Positions 1-64,000 of a DNA stretch of 64,000 nt are shown here, piece after piece; the stretch's first letter is position 1, and each line of letters begins with the position of its first letter. A program made the position numbers and the translations under genes. This DNA comes from Takakia lepidozioides (lineage: Eukaryota; Plantae; Bryophyta), in assembly GCA_030704615.1 (NCBI GenBank), contig CM060732.1, positions 31,000,001 to 31,064,000 on the forward strand. The letters are read 5' to 3'. The notes below the pieces were generated by a model. It did no database searches. It had not been told where the DNA came from and worked only from the letters and a program-made list of their open reading frames with translations.

Positions 1-2110
1 TCTCTGAAAAAAACAGGGCGGGAGGGTGGGATTCCAGGTCAATCATATCATGAAAGCACCAAAGTACACATCATCGTCTCAAGAATCCATTATAAACTCA
101 TTTCAAAAACCAGATTGCAGGTTTGGTTTGAAGATGATGTTTTAGAACCAAGATATAAGCAAGATTCTTAAAAAGGAAGAAGAAACATCAGTGTAGAGCC
201 CCCTTAAGCATGTATAGGCCTAAAATGGTATTTTAAGGCCACATAAGGTAGTTCTGCCAAGGTGAAAGAGCAGCAGCTCAGAAACCCCAGTTTGTTATCA
301 AGCCATGAAACCAAAATGATATGAGGGCCTTGAAGAATGTGTGTTATCTATCAAAGCCTATCCTTTTGATCCATCAGGTCATACCAAGAGTTCTCATTTG
401 CCAAGTATCAAGGCAGTCATAGTAATAACTGCTTTTTGTATCCTTGTATCCTTCATAGCTAAACTCCTACACATGCAAATGTGGTTGTAAAAAACCATAA
501 ACAGGGGTAAGGAGAGAAACAGATCCTCATTGGAGCAATCTTGGCGCAGGTCTGAAGTGGCATGGTGGTAGTTCGAAACAGCAGATGCATCAGCAGCTTA
601 GGCAGCGGCAGTATCCACACTTGCAAGAACGGGAACTGCAAGCTTCAAGAAATCAAGACAAGTGAAGACCCTCACCTGTGCCCGTCCCAAAAACCACCAC
701 ATAGCGATGTGTGTTAGTGAGGATGCAGCAGGTAAGTGGCAGGTCTTCACAGTTGCTATCCATGTCAGTGTTGAATTCTAAAGCAAGTACAGATCACAGT
801 TCAAGCAATGGTAAACTAAAAAAAAACCTTGAGTGTTTGTGGTATGCCTTGCGCCATGGCTTCCAACAGATTGTCTCCAACAGAACGCAGTCAGAGTAGA
901 AGCGTTCACAGCTAGAGAGTGGCTCATACACAAAGAGAGAGCAACAAGTAATCTGTAGATAAATAGGGATAGAGTACTTCCCAACAAGGAGTAAAAGCGC
1001 CGTTGCAAATAAAGAACCATGAGTTCCTGATCAGAGCAATCACGGCTTTGTCGTCTGCCATAGAAGAATCTGTTAACCACCTCTGCGTATCCAAGAGCCA
1101 GCAATCACGAGTACCATGTAGCAGCAGGGGAGCAGGTTTATACGGCGCATCATCAAAGTTCACTGAAGCACGATTTCAGTGCTTAAAGTGTGTCGGCCTG
1201 CTTAGGGCAAAACTGCCCGATTTTTCATCCAGGCTGGATGAAATATCACATTTTACCAAGATAGGCATTTTGTCACTGGATGACATCCCATAGAGATGTA
1301 TCTCTTAGGGTTATGGTATAGGTTTAGGTTTATAACTACCATCATTTATGATGGTAGTTTTATTATTCTCTTGGATTTTATAATAGGTAACCATTATTTA
1401 TGTAGATCATCCAGTTTAGATGAAAAAAATAGATGGTAACTCTAGCTTTCTGTATATTAAGTTTCATCATCCAATAATAAAATCATCCAGATTTGGATGA
1501 AAAAATTAGGGATGAAAAACTAAATAACCTCAAAAGTATAAGGCCAGATGCAATCCAAAGATTTATAGAGGGAGAGGGAGAGAGGGAGTGAGTGGGAGAG
1601 ATGAGGGAAGAAAAAATAAAAAGAAGGTTGGGGGGGGGGGGGGGGGGAGTGACTCAGCAGCTGCTGCTGCTCAGTCACTTCCCCCCCCAACCTTTTCGTT
1701 TTTGTGTTGTGGAATGGGGGGGGTGCTGAAAGCAGCTTGCTGCTGCTGGTCTTAGCCCCCCCCCGACCTTTCATTTTTTGGTTTTGGCAATGGTAGGGGG
1801 CGCTGAGAGCTGCTGCAGCAAGTACTTGCTGTTGCTGCTCTCAGTCATCCCCACCTTTTTTCTTTTCTTTTTGGAATGGTGGGGGGCTGACAGCAGCAGC
1901 AAGTGCTGGTGGCTCTCAGCACCCACCCCACCCCCCCCCTCTTTCATTTTTTTTCTTATCAGCAGAGAGAGAAAGGGGGAGACAAAGATATAGAGTCATA
2001 AAGATAGAGGGAGAGGAAGAGAGGGGAAGGGGGAGGGTCAGGCCTTGTTGGTTTTTGGCATGTGAAATCACACGGTAGTAGTGTTGTGGGCGCAAGGATA
2101 TGTTGGTAGT

Positions 2111-4297
2111 ATGGCGAAGGACAAGGAGAAGGGGCCGCCAAATGACAAGGAGAAGGCGCCGCCGAAGGAGCAGAAATCGTCTGCCGCTAAGGTAGGGAAG
2201 CTTGACAACGCTCCCGTCATTGACGGCCGTGTGAAATGGTCCACTTGGTCCAAACTCACCAGCCCTATAGGCGGCTATGTGAGAGGACCAAGCCGTAAGG
2301 CCGTCGAGGCCTCCACGCCCTCGAAGGTTGAGGCTGGGGATGAGCCTCCACTTGAGGGTGGTGCACCCAATGTTCAGGCTGGGACGCCACCCCACGGGCT
2401 GATGGAGGGCCCTGACTTTTACGCGGGGAAGCGCATTCTTAGATCTGCCGCCAGGTATGGGCAACTTGATCTTAGCCCCACCGCCAATGCCTCCCCTTTT
2501 TCTGCAGCCAAAAGGGCTTATAAGGGGGGGGCTCAGAAGGAGGTGGGTTCCTCCTCACCTTGGGAGAAGAGGGAGGCTTCAAAGGAGGCACAGGAAAGGG
2601 AGGGGGAAGAGGAGAGGGTGACATTGGCTATGGAGGGCCCCTTGCGAAGTCCGTCGCCTTAACGGTCAATGAAGAAGACCCTGGACTTTGGGGCGCCGCC
2701 TGCGAGCCTATTGGGTGCATGGGATAGGCTTCCACCCTTATTCCGAGAGGGCCTTATGGGGGGTGCACCACAAGCGGGGACCAAGGGCAACATTGAGGTC
2801 ATGGACGCAAAGGTGAGCCTCTTTCCTTCACCTTTTTTTCTTTCCTTTGCCTTTCATTTTGTTTCTAATTTTGTGGGTTTTGTGTTCAGGAGCTTGGCGC
2901 ATTCGTGGCTAAGCTTGTGGCAAACAATGGGATTGCCACCGACAAAGAGGGACAGTGGTGGTGCCTACCCCTGGGGACGGTAAGAGGAAGAGGAAAAGAC
3001 GTGGTGTCCTCGAGGTTCCCCTAATCATCAAGGAGGGTAGGGAAGTAGTGGAGGGGGGGAGGGAAGTAGTGGGAGGGGAAGGGGAAATGACAGGCCCAGG
3101 AGAGGGAGTGTAAGAGAAAGAGGCGTAGAAGGAGAGAGGTGCAGCCGGGGGAGGGCACTAGTGGGGGAACAAAAGACAAGGGGGAGCTAGTTCAGATGAG
3201 CGTGCAGCCGGTGGAGGGCATTAGCGGGGCAACAAAAGACAAGGGAGAGGTAGTTCAGAAGAGCGTGGACGAGGTAAAGACCTCGGGTCCCCGCAACCTT
3301 GATTTGCCAAAGATGAAGGTGCCCCCCTTAGAGACCAATAAGGTCGGTGACCCCATTGGTGAGTATTGGGAGGCCATGAAAAAAGTAGCCTTTGACTTGG
3401 CGGTGAGGTGGTTCCCTTGGCATATTGATTGGCCACGCCAATCACATCGCCATAGGCGAGCATTCGTGCAAGCACTTGAGGGCACATTTCCGGGTGAGTG
3501 GAATGAGGGGAAGCTCTTGGAGCTGGTGGGAAAGAACCTCCAGGACAAGAGGTACCGTGCGCGACAAACCATTTGTAAGGCACTCAAGGTGGGGGTCAAA
3601 CCAACGACCATGCCACATGGAATAACCAAGGTAAGACGCACTTCACTTGTCATTGGTGTCTTTGAATGCATGTTCATTGCGGTATGGAGTTCATTAACAT
3701 TTATAGTGTCTTTGTTAGGGCTGGACAAGAATCTTGGGAGGCTCTCATCGCAGGGGAGAGGGAAGAGCTGAAGGCGGAGATCTTCGCAAGGGGACGTGCG
3801 GCAACTGCAACCCGCCTCGAGAAGTGTGCGGAATCAACCCACAAGTGGGGCCCCGGCGGAAGCAAGAGTTTTGTCACCCGATTCGTAAGTGTTCTTTCTC
3901 TTGTCATACCCATTCTTCTTTTTTAGCTTCTCCCTTCCATTATGAATTCTGACCTGTCATTGCATTTGTATGTCATGTGCAGAAAAAGAAGTTTGAGAGG
4001 CCTCCCTCCGCCATCGAGCACAACTTTTGCAAGACTCAGGGGTGGAAGGCCCTTGTAGCCTCAATGGCCAAGACGCCACAATTGACGGAGGATAGTGCAT
4101 CTGTAGGGGTGGGGATGGGTAGTTCAGTAGCTCGGCCGGATGGGGGAGAGCCAGTAGTAGGGGGTGGTTCGAAGGATGATGTAATTTCGGACTCGGCCTC
4201 ATCATCTTCCAAATTGGAGGCCCAGCGTAGCTTGCATTCCTCGGACGAGTACACCTATGACTCAGGTGATGAGGAGTGGGGGATGGTTCCCAGTTAG
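2111..4297 (+). pseudogene. Intron-containing CACTA TnpA/Ptta-like gene, degenerate
   Basis: ORF pieces 2081-2662, 3139-3771, 3666-3926 and 3977-4297 with GT-AG junctions (gtgag ~2813, gtaag ~3631 and ~3885; acceptors ~2889, ~3718, ~3982). The segment WEALIAGE...HKWGPGGSKSF resembles En/Spm Transposase_24. It lies next to CACTA subterminal repeats. Confidence 0.5.
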
Positions 4298-4519
4298 AGA
4301 CATGTAAAGGTAGTACTCGCTTTATGTATATATTTCTTCAGTTACCATTTCGATCCTCATTCTAACCTTAATGGACATGTGGATTCTAATCTAACCTATA
4401 GATTAGAATGCATGCATTTCATGCAAGCACGAGGCACACCCCAACCCCCAAGAAACCCCCCCCCCAAAAAAAACGAAAAAAAAACCCCAAAACCCCACCC
4501 CAAATACCAGCTGGCTACC

Positions 4520-5152
4520 CTCCCACCCAGCGACGCCGGCGCGACGGCCGGGTGCGACCAGCGACTCTGCTGCGATTCCCCGCCGTCGCAACAGAACCAT
4601 GCCAGCGTGGAGCTTGCGACGTTGTTGCGACTCCAGGGAGTCGCACACGAACGTGCCCTCCCATGGAGCTAGCGACGTCCCTGCGATTCCCGGGCGTCGC
4701 TACCGAACCTCCTTACCCATGGAGGTCTAGCGACGCCCCCAAATGGCGGCGATGTCATGGCGATTCCCGGGCGTCGCCCGGCTTGGGCGACGCCAGCGCG
4801 TGGCTAATTCTGGGAATAGAAGACGTCCTTGCGATTGCCCCATGACGCTGGGGAAGGGATGGACCCCCCCCCTCTCTGCCCTTTGATGCGACTCCTGGGA
4901 GTCACCATATTGCGACGCCCCGGAGGGGCGGCGTCTTTTCGCCGTCACTGGTCGTATCTAGGTGGACTCGGGGGATTAGCGATTCCCTTAGGTCACTAAT
5001 CTGCGACGTTCCGGGAGCGACGTGGCGGTGACTTCCCGACGTCGCAATTTCTCCCTAGCGCGCCCAGAGCACTGTAGTGTATTTTCATCGCTAGGCGCGG
5101 CGTTTGGAGGTCGCTGAGGCATCGCTAAACCCCCCCCCCAAACGTAGTAGTG
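4520..5152. mobile_element. CACTA element right end: subterminal repeats plus terminal GTAGTG
   Basis: Dense GCGACG/CGTCGC motifs in both orientations over 4520-5130, ending in ...CACTGTAGTG (5070-5079) and ...CGTAGTAGTG (5143-5152), the reverse complement of CACTAC. Confidence 0.65.
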
Positions 5153-7661
5153 AAGAAACTTCTCCATCAAGAAACCTCCATTGGGGAAGCTTCTTATGTA
5201 ACTTCCTAATAGCCAGTATATATAGGAGGCGAGACTGGACACTCTTCAGTCTCGCCAACACAAGTTCAAGCTATTCTTGTTTCACAGTCTCAGTACTCCA
5301 GTTCAGCTTCCAGTACTCTAGCCCAGTTTCCAGTATCTGGCACTCTAGTCCAGTTTCCAGCATTCCAGTATTCAAGTCGAGTTCTTGTACTCTTGTCCAT
5401 TGTTGTAAAGATCATCTTGGTTCATGTTTACCCATCATGCATTCGGCCACGCCGACCTTGACTTCTTATCTAGTCTTGTACCTCTAGTCTGACCTCTTGT
5501 TTGTGTCCAGTCATGTTATCGTCCTTGACATGATTAGTCTTTTTGTTTTAAGTAGCACTATGGCTCTGAAGTTCTTATTCTTAATCTCTCTTCTTATATC
5601 TTGGTTTTTTGGCTCTGAGTGGAACATCGTTACTCCGCCTTATGGCTCTATATAAGCTTATTTTTTCTTTACCTTCTTTAAATAAAATTCTCAGGGCTAC
5701 AATCCCCCAGTTAAAAGACAAAAATAAAAAAATGAGGGGTACCTTTTCCTTGGTTCCTATTCTTCCACTTTCTGGGTGTTCACTCTTTCAGGCTCCTTTG
5801 GTCTTAGTTTGTGGACCGCTCTGTTCTATACCTCTCACTTCATTTTTGGCATTTTGTTGGCTCTGGATTTCATTTCTTGTTCTTTGATGCGAGGTGCTAT
5901 CTCCTTAGTAAGCTTTCAAGGCCTTTAGGTGGTTATTTTTCCACATTTCTAATGCAAAATCCATCCTCCGTAAGTGCATTTTTTTCAATTTTACAGAAAC
6001 ATCACATCCCAATTTGTAAGCATATAGAAAAATGCATTGGCAGAACTGGTAGTGCTCTATACAGTTTGGAACAATCTTGTATCGTTTCATAACTAAAATT
6101 CTCATATAAAACTTTAAAATGCAGTATGTTCTTAAATACTACATAGCTATTTATTTTTAAAGATAATTAACAGTATTCTTCTAGATTCTATGTCTAGCCT
6201 GAGTCTCGTTACGAAGTACCAAATGAGAAGAAATGTCCGAGACTATACCAAAGAAAAGTTGGACCAAACATGAAGCAATCTAGTTTATAGAATTTGTAGC
6301 TTATACTTCCCTCTCTCGGTTCTCAAATTGCAAAGCCAACTTTTGTTACAGCTTCAAGAGGGGGAAATCGATAAATTATAAATTGTTAGTGTTGTTTTTT
6401 TCCGAAAAGACATAAGGATAGACATAATTTGAATTGCAACCAACAAATACTCGCATCGCAATTGTGATTATTCATTAACATCGTTCTCTTTGTATATCAT
6501 GTTAAAGATGGATAGAAGCATTTCTAAAACAGACGGCTAAAATAATGCACATGCCATAATGAATCACACCTTCATGTCAGATCAGTGGAATGAACTAACA
6601 GGTCATGTTTACATTCATCATTATTTGACATCCTTAATGTTTGTCTCAACAATCTCATGGTGAGCGTTGTGATTCCAGAAAGCAAGAGAAGCTTTTTATG
6701 TGAGATACTTTCTCATTCCTATAGAAAAAGATATTAAAATTTGGCGAAAAATCCATCTTGTTCGAGGAATCAAAGTAGGTTGCAGTCAGAATGTTTCTTA
6801 CTCTTTGCTGTGGTGTTTGATAGAATACATGTTGCAAACTTTATCAGAAAAAAGTCTCCATAGGGCAATTGCAACCTACAGTGGACCAAAAATGTTGTCA
6901 CAACACTGTTGTTTTGGGATCTTGATTAGTTGTAAATTATTATACTCCTAAATGGCAATGCTGATAGTAAAAAGGGCCTAAGCTATGAAGGCTCAACTAC
7001 ATTTATTTCCCCTATTTCAAGTATAAACCAAAAAAGAAAATGGTTATAAATTATGGACTTTTGAACAAGTCGATAAGGATTTGTTATAGTCCATATAGGC
7101 CGTTATGGATTTTTTTTAAAGCATGATTCATAGAGAATTAGAAAAATGGACTTGACCAAATGTGCTTTGAGGGATAAAGAATCTAGAATGAAAACATCCA
7201 CTCAAAAATATTATGTAAAATAAACTTTATGTACTATTTTGAGCCTTCAAAAAACTATTTTCGTAAAGTAATTTACATATATAATTCTTTGAAATATCAA
7301 CACTGCCTCATTAAATACATAGACCAAGGGTAGACCCCGGGGTGGATCAAGGTCAAATTTAAAAAAAAACTATCGTGATCTGAGACTATTGTGATTTGAA
7401 AATAAAGTCTTTAATGGTCAATAATAGCCAGTTGAGATCGTAAATTGAAGCGAATCCAATGGTTGAGGATTCGCCACATCCCCCTTTATGTACTTTTAGG
7501 GACTGATCATGGCGTGTCTCATTTTGGTCCACCGTAGGCTGCAACTACCCCATAGATAACTACCATGCTAATTACTTTAATTAACAAGGACAAAGGAGGG
7601 TATTTATACTTGGGGTATTAGTCATTTAGCTAGACCCAAAATGGCTCCGCAAAATGTAAAA

Positions 7662-8015
7662 TGTCATGGTTAACTAGAATTACCTACTTCTAGTTAACTA
7701 GGATATTTTGGATATTCATATTTGTATTTTGTGTGTTGGGACTTCATTTGGTCTCACATGCCAAGTGAGGTGTCAAACCTCACTTGGGACATGGGGATGG
7801 GTTTTCCCCTTGTGAGCGTTGAGGAGGGCTTATCTTCTTGTAGTTGAGCCTCCATGAGCCTCTCCCACCTCCATAGCTCTAGGTATTAAGTGGGAGTGTG
7901 GTGAGGGCTTTGTAGGGTGGATTCCTTTAGCAAAGGTGCCCTTGGCTTGACTTAGTTTATGTGATTGAGTGGATTCATGAGTGAAGTGTTTCCCTTGTGT
8001 TCACTTTCATTATCA
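7662..8015 (+). repeat. LTR segment 'A', probable part of the 5' LTR of DNMT-Gypsy copy 1
   Basis: TGTCATGGTTAACTAG...CACTTTCATTATCA recurs at 29714-30066 with only about 8 substitutions counted by eye. Confidence 0.8.
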
Positions 8016-8785
8016 CTACAAGAAGATGACCTTATACTTGTGAGTGCGGAGTGTAAGGGTTAGTTTAGCACTTGTGTGTTGAAGAGCTTGGGAAGATAGT
8101 TCTTGTGTTGCAAGGTGTTGCATATATTGCAAAGGAAAATCCTTGTGGTGTTAGGGCTTTGAGAGATATTGCTTTGCCATAAGGAGGTGGAGAGCTCAAA
8201 GATGGAGCTCTTGTAGATCACAAGGGTTGCAAGGAAAGGTACTTGTGGTGTTACACCAAGGTGTTGGAGAGCTCAAGAAGGAGATTGTTGCCACACGATT
8301 TGCAAGGATTGCAAGAGGGAAGTCTTGTGAATGTGGAAGCATGGATTCTAGGGTTTGAGAATCATTTCTATGCATTATGGAGTCAATGGTGTGTGCCATG
8401 GCTTGAGGAGAACAACTAAATGATTGTTAGTACTCATTTCACTATCAATCTATGGTTAAGCAAGCTCAAGTGTGGATGTTGTGGAAGAGAAGCCAAGGAG
8501 CTACATAGGTTTGGGCTTGAAGACAACAAGGGCAAGCACTTGGAGAGCATCAGGAAGCTCAAGAGGTTTGAAGGGAGCATGTGAAGAAGTCTTCCAATCA
8601 TGGTGGTGTAAAGCCAAGCTTATGGCATTTGAAGGGCTTAGAGAACAACTTTGTTAGAGGGCTGCTTGGGACTTAGACGTTTTTACGGGTTCTGTGGGGT
8701 ACCCTTAATTTTTGCGCAGACTTACGGATGGTAGACTGAGACCAACAGGAGCCTTAGGGGTGGCAGGCGCAGGCTTTAGGGAGGG

Positions 8786-9020
8786 TAGACAGCCAGTCAC
8801 AGCCCGTCACAGTCTATCACAGCTTCGCACAGCCAATCACAGCCCGTCACAGTCTATCACAGCTTCGCACAGCCAGTCACAGCTCGGCACAGCTTCGCAC
8901 AGCCAGTCACAGCCCGACACAGCTTCGCACAGCCAGTCACAGCCTGACACAGCTTTACACAGCCAGTCACAGCTCAGCACAGTCATAGCTCGACACAGCT
9001 TGACACAACCTGTCACAGCG
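8786..9020 (+). repeat. ~10-bp CACAG-core tandem array
   Basis: Repeated cacagccagt/cacagcttcg units; a related array lies at 12947-13085. Confidence 0.9.
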
Positions 9021-9629
9021 TACATGGGGAACAATTATCATTGACAGGGAACGACTGTGTGGGAACGACATCTGCAGAGGGAACGTGTTACTTCAGGGGT
9101 GACAGTTAGTTAGTTAGTTAGGTGGTTAGAACAACTTGCGGGTAGATTAGGCAGGGCGGCAACAGGAAGGGGATCACTTCTTGAGGAGCGCAACTTGATC
9201 AGGGGAGGAGGAGACGAAATGGAGAGCGGAAACAATGAAGATGAGATGATGACTTGATTGAGGCTTAATTCATGCAAGTTGTAGAATCATACAGTAGGGT
9301 AGATTAGGGACACCATGACATAGGCCTGATACTTGATTAATCTTAATCTGATATTTATTCGATACAAACATACTGTGTAGAGAGACATGAGAGAAGCTGT
9401 GGAATGAATGAATGATTGATTGGAACTTGGTAGATATTGAAGCAATCTGATGCTTCAGTATACACAGTAACGTAAATTGATAACATGACGGCAAGAAGGA
9501 ATACAAATAGGAAGCACAACCATGATTCACTAGCTACAGGACATGACTGATTGTTCTGAGCGGGCTGAGTGCTTAGAGATATCCAACTCTTCTATCTTGG
9601 AGTTTTCACCTCGGATAGCAAAGGGATAG

Positions 9630-10238
9630 GTGAGTAAAAGCTGCTCGACATTTGGCGACCATACTGGGGAACTGGGTCATGAACAACCAGATGTGACAGG
9701 CATCTGGTGGGATCATGGTGGTTGGAGAATTAAAGAATTTGATGTGAATCAAATTCCCTGTGGAGCTGAGAAGGAAAGATTGTCAAAACAATTCTTTCAG
9801 AGGTTCTTGGAATTGCCAGACAGTTGTAAAGAAAACATTCTTAAGAGAGTACATGATGCTGATCCTGAGTGGGGTCTGGAGAAAAGAGTGATAAAGATTT
9901 ATCAAGTGGCCTGTAGAGGAAGAGCACGTTGGTTACCAACACTGGTTTATGTGATAGCATTGCTATCCATTAAGCGAGTGGAGTTTGAAGGCTGGGAGGA
10001 AAGGAAAGTGAATGTTTACACTCATATGCACGAAGAGCTTGTACTGGTAAAGAATTGGATTCCTAAAGATATTATGTGGATCAAACTCACACCAAGAATA
10101 GCTTTTCAGACTTGTTTGCCATATGGTTATATGGTAACAGAGACTTCTAGTATAGCCAGGGGTGCATTGAAGCTTGAAAGAAATCCAGGCATATACGAGA
10201 GATACTACAGGAGAGAGTTTTGGTCATTACCTCATTGA
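9630..10238 (+). CDS. Extra ORF of unknown function 5' of gag (Ogre/Tat ORF1-like position)
   Basis: 202-aa open frame between the putative PBS and gag; no recognisable motif. Confidence 0.35.
   Translation: MSKSCSTFGDHTGELGHEQPDVTGIWWDHGGWRIKEFDVNQIPCGAEKERLSKQFFQRFLELPDSCKENILKRVHDADPEWGLEKRVIKIYQVACRGRARWLPTLVYVIALLSIKRVEFEGWEERKVNVYTHMHEELVLVKNWIPKDIMWIKLTPRIAFQTCLPYGYMVTETSSIARGALKLERNPGIYERYYRREFWSLPH
9651..9668 (+). promoter_or_regulatory. Putative primer binding site after an LTR end (...CGACA TTTGGCGACC...)
   Basis: CA followed by TTTGGCG upstream of gag, as in non-chromovirus Gypsy elements. Confidence 0.45.
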
Positions 10239-10429
10239 AGATATGAAAGACATGGGACATGAGTGATGAAAGTGAAGCTAGACTCCAGAGATATTCAGCA
10301 AAGAGGGAAAGTTATCTGAAAGCTAATTACCCATATCTTTGGGAGAAATGAATAGACATAGGGGAATCATCTGGACCTCTCACACCGTTAAGATCAAAGA
10401 GTACATCACCCATACCGGAAGAACTAGAG

Positions 10430-12875
10430 TTGGATGCTACTCCTTCTTATTCTTTGCAAGAAAGATTAAGGGAATTGGTACAGGAAGAAGATCAACCACG
10501 AGGTGAAAGATTTGAGGTACATCCCTGGATAAAAGATTTGACAAAAATCTTTGATAAGAGTTGGCATGGAACACCAAAAGCAGGAACTCCAGTTTCTGAA
10601 ACGAAAGACGAAGAAAGAGGAGAGGATGTGGCAGAGCCAACGGAGAGTTCAGACTCTCCAACACCATTGCAATTGAGTTACATGAGTGAAGAAGAAGAAA
10701 CCCAAGGGCATAACTTGGAAGATGAAAACAGAGAGAAGAAATTGGAAAATGAAGAGTATGAAGAAGTAGACCCAACAGCTGAGGTTGAGACTACAAATAG
10801 GACATCCCAACCCGTTGGACCTGGATCAAGTGGAGCACTTGGATCACAGGCCAACGAAGGTGTCGGCTCAGGGGGATCAGGCGGGCAGCCTGGATCTGGC
10901 TCTGGGGGGACAGGGAGTGTGGGAAGTAGTGCAACTGGAACTGGGAATACTGTGAATATAGTGGGGCCAGTAGCAGGGAGTGCTCAGGGGCCAGCACTTG
11001 GTGGAAGTTCCACCACAACTACAACAGGTCCTCAAGGACCAGCACCAGCAAGGGGGCCAACACATGTCGGTGGGCAGGGGATAGGGCCATAGATGGTGTT
11101 ACAATCAACACGGGCAAAACCACATTTTCCAATATATTTAGGAAAAGGGGATCTTGATGTACACATTAGCCAATTTGAGCACATGTGTATTGTGAACAAT
11201 GAGAATGGCGATGATGCTAAGATGAGACTGTTTCCTCGTTCACTTATAAAGAAAGCAAGTGAATGGTATGCAAGATTCCCTGATAATCATTTCCTAACCT
11301 GGAATGGCTTAAATACAGCATTCTGAAATAGGTTCAGGACAAGTAAAATTGAGGATGAAGTGTATGGAAGTTTATTACAGTTAAAGCAAAAGAAGCATGA
11401 AATTGTTGAGGAGTATGTGGAAAAGATGGAATTGATGATGAAAAAGCTGGCTGCTGTACCAGCGCCATGATTACAGAAGACTTGGTTTGTGAGTGGACTA
11501 AGACCAGAGTTGCAAAAGAAAGTGGATATGCTACCCCATAATACAGTGGAGGACACATTTGAAACAGCCAACAGGATTGAGCAATTGGGAATGCTAAGAA
11601 GAGATAAAAGGGATGATGAGGACTCTGAGGATGAGTCAGATGAGGAAGAAGAGCAAAGTTGAAGAGGGAAACTATGAGAAAAGACTGGAGGAGATCTTGA
11701 AGAAGTATGCCACAGAGGCTGCAACACATTGGAGGAAGGGTGTTTGGTGTGCAAAATGCCAGAATGAAGGCCATACCACAGCTGAATGCCACATGAAGGA
11801 GAAACAATGTACTATCTGTAAAATGGATAACCATTCTACAGAGAATTGTTATTACAACAGAAGGACAGCTGCAAGAGAACCTAGGCAAGTAAGGGTGCAT
11901 CAAGTGCAGCCCCAGCCAAGAAGGAACAATGATCAGGACCACTATGGTAGGCCTGGTGGTTATAACAATGGTATGGAAGGGAGAGGTAATCCAAGAGGGA
12001 ATTACCAAGGCAATCCTAGAGGCAACTATCAGGGTAATCCAAGGGGGAATTACCAGCCAGGGAATCAGGACTATAGAAACAATCCCAGAACAGACCAAGG
12101 GCGAGGACCTAATGGGGAAGAACTGTGTTACTATTGTAATGAGGCAGGACATCGTAAGGCAGCCTGTCCGTTCTGGATCAGACACCAGAATGAGATGAGA
12201 GCTCCTGTGAATGAGGGCCCAGTGATGGCAGCTCACATGGTTAGGCCATGTGTTGTACCAGAAGTAAGTACAATGATAGTAACCAGAAGCAAAGCTAAAT
12301 TAATACCTCCAGTAGATGAGGAAGGTGATGATAATGAAGATGGCAGTGATGTGCCTGAAGATGATGAGGCTTGGAGAGATGAGAAGGAACTGCACAAGGA
12401 AGTCCAGTTAGTTTATGGTATGGAAGCTTTACTTCCAGTGGAATTCTTGTTACCTACTATGAGAACTGAATGGGGAAGGAGAATGGAATTGGAAGATTCG
12501 ATTAAAGTCAGGAAACATGAATTATACCATGTGGAGAAAGTATGTGTTGATGCAGCAGATAACATGACCAGAATTCAGATGAAGAGAAAGGGTCAGTTTG
12601 ATGAAGGTAAATTAAAGACTTTTAAGATGGGAGATTTGGTACTGTGGTTGCAGAAGAAGGGGAAGATTAAAGCTTCTAAGCTTAAATCACCATGGAAAGG
12701 ACCTTATGTCATACAGAAGATGTATGATAATGACACCACCATGTTACAAACTATTAACAAAGAAATGCTGGGAAGAGTCAATGCCAATAAGTTGAAGGGA
12801 TACAGTGGTATCCATGACAAACCATTGCAGCACGATTCGCATGTTGAAACACAAAAACAGTCACGGGCTGCGTAG
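10430..12875 (+). pseudogene. gag: Ty3/Gypsy gag (capsid, three CCHC knuckles) joined to an integrase C-terminal tail; PR/RT/RH deleted
   Basis: Retrotrans_gag-like FPRSL..KASEWY...TWNGL. Knuckles CAKCQNEGHTTAEC, CTICKMDNHSTENC, CYYCNEAGHRKAAC. Then VYGMEALLPVE...GDLVL...KLKSPWKGPYVI (GPY/F region). Internal stops at 11090, 11324 and ~11468, plus a frameshift. Confidence 0.85.
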
Positions 12876-12946
12876 GTGATACCAACGGAGTATGGAGCAC
12901 TTGTCGCTAAGCCGAGCGTGTATGACCAGGGCGGGAAGTACAAGTG

Positions 12947-13085
12947 CCACACAGCCTATCACAGCCCATCACAGTGTCACACAGCCTATCACAACCCATC
13001 ACAGTATCACACAGCCTATCACAGTTCACCACAATCTGACACAGCCTGTCACAGCCCAACACAGTCCATGCGGGTTACACAGTCC
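12947..13085 (+). repeat. ~10-bp CACAG-core tandem array
   Basis: cacagcctat/cacagcccat units. Confidence 0.85.
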
Positions 13086-13560
13086 ATAGGGTCAGTGACA
13101 GATGGACGCGGGTTAACGTCAGAAAAGTGGCCGTCAAGTGAAAGAGAAGTTTGGAAGTCAAACTCGGAGAATGTGCCACGCGGACAGAGGGAAGTCGGAG
13201 GCATGTCTAAAAACGAACACGTGGCCACTAGGGCAAAGCACACCGCTGTGCATATATTGCAAAAGTGGGTATCATCATGCAAGAGGACAAATCGGGCCGT
13301 CAAAGTACCTACCCGGTACATCAGCCAAAACTATTTGTGGGCCCATTAATGCATTCAGGGCAGGGGTAACGGAACCCTTTCCGAGTACAGAAAAGATGGA
13401 CTTTTGCCACATGTGCTGTCCTACTGGACATTCCAGGTGGGAATGTCCACGGTGGGGGGTAGAATTAAGAAGTTTATTAAGCAGGCAACAGCCAATCAAG
13501 AGCAAGAATTTCATGCAGGTGGTTCTCTCCAAGAAATAAGAACAAGAAATTGGAAGAGTT

Positions 13561-16500
13561 ATGAGCGGAAGAGTCGGGATGGCTCTGAATAGCCAGTGTC
13601 TCGACGGGAGGGGCAATCAAAGCTATAGCTTTGTAGCTATGGCGGATATAACGGATTACACGCTCGCTTTACTTCTCACGCAGTGGCGCAAGGACGAACA
13701 AATTGAGAGTACATTCTCTCTCACTCGATACTTGCAAGCCCCACATGCTTACACACTCTTTCCTGTTCCATTCTGTGCCAACCATACCTTTATGCTCTAT
13801 GCCCTGCAAGCTTTCCTACAGTTGTTTCAAACAAGGCCTTTTTGTTTGTCTAGAATGAAGAGAGTGAGGGGAATGGAGGATATCAGGGTGAAGAGCACCA
13901 CGATTATGCAAAAGCAAACAATTGCTACACCGCAGGCAGTGCAGCTGCTGAGGGAGTTACGATTGGAGGGGCTGCTACGCGAGGACTGGTCCTTGCATCA
14001 TCGGCAGTATATGATTCAATTTCTTTAGAACTTTGAGCCTCGGACGGGAGTTACCCAGGTGAGGGGAGTAGATATAGAAATTACTCCCCAGTACTTGCAA
14101 CAATTGTTTGATTTGTCATCGGGTCAGTGGATGTGGATGAGCACAGGGCAAGATTGCAGATAGGGAATTTGTTCCAAGAAGGGAGTTTCTTTAAGACTCA
14201 AGGTTACGCTTGTACCAAAGCCGAGTACCCAGGGTTCAGAGAAGTTGGCCAAATATTGAACGTTCTGTTTGCCATGAAACAGAAGTCTTGTATACTCGAG
14301 TGGTTGACACCCCATAATAGACTATAGAAAACTAGTATCCTGCAGGGACCATGCTCTATAGATACGTCACAGCCAAAGTTCCCAGGCAATGGTCAATGAG
14401 GGCCTATCTCTCCTTCTCTCTCTTTTCTTTGGAGGAATAAACGAGGCGCTGACGATAAACTCTCTAAATGACTAACCTCCCCAAATTCAATTTAGGGAAT
14501 TTTTGGGAAATTCTTGGGCAGGCTTGTGTAGTTCTTGGCCTATGAGGGACTGACCGTTGGAATTCCAAAATGAAGGAGAATTTGAGGCGCCTATACCATT
14601 TCCTTTGCAAATTCTCTTTTTGGACCCCCATTCGAGTCAAATACAAAGCATCCCCCCTTCATTTTGGCAGATTGGGGTGAAATTTGGTGTGAGGGTTTGG
14701 GATTGTGCACTTCACAGGAATATAGCACTTTTTCTCCTAGGAAAATTTGGGATCATGGATAATTTGCTTGGTCAAACATGAACTTTTGCTTTGTTTTTTC
14801 CATTTTCAAAAAAATGCACAGTCTTCAAATGTTATAATCTCCCAAACTACACATTGGAATCTCCCCAAATTTGGAGGGCTTGTGCATCTGGTAGGTAGGA
14901 AGCAGTTTGTATGTTCATCCATGTGGATGAACGTTGGTGGGCAGGTAGCCGCTGACGTGTGAGGGTCCCGGAATTGTCCAAAAACCCAAAAACACCTCTG
15001 GTCCTTTAGGGGTTAAATTACTTCTATCAGACCCTAAATCCAAATGGTTCAACCTCATTAATGCGGGCACATTTCAAGGACGACCGCCAGACAAGACTAT
15101 ATCCACGTGGTTACTACTTTGCATATGCTTAAGCCATCCTTGTTGTTGCTTGGTAAGACTCTGCCTAGATATTCTACTTATTCATGGCCTCCCTATCACA
15201 GCTATCGCACCCATCACAGTTCTCTTTTCGCTCACTATTGCAGAACTCTCTATGAAGAGTGCATGAAAGTTGAACACAAATCAAGTTTGGAGTGCAAAAC
15301 AGGGAAGGAAACTGTGGTTTTGGGTCCAAATGAATTATGTTCGCTCCCAAATTTGGCACGCACGTTGCATATGGCTACATTACACGCGCCATTCAAAAAC
15401 CGAATGTTTTGTGAAATTTCCGGCCTCCTCCAGGTCAGGCAATCGGTGGCCGGAATTTCGCCTGAATCCGGCGACGTTTTCCGGGCCACGTCGAGGTTCC
15501 CCATTATTTGCCAGGGCCAGCTCATTCAAGTCGTCCTGTGTTCGTCGGCGTTTTGGGGAGGGCCTCACAATTTGTGCAGGTCATTCACAGAGGAGATACT
15601 AAAAGCTTTGAGGGGAGATGATGTAGCTTGGGCAGAGTTAATGTACAATGGTCTGGTGGAAGAGATGAAGAGGTTACAGGGCACTGCTGCTAAGTCTCCG
15701 ATCATCGTGTCTGGCCCAGTCATTACTCAGATTATTCTTGACTCTTGCATACTTGATGCGCAAGAACGTAAGGAGATGGGAGTGTTTGAGGCAGCAACCA
15801 CTGCAATGGAGGAGCAGGGTTCTTCACATAGTGAGGGTGGACTGGTAGGGCAACACCAGTCTAAGAGACAGAAGCGGGGTATGACTGTAGTGGCGGATCC
15901 ACTAGCTTCAAGGAAACTGCAAGATGATATTTCCCAAGCTCTTGTGCAGGAGGGGGCACAGCAGCACAGAGGGCTGTTATTACTAGAAGCACGACCTTTG
16001 GAGATGGAAGAAGAAGTCACTTCGACACCACAGCCATCACAGCCAGTTGAATTGGTTGTCTCAGAGGTTCCTCAGTTAGTACATGCTGTGCCACCAGGGC
16101 CTATTGCTCTGGAAGGAGAAGGGTTGGACATTCCCACTACAGAGCAGGTCGTGGCAGAAATTGAGAAGGGTGACCTTCTCTATGAAAACTCTGGCTTGGT
16201 CAGGGAATCAGTGGTACCAGAGGTGCAGAGTCTGTCCAGGGGAAATCCCTGCTGAGCATGTAATATCCAAACCTGTGACGGAGGTACCAGGGGTAGAATC
16301 CAAAGACACTGCAGCACCTGTGGAGGAAGAGGTCGTTCAGGAAAAAAATCTGGTGGGACAATGGCCTGAATGGTTGGTGCAACATCACATTGTGGAGGAT
16401 CAGGGAGAACAGCAACAAGTTCACCATGAAGACCCACAGCAGACCATGCTTATGAGTTCCATAAGCATGACACTCAATTTGTTGGGCACTTATGTGAAAT

Positions 16501-18050
16501 CCCATGTTCCATCTACACAATTGGCAGTTTTGAGGGAGGAAGTCAGGAAGGAGTTTGAGACTAGACTTGCCACCGAGTGTGCAAATAAGGTGGATGTGGA
16601 GGCCAACCTCAAGTTGCAAAAAGAATTGGAGGACACAAAGGCTGCCTTGCAGATGGCTGAGGGGAATTTGATTGAAGCAGGTCTCGAGGAAGAGAAGTTG
16701 CATGAAGCACATAAACAACAGTTATACCAGTTGCAGGTGAAGCATGAGGGCAAGTTGCAGGAAGTGAACGTGCTACATACAGAGTTGGAGGCAGTTCATG
16801 AGAGAATAACCATACAGTGTGCCACACTAACAACTGCTCTGGAGCAAACTGCATTAGAAGTTAACAGACAAGGGGAGAGATGTATGATGGCAGAAGCTGA
16901 GATAATAGAGCAAGGGAAACTCATTGTTGATTTGAAGGCTACACTCTGTCGCAATGAGAATACTTTCCAATAGTACAGTAAGGTTGAGGCTGACCAGGAG
17001 AGGTACATCCTGGAGTTGCAGCAAACACTCATGGTCAATAGAAATAAACTTTCTGTGGCTAACAAGGCTTGGAAGGAAGCCAATAATCTGGTTGCTGCCT
17101 ATGCGGGCCTGGTTGAACCTCATGCAAAGCGCATGGAGGCTTTACAACAACAGTTAGATGTGTACAGACTCAAGGAGGAGCAGACTCTCAGGGGTGCCAC
17201 ACAGGACTTGGTGGATAATCACCTTATGCAGGTATGGTTAGCACAAGGGCCGGTAGAAGGAAAAGCACCAAGGAAGCTCACCCAGGGAGAGATGAATGAT
17301 CTCAGATTGCAGGTGCAGAACATTGCCACAACTATTATTGACAATGTCTATAGTAGGATAACGGAGTTACATGAGGATGTGGAAGGCCTGCAGACTCAAG
17401 TGGATGACCTGAGTTCAAATATTGACAAGAGAGTCTTTGTTCCTGAGGAGCAGCTGATGGCTACTTATTTGCATGCCAGGACTCTAATTTTTCAGTCTTC
17501 TTCGCAAGGGGTGCAGGAGATGCCAGTGGTAGAAGGGCCAGTGGTGCCAATACCACAACAGGTGTCTGTGCAGGTAATTGACCCTATTGCTACTACAGCA
17601 AAACCACAGCCTGAGGTATGGGGGGATGCTGCTTTTAACCCACCTAGGACTCCTGCTGCACGGGAGTATAGTCGGGCTATGATTATGCCCTTCAACCAAA
17701 TTCCCATTGTGCTGGATTTGGCTTGGAAGAAGATGCAAAGGTTATGATGCAGAAGGATTCCCAACTTTGTTCCTGGTTTAATTTGGCTTGGAACAACTTG
17801 GCAATGGAGAAATTAGGCCTTGATGATATTTTCTATAAGGGACATGAAGCCTGGAAATACTTACACTGTTCCAAAGTCATTGGCACACCTCTCACCTATA
17901 CGACTAAGGAGTTCAGAGCATTCACTCATTTTGCTTGCACGCGCTTACAACAAGTAGTACAGTTTAAGCTTCCAGACATGGTGGGACAACATTGTATGCC
18001 ACGCAGGATTCCGGAGAAGCCACTTAAAGTTCGTCCGTTAAAACACCTAA
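13561..18050 (+). pseudogene. Retrotransposon 3' accessory ORF(s) with long coiled-coil region, fragmented
   Basis: Consecutive frames 13561-14327, ~15580-16255, 16083-16973, 17016-17747 and 17723-18050; heptad-rich E/L/Q region; interrupted by a ~1.2 kb insertion. Confidence 0.5.
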
Positions 18051-18464
18051 GGGTTGCCAAAGGAGGTACAAGCTTGATTTTGAGTTCCAATGAGAAATTG
18101 AGCTTGTTGTGTGGCCTGTGCATTGCTAGTTGAGTTGGAGACAAACTTGAGTAGCTTAAGGTGAAGAAGATCAAGGGAATTTGCCTTGGTACCCCATAGA
18201 ATTCATGGATGCTTGAGGGGATTAAGAATAGAGCCCCAAGGAGCACAAACCCTAGCTTGGTAAGGCTAAACCTCAAGGAAATAGAGGGGGAAGTGGCTAA
18301 AGCCTAGGGGAAAATGGCTAAACCCTGGGGGGAAATGAACTACTCTATGAGGGGGAAATGGCTATTCCTAAGGGGAATACAAGGGGAATACGTATAGGCC
18401 CAGGGGAATACTCGGGGAGTATTATGGCATATTCTTGGGAATATTCTTAGGGAACTTTGGGAAC

Positions 18465-18830
18465 CTATTGGGAACTTGGGAACGCATTGGGAACATGGTG
18501 ATATAGGAAGAGTCTTTGGAGAACTGTTTGGGGTCCTTGGAGGACCATTGGGAGTCTTTGGAGGACTGTTTGGAGGAGCATTGGGAGTCTTTGGAGGACT
18601 ATTTGGAAGATCATTGGGAGTCCTTGGAGGACTGTTTGGGGTCCTTGGAGGACCATTTGGAGGACCATTGGGAGTCCTTGGAGGACTATTTGGAGGACCA
18701 TTGGGAGTCTTTGGAGGACTATTTGGAAGATCATTGGGAGTCCTTGGAGGACTGTTTGGGGTCCTTGGAGGACCATTTGGAGGACCATTTGGAGTTCTTA
18801 GGAGGACTATTTGGGGTCCTTGGAGGCCAA
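18465..18830 (+). repeat. GGAGGAC-based minisatellite with higher-order duplication
   Basis: ggaggactattt/ggaggaccattg/ggagtccttgga units; block 18601-18665 is repeated at 18721-18785. Confidence 0.9.
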
Positions 18831-19614
18831 TATTTGGCGAGCTTGAGGAGTCTTTGGCGACTTGTGTGAGGGACTATTGGGGTCCTCGAGGGCTAAGTTT
18901 TGGCAAGCTTGGGGTCTTGGTGTACTCTTTTGGAGTCCCATCGTGCAAGGATTGGGAGCCTTAGTGAGATTGTTTGAGAGACATATTCTTGAGGGCTCAT
19001 GGAGAGTTATTTGAGAGACCCTTGAAAGGTAGTCTTGTCTATTGTTCAAGTAAGAGAGTGTGGAGATAGGGTAGTGGGATGAGAGCATGCTGTGATAGGA
19101 ATTGCTTTAGTCTCTCTTCTTTGTAGTCTTCCACCCTCTCTGTAGGCCAAAACCTTTCCGTAGGTGGAGGCAAGAATCAGTCCGGGTTTGGGCTGGGGTG
19201 TCATTGTAGGAGCGACACTGTGGAGTGTTTTTGGTGTGGGGGAGTTGTTGTCTTGATTTTCTTGTGTTTGGGTCCTCTCCACACCTGCATGCTTGATTGT
19301 GCGCCATGTTAGCTTTGTATGGGCGCTTGTTTTCATAGGAGGTTGGTCCGGATTTGATCACCGGCCAATCCTAGAGCGTGCTGTCGGTGGTGAGGCTGGG
19401 GTGATGACCAGTCAGACCATCATTGTTTCTCTTATGGTGAGGCTGGGTTGATGACCAGCAGACCATATGAGTGCTTGCGGTGGATATAGGTGTAGGTTTA
19501 TATTACGAACCTAGTAGTCTAAGTCATAAGCTGCAACAGGTCCTCTACCCGGTTACCTTGTGGAAAGGGGGATTAGAGACAGGTTTACAACAGGTGTGGT
19601 TGTGAGTTTTCATC

Positions 19615-21000
19615 ACGGAGGTGCCACCAGTTGCTGAGGAGAGTGCCGGTACGAGCACCAGCGATACTAGTGGGTATACAAGACGAGGTGTGCGGTTTAG
19701 GCCACCTTCACCTTCAGTGTCTTCTGAGGAAGGTTCAGACTCGGAGTCAGGAGGATTCTCGCTGAGGATGCAAGTCATTTCCGTGCCATTGTTGTGGGAC
19801 ACGATGGAGGAGATGTATGGAGCTACCAAGGGGCCACGTAGGTACTCTGGAGTTGTGGGCACCATCGAGCTTGATGACTTCATACAAGAGTTTGACAGTT
19901 GGTGTGATTTGCAGCAGATGCGCAATCCACAACTGTTTACGCCTTTTATGGCGTGGAAGGGGCTATTTCAGCACCTTGAGGGGCCGCCCATGGATGACTA
20001 CCATGAGTTTAGGCGGGGACATGAGGTGGAAATTGAGGAATGGCGAGTGTATTGGTCACCTCACTATGTCTCCATCACTAGAGGCACAAGGGCAGTGGTG
20101 ACACCGGCAGCTACACCGGCAGCTTCTGCAAGCAGCAGTGGGACGTCAAGTGGAACAGGAGCTGGGAAGTCCACCCAAGCTCCTGCTGCAGCACCAACAC
20201 CCGTGTCAGCCTTTAACCCAGTTGTGGAGTTCTTCGAGGAGTTAAGGAGAAACTACCAGGGGATAAGGACGGAGAAATTGTGGAGTTTGCAAGAGTTCCA
20301 ACGAAAGCCTGCAGAGAGTTGAAGGGAGGCTTACACGCGCATGAGGCGCTTGATAAACGTAACCCAAGGGGTTACAGAAGCTCAGGAAGTCCAATTTTGG
20401 TATGGGATATTGGACAAAGAACTGAGGAGAAGGGTGCAGGATGCAACTCTCTTACAAGTGGCCCAACCCACCTTAGCAAACGTGTTTTTGCAGGCAGAGC
20501 GGATAGAGCTCAATATGGTGGAGGAGCGAGTGGTCATGGTGGGGTTTGGTAAGGAGACACAATGAAGTAGGGCTCTTAGCCAACAACAACCACTACCCCA
20601 ACGTGCTCAAGGCAACAAGGGGGCTCAGGCGAAGCCCAGGGAAGGGCTGAGAGGATTTCAATTGCAGAGGTCACTTCCTTCATTCTCAAGCCAACAACAG
20701 TCGGGTGTGACATGTTGGGATTGTGGAGGACCCCATGTTAAGAGAGATTGCCCGGAGAGAGGCAAAGGGCCGGCACAGGCACAGCCTACACAACTATAGT
20801 GTGGGCATTGTAGCAAGTATGGGCATGAAAAGGTCCATTGTTATGACTTGCATCCTGAGCTACGGCCAGGCCAGTTCCAAGGGAACAATGGTGGCCGAGG
20901 ATGAGGCAATGTAGTCCAGAGAGGTAGAGGAGGCAGAGGTCGTGGTGGAGGTCGTAACCAAAACCAAGGAGCACAGGGTCACGGTCAAGGTCATGACCAA
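19615..21000 (+). pseudogene. gag: gag, copy 1
   Basis: DDFIQEFDSWCD...FQHLEGPP; knuckles CWDCGGPHVKRDC and CGHCSKYGHEKVHC (first Cys preceded by a stop). Several in-frame stops. Homologous to 41727-40400 (-). Confidence 0.85.
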
Positions 21001-21003
21001 GGC

Positions 21004-22520
21004 ATGGTAGATAGGCTTGCCCAGCTAGAGCAACATCTTGCTACCATGGCCACTACTCATGTTACGCCAGCTCCAAGGCCTGAGGTTCAAGCCCCACCTG
21101 CACAACCTCCTATGCCTAGGGAAGACCAGATTGGTATAGGCTTCATGTGTGGAGCCGCACTTACACATGTGGACTCTGCAGCTGCTGTCACTCGAGCAGC
21201 AATGCGTGTTCCTGAGCCAAGAGGAGCGGATGTGGATTTTGATCCACAAAGAGGGGAAGCAAGTTGGCAGACAAGGCTTCCACAGTCTTTCACATTGGCT
21301 GAGACAGTGCCAACTATGCCATCGATGGCACCCGCTCGCCCAAGTGTATCAGAGGTAGAGCCACGAGTGCCACTGGGGAGAGTTGGTATGGCTCGGAAAA
21401 TGCCAGTGGGTGGTACTGCAAAGCAAGGTACAACCAGTACACTGTTGGGGGCGGCTACGGCAATTTTCCAAGCTCCATTGTTTTCTTCCACGACAATTGC
21501 AATGCCGGGGATGCGGCCAGCTGCGGTGTTTCGACTGGCAGCTGCACTCTGTGAGAGTGGTGATGCATCGGCACTATCTGCGGGGATATCGGATCAGGTG
21601 CAGTGCATGGATGCCCTGGATTCAAGGGTGAAGACAGCCACAGCTGCGCCATGGCAAGCGGCAGCTACAAGCTTGCAAGAGTTGCCACCTAGACTAGCCA
21701 TTGAGCGTAGTATGGTGACTCCTGGGGTAGTCCTAGTGGACAATCATGATGGTGTGTTTCAGTTGGGTGGCCCAGCCGGGAGGAGGTATAGGCCACTGCG
21801 GGTTTTGTTGGACTCGGGAGCACAGCCATTGATGTTGGGGAGAGCAGCAATTGCAGGCTTGGGCCTTACAGAGGCGGATTTGGAGCCTTGCCCTTTCCAA
21901 ATTCAAACATCTTTGGGTGGTTTAGAGAAGGCACGAGGGATTACATGCCATGAGCTCTTCATTCGATTGCAGCCAGATCATCCTATAGATGGCTCTGTCA
22001 TGAGAGCTAAAGTCATTGTTACGGACGCGATGTCTTATGATGTGCTTGTTGGCGGGGCTGTGTTATACCCGATGGGCTTTACTTTGGACTTTTGGGAGGA
22101 AACGACATCCTATAGGCCGGAATGGCAGTCAGGGGATGGTCGACGTGCACTGCTCCCAGTGCGGTTTATTAGGAATGTAACGGTGGATCATAGGAACATG
22201 ATGCCCACATTGGCTGCATTCTCAGGGGTGGTGGCTTGGGGTGGTGAGCTCTTGGAGGGCAATAGCCATGCAGATGATAGGCCACCACCTGATGAGGACA
22301 AACAATTGGCATACAAGGCTGATTTGCTTCCTCATGTGCCTGTTCATATTCCACTGTGGGGTACAGTTGGGAATTTGCATCGAATAGCAGGCGAGTGTGT
22401 GCACCAAGCATGGCAGGAGGCCTATCCATTGGTGAGTGAGGGGAGTTCAGTGACATCACCTGGACCTCCTCAGTTAGTTCTTTTGGACACAGTGCCCATT
22501 ACCTGGCAACCACCTGACTC
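21004..22520 (+). CDS. Linker and aspartic protease, copy 1
   Basis: VLLDSGAQP active-site motif at ~21802-21828; YDVLVG downstream; same frame as gag. Confidence 0.85.
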
Positions 22521-22524
22521 AGGG

Positions 22525-23110
22525 ATTTGTTTGCTAGACCTGTTTGGAGGCATGAGCATTGGGCTTGCAGGAGTGTTGCAAGCTAGGATTAAAGTACAAA
22601 AGTACTTGTATGTGTATTTCTATGCGCCACGTTGCCTTGCTCACACACCAGTACCCTGAGTTGCTGCCTGATGCAGCAGCGGTGGGATCACGCGCGCATC
22701 GACCTCGATTGTGGTGGACCAATCTTGCACCACCAGAGCTGCTCAAGATAGCATATCATTCCATTCAACGGCCACCCAATCTCACGGTTGAGGGCATTTT
22801 GGACCAAAGGAGGCAACCACAGAGGGTGCGACATGATGACCGTCCACCTCTAGCGGTGGTCAATCGAGTGGGGCAGCCACGTACAGCCTTGCCTATGCTC
22901 ATGAGCTTTCCCTCGTCTCATGCTTTTCGAGATATCCTGGGTTGATTTGGGACAGTGTGCTACAAACAATTGGTGGAGCCCAATGCGGATGAGCGCGAGC
23001 GGGCAATGGGGTTTGCCACGGGCACTACATCTGTGCTAGCTTTGTCAGAGGCATCACGACGCCAGGTGTTGGGTCAGGCAATGGATCTAAATTGCTTGAC
23101 ATGGATAATT
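22525..23110 (+). pseudogene. C5 cytosine DNA methyltransferase domain, catalytic core deleted
   Basis: Motif I LLDLFGGMSIG, VIII DAAAVGSRAHRPRLWWTN, IX ERERAMGF and X RRQVLGQAM are present. PC and ENV motifs are missing relative to copy 2. Confidence 0.85.
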
Positions 23111-24698
23111 GGCTTGTGCATGGCTGAGCAACGGAGATTGCAAGCATTGATGGCTACTTCTGCACTTCCATTGGATATTGCACCATCTATGCCAACCGGG
23201 ACGGTGGAGGCAGTGAGTGGGGGCGAGCACAGGATCATGGGGTGCAAACACCCATGGCAGATGTGGGATGAGATGCGGAAAGAGAGAGTCATTGGATCTC
23301 TCAAGCAGCAATATGAGGAGTGGGGAGAGCCATATACTGAGGATCAGTTAGAGGCCAAGGTGGCCAATGTTTTTGAAGAGGTTGAGAATGTTTCTTGCTC
23401 AGAGGATGTTCTCAAGGTGGCTATGGCGGAGCAAGTGGAGGCTACGCCACAGTCAGATTGGGCGGACAAGGCCCAAGAGGTTGCTATCTAGCAACCAAAG
23501 GATTCGTCTCCTACCTCCACGCCTGGTGTACCCAAGGTTGCAGTCACTAAGGACAATTGGGAACCAGATGTTGGACCTACAGTCACCGGAGGAGAGAGAC
23601 GGAGGATCCAGCGATTTCTAAGGGCTTATAGAAATTGCTTTGCCTTCGGTTTGATGGATTTGGGGAGTTTGAAGGGTCAGGAGATTCGTATTGATTTGGC
23701 AAGTGACACGCCAATCTTTCGAAGGCCATACCGGTATAGTGACATGGAGAGGTCATTGATCCAGTCACGGACTATGGAGTTGTTTGAAGCTGGATTGGTG
23801 GAGTTGTCAGGCGGGGAGTATGCCTCGGCAACGGTGATGCCAGCTAAGAAGGATATCTATGGCAATTGGACAGAAAGAAGGATGTGTGGGGACTATCGTC
23901 TTGTGAACCGTCAGACTAAGTCCGATAGATATGCCATGCCAACTCCAGAGGAGATCTTTGATGCCATTGGGCATGCAAAGGTGTTTAGCACATTGGACTT
24001 GCGATCCGGTTACCACCAATTGCCAATCAAAGAGGCTGACAAGCAAAAGACAACATTCTGGGGGATTGACCAACATGGGAAGGATTGCTTGTACCAATGG
24101 TGGTTCTTACCGTTTGGGCTGAAGAATGCTCCTGCAGAGTTTCAGAGGGTCATGGATAGGATTCTCACGGGGCTAGACTTCACCCGGTGCTACATTGATG
24201 AAATCATCGTCTTTAGTGCTACGGTTGAGGAGCATGAAAGACACCTTCAGGTGGTGTTTGAGCGCTTGAGAGCGCACGGGTTGAAATTGCACCCTGGGAA
24301 GTGCAAGTTCTTCCATAACCAGATTGAGTATCTGGGCCACATGATATACCCTGGAGGATTGGGTGTTGAAAAGACGAAGGTGGAGGCCATTGCACGCATT
24401 CCACGCCCCATAGATGTTAGTAGAGTTCGTGCTTTCATGGGGTTGGCGGTTTGTCAAGGGATTTAGCAGCATTGCAAAGGCTCTTACCAAGTTGACCAAG
24501 GTGGGTCAGGAGTGGCAGTGGGAGGAGGAACATGAGGAAGCCTTTGAGGAACTCAAGGCTCGATTGACTTCTGCACCTATTCTGAGGCGGCCTATTCGGG
24601 GGCGGCCTTTCCAGCTACATACGGATTGGAGTATGCTGGGAATTGGAGCAGTGCTCACACAGGTGGATAACGAGGGAAGAGAGTTCGTAGTGGCATAT

Positions 24699-27414
24699 CA
24701 CTAGAAGAGAAACCGGCTTTTTCCACTGTTTTTTCCATATTTTTTGTTGTGGAATCAGCCGCAGTCCACACCTGCCGTGGGTGTAAGGAACGACTAGTGC
24801 TTTCGGACACCTCGTGCATGGCCTGGCTCTCGGGTGGCCCTGTAGAAAAGTCCACGGGAGGCTTTTTCCATGGGTGGGCTTTTTTCACGGGCTGCATGGT
24901 GACATGGCCGATGGCATAGCTGACATGGCAGAGTGTGAAAAAAGGCCAGTGTGGCATATTTCACGGCGGATTTCACACCTTGAACAAGCCACTATATGAC
25001 ACGTGTCATATTTCACACCTTCGACAAGTCACTATGCAATACGTGTTCGTTCTTGTGTGGTGGTACACATTAATTAATTAATTAATTGCTTTCCAATATT
25101 AAGTTTGAATATTAATGGATTAATTTATTGTTATTATTATTATTATTATTATTATAGGAAAAATGGACAGTGGCCTGGATGAGAACATTATTAAATAACA
25201 AAATATTGAAATTATGTTTTTAGAAATTATATTTATTCGCTCAGCCATAGTGTTGAACACTCCCTTTGCATCCTCGATGCACCCACATTTTGCATACATG
25301 TCCACCAGGGTATTGTTCAAAATGACATTTGGTACAATTCCAGCTTTGATGATATCCCCATGCATCTCTTTGCCCTTCTCCAGGGCTGCCAGGGCTGCCA
25401 GGCCTGCAATGTATACAAACATGATGTGGCCGGGCTGGACCCCTTCCCCCATCAGTTGCTCATAGGTCTCCAAAGCCTCCATCCCATGTCCCTGCTGTGC
25501 ATACCCTGCAAGCATCGCACTCCACGACACCACATCTCGTTCAGCCATAGTGTTGAACACTCCCTTTGCATCCTCGATGCACCCACATTTTGCATACATG
25601 TCCACCAGGGTATTGTTCAAAATGACATTTGGTACAATTCCAGCTCTGAAGGTGTCACCATGGAGCTGCCAAGGCAGTGTTTCGAATGACATTAGGTACA
25701 ATTCCAGCTTTGATAATATCCCCATGCACCTCTTTGCCCTTCTCCAGGGCTGCCAGGCCTGCAATGCATACAAACATGATGTGGCCGGGCTGGACCCCTT
25801 CCCCCATCATTTGCTCATAGGTCTCCAAGGCCTCCATCCCACGTCCCTGCAAGCATCGCACTCCACGACACCACATCTCGTTCAGCCATAGTGTTGAACA
25901 CTCCCTTTGCATCCTCGATGCACCCACATTTTGCATACATGTCCACTAGGGTATTGTTCAGAATGACATTTGGTACAATTCCAGCTCTGAAGATGTCACC
26001 ACGGACCTCCTTCCCCTTTTCCAGAGCTGCCACGGCAGTGTTTAGAATGACATTAGGTACAATTCCAGCTTTGATGATATCCCCATGCACCTCTTTGCCC
26101 TTCTCAAGGGTTGCCAGGCTTGCACAAGCATTGCAATGCACACAAACATGATGTGAGAGGGCAAAACAGGTTGAAATAGGTCAAAGAAGAAGATGCCCTC
26201 ACCACATTGTCCTTGAGGTTGTGTCATGACTTGACCGACCATCAACCCAAAAGGACCTCTTGTGTGTGCTGCTTGTGTCTGTAGTCAGGTAATGTCGGAT
26301 TGGTCTGTGAGATCGAACCACCACGGTGTAGCTGAGTAGGCAGAGATTGAAACACAGCCTGCTGTGACCAAGCTAACTCTCCCAAGAATGGCAAGCTCGC
26401 AAGAATGTTGCGAGCTTCTCCTCGTCTCATCTCCTCCTCCTCTCCTCCTTCCTGCATCATTTGCTCGACGCCTCCATCCCACGCCCCTGCATATCCTGCG
26501 ATCATCGCGTTCCATCCCTCAGCTACATGGTGTGGCGCATGGAGACAAAAAAAAACGCCAAGTCCCTGCCCTCCTCTGTGTTCACAATTACCCTAATGGG
26601 CAACCTTATTAGCAACTTTTTGACTTTTTAACCTTTTGCACTTTGATTCATTCTAGGTCAGAGGCTAAAGTCCTGCTACCAGACTTGTCTAGAAAACCAA
26701 AACACCACGTAGACAAACATTTGATAATGGTAATAAAATATATTACCATTGGGCTGGTTTGAACACTTGTTAGTAAATTTAGGTTAGGATTTTTAGGTTA
26801 GGATTTTTTCGAAATATTCTGGTTTTTTCTTTGATGTGTGAGATGACAAAGTCCAAGCATGTCACATAAACAAGGAGTTCAACGTAAGGATGATGCAAGT
26901 GATTTGTGGCAAAAAATGTAAATCATGCCTATGCCTATTTGTCCTAGTTGTGTCATAGGTTGCAACGGAACGGGGCCACTTTTGAATGCGATCCCCATGC
27001 TCATTTCACCAAGGGCATTATAGACTTCATAATGGAGAGATTGAAAATGGGGTGTATTCTTCACTTGCTAGTAGCCCATCGTGCAGATTTCTAAACATGA
27101 ACATGAAGTTCATAATCATTTTCCAAGGGCATCATTCTCAAACTCCCCATACACCACAATCAGTGGAAATAATTGTATGTTCCTATTTCACACAGGTGTG
27201 TAACATGCCATGTAAACTAAGCCAACCCCTGCCACGCTCATGGCTGTTTTCACACCGTTCTTGCCTGGGGTGTGGACCACATGTGAGACACCCCACAGTT
27301 AGGGCATATTTAGACCCACACCTTGGCTCAGTGTATAGACCCGTGATATAAGCCGTGGAATGTGCCAGGTGTGAGATGGCAGAGCCGTGGAAAAAGCCGG
27401 TTTCTCTTCTAGTG
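24699..27414. mobile_element. Non-autonomous CACTA element carrying PPR fragments
   Basis: Perfect 28-bp TIR CACTAGAAGAGAAACCGGCTTTTTCCAC at both ends. 3-bp TSD TAT at 24696-24698 and 27415-27417. Removing the element restores RNaseH ...VVAYASRSNN. Confidence 0.97.
25230..26150 (-). pseudogene. PLS-class pentatricopeptide repeat gene fragment
   Basis: NTLVDMYAKCGCIEDAKGVFNTMAERDVVSWSAMLAGYAQQGHGMEAL repeated with a ~300-bp period; frameshifted. Confidence 0.92.
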
Positions 27415-29613
27415 TATGCCAGCCGCTCGAACAATGATGCCGAGGCGAAGTATAGCTCATATGAAGGGGAGTGACTAGCTACGGTATGGGCAGTGGCACA
27501 TTTTAGATGCTACCTCTATGGCAACCTCTTCACCCTTGTCACGGATCACCAACCATTGAAGTGGTTGATGGAGTTAGACAAGCTTACAGGGAAGCTTGCA
27601 CGATGGGCACTTATGCTTCAAGAGTACGACTTCCAGGTGGTGCATCGAGCCGGTATAGTCAATCGGGATGCAGATGGGTTGAGTCGTAATCCATGCATGA
27701 GCGAGCATGATGATACTGGAGCTTGGTGGCATGGTGAGACGGATGAGGAGATGGTGCCAGGATAGCGCGCATCTACCTTTTTTGTGCATCCTAGCAATGA
27801 GAGCTCAAGCTGGTCCATCCCATAGCATTGGTCAAGTAGATGGTGTGCATGATGATCCGGAGATCAGTGAGGAGCTTGGTGGTGCTAAGGATATGCATGA
27901 AAATGCAGCAGTGTTGGCCTACCTTCGTACAGGAGAGACAACAGCCAGTGTGACTGCTAAGGAGAGAGATCGGATCCTACAACGAGCCAAGAGGTTCAAG
28001 TGGGAAGGGACTCACCTACTCCGGGAATGGGAGGATAGACGAGTGAGGATTGTGCCTCATCCAACACAACGAGCGCGATTGGTACGCCATGCCCATGAGG
28101 AGTTGGGACATTTTGGGGTGCGGCGCACTCATAGTTTGCTGCAAGGGCAGTATTGGTGGCGGGGCATGCACACGGATGTGCAACAGTTAGTGACAAGGTG
28201 CATGGTGTGTGATAGAGTGCGGGCTTCTTTCAACGCCCCTACTCCACAATTGCATCATTTACCCATTATGGGTTTGGGCTATCGTTGGAGTCTTGACTTC
28301 GCAGGCCCATTGCCACTGACGATTCGCCATAACAAGTATGTGCTGGTGATGGTGGAACACTTCTCCAAATGGATTGAACTAGTGGCATTGCCTGACAAGG
28401 CAAGTGAGGGGGCTGCATATGCATTCTTAGTCGAGTGCTTAGCCATTTTGGTGCTCCAGCCGAGGTACTCACGGACCAGGGGAGAGAATTCTTGGGGGAG
28501 TTTCAGGCTTTGTGTGAGCAAGCCTTGATAGATCACCGCACTACTTCTCGGGATCATCCCGAGGCTGATGGCTTGGCGGAGAGAGTTGTTCAGACAGTCA
28601 AGAGAGGTTTGCGCAAGTACGGTTTGCGCAAGTACGGTTTGCAGAAGGGACACCTAGGAGATTGGGACCTTCAACTGCCTTGGCTAGCTATGGGCTATAG
28701 GTTCAGCAAACAAGCTTCACTTGCCTCCTTCTCACTTTACTTTCTTCTCTTCGGCCGAGAGCCGGATTTGCCTGCATCTATTCGCAGGGAGGCTGCAATA
28801 GTTCTCAATTTTGATGATCCGGATGTGTGGATACAAGCATGTGCCCAGCGGGCACAGTTGTTCAAGAGAGTCATGTCTATGGGTTTTGAGAACCTTGCTA
28901 TTGCCCAACACCGAGACACATTGAGGTACGCCACTATACGTGGAGGGGGATATCGGCCAAGTGTTCGGCGTTTCCACCTTGGGGACTATGTGTATCTGCA
29001 GCAGACAGCGCCTACGACCTTGGATGTCACAGCAGGACGTGTGATTCTAAGGGTCAGGGAGGTGTTGCCTTCAGGAGTGTTGATTCTGGAAGGTCGAGAC
29101 GGCATAGTATGGAAGGACCATGTGCGCAATTGTGCGCCATGTCACTTTCCACATGTAGATGGGAGGATAGATCCCAACCTTGCAGTGGTACCTGTAGGAT
29201 TGCGTTGCATGCCATGTGGATATGCTGGTGGCGCCACAACCATGTTGGTGTGTGACAAATGCTCAAGGGGGTGGCACATGGGATGCTTGACACAGCCACT
29301 TGAGGAGGTCCCTATTGGAGAATGGTTGTGTCCACGATGCCTTGGACAGAGGTAGTGGGCATGACAATGGTGAGGCGGACAAGTTATCCAAGGTCTAGCT
29401 AGTGAGGCTTCAATGCCATGGATACTCAACTAAATATCATGGATTGCATGAAGGCGACTAACGATGGGGCTACGTTTGCACCCGGCCTCTTGATCTATCG
29501 ACTTCAGGTGTTGGGACTTGTGCAATTGAAGACCAAGCGATGATCTTATTGAGATGGATACTTGTCAGCTATTCGGTGTTAGAGGGACCTAAGCACCAGC
29601 TAAGGGGGGCAAT

Positions 29614-30151
29614 TGTGGCATAGCTTTCTAAGATTATGTGCTTAGAATGTATGGTGGACAACGATGTATGTTGTGGCACGATGCTTAGATGCACGACAGC
29701 TGTCATGGTTTTAGTCATGGTTAACTAGAATTACCTACTTCTAGTTAACTAGGATATTTTGGATATTCATATTTGTGTTTTGTGTGTTGGGACTTCATTT
29801 GGTCTCACATGGCAAGTGAGGTGTCAAACCTCACTTGGGACATGGGGATGGGTTTTCCCCTTGTGAGTGTTGAGGAGGGCTCATCTTCTTGTAGTTGAGC
29901 CTCCATGAGCCTCTCCCACCTCCATAGCTCTAGGTATTGAGTGGGAGTGTGGTGAGGGCTTTGTAGGGTGGATTCCTTTAGCAAAGGTGCCATTGGCTTG
30001 ACTTAGTTTATGTGATTGAGTGGATTCATGAGTGGAGTGTTTCCATTGTGTTCACTTTCATTATCATCGTGGCATAGCTTTCTAGGATTGTGTGCTAGAA
30101 TGTATGGTGGACAGCGATGTATGTTGTGGCACGATGCTTAGGTGCACGACA
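29614..30151 (+). repeat. 3' LTR region of copy 1: block B (29614-29698), segment A (29701-30066), block B again (30069-30151)
   Basis: Starts TGTGGCA just after the PPT AAGGGGGGC; direct repeats are visible in the sequence. Confidence 0.8.
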
Positions 30152-33100
30152 AAAAAACTGAGTATCATTGCAAGGCCTTGCCCTTACTTCCAAGGCAAAA
30201 TGATTCGGGGATCATTCTAGAGTAGATGTTTTTGAACATAAAAGATGTTCACCTTTCTAGCGGAAGGCAGTAACCCCTGGGGGTGAAGAGACACCATCAT
30301 TTACGCTTCCTTCGGGAGGTGTCAATTATTATTATTATTCGTGAATATTAGTCATTGAAGTTCTCAATAGTAGTGCGGATCAATACGAAGCTCTAGTTCT
30401 AGTGACGATGGAAGACTAGTTTAAGTGTTGAGCAGGAATAGGGTGTCGTAGTGCGATGTCATCATTGACACATTTCATATAAAATTTCATCGTTGTCATT
30501 TTTAAGTTGTCTGGGTAAAACTTAATAATAATAATAATAAATTGAATTATGATATTCATATGTTTTGTCAAATTTGCTTTGAATTTCTTTCTTTGTTTCT
30601 TTTGTTTCTTCACATTTTCAATGTAAATGTTACAAAACTTCTAAATGTAAGTTATAATAAAACCACAAAACAGAAATAAATTGTTTGCCCAATTTTCAAC
30701 AATATTCAAACTGAAGTGATGTGGCGCAAACACATCACCATCACATCACATCCAAAAATGCCATGATTTTACGTTTTTATTTATTTATTTTAATTTTATA
30801 CGACATATTTATCATAAATGCCAAGGTGGACTGGACACCTGGATTAATTTTATTTTTCATCCATGTAATTTAAAAATTTATAACTAAGGGGCTGCTCCAG
30901 CGGTTGTCCAACTTTTTTTTTTTTGTTCTTTTTTTTTCCTCGGGTAACCGCTACAACAGCTGTGTAGCATTGTGGCGGTCCCGCAATCACCCATCTATAT
31001 TTTGGACGACCGCTACAACGGTCACCATGCGTTCGGCAGTCGCAATTGCCTGCACATATCTTTTTTGGTATTTAAAAAAATACTTACTTGTCAATTATGT
31101 ATTATTTCTTAGTTACTACATAAAACTGACGTGACTCCGACCACGTCACTGTAGGTTCGACGTGATTTGACGTCACTCATGTGTATAACATTGGTTTTCA
31201 AGTTCAACATTTGGTTTTGTGGTTAATACATTTTAATTTACTAATATATTACGATATTACATATATATTATATGTAATATGATAAAGCTAATAGCTATTG
31301 AAATGTAAAAACTCTTAATATTAAATTTTTATCTTTTATCCATATTTTAAATAATTATAAATAACGTAATTTTTACTATATTATAAATACATATCAACAG
31401 ACTTTATGATAAATACTAGTCTATATATGTACACCAATTTAGTATCTATGTTTGAATATTTTAAATTTGAAATCCTAATGCATAATTATATATCAAAATA
31501 CAAATTAACATGATAGATTGGTAGAGCTTTTAATTATTTAAATCCTCATTGATGATGTTTCCCCTTTTGTTGGTCCTGCCCTCAGGTAGAGACTACGCAA
31601 TGGTTTCTCCTGCTTGTCACGGTACCAATGTTTATAGATGATTGTCATCCATATCATCAATTACACCTGCCTCATGAAATAAACTTATTTACATCGTAAC
31701 ACCTGTTTGTACAAGAACGATACATGGACCGTATTGCTTTAACACCTAAGGGTATTATAGGTAATTGGGAAGCTCTTGCATATTATTAAGAACAATGGGT
31801 GAGTTGGAAGGTATGCTGCCGCTGCTGGAGGTAGGTTTTAATCCACCAGAAATAATGAGCAATATTGAGAATGTATTTTTTCCTAATTTGCATGTCTTAG
31901 CATATTAACAAGAGGGCAAGGCTTGGATGTACCATGCATTTGTTTTGTCTAGTGGATATTATATTCGGTTTACAACACTTTTGTGACTTCCCACTAGTCG
32001 TAGATCATGATTTTCCAAGGAAGCCCCGAAACTGATATTTGCGACTTCCCCAAAGTCAAAGAATCTGTTTTCGTCATTAAAATGTGTTGTCATGAAGGTT
32101 GTCAGCCCATCAACCCTCTCACAATTTTTCTATGACAGTGCCCTAAGGAGTTACAACAAACTGCAATGGTTTTGGGTAGCAACAACTCCCTCGAGGTTGC
32201 ACCTTCAATGTTTGCAATCTGCGACCCCCTATGCCTCACAACTAATTGCGATGGTTTTTTTTGTGGTCGATTGTGGCATCCCAAAAATTAATTTTAAAAT
32301 CCTTTTATTCTCTTTTATTTATTTATTTATAATCTTAAGTTGTTTGCAACTTCCATAGCGGACTCGTCAAATGTTCTGTACAACTTTTAGGAGATATTTG
32401 GATTCCTATATGTCGAAGTTGTCAACGCACAACCTAGATAAGTTCGAACTGGTGATCTCCATAAATTAATGAAACTACACATGATTACTGCATATAGCTA
32501 ACCAGAACAACCGAATATATAGCATTATATAACATTACAACATACATTAATTATGTATGACAAAAACACTTCCAAATCATATGTTATTATCTCTTGCAAC
32601 TATTCGGAAATTGCAATTAGTTGTGACGTCCATTGGGTTGCAAAATAAGAGGCCGCAAATTTATGTTTTGAGATAGAAATGTTTAAAAAAAAAATGATTA
32701 ACAAATGATACTGTTGCTTGTATAATTTGGGGCCCATTTGGATTTTGTTGAATTAGCATATCTATAATTAGGCATATTGCTATAAAATTGGTAAGATAAA
32801 TGTTCAAATCTCCATCGATTGGGAAAAATGAAACAATGTATACACGTCAGAACAACAGTATTTCCTTTTAGGAGTACCCACAGCCATGCATTTGATCACC
32901 CTTTCTCTGAGTTCGTATGTTAGATCCTAGAGTCAGCACGATTATACTTTTAGTTCCATTATCTTCATCTCCCCAGAGAGAATCCTCAACTAAAAGGGAC
33001 GTCCAACAAAAATTTAGCTCTTATTCTTTATCTTCTTCACCTTGTCGAAGAACTCCTTCACACCAGTACGAAATCCTGAACCCACATTAAGGACCTCATA

Positions 33101-33256
33101 CTCCTGCAGGTGCACGCAATGAGTGGCATTCTGAAAAAGACATGTTGCCATTGTCATAGTTGATACCCAAGGCATAAGTAACAATCACTCACCAAATCAT
33201 CTAGTTTTCGCAATGCTTCCTTTTCCTCTTCTGCAACTTCTTTTCTTCTGCATAAA

Positions 33257-33425
33257 ATCCGCCCTCTCGGTTGTCTTCAAGATTTATTGGTTTTGTGGCT
33301 AGATTCATGTTTGTGAGAGGTAGAGGTGGTGTTGGTTATGTAGTTCTACAGGCTCCCCCTCTCGGTTGTCTTCGAGATTTCTTGATTTTGTGGCTAGATT
33401 TTTGGTTGTGAGAGGTAGAGGTGGA
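33257..33425 (+). repeat. ~70-bp direct duplication
   Basis: ccctctcggttgtcttc...tgtgagaggtagaggtgg occurs twice (~33262 and ~33357). Confidence 0.8.
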
Positions 33426-34724
33426 ATTTGTGAGAGGTGGATATGTCATGGCGTCGAAGCGTTTGCGATACACTAGATCCGTATGTGATATAGTGAATAT
33501 GGGAACTCCTCCGCACAATTTGCATGCAGGCGGTGGTAGAGCATATCGACTCCAGGGGGGTTCACTATATATATTTTTTTCATATCACGTGCGTACAAAT
33601 GTATATTTATACTAGGCTATATTCTTCAATTTTTGCATTTTTTTTCTACCCTATATTTAGGTAATGATTGTAAAACCCTTTGCTTTCTAACACCATATTT
33701 TTTTTTATAAATTTTTTTGCAACAATTAATTAGACCATATTTTAAATTGTCCTTTTAAATGATTGCAAATTCTCAAAGCATGTACACAAACAAGTACATT
33801 CCATATAACATAAGTCAAATGCCGGACCCAAGAAAAAGTTTAATTTTCATTAGTCACGAACTCATTTAAAGCCGCAACATCACTTGGATCTAAAGAGTAC
33901 AAGTTTTGAGATGGTTCAAATGTCATAGTCATTGTTGAGATTATAGTATCAACATCAATCCACTACGTATCACTGGAATTATATTTCAACTTTAGGTGAC
34001 TTCTACTTGATCTCATCCTCATGGATTACAGCTGGATGTAATATGAGAAACTTCACAAAGATGCATACATTGTAGATAAAACCCTTTATTATATTAATTT
34101 TTTAAGTTAAACTCTGGATTTTTCGTGACATTTGTTTTTAAAAAACTGGGTGAAATGATATTGCCCTACCAAATTTTCTAAGTAATTTTTTTCATAAATT
34201 TACCTCAAAAAAAAAAAATTACACCCTATATTTGTTCTCACGTGGTTTTGAAAATACGGGGAGTGACTCTCCTAAGATCGACTCTCTCCGGTTGCCAAGA
34301 AAACCGTTTTTGGGGCTTGAGACTGTCCCAAGTCTGACCTTTCTTGAAATGAGTTCATGTTTTCACCTAAACAAGAACCAACCATCTATTTTCCCTGTCG
34401 TGCGCATACGTATCGCTACACAACTACATCGCTATCCAAACTACACCACACATATATGGACAATAAAGTAGTCTGCCACAATCGCCCCCCTAGCTGGTGG
34501 ATAGGTCCCTCTAACTCCAGATAGCTACAAGATGTAATAGCCACAGCCGTACTAAGTCCTCTATCACTGTCCCTATTGTACTCAAACTCTATAGACCAAG
34601 AGGCCGGGTACAAGAGTAGCCCCATCGTTAGTTGCCGTCTTGCAATCTGTGAACTTGAGCCAGGATCTCGTGTGTTCAAGGTCTCATAGTAGCTTGGCCT
34701 TGCATTTCTTGTTAGCCTTCCATG

Positions 34725-37700
34725 TAACCAATCCCCATCAGGAACCATCTCAAGAGGTGGAGTCAAGCATCTCATATGCCAACCTCTAGAGCATCGATCA
34801 CACACCAGCATGGTGGCTGCCCCTCTAGCAGACCCACACAACATGCACCTCAAACTTGCAGATACCACTGCCAGGTTTGGGTCAATCCTGCCATCGACAT
34901 TTGGAAGGTGACATGGCGCACAATTATGCACATGGTCCTTCCAAGTTATGCCATCCCGACCCTCCAAGATCAAGATGCGTGAGGGCAAGACCTCTCGAAC
35001 CCTCAAAATAACACGTCCAAGGTCGTAGGAGCAGTCTGCTGCAGATAAACATAGTCACCAGGGTTGAATCTCCGAACCCCAGGACAATAGCCCCCACCAC
35101 GTATGGTAGCATACCTCAATGTATCACGATGTTGTGCAATGGCAAGGTTCTCGAAAGCCATGGGCATGACTTTCTTGAACAACTCTGTACGCTGATCACA
35201 TGCACGTGCCCACACGTCCGGATCGTCAAGGTTAAGAACTGTAGCAGCTTCTCTACAAATGGATGTAGGCAAATCCGGCTCTCGGCCAAAGAGAAGAAAG
35301 TATGGTGAGAAAGAGGCAAGTGATGCTTGCTTACTGAACCTGTAGCCCATGGCTAACCAGGGTAACTGAAGGTCCCAATCTCCTAGGTGTCCCTTCTGCA
35401 AGCCATACTTGCGCAAACCCCTCTTTACTGTCTGAACAACCCTCTCTGCCAAGCCATCGGCCTCAGGATGATCCTGAGAAGTGGTGCGGTGGTCTACCAA
35501 GGCCTGGTCACACAAAGCCTGAAACTCCCCCAAGAACTCTCTCCCTTGGTCCGTGAGTACCTCAGCTGGAGCACCGAATCGGCTAAGTACACAATCCAAG
35601 AATGCATCACTAGCCTTATCAGGCAATGGAACCAACTCGATCCACTTGGAGAAGTGCTCCACCATCACCAACACGTACTTGTTGTGGCACATGGTCAGTG
35701 GCAACGGCCCTGCGAAGTCAAGACTCCACTTGTAGCCCAATCCCATGATCGAAAGAGGGTGCAATTGTGGAGTAGGGGCGTTGAATGAAGCACGCACCTT
35801 GTCACACACCATGCACCTAGCCACAAATTGTTGCACCTCTGTATGCATACCACGCCACCAATATTGCCCCTGCAGTAGACTATGAGTGCGTCGCACCCCA
35901 AAATGCCCCAACTCCTCATGGGCATGCCGCACTAACCGTGCCCGTTGTCTTGGGTGAGGCACAATCCTCACTCGACCATCCTCCCACACTCGGAGCAGGT
36001 GTGTCCCCTCCCACTTGAACCTCTTGGCTCGTTGTAGGATCCGATCCCTCTCTTTGGCAGTCACAGTGGTTGCCGTGTCTCCAGTGCGGAGGTAGTCCAA
36101 CACAGCTGAATCCTCATGTATATCTTTGGCGCCACCTTGCTCATTGCTGGCCTCAGGGTCCTCAGACACTTGATCTACAGTCATCCCTGTTGCAGGTCCA
36201 ACCTGGCCTTCCGCTGCCAAGATACACAGAAATGCAGATGCACGCCATCTGGGCACCATCTCCTCGTCCGTCTCACCATGCCACCGAGCTCCAGTGTCAT
36301 CCTGCTGGCTCGTGCATGGATTGCGACTCAACCCATCTGCATCCCGATTGACCAAACCCGGTCGATGCACAACCAGAAAGTCGTACTCTTGAAGGATGAG
36401 TGCCCACCATGCAAGCTTCCCCGTAAGCTTGTCTAACTCCATCAACCACTTGAGTGGTTGGTGATCCGTGACAAGGGTGAAGAGATTGTCGTATAGATAG
36501 CACCTAAAGTGTGCCACGGCCCACTCTGCAGCTAAGCATTCTCCCTCATATGAGCTATACTTAGACTCTGCAGCGTTGTTCGAGCGGCTAGCATAAGCCA
36601 CTACGAACTCTCTTCCCTCATCATCCACCTGTGTGAGCACCGCTCCAAGCCCCAACATGCTCCAATCTGTATGCAGCTGAAAAGGACGCCCCCTGATAGG
36701 TCGTCTCAAGATGGGCGCCGAGGTCAACCTCGCCTTGAGCTCTTGAAAAGCTTGTTCTTGCTCATCTTCCCACTGCCACTCTTGGACCACCTTGGTCAGT
36801 TTGGTTAGAGCCTTTGCAATGGCACTAAATCCCTTAACAAACCATCTATAATTGTTTGCTAACCCCATGAAAGCTCGAACTCGACTCACATCCGTGGGGC
36901 GTGGAATCTGTGCAATGGACTCTACCTTAGTCTGCTGTACCCCCAATCCTCCAGGATATATCATGTGACCCAGATACTCAATTTGGTTGTGGAAAAACTT
37001 GCACTTCCCCGGATGTAACTTCAATCCGTGCGCCCTCAAGCGCTCAAATACCACCTGAAGGTGTCTCTCATGCTCCTCCACCGTAGCACTAATGATGATG
37101 TCATCTATGTAGCACCGAGCAAACTCCACCCCTGCTAGAATCCTGTCCATGACTCTCTGAAAACTCTGCAGGAGCGTTCTTAAGCCCAAATGGTAAGAAT
37201 ATAGGCAATCCTTCCCGTGCTCATTGATCCCCCAGAATGCCGTCTTCTGCTTATCCGCCTCCTTGATCGGCAATTGGTGATATCTGGATCGTAAATCCAA
37301 AGTGCTAAAGACCTTGGCATGCCCAATGGCATCAAAGATCTCCTCTGGTGTTGGCATGGCATACCTATCGGACTTGGTCTGACGATTTACAGGCCGGTAA
37401 TCACCGCACATATGTCTCTCCGTCCAATTGCCATAGACATCCTTCTTGGCTGGCATCACTGTGGCTGAAACATACTCTCCCCCAGATAGCTCCACCAAAC
37501 CAGCCTCCCAAAGGTCCTGAGTTCTCATCTGAATCAAGGACCTCTTCATGTCATTGTATCTATAGGGTCTCCGAAAGATTGGCGTGTCAGTAGCCAATTC
37601 AATGCGAATCTCTTGACCCTTCAGTGCTCCTAAGTCCTTCAAACTGAAGGCAAAGCAATTCCTGTAAGCCCTCAAGAACCGCCGTATACGTCGTCTCTCT

Positions 37701-37801
37701 CCTCCGGTGACTATAGGTCCAATATCAGGCTCCCAGTTATCCTCCGTAACTGCAACCTTGAGTCCAGCAGGCTTAGAGGTAGAAGACGTGTCCCGTGGTT
37801 G
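34725..37801 (-). pseudogene. pol: pol (RT-RNaseH-integrase-PHD), copy 2
   Basis: 890-aa ORF 35003-37675 with YIDD, TDWS, HHCC and DDE motifs. Frameshifted tail ...CMLCGSARGAATMLVCDRCSRGWHMRC (PHD with last Cys pair lost). Confidence 0.95.
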
Positions 37802-38099
37802 CTATGCTGCAACCTCTTGAGCAGTGACCACTGCCTCCTCTGTCAGTGACAATGTCTCATCCTGCCCCATCATCCCATCCTTGAGGACCTCCTCAACCCG
37901 AGAAAAATCCCCAACCTGATCCATCATCGCCGCCTTGGCTGCCAACTCCTTCTGAACCTCGAGCACCTCCCACGTGTGCCATGGATGCGGCCTGCACCTC
38001 GTGGTTGTCACCTATTCGCCCCCACTCGCTGCCTGTACCGTCTCGGTAGGTAGGGAGACCATAAAGGGAAGTGTACTCTGTACTCTGCGCTGCTCAGCC

Positions 38100-39071
38100 A
38101 TAGCCAAGCTGATAATCCAGGTCAAGCAATTGAGATCCATTGCTTGCCCCAACACCTGACGACATGATGCCTCAGAAAGAGATGGCACCGCCGTGGTACC
38201 AGTGGTAAAACCCATCGCCCACTTGCGCTCGTCAACATTGGGCTCCACTAATTGCTGCAACTGGCTATCCCACAAGAGGCCAGGTCCACCATCCCGGAAA
38301 GCATGAGATCCTGGAAAGCTGAGTAGTGTAGGCAATGCGGCTCGTGGGTGACCCACCCTATTGACCACTGCCAAAGGTGCTCGGTCATTGTGTCTCACAC
38401 GCTGAGACTGTCTCCCTATGTCCAAAATGCTATCCACCGTCAGGTGTGGTGGCCGCTGCACCCCATCAAATGCACGCTTGAGCAGTGCAGGTGGCATCAA
38501 GTTGGTCCACCATAGTCGTGGGCGATGAGCCCGTGACCCCACTGCAGCTGCGTCCAACAACACTGCTAATCCAAGCCAAGACCGCACTTGATGCACACTG
38601 GCCATCACCTTGGCCCGAGAATCACCCATCAATGGCACATTCTCCAAAATATATGCCGGAGAGTCTGTCTGCTGAAGCTGTAAATAACGTAGGACCCTCA
38701 ACATCTCCCAAAACAGGCGTGACCTTGAGTCTTGTAACCCATTGTCATGCCCGGCTGATGAATGCCCTTCGCAGGGCCAACCTGCAACTACCAAATGAAT
38801 AGGGTCAACCCGCTCCAAATCATGCGCCCCAAGCAAAGAGATGTCTGCTGGCAATGCTGGTTGGTATCCACGAACTGCAGACACTGGCAACAAATCAGGG
38901 TACTGCTGCACCAACGGAGCAACATGGCGCAGTGAGACGCGTCGTGCGCAGTGAGACGTGTCGTGCAGTCTCATCCCTCTCCACATACAGGTAACGTCGA
39001 ACTTGTACACCTGCCTGCAACACTGCAGCCAATCCAGTGCTGATCCCGCCAAACAAGTCCAGAAGGCATAT
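38100..39071 (-). pseudogene. C5 cytosine DNA methyltransferase domain (DNMT3-like), all motifs present, one frameshift
   Basis: I LLDLFGGISTG; II RYLYVERD; IV LVVAGWPC (Cys codon 38771-38773); VI YILENVP; VIII LLDAAAVGSRAHRPRLWWTN; IX ERKWAMGF; X RQVLGQAM. Confidence 0.92.
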
Positions 39072-39185
39072 GCCTTCATCCGGGCACTGCCACACAAGAG
39101 GTGTGGCGTCCAATGGCGACAACTGAGATGGTTCTGGTGCAATCACCGCACTCTCCTCCTCTCCTGACGGTACGAAGGCCTCTAC

Positions 39186-40307
39186 CTAGGCTTGTTGCAC
39201 CCGTCTATCAGCAGCTTGCTGCAAATGCTTGCTCGTACCCCACAATGGAGTGTGAGCAACCATGGCAGGCAACTCCGCCGTACCATGCATGTCATCCTGC
39301 TCTGTTGGAGGTGGCACATCCTCTGCATGGGCATTGCCCTCCAGCAACTCTCCAGGCCAACTAACTGCAGCTGTGAAGGCTACTAGTGTTGGCATCTTGC
39401 CCCGCTGGGCAGCAGCAACACCCCCAATGACTGTCATAAGGAGTTGTACACGACGACCATCCCCTGACTGCCATCCAAGCCTGTAGGATGCTGAATCCTC
39501 CCAAAAATCCAGGGTGAAGCCCATGGGATATAACACTGTCCCACCAACGATGTCATCGTAAGAGACCACATCTGTCACAATGGCCTTGGCTCGCATCACT
39601 GAGCCATCTATAGGATGATCCGGCTGTAGTCTAATGGCCAACTCATGCCGTGTCATGCCCCGAGCCTGCTCTGATCCTCCCAGAGATGTCTGTATCTGGA
39701 AAGAACAAGGCTCCATGTCCGCCTCCATGAGGCCCAAACCTGCAATAGCAGCTCTGCCCAACATCAGTGGCTGAGCTCCCGAGTCCAACAAGACCCACAG
39801 TGGCCGGTACCTCTTGCCTGCCGGTCCACTCAAAGAAAAAATGTCATCCTGGTTGTCTAACAAGACAACTCCAGGTGTCACCATGGCGCGCTCAAAGGCT
39901 GGCATAGCTGGCAGCTCCGTCAACCTGGCAACTGCAGCTTGCCATGGCGCAGCCGTGGCAGTCTTGACCCTCAAATCCGAGGATCCCTCTGCCACTACAC
40001 CCTCCACTAACTCCGCAGAAGATGAAGTGACCTCCCCACTCTCGGAGAGTGTTGCTGCTAGTCTGAACACTGCAGCTGGTCTTACCCCCGGCGTCGCAAT
40101 CATGGTTGCCGAGAATAGTGGGGCTTGACACACAGAGGTGGCTGCCCCCAACAATACACTGGCTGCACTAGTCTTGGCAGCAGGTGTCAGTGCTGCACGT
40201 GTAGCTCTCCCTAATGACACAATAACGGCCTTTGTATCTGTCGGACGAGAACTAGGTGTCATGGATGTCGTCGACACTGTCTCCCCCAAGATGAATGATT
40301 GAGGCAA
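39186..40307 (-). CDS. Linker and aspartic protease, copy 2
   Basis: VLLDSGAQP motif; colinear with 21004-22520. Confidence 0.85.
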   Translation of the reverse strand: MPQSFILGETVSTTSMTPSSRPTDTKAVIVSLGRATRAALTPAAKTSAASVLLGAATSVCQAPLFSATMIATPGVRPAAVFRLAATLSESGEVTSSSAELVEGVVAEGSSDLRVKTATAAPWQAAVARLTELPAMPAFERAMVTPGVVLLDNQDDIFSLSGPAGKRYRPLWVLLDSGAQPLMLGRAAIAGLGLMEADMEPCSFQIQTSLGGSEQARGMTRHELAIRLQPDHPIDGSVMRAKAIVTDVVSYDDIVGGTVLYPMGFTLDFWEDSASYRLGWQSGDGRRVQLLMTVIGGVAAAQRGKMPTLVAFTAAVSWPGELLEGNAHAEDVPPPTEQDDMHGTAELPAMVAHTPLWGTSKHLQQAADRRVQQA

Positions 40308-40399
40308 CCTAGCCTGACGGCTTGCCTCCCCATGCTATGGATCTAACTCCACCTCTGCACCTCGTGGCTCAGGAACTCGTGCTGCTCCTCGAGTGACGG

Positions 40400-41727
40400 C
40401 TGCAGCAGACTCCACCTGCACTAGTGGTAGTGCTGCCCCCACACATAAATCCCATGCCTCCCATGTCTCATCTGTCCTGGGCATCTCCATGCCCATACTT
40501 GCTACAATGCCCACACTGCAACTGTGCATGCAGTGCTTGTGCCGGCCTTTTGCCACTCTCTGGGTAATCTTTCTTGACATGGGGTCCTCCACATGTCCAA
40601 CATATCATCCCTGGTTGTTGTTGGCTTGCAAAAGATGCTACTGGCCTCTGCATCTGAGGTCCCATGTAAGCTCCATGGAATTTGGGTTGAGAAACCTTGC
40701 CCCCCTGACCACGCTATTGGGTAGTCCCTTGTGCCTGTTGGCTGGCAATTGCGCCTCGTGCAGGCATGTCCTTGTTAAATCCAATGGTAGCAACTCGCTC
40801 CTCCACCATGTTGAGCTCAATCCGCTCAGCCAGCAGAAACACATATGCTAATGTGGGTTGGGCTGCTTCTAACAGGGTTGCATCCCGCACCCTTCTCCTG
40901 AGCTCCTTGTCCAAAATTCCATACCAGAACTAGATTGCCTGAGCTTCAGTAACCCCTTGGGTCACATTTATCAAGCGCCTCATACGAGTGTAGGCCTCTC
41001 ACAAGCTCTCACTGGATTTGTGCTGGAAGTCTTGCAAACTTCGCAGCTTCTCTGTCCGTACACCTTGCTAGTTCCTCCGCAACTCCTGGAAGAACTCCAC
41101 CACTGGGTTGAATCTAGGCACATGTGTTGTTGTCGTAGCAGGAGGAGTAGTAGCACCTTTTGAACTCATACCACCTGCAGAAGTACCGGCACTACTTGTT
41201 CCACTACTAGTGCTGGCAGTGGGAGATATTGGTGCTGATGCAGCTACTGGTCGCGTCGTGCCTCGAGTAATGGAGACGTAGTTAGGTGACCAATACATCC
41301 TCCACTCCTCAATCTCTGCTTCATGTCCTCGCCTGAACTCGTGGTAATCATCGATAGGTGGGCCTTCCAAATGCTGGAACAGTCCCTTCCACGCCATGAA
41401 TGGGGTGAACAGCTGTGGATTGCGCATCTGCTGCAAATCACACTAGCTGTCGAACTCCTGGATAAAGTCATCCGGCTCGATTGTGCCCATAGCTCCAGAG
41501 TACCTACGAGGCCCCTTGGTAGCTCCATACATCTCCTCCATGTCGTCCCACAACAATGGCGAATGAAACTGCACACCTGTTGATGAAGCCTCCGAGTCTG
41601 TGTCTGACTCTGCACTAGTTAAGGATGGAGGTGAAGGTGGTCTGAAACGAACACCTCGTCTGGTGAACCCACTCTCACTGCTACTGCCTGTAGCTGTACT
41701 CCCCTCAAAACCCTTGGGTAACTCCGT
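40400..41727 (-). pseudogene. gag: gag, copy 2
   Basis: TRRGVRFRPPSP, DDFIQEFDS, CWTCGGPH, CGHCSKYGH; in-frame stops. Confidence 0.85.
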
Positions 41728-42872
41728 GATGACACTCACAACCCGCACCTCCCCCACGTGACACTATAAGGCTCTAGTACTAATTCTAATAGTGACACGG
41801 GTGAGCACCTGTTGCGGATTAAGGGTCATATCCCAGTGGCTAAGGGCACCTGCATCTGCATCCACCGCAAGAACTCCTATGGTTGGCTGGTCATCAACCC
41901 AGCCTCACCAAAGAAAAAACACCGGTGGTCTTGTTGGTCATCAATCCAGCTTCACCACTGACAGCATACTCTAGAATTGACCGGTGATCAAATCCGGCCT
42001 AATCCCTATGAAAGCAAGCGAACACACAAAACCAACATGGTGCACAGTCAAGCATGCAGATATGGGGGGGATCCAAACACAAGAAACCAAAACATCAACA
42101 CCCCTACACCAAAATCCCTCCACAGTACTGCTCCTGCAGAATACCCCAGCCCAAAAACCCCGGACTGACTGGCCTCCACCAAGAGAGGCTTTGGCAACTA
42201 CAAGTACAAAGTAATGAAAATAGTAAAGAGAGGGAGGGGAAGAATAGAGGTCCGACCAAGCAAGATCTAATTCTGATCTATGCTATCAACTGCCAGACTT
42301 CTCTCAAAGTGTCTCTCTCTGCATGATGGTAAGGTGTGGGAGGTATATCTATATCCAGAAACCTGCCACTAACCTTATCCCAAGCTACAGTAGCTCGCTC
42401 TAATCAACCCTCCTCCTCTCTCTGCCAGGTAGAGACAAAACAATACTCCCCTATCTCCCGCTCGCTGAATACTAAAGAAAATAAAGGTAGGGTCTGAAAG
42501 TCTCTCAACTCGAAAGCTTTGAGACGGTTGCGGGTGTCCTCGTTGCGAATGACTGCATCTCCTTCAAGCAGAACAAACTGTTTGTTGCTAATGAACCCCC
42601 GTTCGTGGTTGCCTCGTGCAGAGCGTGTCCGGCTGCAACCACGTCTGATTGCAAAAAGTTGTGCAGCTCTTGCTCCTCTGCTCCAGTACACCACGGCCTT
42701 GTGGCTGAACACCTTGAGTCCCCGGGGCTGTCTTTGGCTGTGTTCCAAGCCTAGCTTCCACCCACTTTGGTATTTCACCTACAGCTACAGAACTGCTTGC
42801 TCCAACAGAGTTCTGACTGTTCAAAGCAATATTGAGGCCCTCAACGCCAACTACAACAGTTTGTTGTCTATT

Positions 42873-42900
42873 CACTACAACAGATTGCGGCTTTTATGAC
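42873..42900. mobile_element. CACTA terminal sequence CACTACAACAGATTGCGGCTTTTATGAC
   Basis: CACTA start followed by TATGAC/GTCATA-rich subterminal repeats to ~43210, downstream of the transposase. The partner TIR was not found. Confidence 0.65.
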
Positions 42901-44551
42901 TCCCATGGGTGCGCAGTCACGACCAATTTGTGGCAGAAATGCCATTTGCAGTCGTAAATGCCTTTTGAAGTCATAACATAGATCACGACGAAGCCGGTTA
43001 TGCGACTGTATGACTCCGAACTTTGCGCAACACAGGTCAAATACCCTTTGACCAGGAATATTGCCATGGTGGATATGACTACCAGTCAGGGTCATGCCCA
43101 TACGTGAATGACGTGTGCATATTGCTAGACGGACATATGACTTCATGACTGCCACTCTAATGTATTCTACCAGATCATCACATGTCGTCATGATATGGAG
43201 AGTCTGTGACATGGAACAACTTATGAGGTGTCTACATATGATTGGTTAAGTGGCTTTGATATTGTGGTGCGGGGGATGCAAGTGAAGGGAACGGTTGCAC
43301 ACGAAGCAGCTTAGTAGGCCGTTGGCGCTTTGTGGAGAAGAATGGAACGTGAAGCCAACATGCTAGAGAGGCGATCTGGAACCGCATCTGTTTGTGACGT
43401 TACGTTCAAATGGCGGCGTGCATTTTAGTGTTTGTTGATCGCCGACAACATCAAAAGCAAGCCTCATACTGCGGAATGACAAACGAACAAATGATGCATT
43501 CAGGGGATAGATAAATTCATGCAAATCAAAAAATTCACTCATGAGAGTGATGCAAAACATGGGCTCAACAAAAGTCTTTGGGCAGTGACCAAGAACACCA
43601 ACAAAATATGAAATCCAATACACTCTAACATATCGCCTTGTGCATGTCGTCCCTGTAGTAGGCCATCCCGGAGCTCCACGCCGTGTGCTACTGGAATAGA
43701 AGCTTGGCAATACGGTCTGTTCCGATCCACCCACTTTGCCATGGGGGGGTTTTCTAAGAATGGGAGAGCCCATGAATTCAGCTTCTTGTATGATAAAACA
43801 ACTGAGATAACAGCTCATGTTGTTCTCTCTAATGTACATATCCCCAATGACCTGCCCCAAGCTAGAACAGCAACATGATGACATCAGGGAATAATGATGT
43901 GGTGCAAGGCATGGAACACCTGCAAGGCAGCAACATTGTAGTGTTGAATGTACTGCACCCTGCTTGAGCCATTCACAGATGGGGGACTATACAAGTGAGT
44001 CACATGGTGTTAGCTGGGGCATGAGAGAAACTGCCCATAAAATGCATCTATGCAAATAACCCACTCAACCAGCCAGAGCATCATCTATGCGGATTGCCAG
44101 ATTCTTTTGGGGAAAAATGAAAATATGATAAGTAGGGACCAAGCTTAAAAGCACTCCATTGGTATTCAATGGTCCATAAACACGAGCCTGCCCAATATAA
44201 GACCCACAAAATCACTGGGGCAATTATGTAATGTAAACTGGAAGGCACATGCACTTTGTCAACAATGTACCCAAAGGCAGAACTGATGTGTAAATTTGCA
44301 TGCCGTTCCAAAGTCTATAGTGACATAAATGTCATGACACGTTGCCAGACAGACACGCCATGTAAGTTGGACACCTCCAACACCCTGCAAAAAGGACACC
44401 CCCAAGGGCAACCCTTAGTGCCAGTCTTATGAATCCCACATTATTCATGAATCAACCGGGATTACATATTCAATTTTGCCCAATACCACCCTTCATATAC
44501 TTGAGATAGAGGAAGGCAGTTGGGGGGGAAAGTCATACCTCATTCTAGGTA

Positions 44552-47500
44552 CTAGTACACATCCACATCAACCAACTCCTCATCACTGGACTCTGAATCT
44601 CCATCGCAACTGTCCTCCGTGGGACATGGATGTGCTTCCTCAGATCGCATGTCTCTGTAAAGTGAAGCAACCTCTTCAGGTGTCACTTGGATGGTCTGGC
44701 CCACCCTGTCACTAGCAACGTTGGTCTCTTCAATGTGATTGGGGGCTAAGAGGCCTGATACACTTGCAATATCATCGTTGCAAATGCTCACATCAGAAAC
44801 AGCCCTGCGTGACCTGGGGTTTTTTTCCAGCACCACGTTCCATCTCGGTTCATTCACACACTCAGAGAAAAAAACTTGCTCGACCTGTGATGGGAGCACA
44901 AAAGGCTGTTCAAGTGGAGGCAACAAGTGGGAGAAATTCACCAATGTGAAGCCAGACTCATCCTGCTTCATTGACACAAGCTGAGAGCCCACACGTCGTG
45001 CACGTACCCATGAACACAATAGCACCGTGGTGTTTGTGGAGCCATAATCCAATTCTAAAATCTCCTTTATGACACCCACATACCGTACCTGCTCACGGTC
45101 AATGCAAGTACTGTCATGCTGGAAAACAGTAGAGACCCCCGAGTCATATGTCACAAAGGGGCTGTTGAGTCCATCTGAAGTAACCCTGAAGTGGTTTCCA
45201 TAAGCCGACATGCTCTTGTATGATGTTGCGATTACTGATGGGGGTTTGGACATGTCCAACAATTCCTTGCAGGCTGAATCAGTAGCATGGTTGGCAACAC
45301 TTGGCACATGCTGGCGGACTGCTTTTACCAGCCATTCTGCAAAGTGAGGGAGAGCACGGATCTTGTTATGGTTAGTAGCATTTTCAGTCTCCAACCTGCA
45401 TTTCTCCACCTCATAGGACCTGCCAACACACGCACAACCACAGAAATTTATCTAGTGCAACCCCTGCAGCCGATGGAAGAACTACTGCACACACACCTAT
45501 ACAAAGCATACCCATGCATAGCAAGTACCAGAACGTTTGCCACTTACCCCAACATAATGCTCAAACTGGGATGGTTGTGAATGACATAGTCGTGGACAAG
45601 CTGCAACAATTCGAGGGTCAACCTCCGTGGTCGACCAACTCCTTCCAATACCCAGCCCGACACTGATTCCTCCTCTCCTGCATCCCACACTCTCCGCCTA
45701 GTAGCATCAACAGAAGACAAGTACTCTATACAAAATCCCAATGCCTCGTCAAACACGTAGCCCTCTGCCATACTGCCCTCAGGCTTTGCCAAGTTTCGCA
45801 CATACCCTTTAAAATCCTTCATTGCTCTCTCCACCGGGTACATCCACCGAGAAGCTACAGGTCCACACAAATCCACCTCATCCACCAAGTGGATAAGTAA
45901 ATGTGTCATAACATCAAAAAATGAGGGTGGGAACTCTTTCTCCAGAAGACAAAGAGTCACTGCCACCTCCTTCTTCAATTCCTCATGCTCGGTGGGATCA
46001 ATGAATTTTGCACAAAGCTTGCGAAACACACGGGACACTCTTAGTATGGCATTGCGAACCCCAGGCGCCATCAACCCACGTAGAGCAAGTGGGAGGATCT
46101 GTTGCATTAGCACGTGATAATCATGTGACTTCAATTGGCTCAACTTTTGTTTGACCACATGTTTTTTGAAAGCAGAGGCATAGCCAGTGGGTACTTTCAG
46201 ATTCGTGATAATCTCCAGGAACACCCGCCGCTCTGGTTTTGTGAGCACATATGGCGCATCAGGCATTACCAATGTATCCACTCTGGTGGGATGGCGTCGT
46301 AACCAAAGAGGCTTTTGAATGCCCTGCAATTCCATATCGCGGCGAACTTGCATCGTGTCCTTCTCGCCGAAAATAGTCTTGATTATGTTCTCCGTCACGT
46401 TGTTCTCGCAATGCATGGTATCAAAAGTGTGGCGGATGATAAGATGCTGCACCATGTGGTCTAACAAATTAGGCACATTGCAATGCAGTCATGAATGATG
46501 TTTACAGCACAGGTTCAGTAAACAAACAATCATGCACAATGAAAAACCAATGCACTGTTTTGTTCCCAAAACACATGTGTGGTAATCGCACCTCCCAGTA
46601 AGGCAAGTCAAACAGAATGGACAATCGTTTTACGCCATGGAGCTTGGAGGGATCGTTCTGTGCGCCTACAGTCCCACCATCATCAATCCATTGTTTGTAG
46701 TGTCGTGCACGCTCCTTGATTTCGGTGGCTGTCACTGTATGTGGAGCAGGTGTCATGTCTCGCGCCCCATTAAAAAGTCTGGATCTTCTATAGGCATGAT
46801 TGTGGGGAAGATAGCGTCGATGCCCCTGGAATATCAATTTCTTACAAGCTGGGGAATATCTGGAATTGACTTGAGGTCCACATGCTGGACAAGCAGAGTA
46901 CCCTTGGTGAACCTGACCTGATAACAAGCCATAGGCGGGGAAGTCATGTATGGACCACATGAGGATTGCACGCATGTTAAAAACCCGCTCTCCTTCAATG
47001 GCTGCCACATCCACGGCTGCAACTCCCACCCACAATGTCGTTAGCTCCTCCACTAGTGGTTGCAGGTAAACATCCACATTTTCACTTGTCACAGATTCCT
47101 TTCCAGGAATGAGGAGTGTTAACATGACAAAAAATTTCTTCGTTACCAACCATGGAGGTAGATTATAATTGAGCACCATGATGGGCCGGGTGGACCAAGA
47201 AGTGGATTTGGTGCCATAAGGATTGACCCCATCCAGTGCCAATCCAAGACGCAGATTTCTTGGATCTGAAGCAAAATCCGGCCATGTGTTGTCAATATGG
47301 CACCAAGCCTTACTGTCTGCAGCATGCCGGACCATGCCATCTGCACTTCTATGATTGTTGTGCCACTTCATGAGCTCTGCCAGCGTCTTAACTCAAAACA
47401 TCCGTTTCAATCTAGGTATGAGAGGAAAGTATCGCAACACCTTCTTGGGCACCTTCCCACGGCCGTCCATGTATCGACGACTATGGCACTTGGGGCAATT

Positions 47501-48089
47501 AGCAGCCTTTTTGAGGTCTCCACGAAACAATACACATCCACGCTCACAGGCATGGATCTGTTTGTATCCTAGACCCATCATGGCGATCATATTTTTGGCC
47601 TCATACTGCGATTTGGGCAAGGTGTTTTGTTTGGGCAAAATCTCCAGCCTCAACAATGAAAATAACTCATCCACAAATGCGTTGGTACATCTGTGCGCAA
47701 GAATTGAGCAACATCAATGTGGCAGTCAATCGGTTGTGAACGCTCCCATCGTATAAGGGGATTTGGGACTCTCGCATGAGTTTTCCATGGTGAAGATCAT
47801 TTGGCGCGCCTGCTTCTTCTCCGCCCATATTTTCCCCATCAGGCATTTAAGAGGGATTTGCGCCATTCTCAACAGCCTCATCATTGTCCAAGTGAAGGGC
47901 ATTTGGGGCAGGTGTGGGATTCTCCCGGAGGGTATCTGATATTTCAAATGCATCTTGCACAGCACGGGCAATCTGGCCCCGTAGCCCATTGCCGTCTTGT
48001 CCATCCAAATTGACGTCGTTTGCAACACTCTCTAGGCTACATTCAGCCTCCACTTCAGAGTCGGATGTAATGTAGCCCTGTGAACGCAA
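44552..48089 (-). pseudogene. CACTA/En-Spm TnpD-type transposase (Transposase_21, DUF4218 and DUF4216 regions), intron-containing
   Basis: IHACERGCVLF..CPKC; MKWH...DPRNLRLGLALDGVNPY; DTMHCENN; KSHDYHVLMQ; FFDVMTHLLIHL; RWMYPVER; PEGSMAEGY; QPFVLPSQVEQVFF. Confidence 0.93.
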
Positions 48090-49192
48090 ATGAAATCATA
48101 AATTGGGATACGATGAACAGGCTTTTTTCAAAACTCCCAGATTATGAAATTTCAGTTAAACATTGTTATGTAAGCAAACACTTTGTAGAATTGCACTAGT
48201 TCAATACATGTGAATGCTACAAGTCTCCCCCGCACTTGCGAATCAGGAGACGAAATTGGTCGGCCACAGACTTCATTTCAAAGCAGCTTGTGGAGCTCAG
48301 ACACAAACACAAATGAAAACTACTCTCATATAATATGGCAAAGTAGGAACACAGTTTTCATCGAAAAACAAAACAAACATACCCTCTGTGATAGAGGGAG
48401 ACATCCTCACATACAGACAGCTATCTGCACAGACCAACAAAGTGAAAGCTCTCAACAAATATGCCCAAGTGGGCAGTGCGTTGAAGGCATGACACATGGC
48501 AACAAACTGCCAAAAGCCCAAAATGCATATTGCCTTCACACATGGCAGTCAACAACGACCATGTAGTCATGACCCTGACTACATGACTCCAGTACAACCA
48601 ATGGAAGAACACCACGTAGTTGAAATGTCCATGATCCACGGTCATGAAGTCATGGACATGACTACTCTGACGCACTACCGACTACATGACTCCATCACTA
48701 CGACTCCATGACTCCAATACATCCAACGGAAGAACGACACGTAGTTCGGACTCCAGTCACTCCCACGACTGTCCAAAATGCGGACATGCGCGGGCGTGCT
48801 GCGAGCATGTCAGAGTGCGTGCGTCGTGCAAGGCGTACCGGGACTGTACACTGTCGAAGGTTTGGGTCCAGGCTAAACCGTAGACCTCTCACATTTAAAA
48901 AAAAAAAAACCCTAATGACAAGCCCCTGCAATGCGATGTCTGACAACCCCAAACTAAAGTATTCGGGTCAGTTGAGCACTCCGGTTGAGGTGGAATGCTC
49001 TCCTGCGAGATTTAGGCCACAACACTAGGGTGAGCCGCCTCTCAGTATACTCACAGTGGGTGCGAACCAAACAACTCCGCCTCAACCTCTTTGTTGCGAG
49101 CAATGCAGGTCTCCCTTAGCTTCTCATACGCAGTCAGAGGACCGCACGGGGAGGGCCTGACCATGGCAGTCTGACATCAGCTGCAAAGACCC

Positions 49193-51589
49193 TTGCACAC
49201 CCCCTGTGTAAGTACAATGTATACAACGAGAGCGGGGTTTCGGCTAACAGCTCAACAACTCCGTGTGCGCAGGAAAGATGAGAAACTGTGGCGACTAGAG
49301 GAGGCGCATGCCATTGCACAAGGGCACCGCAAAATATTGTGCAACTGCAAAATATGCCATGGAGGGATCTCGCAGTTTCTACCGATGGCCAAAAAACACC
49401 TAACAAACCCGCATCCTTGTCTTTTGGGTTTACGAGTTTTTCTACATTCCCAGTGTTGGGATTGCATTGCTAAGTACACAGAATGATGGTTGTGAGGCGA
49501 CGCCTGTCTCCACACTATCATGGCGCACCATGAAGAGAGCGGGATTGGTTAATTTCTTCATGGGACGAGGATTGCAGGCTTCTTGCTCCGAAACCAAAGC
49601 GTGCTTGCCGTCGACCTCCACTACCCACGGGACCACCCAGACGCAGTGGAAGGCTAGAAACAATGGCCGACGAGGCACGACCGTATGTAGACGAAGACGA
49701 GGAGGAGGATTTGTTGTGTGTCCCTGCGGGCGAGCACACTGGCGATTCTAGCGAAGATATTCTTCGCCACCCAGCTCCTGCACCCTCGCTTCCCCAGAAA
49801 CGCCCGTCGCCGGCAAAATCACCATCTGTAAGCACCTCCTCACTATGACGCCACATCTTCAGCATTTCTATGCATTCACATGCTCAGCATACCCATGAAG
49901 GAAGCATGCAAATGTACAGAACATGTCTGAGACTTTCTTAGCATTCCAGGATGTAAATGCACTTCCCACACAGAAGAGGTTGAAAGGTGGAAGCCACAGA
50001 AAATCTGGCAGTGGACGTGGCACAACTTTGAATGCAATCACATTTGGAAAGTTCTCACTTTGGGAATTTCACATTGGGGAGATGGCATTGCTAGAAAAAT
50101 TGGGATGTAGGAAGGAAGGGATGCCCGAGCATATAGGCAGTGAAACCCCACAATGGGATAGGAAATCAACCCCTTTTGCTATATCTTCATCGTGTACATA
50201 GTTTGGGTTAAAGTCAAAGGCTCTTACTAAGAGGTTGATACATAGTGATGTTTCTGTTTACAACTAAAATGCAATGTCCATTCAAATGAGTCCATCTACC
50301 CACTGATGCAAGTACTTGTATGCACGCTTTGATACAAGCATGCCAATGGTTTTTGAGGTCTCCTCACTAGGTAGGCTTTGGAATTGGCCATGTAGATTTG
50401 GCTCAGCCCCCACTTTTCTGAATGGGTAAACAGAAGTGTGGGGCACCTGATGAGTCTGAGGGGATGAGGACCTGCTCATAGGAGGATGAGTACAATCAAA
50501 GCTTTAAAATGGCAGGTGCACGGCGTTAATTTGTTCTAAGTTGCCATGATTTCATTTGAATGCTTTGATTGACTTTAATGTTTGAATTGGTTTTTATTCT
50601 GTGCAGGCCAGGAAGAGGCGAGCTTCCATCGAAGGCGCTGCAGCTGTGGTGGGCAGTCCATCGGGGCGGGGGTTGTTCAAACAAGTCAACCCTGCTACAA
50701 ACAAGTCCCCAAGCGCAGAACGACCACCTCCACGACCTATTCCACAGTACCCTCCGTACACACATTACCCACATGCCTACCCCACCCCCGATCAGTATGG
50801 CGCTGCGGGCCCTTACAACCCGCACATCCAATACAAGCCCCCTCCAGGTGGTTACCCACAGCGCCATATGCCCATTCTCCTCCACCTATTCCCCCTTACC
50901 TCCTAGACCCACATGCTTACCCGGCATCTACACGTCCACCATACGAACCTTTTGGGCCATACGGTGGGCGATACTGTCCCGCCCCCCATTCCCCATGGCA
51001 ACCCCCAGCTGCCCCACCACCTGAGGTGGCAAAGGAAGAGACCCCTATGACCAAGAAGGAGCGAGCTAATGCTTTGAGGCGGGCGAACAGGCGTGCCAGG
51101 GCAGAGGCAATCCGAAACCATGATGCGCGAGACGAAGATGGACTCCCCCCTCAAGTGCTTCCGGTTGACAAAGCTGGAGAGCCCATTGGACCAGCACGCA
51201 ATACCTCGCATGTAGCCCTCAAAGGCCAGATGTGGCGTTTGTGTGACATGTCAATGCATATTGCAGCGCAGGATGAATCTGTCATTGAAGAAATATATAG
51301 GATTCTAAACTCTACATTTGCGTACACGCCACGTGGTCTTGACTATGAGCACATGAGGAAGACACTTGGCATTGCCTTGAAAACCCAAAGACACGAGATC
51401 CATGCAATGTACAAGGCAGGTGAGGGGAGGCCTGCGCATCTGAAGGAAGCTCATTGGGACAGGCTGGTATCGTATTGGCAGACAGCAGGATTCAACGCAA
51501 AAAGTGCCCTCATGAAGGTTGCAAATTCATCAATCAAGAAGCCTTCAAAAACAGGACGTGGTGGGAAGGCATCTGTTGAGGCTCGGCTT
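49193..51589 (+). CDS. CACTA TnpA/Ptta-like gene, spliced, 3' part missing
   Basis: ILCNCKICH...KKHL zinc-ribbon-like piece at ~49335. Exon 50607-51589 (AG acceptor, GTAAGT donor) has HWDRLVSYWQT...KTGRGG, resembling Transposase_24. Confidence 0.55.
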
Positions 51590-52639
51590 GTAAGTTCACA
51601 CACCAGCATTTTTGCCCTCTTTGCCTTGGCTGATTGTTGTTTATAATGTGAAACAGGCAACTTTGCATATGTGATCTAAACATATTTATGCACATGTGGA
51701 CCAAATATGAGCTTGAACTAAGTTGATTCAATGGGTCATTCTAGTGTTGAACGCAGCTACGTGTCATAGAGACGGAAAATTGTGTTTCGCTTGCACATGA
51801 TTTTTTTTTTTTTTTTTTTTTTTCCATTTTCAAGCCATATGCTTAATGATAGCATATGCAATGTGCGTGAAAAATTTGGGAGTAAACAAAAGTCATTTGG
51901 ACCCATAACCAGATTTTGTTCTCTCATTTGCACTCAAAAGTTGAGTTATCTCCAACTTTATGCACTCTTCATAGAGAGTTTTGCAAAAGTGACCCTAGAA
52001 ACACACTTATTTGTTTTCCATTTTGTTTTTGTCCCATTTTTTGCATGGATGTAGTGGTGCAAAGCCTGATGTCACAGAACAAAATAGAGCTAAAAATAAA
52101 ATCATTACGCCCCTCAAAACCGCAATCATATATTTTCTAAATGCAAATATTTATTTTAAATTCATTTAAATTCGATTTAATTCAAAATTGGTGCAAGGGT
52201 GAGTGCGTTATTGGGGAGGGTTTTTTTTTTATTTATTTATTTATTTATTTTTTTATTTTTTCCCTCTGCTGGATCTTTGTATAGGTGTTGCGCACATATT
52301 TAAACACATGTAGGAAAAAATGAAGCTTGAGCCACATCCGTTTGTTGGGTGCAATGGCATGAGAGGATTTTCTTTCACATTAATAAACAAAAATTGGTTG
52401 ATAGGGTGAATGCGTCATTGGGGGGGCAAATGATTTTGTTTGGGTTTGAAACTTTGCATGCATGTACGTTGCACACATACATGTAATTATTGAATGACAT
52501 ATTTGATGCACACACACATTGAAGGTTGTTGTTTGAATTTCGCTTATAATGAAGTGTATGGTTGCAAGGACACATTATAATATATGTCCCTATGTTCATT
52601 TGTTCGTATCAGGACTTTGTCCATCCCTTCCCGGTCTTT

Positions 52640-53090
52640 TCTCTTGGCACCCCATCCGAAAACAACCCAAGTACATCAGGCGGGAGTCGTGGGCGAGACG
52701 CCGTTCCCACGGTACCGGACGATGATGACGATGACAATGACAATGACAACAACAATGAGCATGGAATTAATCATGGGGATGTGCAAGCCATGGAGGATCT
52801 CTTAATGCATCATGTGGGCGCTGATGCATCCCATGAAGAGAGAACCCGACCAATCGATGATCCTGAAATGGCCCCCTCAAATGACATGGAGAGGGAGGCG
52901 AGAACTCTCTTGTACGAAGGGGCGAAAGTGAGTCGACTTTCAACAATCTTACTTTTGCTCAATCTTCAAATTCGATTTGATATAAGTAATGTTGGGATGT
53001 CTGCCATAATGCGAACTATTGCAGACTATATCCTTGCTCAATACTTGAAACCCAAGATGTCACGGTCGCGGAAAGAGGCGCGCGAAGTCT
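52640..53090 (+). pseudogene. N-terminal fragment of another En/Spm transposase
   Basis: EARTLLYEGAKVSRLSTILLLLNLQIRFDISNVGMS resembles the TnpD N-terminus. It is truncated at a 93-bp repeat. Confidence 0.6.
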
Positions 53091-56000
53091 GTTAAATGGC
53101 TGATATGTCTGATTATTCTTTCATGACAACGACCCTAGGGGTCATGTCCTTGTCTTGACATGACAAAAAGTATCTTCCCTCTCTCACTGTCCAGTATGCT
53201 TAATGGTTTCTGCATACACTATCCATTGATTACCATGCTGATTTTCCAGTCTTTGTGCAGAACCCCACCAAGATCACTCCGGAATGGATTGATGAGCTGC
53301 AGACCTTGGGGTACTAGCTCCGGCTGCTTCCTCCAATCCTTGTTATTCAAGCTGTGCAACCATGGTTCATACCAGGTATGTTTTTTTCCAACAGACCAAT
53401 GGTTTGGGCATGGAGAATAGATAAGCACAGGACATAACAAACTTATAAATTATGATAATATGAGCTAGGCCCTGGTAAGATAGTATACTCGAGTATATGT
53501 ACACACCTTCTACATGGTCCGGTCACTGTACATTACTCTTACTAACTGTCCCCTGTAGCCAATGCCTTATATCAATATTTAGTTTGTCTTCGGCTCAAAT
53601 GCTTTTTGGCTTCTCCTAAATGTGGCTTTGCTCTTAGTAGCACCACACAAACAGACCCCTGAATGTTGATATCATGAGCTAGGCCATGGTAAGACAGTAT
53701 ACTGGAGTATATGTACACACATTCTACATGATCCGGTCACTGTACATCATTCTTGCTAACTGATCCCTTGTAGCCAATGCCTTATGTCAAAATTTAGTTG
53801 GTCTTCGGCTCACATGCTTTTTGGCTTCTCCTAGATGTGGCTTCGCTCTTTGTAGCACCACACAAAAATGTCGGCGCTTGGGTGTGATTTTTGACAGCCT
53901 AAATATGGTGTGTCCTTTTCCTTGAAAGCAGATATGCTTGTGATGGTGGAGTTCACAAAAAACCAGAGTAAGTAAATACCATGGTTTCTTACACCTATGA
54001 TTTCTTCAATAACTAGTTCCTTTTGGGGTCTATGCTTAATACATACCCCAGCAATATGCTCGATTTCATATGCTTGTTCTGATTACCCAGATTGAATAAG
54101 GGATAGTTTGATAATCCTCTATGGTACACCTTCCAAAGGATTTGCTAATGAGCAGGGAGAGGTTACCCTTTTGGAGAAGGAGTCTGGTATGCACTCCCTT
54201 ACGGGGTGAGTGCATACCACACTCACTCCGTAAGGGCCTGCCATACCAGGGGTTGGATGGTGGGATTCCCTCTCTCTCCCTCTCTCTCCCTCTGGAAACT
54301 GGGTTTATGGAATTGTTGTCCCGACTTCCATTTTTGAAAAAATTGAAAAAATTGGGTTGCAGAGAATTTTGGATGTTTTTCATCCAAAATACATTTTTTT
54401 CCTAGTGAAACATTTCTTCACTAAATACCTGTGAGGTTTTTTGCTTCATCCGAACATCAAACCGGACTATACTGATTGCAAAACTCCCGTCAGTTTTTTC
54501 AATCCAACCTGGATGAAAAAAAGACTTCATCTGACAAGACCTAAATACGGGGCAAGACAGGTATAAAAAAGTTTTAAAAAAAAACCCCCGATGTTTTTCA
54601 TCTAACCTAGATGAAAAGCGGACTGCATCCGTCGAGTTCAAGACAGGATGAATGCACGATGTCTTTCATCTTCCGCGAATGAGAAACGGACAACGTCCGT
54701 CGACGTACAGGCTGGCGGATGTTTTTCATCCTGAGAAGGATGAATGACGGGCCAGACAGGGGAAAACCCTGCGCAACCCTAATGTATTTCTTTTTTCGTT
54801 GCGAGAGCGCGTGCGATGGCGGCTTGGGAGGAGCGATGGTGCTCGTGCTGCAGATACCTTGAGCTACCAATCCTTGAGTGTTTATGGCTCCTGTGAGCGC
54901 CGCCTAGGCGGGCTCTTTAAGGCGATGGCGGTGGCTTAGAGATGAGGGAAGATTCACTGTCTCTGTTGTCTGTTTTTTTGCTGCACAAGGGAACCGCGGC
55001 AGTGATGGCGGAGGTACCACCTGCATGCTTATGACGTTTCCCTAGGAGCCCTCCTCTGGATCTTTGATGAATGGCGGCGCCTTGGTAGAACAAGGAAGTC
55101 TCTCTCCCTCCCTTTATAAACCCTACCTTTTGAGACCAAGTTTTTTTTTCTTATGCTTGGCAAGACCTTGCTTTGGTTAAGGTAGCAGTGTTGTGGTGCT
55201 GGCGGAGTCCTCCCTGCACGGCTAGGCTTGTGGAGAGATGGCGACTCTCCCCCAAACAGTAAAAAATGTTTTTTTGTTTGTTTGTTTTGCTTCCCTGCTT
55301 TCTTTGGCATTCTCTGCGCTTAGATTGAAGTGTATTTGACCTCGATAGCAAGTGTGGAAGCCTGCTACTCACCTCGTGCATCCTCACTAACTCACAATGC
55401 GTTGTGGTTGTTTTTGGGACGGGCATAGGTGAGGGCTTCCACTTAATATTCTGATGTCTAGGTGCTGCTGGATGCCAAGTGGGATTGCAGAGCAGGGGAA
55501 GGAATCGCTTGCTAGGGACTCATCTTAAATGTTGAAAAACTAAACTACTCTATGGTTTTTCTTGATCCTACCTCTTTCCTTTCTTTATTTTTGAAGAACA
55601 AGTGTAATGCTTTCTACGATGGGCTATTTTTGGCCCAGCCAATGGAAGACCTCTGCTTTGTTGTGACAACCGGGTTTATGATGGCTTGTGTGAGATACAC
55701 ACATCTGTTTTCCAGGCCCTTGTTTGCTTTGCTTACCTTATGGTAGTTGGAAACAATTTGAGAGGTTGCAAGGAACTGTTTGTTGCAGCTATTCGGGTAC
55801 CCATGTTGGCCCCTGTTACGTTCCAACTCGGATGGCTTTGTTAGCTAGATGCTTAGGCTAGGATATGGTGAAGATTTTGCCTGTGGATATTCGGCTGACA
55901 ATGAAATATGACAGCAATATATAACTGGTAACTGGTTTTTGAGGCAGCCAGGGTGGTCAAGTGGAAATACCCCCTGGACATGGTGTAATGACATGGTCAA

Positions 56001-56653
56001 ATGTGGAATGATGTGAATAGGATGTACTGACAGTATTATATACTGTCACATGATGTGTATGCAGTCCTTTATCTTTACCTTGTTGGGTCACGAACTTTGA
56101 TTTTTAGCTGTAGCAAGAAATAAAGGTATAGGGGTATTCTTTAAAACTTACCAGACATATCCACCTCCCCTGTGGGGGCAAGCTGTGCTGCAGACCAGTC
56201 TAAACAAATATTGGCAGGGCAAGATATTTAAATCTGTGATGTCCAAGTGTTCTTCTTGTTCTTTTTGTTTTGAAAAAAAACCCTCCATGACACCCATGGG
56301 GTTTGAGTAAGTATGCTTGGATTACAGCTTGCGGACAGTAAATCTGTATGACCATTTGACCTGCAACACATCAAGGCCAAAATATGGCCAAGTACCCGCC
56401 ATCCCAACCAGACCTTTGAATGTGTATCATGATCATGACTGGTGGTCAATAAGCATCAGTGGCATACTCTTTGGGTTATGAATAATACTGACATGAACAC
56501 ATTATTGTGCATGGATGTAATTCTGGATTTTCTAAGCTTGATGATTGATGGATGGTGCCACTGTTAAGTGGCTGATATGTCTGATTATTCTTTCATGACA
56601 ACGACCCTAGGGGTCCTGTCCTTGTCTTGACATGACAAAAAGTATCTTCCCTC
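53089..56653 (+). repeat. 93-bp direct repeats at 53089-53181 and 56561-56653
   Basis: ctgttaa.tggctgatatgtctgattattc...gtatcttccctc with 2 mismatches. Confidence 0.9.
53460..53866 (+). repeat. Tandem duplication, ~214-bp period
   Basis: atgagctaggcc...gtagcaccacacaaa occurs at 53460 and 53674. Confidence 0.9.
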
Positions 56654-57089
56654 ATCTCTCCTTCTGTCCCATGAAGATGTGGAGAGAGACGGAGAGAGGG
56701 AGAAAGAGGGAGTGAGGAGGGAAAAAAAAACTAAAAAAGAATGTGGGGGGGAAGTGACTGAGCAGCACCAGCATCTGAGCAGCAGCTGCTTAGTCACTCC
56801 GCTACTGCTCAGTCACTCCCCCCCCCCCACATTTATTTATTTATTTTCCTCATTTCTCCGTCTCTCTCCTCCATCTGTCCCTGTCCCTCTGCTGCTCACA
56901 AAAGAAAAAAACCAGAGAGGGGCTGAGCTGCTGCTACTCAGTCCCCCCCCCCCCCAGCTACTTCTTTTTTTATTTTCTTGGCCCCCTCTATCCCTCTCCC
57001 TCCCTCTCTCCCGTCTGTCCCTGTCCCTCTCTCTCCTTCTCCTTTGTGCAGGTCCCCAAAAAAAAAGGGAAATCTCTCCCTCTCTCTCC

Positions 57090-57185
57090 ATGAAATTGAA
57101 ACTGAAGAACACTTCTTCTATTGTCCTATATACTATGAGATCCGTGGGGATTCCACTGTCTACTCCGTGGAACCCAAACTCTCAC
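57090..57185 (+). pseudogene. LINE ORF2 C-terminal CCHC fragment
   Basis: EIETEEHFFYCPIYYEIRG matches the ETxxHxxxxC motif. Confidence 0.55.
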
Positions 57186-58366
57186 TGAAATCTCTCACTA
57201 TGAAGATCAGAAATGCATGGCTGCTTACCTGCAGTTGGGCGTCTCATGTAGCAGCTCCTTCACGCTGGCGTTCCGCTGGCGCTTCGCCACCAGGTCGCGT
57301 GGGCACACTCCCTCGCTCAAACAACAAAAAAGGGAGAAGAGGGAGAGAGATAAGGGCGAGAGGGAGAGTGAGGGCTAAGAGGGAGAATGAGAGGGAGAGT
57401 GAGGGCTAAGAGGGAGAATGAGAGAGAGAGAAGGAGAGGGAGGGCAGCTCCCTCACGCGGCAGCTCCTTCACGCTGGCGGTCCCTCCCGCGGCGCTGGCG
57501 TTCGGTTGGCACTCCACCAGCATGTCATGGGGGCGCGCTCCCAGCTCACTCAAACAGCAACAAAAAACAAAACGACATAGAAGAGGGAGAGAGAGAGTGA
57601 GGGAGAGGGATTAGGGCGAGAGGGAGAGTGATAGAGAGGGCGCGCGCGGGTTTGAACACCGTGGCGCGTCAGTGTTGCGTCACCGCCGCCGGAAAACATT
57701 CCGGCGCGCGGGGGTACTTGCGCCCGGGAGAGCTCGAGATAAAAAAAAACAAAGTAGGGATGGAGGGAGGGGAGGGAGGAAGAGTGAGAGGAGGAGGGTG
57801 AGGGAGAGAGAGATCAGATAGAGAGATTGAGAGGGGGAGTGAGAGGCGGTCGGTGCAGTGTGGCGACCCCACCGGAAAACCTCGGCGGCGATCAGGCGCC
57901 TTCGTGAAGGGGAGAGAGAAGGGGAGAGAAGGGCGGCCACCTTGGCATGAGGAGGATCCGCTGCGACGTTGGGGAATCGCATGAGCGTCGCTGCCTCAGG
58001 GGGACGTCGCACGACAGTCGCAGATCTGGCGTAGAGGCGAGTTGAAGAGGCATCTCATTTTTTATTTTATTTTTTTGGTTTTTTGGGTTATGGGGTTTTG
58101 CAAGGATCATTTGGGTTTTTGGGTCTTTGGCTCTTAGGGTTTTAAGGGTTACATAGTTTAGTTTAGGGTTAGTTATAATATAGTTAGTTTAGGATTAGCT
58201 GCAATATATTTTTGTTTTTAGGGTTTTGTTTTTTGGTGGGGTGGGGACATATGGCTTTACGTTGTAGGGTTTTTTTTTCAAGTTTTTCCAAGGATTGGGA
58301 GTGTAACTCCTCCGGAGGTTACAGTGGGTCACAATACGGTACTCTACCTCTCTCTCGTGCTAGGTC

Positions 58367-59758
58367 ATGCCGCGTGTTTATCGACGTGTCACGCTTGAGG
58401 ATTCGTTGCCGGCTGTGCCACAACCACCCGCTGAGGGCGAGACAACACGTTCGCCTCGTCTACGAGTTAGGCGACATCGCCATGTCCGCACAGCTTTGCC
58501 CCCACGGCCACCACCCCGAGGTCGTAGGCCGCCAAGTCCAGAGGCACGAGCCCCGGGGAAACCCCGCGGGGACCGCCTCCCCAAGATTGAGTGTTGGTGC
58601 AGTTGGTGTTGGGCACGACTACCGGTTGGGAGGACCACACCAATGATGCGGCGACCCCATGTTGTGCAAAAACATTACGCCAAGTATGAGATTGCTGATG
58701 CAGCAAAGGTAAGTCGTCATATATCTTCTCACGTACTCCTCAATTAAAAGTACTATATCTAATGAAACCTCGCGTTTGTGAATTGAGTATTGATGCATTT
58801 CATATCATGCATCTTGCAGCCCCGTCTTGATGTCCAAGCTCGCAATTTTTTTGATAAAGAGGCATACCGATGCGGGTTTCTTCCTTCTTACGAGCCCCAC
58901 CCCGTTCCGGATGTGAACATTTTTTTCTCGCAACATGACGTAGATGCAGTTTGTGAGGTAGCGGGGTACGATGCGTGTTTTTCTATTTTTGGGAACCGGG
59001 CTAGGCGCTTGTTACCTACGCACACACATTCGTCATCCTCGACATCGGCACCTCCATCATCACCATCATCTGCATCGTCCGTTCCTCCTATTGTAGATGG
59101 TCTTTCCTCATCACCATTGCCATCCGAGGTCCCTCATACCGACCGGCTACGTGTCCCTTCCCCTCCATTGCCGAGACCACAGCCGCCACCGAGTCCGAGT
59201 TCGACATCCTCGACATCGGCACCCCCATCATCACCATCATCCGCATCGTCCGTTCCTCCTATTGTACATGTTCTTTCCTCATCACCATCGCCATCTCGGC
59301 CAGTACTACCTCCACGCGAGATCCCTCATACCAACCTACGTGTCCCTTCCCCTCCATTGCCGAAACCACAGTTGCCACCGAGTCCGTATCCGGGTCCTCC
59401 GGCAGAACCCGGATGGATCCCACCACCTTTGGGGACTGTGTATGACTGGGACCGATGGATCACTAGGTTCCCACTCCGGGAGAAGGGCCCCCGAAGTGAT
59501 GGACGGGCGCTGCTCCCTAGGAGAGGTGGACCGAAGTTGTTTCGCACGGTTGGTCCGCGCCTTCGCCGGCCTATTGACGGCACCATACGTTATCGTGGTG
59601 CTAGGGAGCTATTCACGATGGGAGTCCAACCCCATTTCTACCAATGTCTTGTGCCTTGTCAAGTTCCAATTCCCGAGGGTGAGCCCTTTCTTTTTTGGGG
59701 TCGCATGTATTGCGTGATGGAGGCAATGGACCCTAGTATGGGTCGCGGACTTTTTTGA
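58367..59758 (+). CDS. Spliced Pro/Ser-rich ORF, probably transposon-borne
   Basis: Exon 58367-58708 (CWCSWC...H; GTAAG donor), acceptor ttgcag at ~58819, open to 59758; internal ~171-bp duplication. Confidence 0.4.
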
Positions 59759-59899
59759 TGGAGGATGTAGTTTTGGGGGGAGGAGAGGATTCTGTGGATT
59801 TGTTCCCATATTTTGGGCCGAGGTACACCCACCGGGAGTGGCAATTATTGCAGACACACGGCTTTGGGTCCTTGATGTACCCACTTTTCTTCGTTTCCA

Positions 59900-62758
59900 T
59901 TTCTTACTGCATTCCAAAAAATCTTTCAAACGTTGAGTGGAATTATCTTTTCCGTCATTGACTGTCTGGAAGGTGTGGGCTGGATGCATGATGTCCTCAG
60001 TCATCATAGCTCTAATGGATTGAACATCGCCATAAACAATCTTGAGCATAGCCAAAGTGTGATGGAGAAGTTGGTCATTGCCTTGCACAGCTTCAATGAT
60101 GGTGTGCATAATATCTTTGATTTCTTGCATATCATTCCATGCAAGAGTCCGAGGTGGTGCGTGTAGTGTTCGTCCATTTGATATTTGTCACAGCTGCAAA
60201 CAAATTTCGCACATTTTTCACATTTAGTCACGGCCACAACTATATTAACGTGAAGGGAAATTTACATATGGATAATGATAGATGTGACATACCTTCAATC
60301 ACTTGCGAACTTGTAAGTGATACATCATTTTCACTCTCAAATATTGCTTCCAACCGATCCTAACTCCCGTACCACATGATTGCACAATACGGGCACTTGA
60401 GACATTTCTCACCATTTGTAGAACTTTTATTTGATGCTTGCAAAGATTTCCTCCAGTCACACGTACAAGAGGCCCAATCGTTGAAGGCATTGTGCACTGT
60501 ATAGAACTTGGTTGCACAATGACAACTCTGTACCTGAAAAGGTTCCCCATCGGTCGTAGGAGGTATAACACTACTGTCCGGTATACTTCTTGCTCTTACA
60601 ACAACACTTTTCATAAAAGCCTCCGCACATTCATTAATCACAAATCCATGATTCTTCATGTTTTCCATGTATGCGCAGTGTCTTGTCACGTCACCCACCA
60701 ACTCATAAACTAACCAATCCACCCTCTGACCCCTCAATGTCTTTTTGGATTCAGATAGACGAGATTTTAGAAATCCATGGTAAGCCTCAATAGCAACGTT
60801 AGTCTCTTGTCCCGCGTATGGAACTTTTCTTGCACTTGTCACCCACATTGTTGTTTTTGGAAACCATTCTTTCTGAAAGTACTGATGGAAGGTCTTCTCC
60901 TCGGGGAACTTCTGGAATAGTGTGTTGGAGTTCTCATTTGCTCGAGCTTCAATTTGTCCTGATGACTCATTTGGTGTTGATGACATATACATAATGTTTC
61001 CAAGTCCCTCCAATATAGAGGTAAAAATCCCCACATAGCAATCTTGCCCATTGCATTTTTCATCCAAGCTTTTCTCACATGCCATAAACATAGAAAGATC
61101 GGCATAGATGGTCCCCATACACATCTGCATAATGCGAACATATAGATGAGAATTAGATTATTATACTAGAGGATTATGTTGCATGCATAATAAATAATGT
61201 GAATGTGTATATATTAAAAAATGATTTGTAGTTTGGTACAAGGCGATTGCGGCAATAGAAAAGATGGTACGCTACCTTATGGCATTAATCTCAGTGTCTG
61301 CATCATCAACAATGAACGATGACGACAACCAATGAGGATTTGAATCTGTCATGTGGCATTGTAGTGCAGTCATCCAATGCACAAGGTCTTCTGTTTGTCC
61401 CCTGCTCGTTATAACCCACGCAACAGGAACTTCGTTGCAGAAGTTGTCATATACCATGAGAGTGAATAATTGAAATTTTTGGGTGTTGGTACCAAAAGTA
61501 GCATCACAAGCAACCAACCCTCCATGCCCTAGCTCCAACATTCTTCTCTTTTGATACATGGTTTGTACACCCAAGCTGAAAGGAAAGCCCTTCTGATTCA
61601 TCGTGTTGTTGATAAAAGAAAATACATTCATGATGTGTCATCACCCACTTTGTACACTTCAAGCATGGTCTTCATCACGTTTGTAGGTCTCAAACGCCTT
61701 TCGCTTTGCAATGTTCAAAATGTCATACATCTTGAGAAAGTCATCCCTTGTCGAGTGACCCCCAATGTCCTGTTTTTCCAACCAACGTCGTTTGTGTTCA
61801 TCAAAGATTGCCCGGGGAGTGCTTCCACAATCAAGTTTCTTTCGTATCCATTGCTTCAATTCATCTGATATATGAGGGGCAAACTGAGATGGACGCTCAA
61901 TGGATTCCGGGTCCAAGCTTCCGTGACAAGGTTGACCCTTCACATCTGTATGTTCAATGTGGTAATATGCCAATTGTGCAATGTCGGGGCATGCATACAA
62001 TTGTTTGACAGAAAACATACATAGACAACCGTGACGTGTTGTTTCTGCATGCCTCACTTTGTTTCGTCTTTTTTTGCGACGCTTAGGTGCTCCTTCAACT
62101 TCTTCTTTCAATGCCGGTGGTGGTGAAACATCCAATTCTCTTGCATTGCATCGATCATCTTCCGGTCCCCATGCACAATGGTACTTACAACATCATATTG
62201 CATATCGTTTTGTATTTCATATGTAAATACACATATCTAACTAGTTACTATATGTACAACCTTCTCGTAACATAAGTATGACAAATAAATCAGGTATTCA
62301 CCTGCAATGAAATAGAAAATTGAAGCAAATCTATGCTTGAAGTCTTAAACTCTAAATGCAAGTTTTGTGTCAAATGACCTTTAGATACGTACTAAACTGA
62401 CAAAATTCAAATAACAAACAAACTACAATGCATGCACATGTTTGTCACTCATCGATACAATTATCAAAGAAATATATGAACTTGAAACTCACCATGTATG
62501 AGAAATGTAGTTCTCAATTGTGACGTGTAGGGGTGTAGACTTGTTCTTTCTTGTCTTTGTTGTACGGAAAGTGGTTGGTGCATTAGGGTTTTGACTCTCT
62601 CCATCCTTGAAATCATCAACTCGATGCATTGGAATGTAAGCAACCATGCAATGTACTGATTTGCCTTGCCCCCATCGTGTGTCAGGAGACCAATGTAAAT
62701 CCTCAGCTCTAAACACCTTCTTGCTTGGATTTTGTACCTCTAATCCCCATTGAGCCAT
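59900..62758 (-). pseudogene. Mutator-like (MULE) transposase with SWIM zinc finger
   Basis: ACDATFGTN, LFTLMVYD, VPVAWVI, FIVDDADTEINAI, FLCLWHVRKAW, SCTCD..GNLCKHQ; GT-AG introns; stops and frameshifts. Confidence 0.88.
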
Positions 62759-63379
62759 TGCATTAGAGATAGATGAGGGCAAATCAAAACTAAGTAAAGC
62801 CCTAAACACACTAATCCAAGACAAAAGGACGTGAGTAGCTCGTCGAGCTACTCACAGGCTGAGGTGTAGGTAGGCGCCGTGCGACGGGCGGGCGGGCATG
62901 TGGGCGGACGAGCGGGCGGGCCTTGGAGGGGCGGGCTGTGCAGGCGGGGCGGGGCGGGGCAGAGGGGCGCGGAACGGGGCACGTGAAACGAGGGCGAGGC
63001 TTTGGAGGCAGGCGGGCTGCCTTCAATGAGGGCAGCCTTAAATGCAAGGTGTGGGGCCCAAACCAAGGGGTCTACGTGGGGACCGGAAGCGGGCGCATTA
63101 ATAGCCTGGCTACAAAGGATTCCGGGGCGCCTTCTGTAATGCTTCATCTTTCCCTAACTTCTGAAAGTGAAAGTTTACTTTTTTTTTTTCAAAATTTGTT
63201 TAAAAAAAAACAAACGAAAAAAAAAAAAAAAAAAAACTATCAGGATTCGGAAGGATACACACATTTCTGGTCATTTTTCACCTTTCAATGACCAATTGAC
63301 CCCCGCCTTGATTATCATAAATTGTTCTTTTTCGTGCTGCAGGAGGGAGAGATTTATTTTCGCCGTTTTGTAAGATAAC

Positions 63380-64000
63380 AGAGTTTGAGGCCCTTCACGC
63401 CCTGATTGCAGAACTGGCAAACCTTCAAACACCTAATCAATGCTTTCTGCCTCTGGGAACTTTCTTCCGGCTTCTTCCTTGATATTTGCTGACAAGTGAT
63501 TCTGAGCATGCTGAGTTTTGCCAAGAAGCGCAAAGTAGGTGAAGTGTGGGGTGGCAATGCAGAGATCCACGCATTTTGAAGATCTTGGATGAATTGTGGA
63601 TCCTTGAGGATGGATGGGTTCAATTTAAAGAAGCCCCTCCCCCGCACCCTGCAGCCCGGTGCATTGAGCAGCAATTGAATTGCGGCATGATCAAACCCTG
63701 GCTGAATCGGCTCAATTTGAGTTCTCTTGGACCAGCCAATAAGGGAGGTTGTGCAGTAAAACCTGTCCAGGCGGGCCTGGCATAAATCTGGTGGCACCCT
63801 GTTATTGGACCAGGTAAACTTAAGCTCCCCGATACTTGGAGCGGTTGCATCCAACAAACCAACAGTCAAACAAAGTGAGTCCCAGGCATCTGTTGCTGCT
63901 GGTGAGAGACCGTGAGCAGACTAACCAAGTCTATCTACTTCATGCTCTACCATATTAAAATCGCCCCGCACAATCCAGTGCTGGATCTGTGGATGCTGAA
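63380..64000 (-). pseudogene. LINE (L1-like) endonuclease fragment
   Basis: FTWSN...ARLDRFY...FDHAAI...FKLNPSIL. Confidence 0.85.

Follow-up and report, generated by a model that had tools for sequence, protein, structure and literature searches.

A conserved in-frame UAG between methyltransferase and reverse transcriptase as a probable readthrough signal in bryophyte Gypsy-DNMT3 retrotransposons

Two inverted Gypsy-DNMT3 copies in the window

The window (the whole 64,000-nucleotide stretch of Takakia lepidozioides DNA analysed here) holds two related retrotransposons in inverted orientation, whose shared blocks are 70–79% identical (Table 1). By translation and Pfam matches, both are of the Gypsy-DNMT3 type, with the order Gag-PR-DNMT-linker-stop-RT-RH-IN-PHD; the Gypsy domain order PR-RT-RH-IN is present, and the RT open reading frames that follow the TAG (23492–24466 in copy 1, 37801–35003 in copy 2) match RVT_1. 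The C5 methyltransferase domain (Pfam DNA_methylase) is intronless and DNMT3-like, and is broken in the window copies. Terminal repeats in the DIRS-like arrangement A-coding-B-A-B occur in copy 1, where the 5' A is tentative, and in the metagenome relatives L040 and L067; they were not seen in copy 2, L062, or L070. Both window copies are dead, with private stops, frameshifts, and deletions, plus a CACTA insertion in copy 1, so that any signal they carry is a relic of an active ancestor.

Table 1. Positions of the elements and their parts in the window
Feature	Positions	Strand	Remarks
Copy 1 terminal repeat A, 5' copy	7663..8015	+	Tentative; 97.7% to 29714-30066
Copy 1 Gag, protease, DNMT start	19606..22659	+	Zinc knuckle; DSG; single frame, private stops
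Copy 1 DNMT C-terminal part and linker	22655..23488	+	139-codon linker; internal deletion and frame change precede
Copy 1 in-frame TAG	23489..23491	+	Predicted readthrough codon at DNMT linker/RT boundary
Copy 1 hexamer CAA CCA	23492..23497	+	Matches CAR YYA
Copy 1 RT-RH-IN-PHD	23492..29352	+	Frameshifted; CACTA insertion splits RNase H
Copy 1 predicted long-range stem, 5' arm	23500..23518	+	+12 to +30 from first base of stop
Copy 1 predicted stem, 3' arm	23588..23609	+	+100 to +121, over GGERR codons
Copy 1 3' repeats	29612..30151	+	B 29612-29698, A 29714-30066, B 30066-30151
Copy 2 RT-RH-IN and PHD	34701..37801	-	932-codon open frame; PHD in shifted frame
Copy 2 predicted stem, 3' arm	37688..37700	-	
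Copy 2 predicted stem, 5' arm	37775..37789	-	Weaker than copy 1
Copy 2 hexamer CAA CCA	37796..37801	-	
Copy 2 in-frame TAG	37802..37804	-	Predicted readthrough codon
Copy 2 Gag-PR-DNMT and linker	37805..41646	-	115-codon linker; stops, deletion, frameshifts

Other sequence surrounds and interrupts these elements. The CACTA-type insertion in the copy 1 RNase H (24699–27414) has CACTA...TAGTG ends, a TAT target duplication, and internal repeats, with no transposase seen in it; a CACTA/En-Spm transposase region with Transposase_21, DUF4218, and DUF4216 lies at 44552–47392 on the minus strand. The tentative 5' repeat A of copy 1 and its gag are separated by ∼11 kb of other sequence (8016–19140), probably nested insertions, which include 10-nt ACAG tandem arrays at 8749–9012 and 12911–13074 flanking open reading frames with a weak zinc-knuckle match (11598–12875), further open reading frames with no Pfam match (15062–17747), and an array of 33-nt period (18483–18830). 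Short dispersed repeats occur at 53089–53185/56561–56658 (97% identical) and 660–767/55337–55444 (81% identical).

A first-pass annotation of the window had described a TAG CAA CCA shared by the two copies at the boundary of the methyltransferase region and RT, and this description holds in full. The bases read GCT ATC TAG CAA CCA in copy 1 and GCA GCA TAG CAA CCA in copy 2; the two TAGs fall in one alignment column, and each is in frame both with the upstream GQAMDL motif (at 23072 in copy 1), from which the linker is counted, and with the downstream RT reading frame. When the copies are compared over coding-frame segments, this TAG is the sole stop common to both, the remaining stops being private to one copy or lying in 5' or off-frame segments. 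Of 86 variants in contigs aligned to copy 2, none of the 40 listed falls in 37796–37804, and the 5-kb contig X7 differs from copy 2 at 21 positions, none of them among the nine bases. (A single contig, whose run was taken to be RNA by guesswork only, spans the copy 2 stop unspliced; it is not counted as evidence.) Because the copies are ∼80% identical around the TAG, a common stop could reflect descent; moreover, TAGCARYYA is not enriched in the 64-kb window (3 found versus 4.0 expected). With the motif not above chance, the window alone cannot decide, and the case rests on relatives.

Stop, frame, and hexamer in relatives

Relatives were sought by DNMT alignment, so that the stop had no part in the query, and of the 229 found the best 80, all metagenome loci, were kept; viral contigs were also searched, and no loci were found there. 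The junction was readable in 66 of the 80, the other 14 lacking it through a contig end, deletion, or insertion. The codon there is TAG in 45, TAA in 18, TAC in two, GAA in one, and CAG in none, i.e. a stop in 63/66, and all three sense codons stand in decayed copies. The two loci with TAC match at 95% over the whole 4.9 kb they have in common, carry many stops, and have the appearance of a single old insertion; L074, which has GAA, and the related TAA loci L065 and L066 are heavily decayed and were aligned by eye. Most of the readable loci (57/66) form one large family that groups with a Sphagnum protein; less six duplicates, it comprises 51 unique loci (35 TAG, 14 TAA, and 2 TAC), and decay was measured on 48 of the 57.

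Intact elements carry the stop too. In L062, 1369 open codons (Gag-PR-DNMT) lead to TAG CAG TTA, and 1047 more (RT-RH-IN-PHD) follow, a single stop in ∼2400 codons; Gag, protease, and DNMT run on uninterrupted by frameshift or stop, which leaves the junction as its only recoding site. Its methyltransferase has DNMT3A as best PDB match (E 7e-8), DNMT3A/B scoring best, with the PC, ENV, and RxR motifs aligned. L081, the sole match in the genome collection, is open for 1162 codons from the contig edge to TAG CAA TCA, and open again from RT to PHD, while L070 has 728 open codons before its stop and 1047 after. The ends of the L081 contig (CADCWO010000201.1) overlap, as in a circular assembly, and it is filed under a cyanobacterial metagenome-assembled genome; the likely explanation is a eukaryotic repeat binned in error, or a circular intermediate.

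These elements bear on decay, which the first-pass annotation had offered as the alternative: a CAG turned to TAG by 5mC deamination or, in another form, a dead fixed-stop lineage spread by helper elements. We regard this as very improbable and reject it on the strength of the intact elements and the lack of CAG. The window copies do carry several private stops, and C>T change in CAG context reaches 0.27 per site in decayed copies; yet at that rate most copies should still read CAG, and 0/66 do. The stop is present in elements without other lesion (L062 and L081), which keep TAG where young intact copies might have shown CAG or another sense codon, and behind it pol is open and conserved across 56–64% RT identity, as a frame under selection would be. 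The TAA copies of the large family are scattered among TAG copies on its tree, and their frequency (G>A at the stop in 14/51) is inside the background of TAG-context G sites (mean 0.19, range 0.02–0.40).

Some relatives were compared as proteins only. Full-length ORF1 proteins (1248–1331 aa) from Marchantia and from JGI/ENA contigs end 93–99 aa past GQAMDL, as does a Calypogeia protein, these ends being known from the proteins alone. Among 150 cluster representatives, likewise proteins with no DNA context, 60 end after the methyltransferase, a count given no weight here because many are fragments; the two closest (52% and 49% identity) extend 181 and 164 aa beyond it, and six are DNMT-RT fusions, at no more than 44% identity. 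A further architecture in the DNMT family (P0055–P0059 and P0117–P0265) places RT before DNMT in 39/150 representatives, and DNMT before integrase in 26 others of the 150.

Around the stop, frame and nucleotide pattern are kept while other features vary. The distance from GQAMDL to the stop, measurable in 9/10 elements, is 99, 115, 115, 130, 130, 133, 136, 139, or 147 codons, yet frame with both sides is always kept in these nine. UAG with CARYYA occurs in both window copies and in L048, L062, L069, L070, L072, and L081, as CAACCA (window copies and L048), CAGTTA (L062 and L069), or CAATCA (L070, L072, and L081); the encoded dipeptides differ (QP, QL, and QS), and the nucleotide pattern is constant. 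In-frame CAR-YYA pairs are rare in pol (3–4 of 1039 codon pairs), and L062, L070, and L081 have only 148/495 fourfold sites (30%) in common. The codon 5' of the stop is not conserved. L059 has a second stop at the junction (TAG TAG CCA), and L065, L066, and L074 are decayed, so the fit of these four to CARYYA is inferred. CARYYA, whose invariance the first-pass annotation had proposed to test, is kept with the TAG in the intact relatives L062 and L081 but not in the largest family, which has CAA CCC, a single mismatch (sixth base C in 49/51 unique loci), followed by an in-frame ATG at codon +3 (CAA CCC ATG). This family (L001–L079) combines its weaker hexamer and in-frame ATG with a strong predicted stem, and may rely on that stem or on reinitiation.

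The ATG raises the alternative that pol is translated separately, with its own start at an AUG downstream of the stop that is used through reinitiation or on transcripts of an internal promoter; Tca2 has a minor promoter at its junction (PMC2194720). An early in-frame Met is available in the large family (codon 3), in L059 and L069 (codon 5), and in L070 (codon 14). In the intact L062 and L081, however, no in-frame Met precedes codon 117, and copy 2 has its first at codon 85 and copy 1 at codon 55, all beyond or close to RRPY, a motif conserved at codon 79–80; a separate start also leaves CARYYA and the kept frame unexplained. We therefore consider a separate start unlikely as the general route to pol, although it may be a side route in the CAA CCC ATG family.

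UAG is read as Gln, or edited away in RNA, in fungi, organelles, and some green algae, and either might dispose of the stop here. Both leave CARYYA unexplained, the stop lies outside the predicted stem, and the 3/3 intact pol frames (1040 codons, 43–49 CAR each) have no other in-frame TAA or TAG; we give editing or a reassigned code hardly any credence. Frameshifting is rejected, the reading frames on both sides being one and the same.

We conclude instead that the conserved in-frame TAG is probably a site of programmed UAG readthrough that splits Gag-PR-DNMT from RT-RH-IN-PHD, a reading that accords with one long open frame on each side of the stop in intact relatives and with the fused relatives outside the clade, which have no stop. 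The hexamer is that of tobamovirus type I readthrough (PMC2754532 and PMC3159437), in which it is likewise a polymerase that depends on readthrough, the protein upstream being produced in excess; UAG CAR YYA is read at ∼6–10% in transgenic Arabidopsis, and Tyr is inserted in Nicotiana benthamiana (PMC2754532). Unlike in tobamoviruses, the host here is a retrotransposon, the 5' codon is unconserved, and one family has CAA CCC.

A predicted stem downstream of the stop

The first-pass annotation had no structural element at the junction, and we predict one, a long-range stem downstream of the stop. It begins ∼11–13 nt past the stop, with its 5' arm starting at ∼+12 to +16 (position +1 being the initial base of the TAG) and its 3' arm, formed by the codons for GGER or GAEAR, 70–100 nt beyond the 5' arm. 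The stem appears in 7/8 sequences folded as 120 nt from the stop (the exception being L069) and is held in 9/11 in a 300-nt context (exceptions L059 and L069). The arms differ between clades, as does their register, yet still pair within them, with predicted energies of −14 to −32 kcal/mol for own-clade arms versus −7 to −16 kcal/mol for cross-clade combinations. All 32 control probes score below the stem in 5/7 elements. Among 367 probes spread over 1.5 kb, the one at +13 ranks first in 3/7 elements, and in three more of the seven just 2, 8, and 13 probes equal or beat it. An 18-nt deletion in one family is located in the predicted loop. On the other side, within-clade covariation is not significant (44/500 shuffles) and no double change was found; the energy of the region against synonymous shuffles reaches ≤5 of 300 in only 4/11 sequences; window copy 2 and L069 show a weak stem; and one clade has arms of low complexity.

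In geometry the predicted stem (spacer ∼11–13 nt, loop ∼50–80 nt) is similar to those of alphaviruses, tobraviruses, and furoviruses, which have a spacer of ∼8–12 nt, at least 11 pairs with a bulge, and a long variable loop; theirs follow UGA C(GG), whereas the one predicted here follows UAG CARYYA (PMC3159437). That paper did not see extended stems behind tobamovirus-type CARYYA sites, benyviruses possibly apart; none was seen in tobamoviruses or pomoviruses, in contrast to the extended 3' stem predicted here.

Among retroelements, SIRE1 (a soybean Copia element), MuLV, and Tca2 likewise have reading frames parted by one in-frame stop (PMC2194720 and PMC2829016), at the pol/env or gag/pol boundary; here the stop follows an accessory enzyme and precedes RT, and protease lies upstream of it. 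Tca2 also advises caution, as it shows that flanking sequence does not always bring about readthrough of an in-frame stop between gag and pol, even where a structure is predicted (PMC2194720). The first-pass annotation had likened the site to a pol/env stop of Sireviruses, which is apt for SIRE1, an element however termed an atypical Sirevirus (PMC2829016). It had also called the position unusual for recoding; a break between PR and RT is in fact known from the Ogre Ty3/gypsy elements (PMC6317226), while the probable readthrough signal and the methyltransferase upstream of it are new.

The Ogre precedent brings in splicing. There, Gag-PR is likewise apart from RT-RH-IN, by a spliced intron of ∼274 bp (PMC6317226), where the window family has a single codon, and Ogre-like splicing could in principle remove the stop, with the AG of TAG as a possible acceptor and pol made from spliced RNA. 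TAG is a legal acceptor, and five gene models from Marchantia, Riccia, and Sphagnum bridge DNMT to RT over the stop; but each of the five makes the join at a place of its own, as would be expected of ab initio repairs, U is scarce in the 40 nt before the stop (15–33%), and copy 2 and L062 offer a rival CAG 5 nt before it. Splicing requires neither a conserved linker frame nor CARYYA, and both are observed. We judge splicing an improbable explanation and retain readthrough.

Origin of the stop and its proposed consequences

Annotated homologs exist in Calypogeia, Marchantia, Riccia, and Sphagnum, and metagenomes contain others. In RT, copy 1 and a Marchantia model have 74% identity, which by itself would point to a bryophyte host. 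Our midpoint-rooted RT tree has 35 rows (the two window copies, 18 loci, and 15 proteins; two rows are shortened), and its stop-bearing rows and bryophyte models form one clade (97/93), whose deepest lineages are at 56–64% RT identity. Outside it, DNMT is fused to RT in P0054, P0017, P0053 (a single ORF of 2703 aa), and P0051/P0052, the last pair from Klebsormidium nitens. The simplest reading of this tree would be that the stop was gained once in the clade; because its lineages share ancestry, they represent one origin and not many independent trials.

The nearest described element is KnitGypsy-Dnmt3 of K. nitens (PMC5890265), which has in common with the window family a DNMT3-like domain upstream of Gypsy RT-RH-IN and A-coding-B-A-B terminal repeats; K. 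nitens KFL_009030040 is a homolog. In KnitGypsy-Dnmt3, the methyltransferase is inside the Pol ORF with no stop before RT (PMC5890265; P0052), whereas the window family has the stop in its readthrough-type context. Since the stop parts DNMT from RT, the window elements are a variant and not plain members of KnitGypsy-Dnmt3, and the stop-bearing clade is present in bryophytes.

By the mechanism we propose, most ribosomes would terminate once the methyltransferase is complete, and a minority of them would read UAG by near-cognate decoding and continue into RT-RH-IN-PHD, with the predicted stem adding to the local hexamer signal. The readthrough signal would thereby set the Gag:Pol ratio, while protease and methyltransferase would be made at the level of Gag, and Gag-PR-DNMT in perhaps tenfold excess. 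The methyltransferase might then enter the particle within the Gag precursor and be released by the protease, and, once packaged, could methylate new cDNA. In avian retroviruses, protease is likewise on the Gag side of the frameshift. Methylation of cDNA has been proposed for a different DNMT3 element (PMC5890265). Taken as a whole, we offer the following scenario tentatively, as one that may well prove wrong in part: the bryophyte Gypsy-DNMT3 clade would have gained a two-part signal (CARYYA of the tobamovirus type with a long-range stem of the alphavirus type) that shifted the captured methyltransferase from the Pol to the Gag side, giving ∼10 times as much of it as of RT and integrase per particle, for bulk methylation of the cDNA or insertion site.

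The Gypsy-DNMT3 family and the CARYYA motif are each known already. We found no report of the two combined, of a site located behind an accessory enzyme, of the difference from fused relatives, or of the additional stem in the full-text literature searched, a body to which most subscription papers do not belong; the signal is absent from the relevant passages of PMC5890265, PMC6338049, PMC12344493, PMC3441728, PMC2829016, PMC5009743, and bioRxiv 10.64898/2026.05.21.726589.

Readthrough would explain some mis-annotation: gene models invent introns over the stop, and screens based on open reading frames see intact elements as broken. The models P0010, P0041–P0043, and P0047 (Riccia, Marchantia, and Sphagnum) skip the stop region and are likely annotation artefacts. 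A passage of a 2019 paper has such elements absent from land plants such as tracheophytes (PMC6338049), contrary to the homologs annotated in Marchantia, Riccia, Calypogeia, and Sphagnum; the claim may stem from the broken appearance of intact elements in such screens.

For plant Ty3/gypsy elements, the junction would represent a third route to the Gag:Pol ratio, beside frameshift and intron, and a natural case of CARYYA together with a (predicted) long-range stem. Why a retrotransposon should retain a DNA methyltransferase is described as an open question in PMC5890265. A conserved switch that puts the methyltransferase in the abundant product would imply that the enzyme is needed in quantity, and the fused and stop-bearing relatives offer matched natural comparisons.

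Follow-up and report, generated by a model that had tools for sequence, protein, structure and literature searches.

Two related Ty3/Gypsy elements in the window (the whole 64,000-nt stretch of Takakia lepidozioides DNA analyzed here) carry a C5-methyltransferase (DNMT) domain between the protease (PR) and the reverse transcriptase (RT), a placement claimed by the first-pass annotation and borne out by domain and motif mapping. Comparisons across the family support the view that this domain is DNMT3-like and is a maintained trait, not a one-off capture. On balance, we favor an account in which the copies belong to an old Ty3/Gypsy lineage of green plants: the first open reading frame (ORF1) encodes Gag-PR-DNMT, its stop codon is probably read through, and the enzyme would be packaged and likely methylates the element's cDNA. 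The two elements face each other and are 70-79% alike in DNA; both show the Gypsy order PR-RT-RNase H (RH)-integrase (IN), with a DDE integrase, the DNMT between PR and RT, and a PHD finger last, and the best solved-structure match of RT/RH is Ty3. Both are dead elements.

In copy B (coding region 41541-34725, minus strand, as for all of its features), Gag with a CCHC zinc knuckle (40489-41541, with stops) and the aspartic protease (39480-39896) precede the frame-broken DNMT3-like domain (38078-39077), which is followed by RT (37681-36932), RNase H (36781-36362), integrase (36001-35012) and, 3' of the integrase and in another frame, the PHD finger (34725-34847; PF00628, E = 8.6e-9). The methyltransferase domain matches PF00145 (E = 2.9e-10; 40.5 bits, cut-off 22) and presents motifs I (39056-39033), II (38993-38982), IV (GWPC, 38782-38771), VI (ENV, 38644-38636), VIII (38527-38501), IX (38245-38225) and X (38152-38135) in canonical, unpermuted order. 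The canonical motif set annotated for this copy is therefore right in order and content but not in being one intact frame: a break near 38950-38980, between motifs II and IV, leaves I-II in a different frame from IV-X. The Gln that follows the catalytic Cys, kept in 45 of 47 alignment rows, is replaced, a premature stop lies 21 codons past the domain, and there are stops in Gag and in the linker.

Copy A (coding region 19804-29340, plus strand) has Gag, a CCHC knuckle and protease at 19804-22116, a methyltransferase remnant at 22513-23143, and RT, an interrupted RNase H, integrase and PHD finger at 23612-29340. The remnant retains motifs I, II, VIII, IX and X; about 100 codons, including motifs IV and VI, are gone, and its pieces have no methylase match in a Pfam scan, so that the PF00145 search proposed earlier succeeds for copy B and fails for copy A. 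An ENV at 23384 in copy A falls beyond the limits of the domain and is regarded as a chance match. The RNase H is split by a CACTA-type insertion (24699-27414) with terminal inverted repeats and a 3-bp duplication, TAT; the insertion is non-autonomous and carries repeated PPR gene fragments at 25120-26180 (minus strand).

If both window copies are broken, what kind of enzyme did their ancestors carry? One of the parallels to DNMT3 pointed out in the annotation holds: the DAAAVG/AHRPRLWWTN stretch of copy B genuinely aligns with DNMT3A DAKEV-SAAHRARYFWGN, the closest solved structures to a single domain sequence are DNMT3A/B (E = 4.5e-6), and a family profile matches DNMT3A/B among PDB sequences at E = 5.5e-18, compared with 6e-8 for DRM and 7e-6 for M.HhaI; identity to DNMT3A is ~21%. 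The predicted model of an intact relative (L001) has a pLDDT of 94, and all 31 rows listed by Foldseek for it are DNMT3A/B/C (best E = 3.4e-20, TM 0.72/0.83). Profile and predicted fold together support a DNMT3-like domain, with DRM and bacterial enzymes more distant; the label rests on these two and on the published tree of the Klebsormidium enzyme (PMC5890265), because the trees built here do not contain host DNMT3, DRM or CMT. Family domains have the canonical order I, IV, VI, VIII, IX, X with the catalytic Cys and ENV, whereas the window copies are broken; across the 47 alignment rows, the Cys is present in 44, the Glu in 45, the Asn in all 47, and the two Arg residues of motif VIII in 44 and 43. 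Unlike in DRM, in which the motifs are circularly permuted, the order is unpermuted here, as in animal DNMT3A/3B and moss DNMT3 (PMC6453930); unlike these DNMT3 proteins, the element domain lacks PWWP and ADD and is embedded in a Gag polyprotein.

The window copies have many relatives. A profile search finds 582 clusters (at 50% identity) that match the domain at E <= 1e-30, and relatives 60-73% identical are labelled Marchantia polymorpha, Calypogeia fissa, Riccia sorocarpa and Sphagnum; database searches returned no vascular plant among the named domain-bearing matches. Together with the PPR gene fragments, this set of relatives makes a non-seed land plant the likely host. The loci considered below are the first 44 of 80 fetched, the remainder being weak matches. 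Is the domain in these elements a passive passenger, or a module kept for a non-catalytic binding role? In favor of such a reading, mutation has disabled it in both window copies, and stops, breaks or an incomplete domain mark 24 of the first 30 loci; yet the catalytic Cys, ENV and RxR are retained, a domain found in so many clusters is hard to see as dead weight, and in young decayed copies (DNMT dN/dS 0.52-0.57; all domains 0.24-0.88) RT and integrase decay like DNMT. Between subfamilies, the DNMT domain is under purifying selection: dN/dS, computed after removal of poorly matching columns (which lowers dN somewhat) and with many pairs saturated, is 0.14 for copy A vs. copy B (191 codons, Nei-Gojobori), 0.10-0.12 among L019, L022 and L028, against 0.03-0.07 for RT, and 0.10-0.20 between subfamilies, in keeping with the published criterion of Ka/Ks < 0.2. 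We regard a passenger or binding-only domain as very improbable. The neutral dN/dS that had been named in advance as counting against a maintained domain is not what the comparison between subfamilies gives; low dN/dS, matching subgroups in the RT and DNMT trees within the DNMT-first type (two short rows are omitted from the RT tree), and the abundance of relatives support a maintained family trait, as the annotation had it, over a one-off capture.

Methyltransferase-carrying Gypsy elements have precedents in algae. De Mendoza et al. (2018; PMC5890265) described KnitGypsy-Dnmt3 of Klebsormidium nitens, which shares with the window elements the Gypsy domains, an unpermuted Dnmt3-type domain, purifying selection, and DIRS-like repeats (their Figure 4c legend). 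The K. nitens protein P0405 (KFL_009030040), which we infer from its label and domains to be this element, has the order PR-DNMT-RT-RH-IN and is 45% identical to the window family over 260 aa of DNMT (E = 4e-58) and 47% in Pol. By its sequence, the window element belongs to the same kind as KnitGypsy-Dnmt3: the shared order, DNMT identity and repeat layout extend a known algal lineage into land plants. The two differ in that the algal DNMT lies in the Pol ORF, whereas the land plant domain closes ORF1 before a conserved stop; in addition, the available text of the 2018 account contains no readthrough, self-priming, target duplication, PHD finger or integration model. The DNMT-before-RT layout is found in proteins labelled Klebsormidium and in Closterium proteins (P0288, P0294, P0362 and P0437); by virtue of the latter, it occurs in the algae that are sister to land plants. 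In a second layout, the DNMT lies between RNase H and integrase: RT-RH-DNMT-IN-PHD in one frame characterizes L031-L040, L044, P0150-P0157 and P0206 and makes up 34 of 150 representatives, with Scenedesmus, Chromochloris and Tetrabaena as named labels. This homologous domain in another slot of chlorophyte elements extends the 2018 report beyond Klebsormidium. A quick RT-RH tree (the integrase tree is likewise a quick one) places the family and Klebsormidium all on one side of the branch (100) to 7 unrelated Gypsy rows and groups P0405 with the algal RH-DNMT-IN type; the inner order is poorly resolved.

How is Pol made if the DNMT ends an ORF? The annotation placed the domain inside the polyprotein, which is correct insofar as it is embedded with Gag-PR, but it does not share one open frame with RT: in both copies, at the equivalent place between ORF1 and ORF2 and in frame with DNMT and RT, stands the conserved in-frame stop TAG CAA CCA (23489-23497, plus strand, in copy A; 37796-37804, minus strand, in copy B). 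The context is that of type I readthrough, whose motif is UAG-CAR-YYA (PMC3542737). A stop followed by CAR-YY in the RT frame is present in 23 of the 25 loci that have the DNMT end and the RT start on one contig, the exceptions being L023 and L043; the full CAR YYA is present in 6 of 25 (CAA CCA, CAG TTA and CAA TCA, which differ in the amino acid encoded and keep YYA), and 5 of 6 bases in 17 of 25. Those 17 (of 23 stop-bearing loci) form one subfamily with CAA CCC ATG, in which the sixth base is off and a restart codon is available; since they include duplicates (L017/L018, L020/L024), the stop contexts number about four independent ones, and the chance per linker is 2-5%, falling to 0.5-1.7% when the full hexamer is required. 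Annotated Marchantia ORF1 proteins 1278-1281 aa long make up five of the 15 cluster members listed; one Marchantia ORF1 protein, taken as a full sequence, ends shortly past the DNMT. The stop is not universal: P0286, P0380, P0383, P0392, P0405 and P0437 run from DNMT into RT, and P0380 falls inside the clade of the window's copy. The conserved stop and its context point to readthrough and to an enzyme made at Gag level; ORF1 is Gag-PR-DNMT, and Pol is probably made by readthrough of its stop. Tobamoviruses similarly use UAG with CAR YYA in frame with the polymerase (PMC3542737); here, by contrast, the stop follows the Gag-PR-DNMT of a retrotransposon, and one subfamily has CAA CCC ATG.

Removal of the stop by splicing, or re-initiation beyond it, would also give Pol. 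The ATG that directly follows CAA CCC in the 17 loci would suit re-initiation, Marchantia gene models that fuse DNMT to RT across the stop region (P0125) would suit splicing, and Ogre elements are known to splice between protease and RT. But the gene models are predictions, the window copies have no ATG at this place (in copy B, the first in-frame Met comes ~85 codons on, within the stretch that matches RT), ORF2 continues in the frame of ORF1, and conservation at the nucleotide level extends over the six bases that follow the stop, all of which makes these routes unlikely and leaves readthrough as the reading we prefer. A transcriptome-derived RT-RH-IN-PHD protein of this family, P0365, has 83 open codons before the RT match, compared with the 35-43 that the conserved stop leaves.

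The label LTR retrotransposon fits the Gypsy coding order, but not the ends: a search of the window found no ordinary LTR pair for either copy, and the elements have split direct repeats. The probable 5' end of copy A is repeat A1 (7662-8015, plus strand), which begins with TG, has the 4-bp flank AAAA, is 97.7% identical to A2, and lies 11 kb upstream of the remainder of copy A, to which it probably belongs. At the 3' end (29602-30151, plus strand), a polypurine tract is followed by B1 (29612-29698), GC, A2 (29701-30066), B2 (to 30151) and then AAAA. L018 is complete, with A1-coding-polypurine tract-B1-GC-A2-B2; the layout A-coding-B-A-B is present there, in copy A if A1 belongs to it, and in L006, cut by the contig end. 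Short forms ending after B1 comprise L008, L015 and copy B, in which a polypurine tract and a single terminal repeat B ending in CACGACA (34396-34491, minus strand) give way to unrelated DNA; such forms can also come from B1-B2 recombination. All four two-ended elements have 4-bp target duplications (AAAA, AAGG, CACA, ATGT), which sit outside the start of A (TG) and the end of B (CA), thereby marking these as the inserted ends; the window duplication is AAAA in A-rich flanks, and ATGT flanks L008 (6065-11719), a short form in which repeat A is nearly all missing. The family has TG...CA ends, a 4-bp duplication, a primer site and a polypurine tract, as do canonical LTR elements. The junction between B and A, found in five places, reads CAYGACA-nn-TGTCAYG, a near-palindrome with CA-nn-TG at its center. 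At the 5' end of copy B, a search found no A repeat or matching 4-bp flank; a candidate there is an 11-nt self-complementary pair near 42580/42865 (2/200 shuffles). A contig from run X8, ~95% alike to the coding part of copy B, ends (window 34476) in a repeat B that resembles the one in copy A and differs from that of copy B itself; subfamilies may thus swap repeats.

The stretch directly after A1 is the probable primer site of copy A (8016-8029, plus strand), complementary to a site inside A1 ~170 nt (160-172 nt) upstream; 12 nt pair exactly. The pairing grows to 16 nt in L017/L018/L029, and its sequence differs between the two subfamilies; the predicted fold has z scores of -3.4 and -3.3 (0/200 shuffles), and in L020 and L029 a TATA-like box precedes the site by ~30 nt. 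L006, L007 and L013 have no exact 10-nt match. The sequence at 8014 also resembles a CACTA end, a reading set aside as the main one because the match to A2 continues as far as 8015 and ~18 bases pair with the interior of the repeat. Self-priming is reported for Tf1/Sushi, Tcn1 and TAR (PMC6317226), which have in common with the window element a primer site after the 5' repeat that is complementary to the repeat interior; unlike them, the window element has no chromodomain but has a PHD finger and split repeats, and the available part of that source names no methylase or PHD domain for Phygy, Selgy and Tcn1. Judged by this signature, the element probably primes itself.

If priming starts after A, how does an inserted copy come to end in B? 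LTR-type priming logic yields cDNA with a repeat at both ends, and priming after A and before B would give a linear cDNA that carries B+A at each end. The ends of this cDNA would be joined into a circle, which the integrase would reopen where B meets A, at the CA-nn-TG junction; the products would have processed-type ends (integrase substrates normally bear two-base overhangs), and B would be shifted from the left end to the right, the permuted layout observed. Given the split repeats and target duplications, which suggest a DDE integrase with the circle junction as its normal substrate, we lean slightly toward integration from an end-joined circle reopened at CA-nn-TG. Use of a circle junction has so far been observed mainly as a side activity of retroviral integrases; HIV integrase cuts a palindromic 2-LTR circle junction in vitro (PMC1905944; also PMC1180852). 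The long form would be the productive one, because it alone keeps a 3' A for the first strand transfer.

The same repeats could arise by a DIRS/PAT-like route, in which the internal B-A junction templates the circle, or by processing of internal ends on linear cDNA, in either case with no end-joined two-repeat circle. The layout matches descriptions of DIRS-type elements and of KnitGypsy-Dnmt3 (PMC5890265), and a short A-coding-B form with a target duplication, such as L008, needs no circle. But a polypurine tract right before B and a primer site right after A are LTR-type priming signals, the ORFs scanned yielded rve and H2C2 domains and no tyrosine recombinase family, and B stands behind A in the long form, an arrangement that linear cDNA could presumably yield only if its ends were joined. 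These routes seem to us somewhat unlikely, and the end-joined circle remains our choice.

What could the methyltransferase do in this cycle? A leaky stop would yield RT-RNase H-integrase-PHD as its extension, and particles would take up the enzyme in amounts similar to those of Gag; the conserved stop predicts both the level of the enzyme and its site of action. Inside the particle, the protease would release the DNMT beside the new cDNA, and the DNMT would methylate the element's own cDNA before insertion, so that a new copy would arrive pre-marked and be silenced or go unrecognized. Self-methylation by the family enzyme is plausible; we see the chances as evenly balanced for the specific sequence of protease release in the particle, methylation of the element's own cDNA and arrival of a pre-marked copy. 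CpG depletion as a mark of self-methylation does not set the elements (observed/expected 0.42-0.55) apart from neighboring transposons (0.49 for the CACTA transposase, 0.21 for another retroelement remnant). KnitGypsy-Dnmt3 gave no methylation in yeast, in an assay that its authors call inconclusive; SymbioDIRS-Dnmt3, which has A-coding-B-A-B repeats, performs de novo CG methylation in yeast (PMC5890265).

The enzyme might act mainly in trans on chromosomal DNA (family copies, the neighborhood of insertions, or rival elements) and not on particle cDNA. A Gag-level product would be plentiful, the DNMT is encoded on ORF1 apart from integrase and PHD, and in moss the host enzyme DNMT3b methylates heterochromatin de novo in the CG and CHH contexts (PMC6453930). 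Packaging, however, is what a fusion to Gag and protease suggests, and the 34 representatives in which the algal domain lies within Pol, between RNase H and integrase, tie it to the cDNA complex; action mainly in trans is in our judgment unlikely, and the particle remains the favored site. The strongest combination, in which self-priming, Gag-level DNMT loading, methylation of own cDNA and an obligatory circle reopened at the palindromic site would all apply in green algae, mosses and liverworts alike and would amount to a replication cycle without a counterpart among textbook LTR elements, is tentative and, taken whole, rather improbable.

Elements of this general sort come in several kinds. 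SymbioDIRS-Dnmt3 uses a tyrosine recombinase (PMC5890265), whereas the window elements have a DDE integrase and a PHD finger. EpiLTRs (bioRxiv 10.64898/2026.05.21.726589) are likewise retrotransposons with cytosine methyltransferases, but their DNMTs are sister to DNMT4 and accompanied by DAM and chromodomains, in contrast to the DDE integrase and PHD finger here. DNMT-carrying Gypsy elements were previously described from one alga; a 2026 preprint mentions "streptophytes (Gypsy-DNMT3)" in the portion available, and a 2019 opinion article (PMC6338049) holds, in its available text, that land plants such as tracheophytes lack transposon-encoded methylases. A full-text literature search, of sources other than subscription papers, Repbase and the main supplement of PMC5890265, returned no description of the family in bryophytes, of the stop, or of the priming; five further sources (PMC12344493, PMC6453930, PMC9477723, 10.1101/2021.11.30.470311 and 10.1101/2022.06.16.496473) provide context on moss DNMT3 and the Chlamydomonas Gypsy PHD, and the bryophyte family is absent from their available text. 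Novelty beyond algae, as suggested by the annotation, lies in the presence in a land plant; a new kind of element it is not, KnitGypsy-Dnmt3 having been published in 2018. The conserved stop, the split repeats with target duplications and the self-priming signature go beyond what the annotation had noted. The split layout may explain why the lineage would escape scans for paired LTRs. Because Marchantia, a tractable model, has annotated full-length ORF1 proteins, the role of a retrotransposon methyltransferase can be tested in a land plant.

Read depth and the rest of the window add minor observations. Contig depth over the DNMT is broadly similar to that over Gag and RT (run X1; 70,946 contigs, 30/30 bins covered), depth being distinct from copy number; in one run, presumed to be RNA, bins inside the DNMT are uncovered, which carries no weight for or against expression. 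Two pieces scanned in 60360-63920 have no Pfam match at 0.01; by eye, we take ORF pieces at 60360-62200 to resemble a SWIM/MULE-type transposase and one at 63354-63920 to resemble a LINE endonuclease. The ~11 kb that separate A1 from the remainder of copy A (8030-19140) are probably nested insertions: a deleted retroelement remnant with CCHC knuckles and an integrase-like tail lies between 10-bp tandem arrays at 8749-9019 and 12911-13074, no Pfam family matches the ORFs at 15062-17747, and a 33-bp-type array occupies 18480-18940. Just past the 5' region of copy B, pieces of a CACTA/EnSpm transposase (Transposase_21, DUF4218, DUF4216) are present at 44552-47392 (minus strand).
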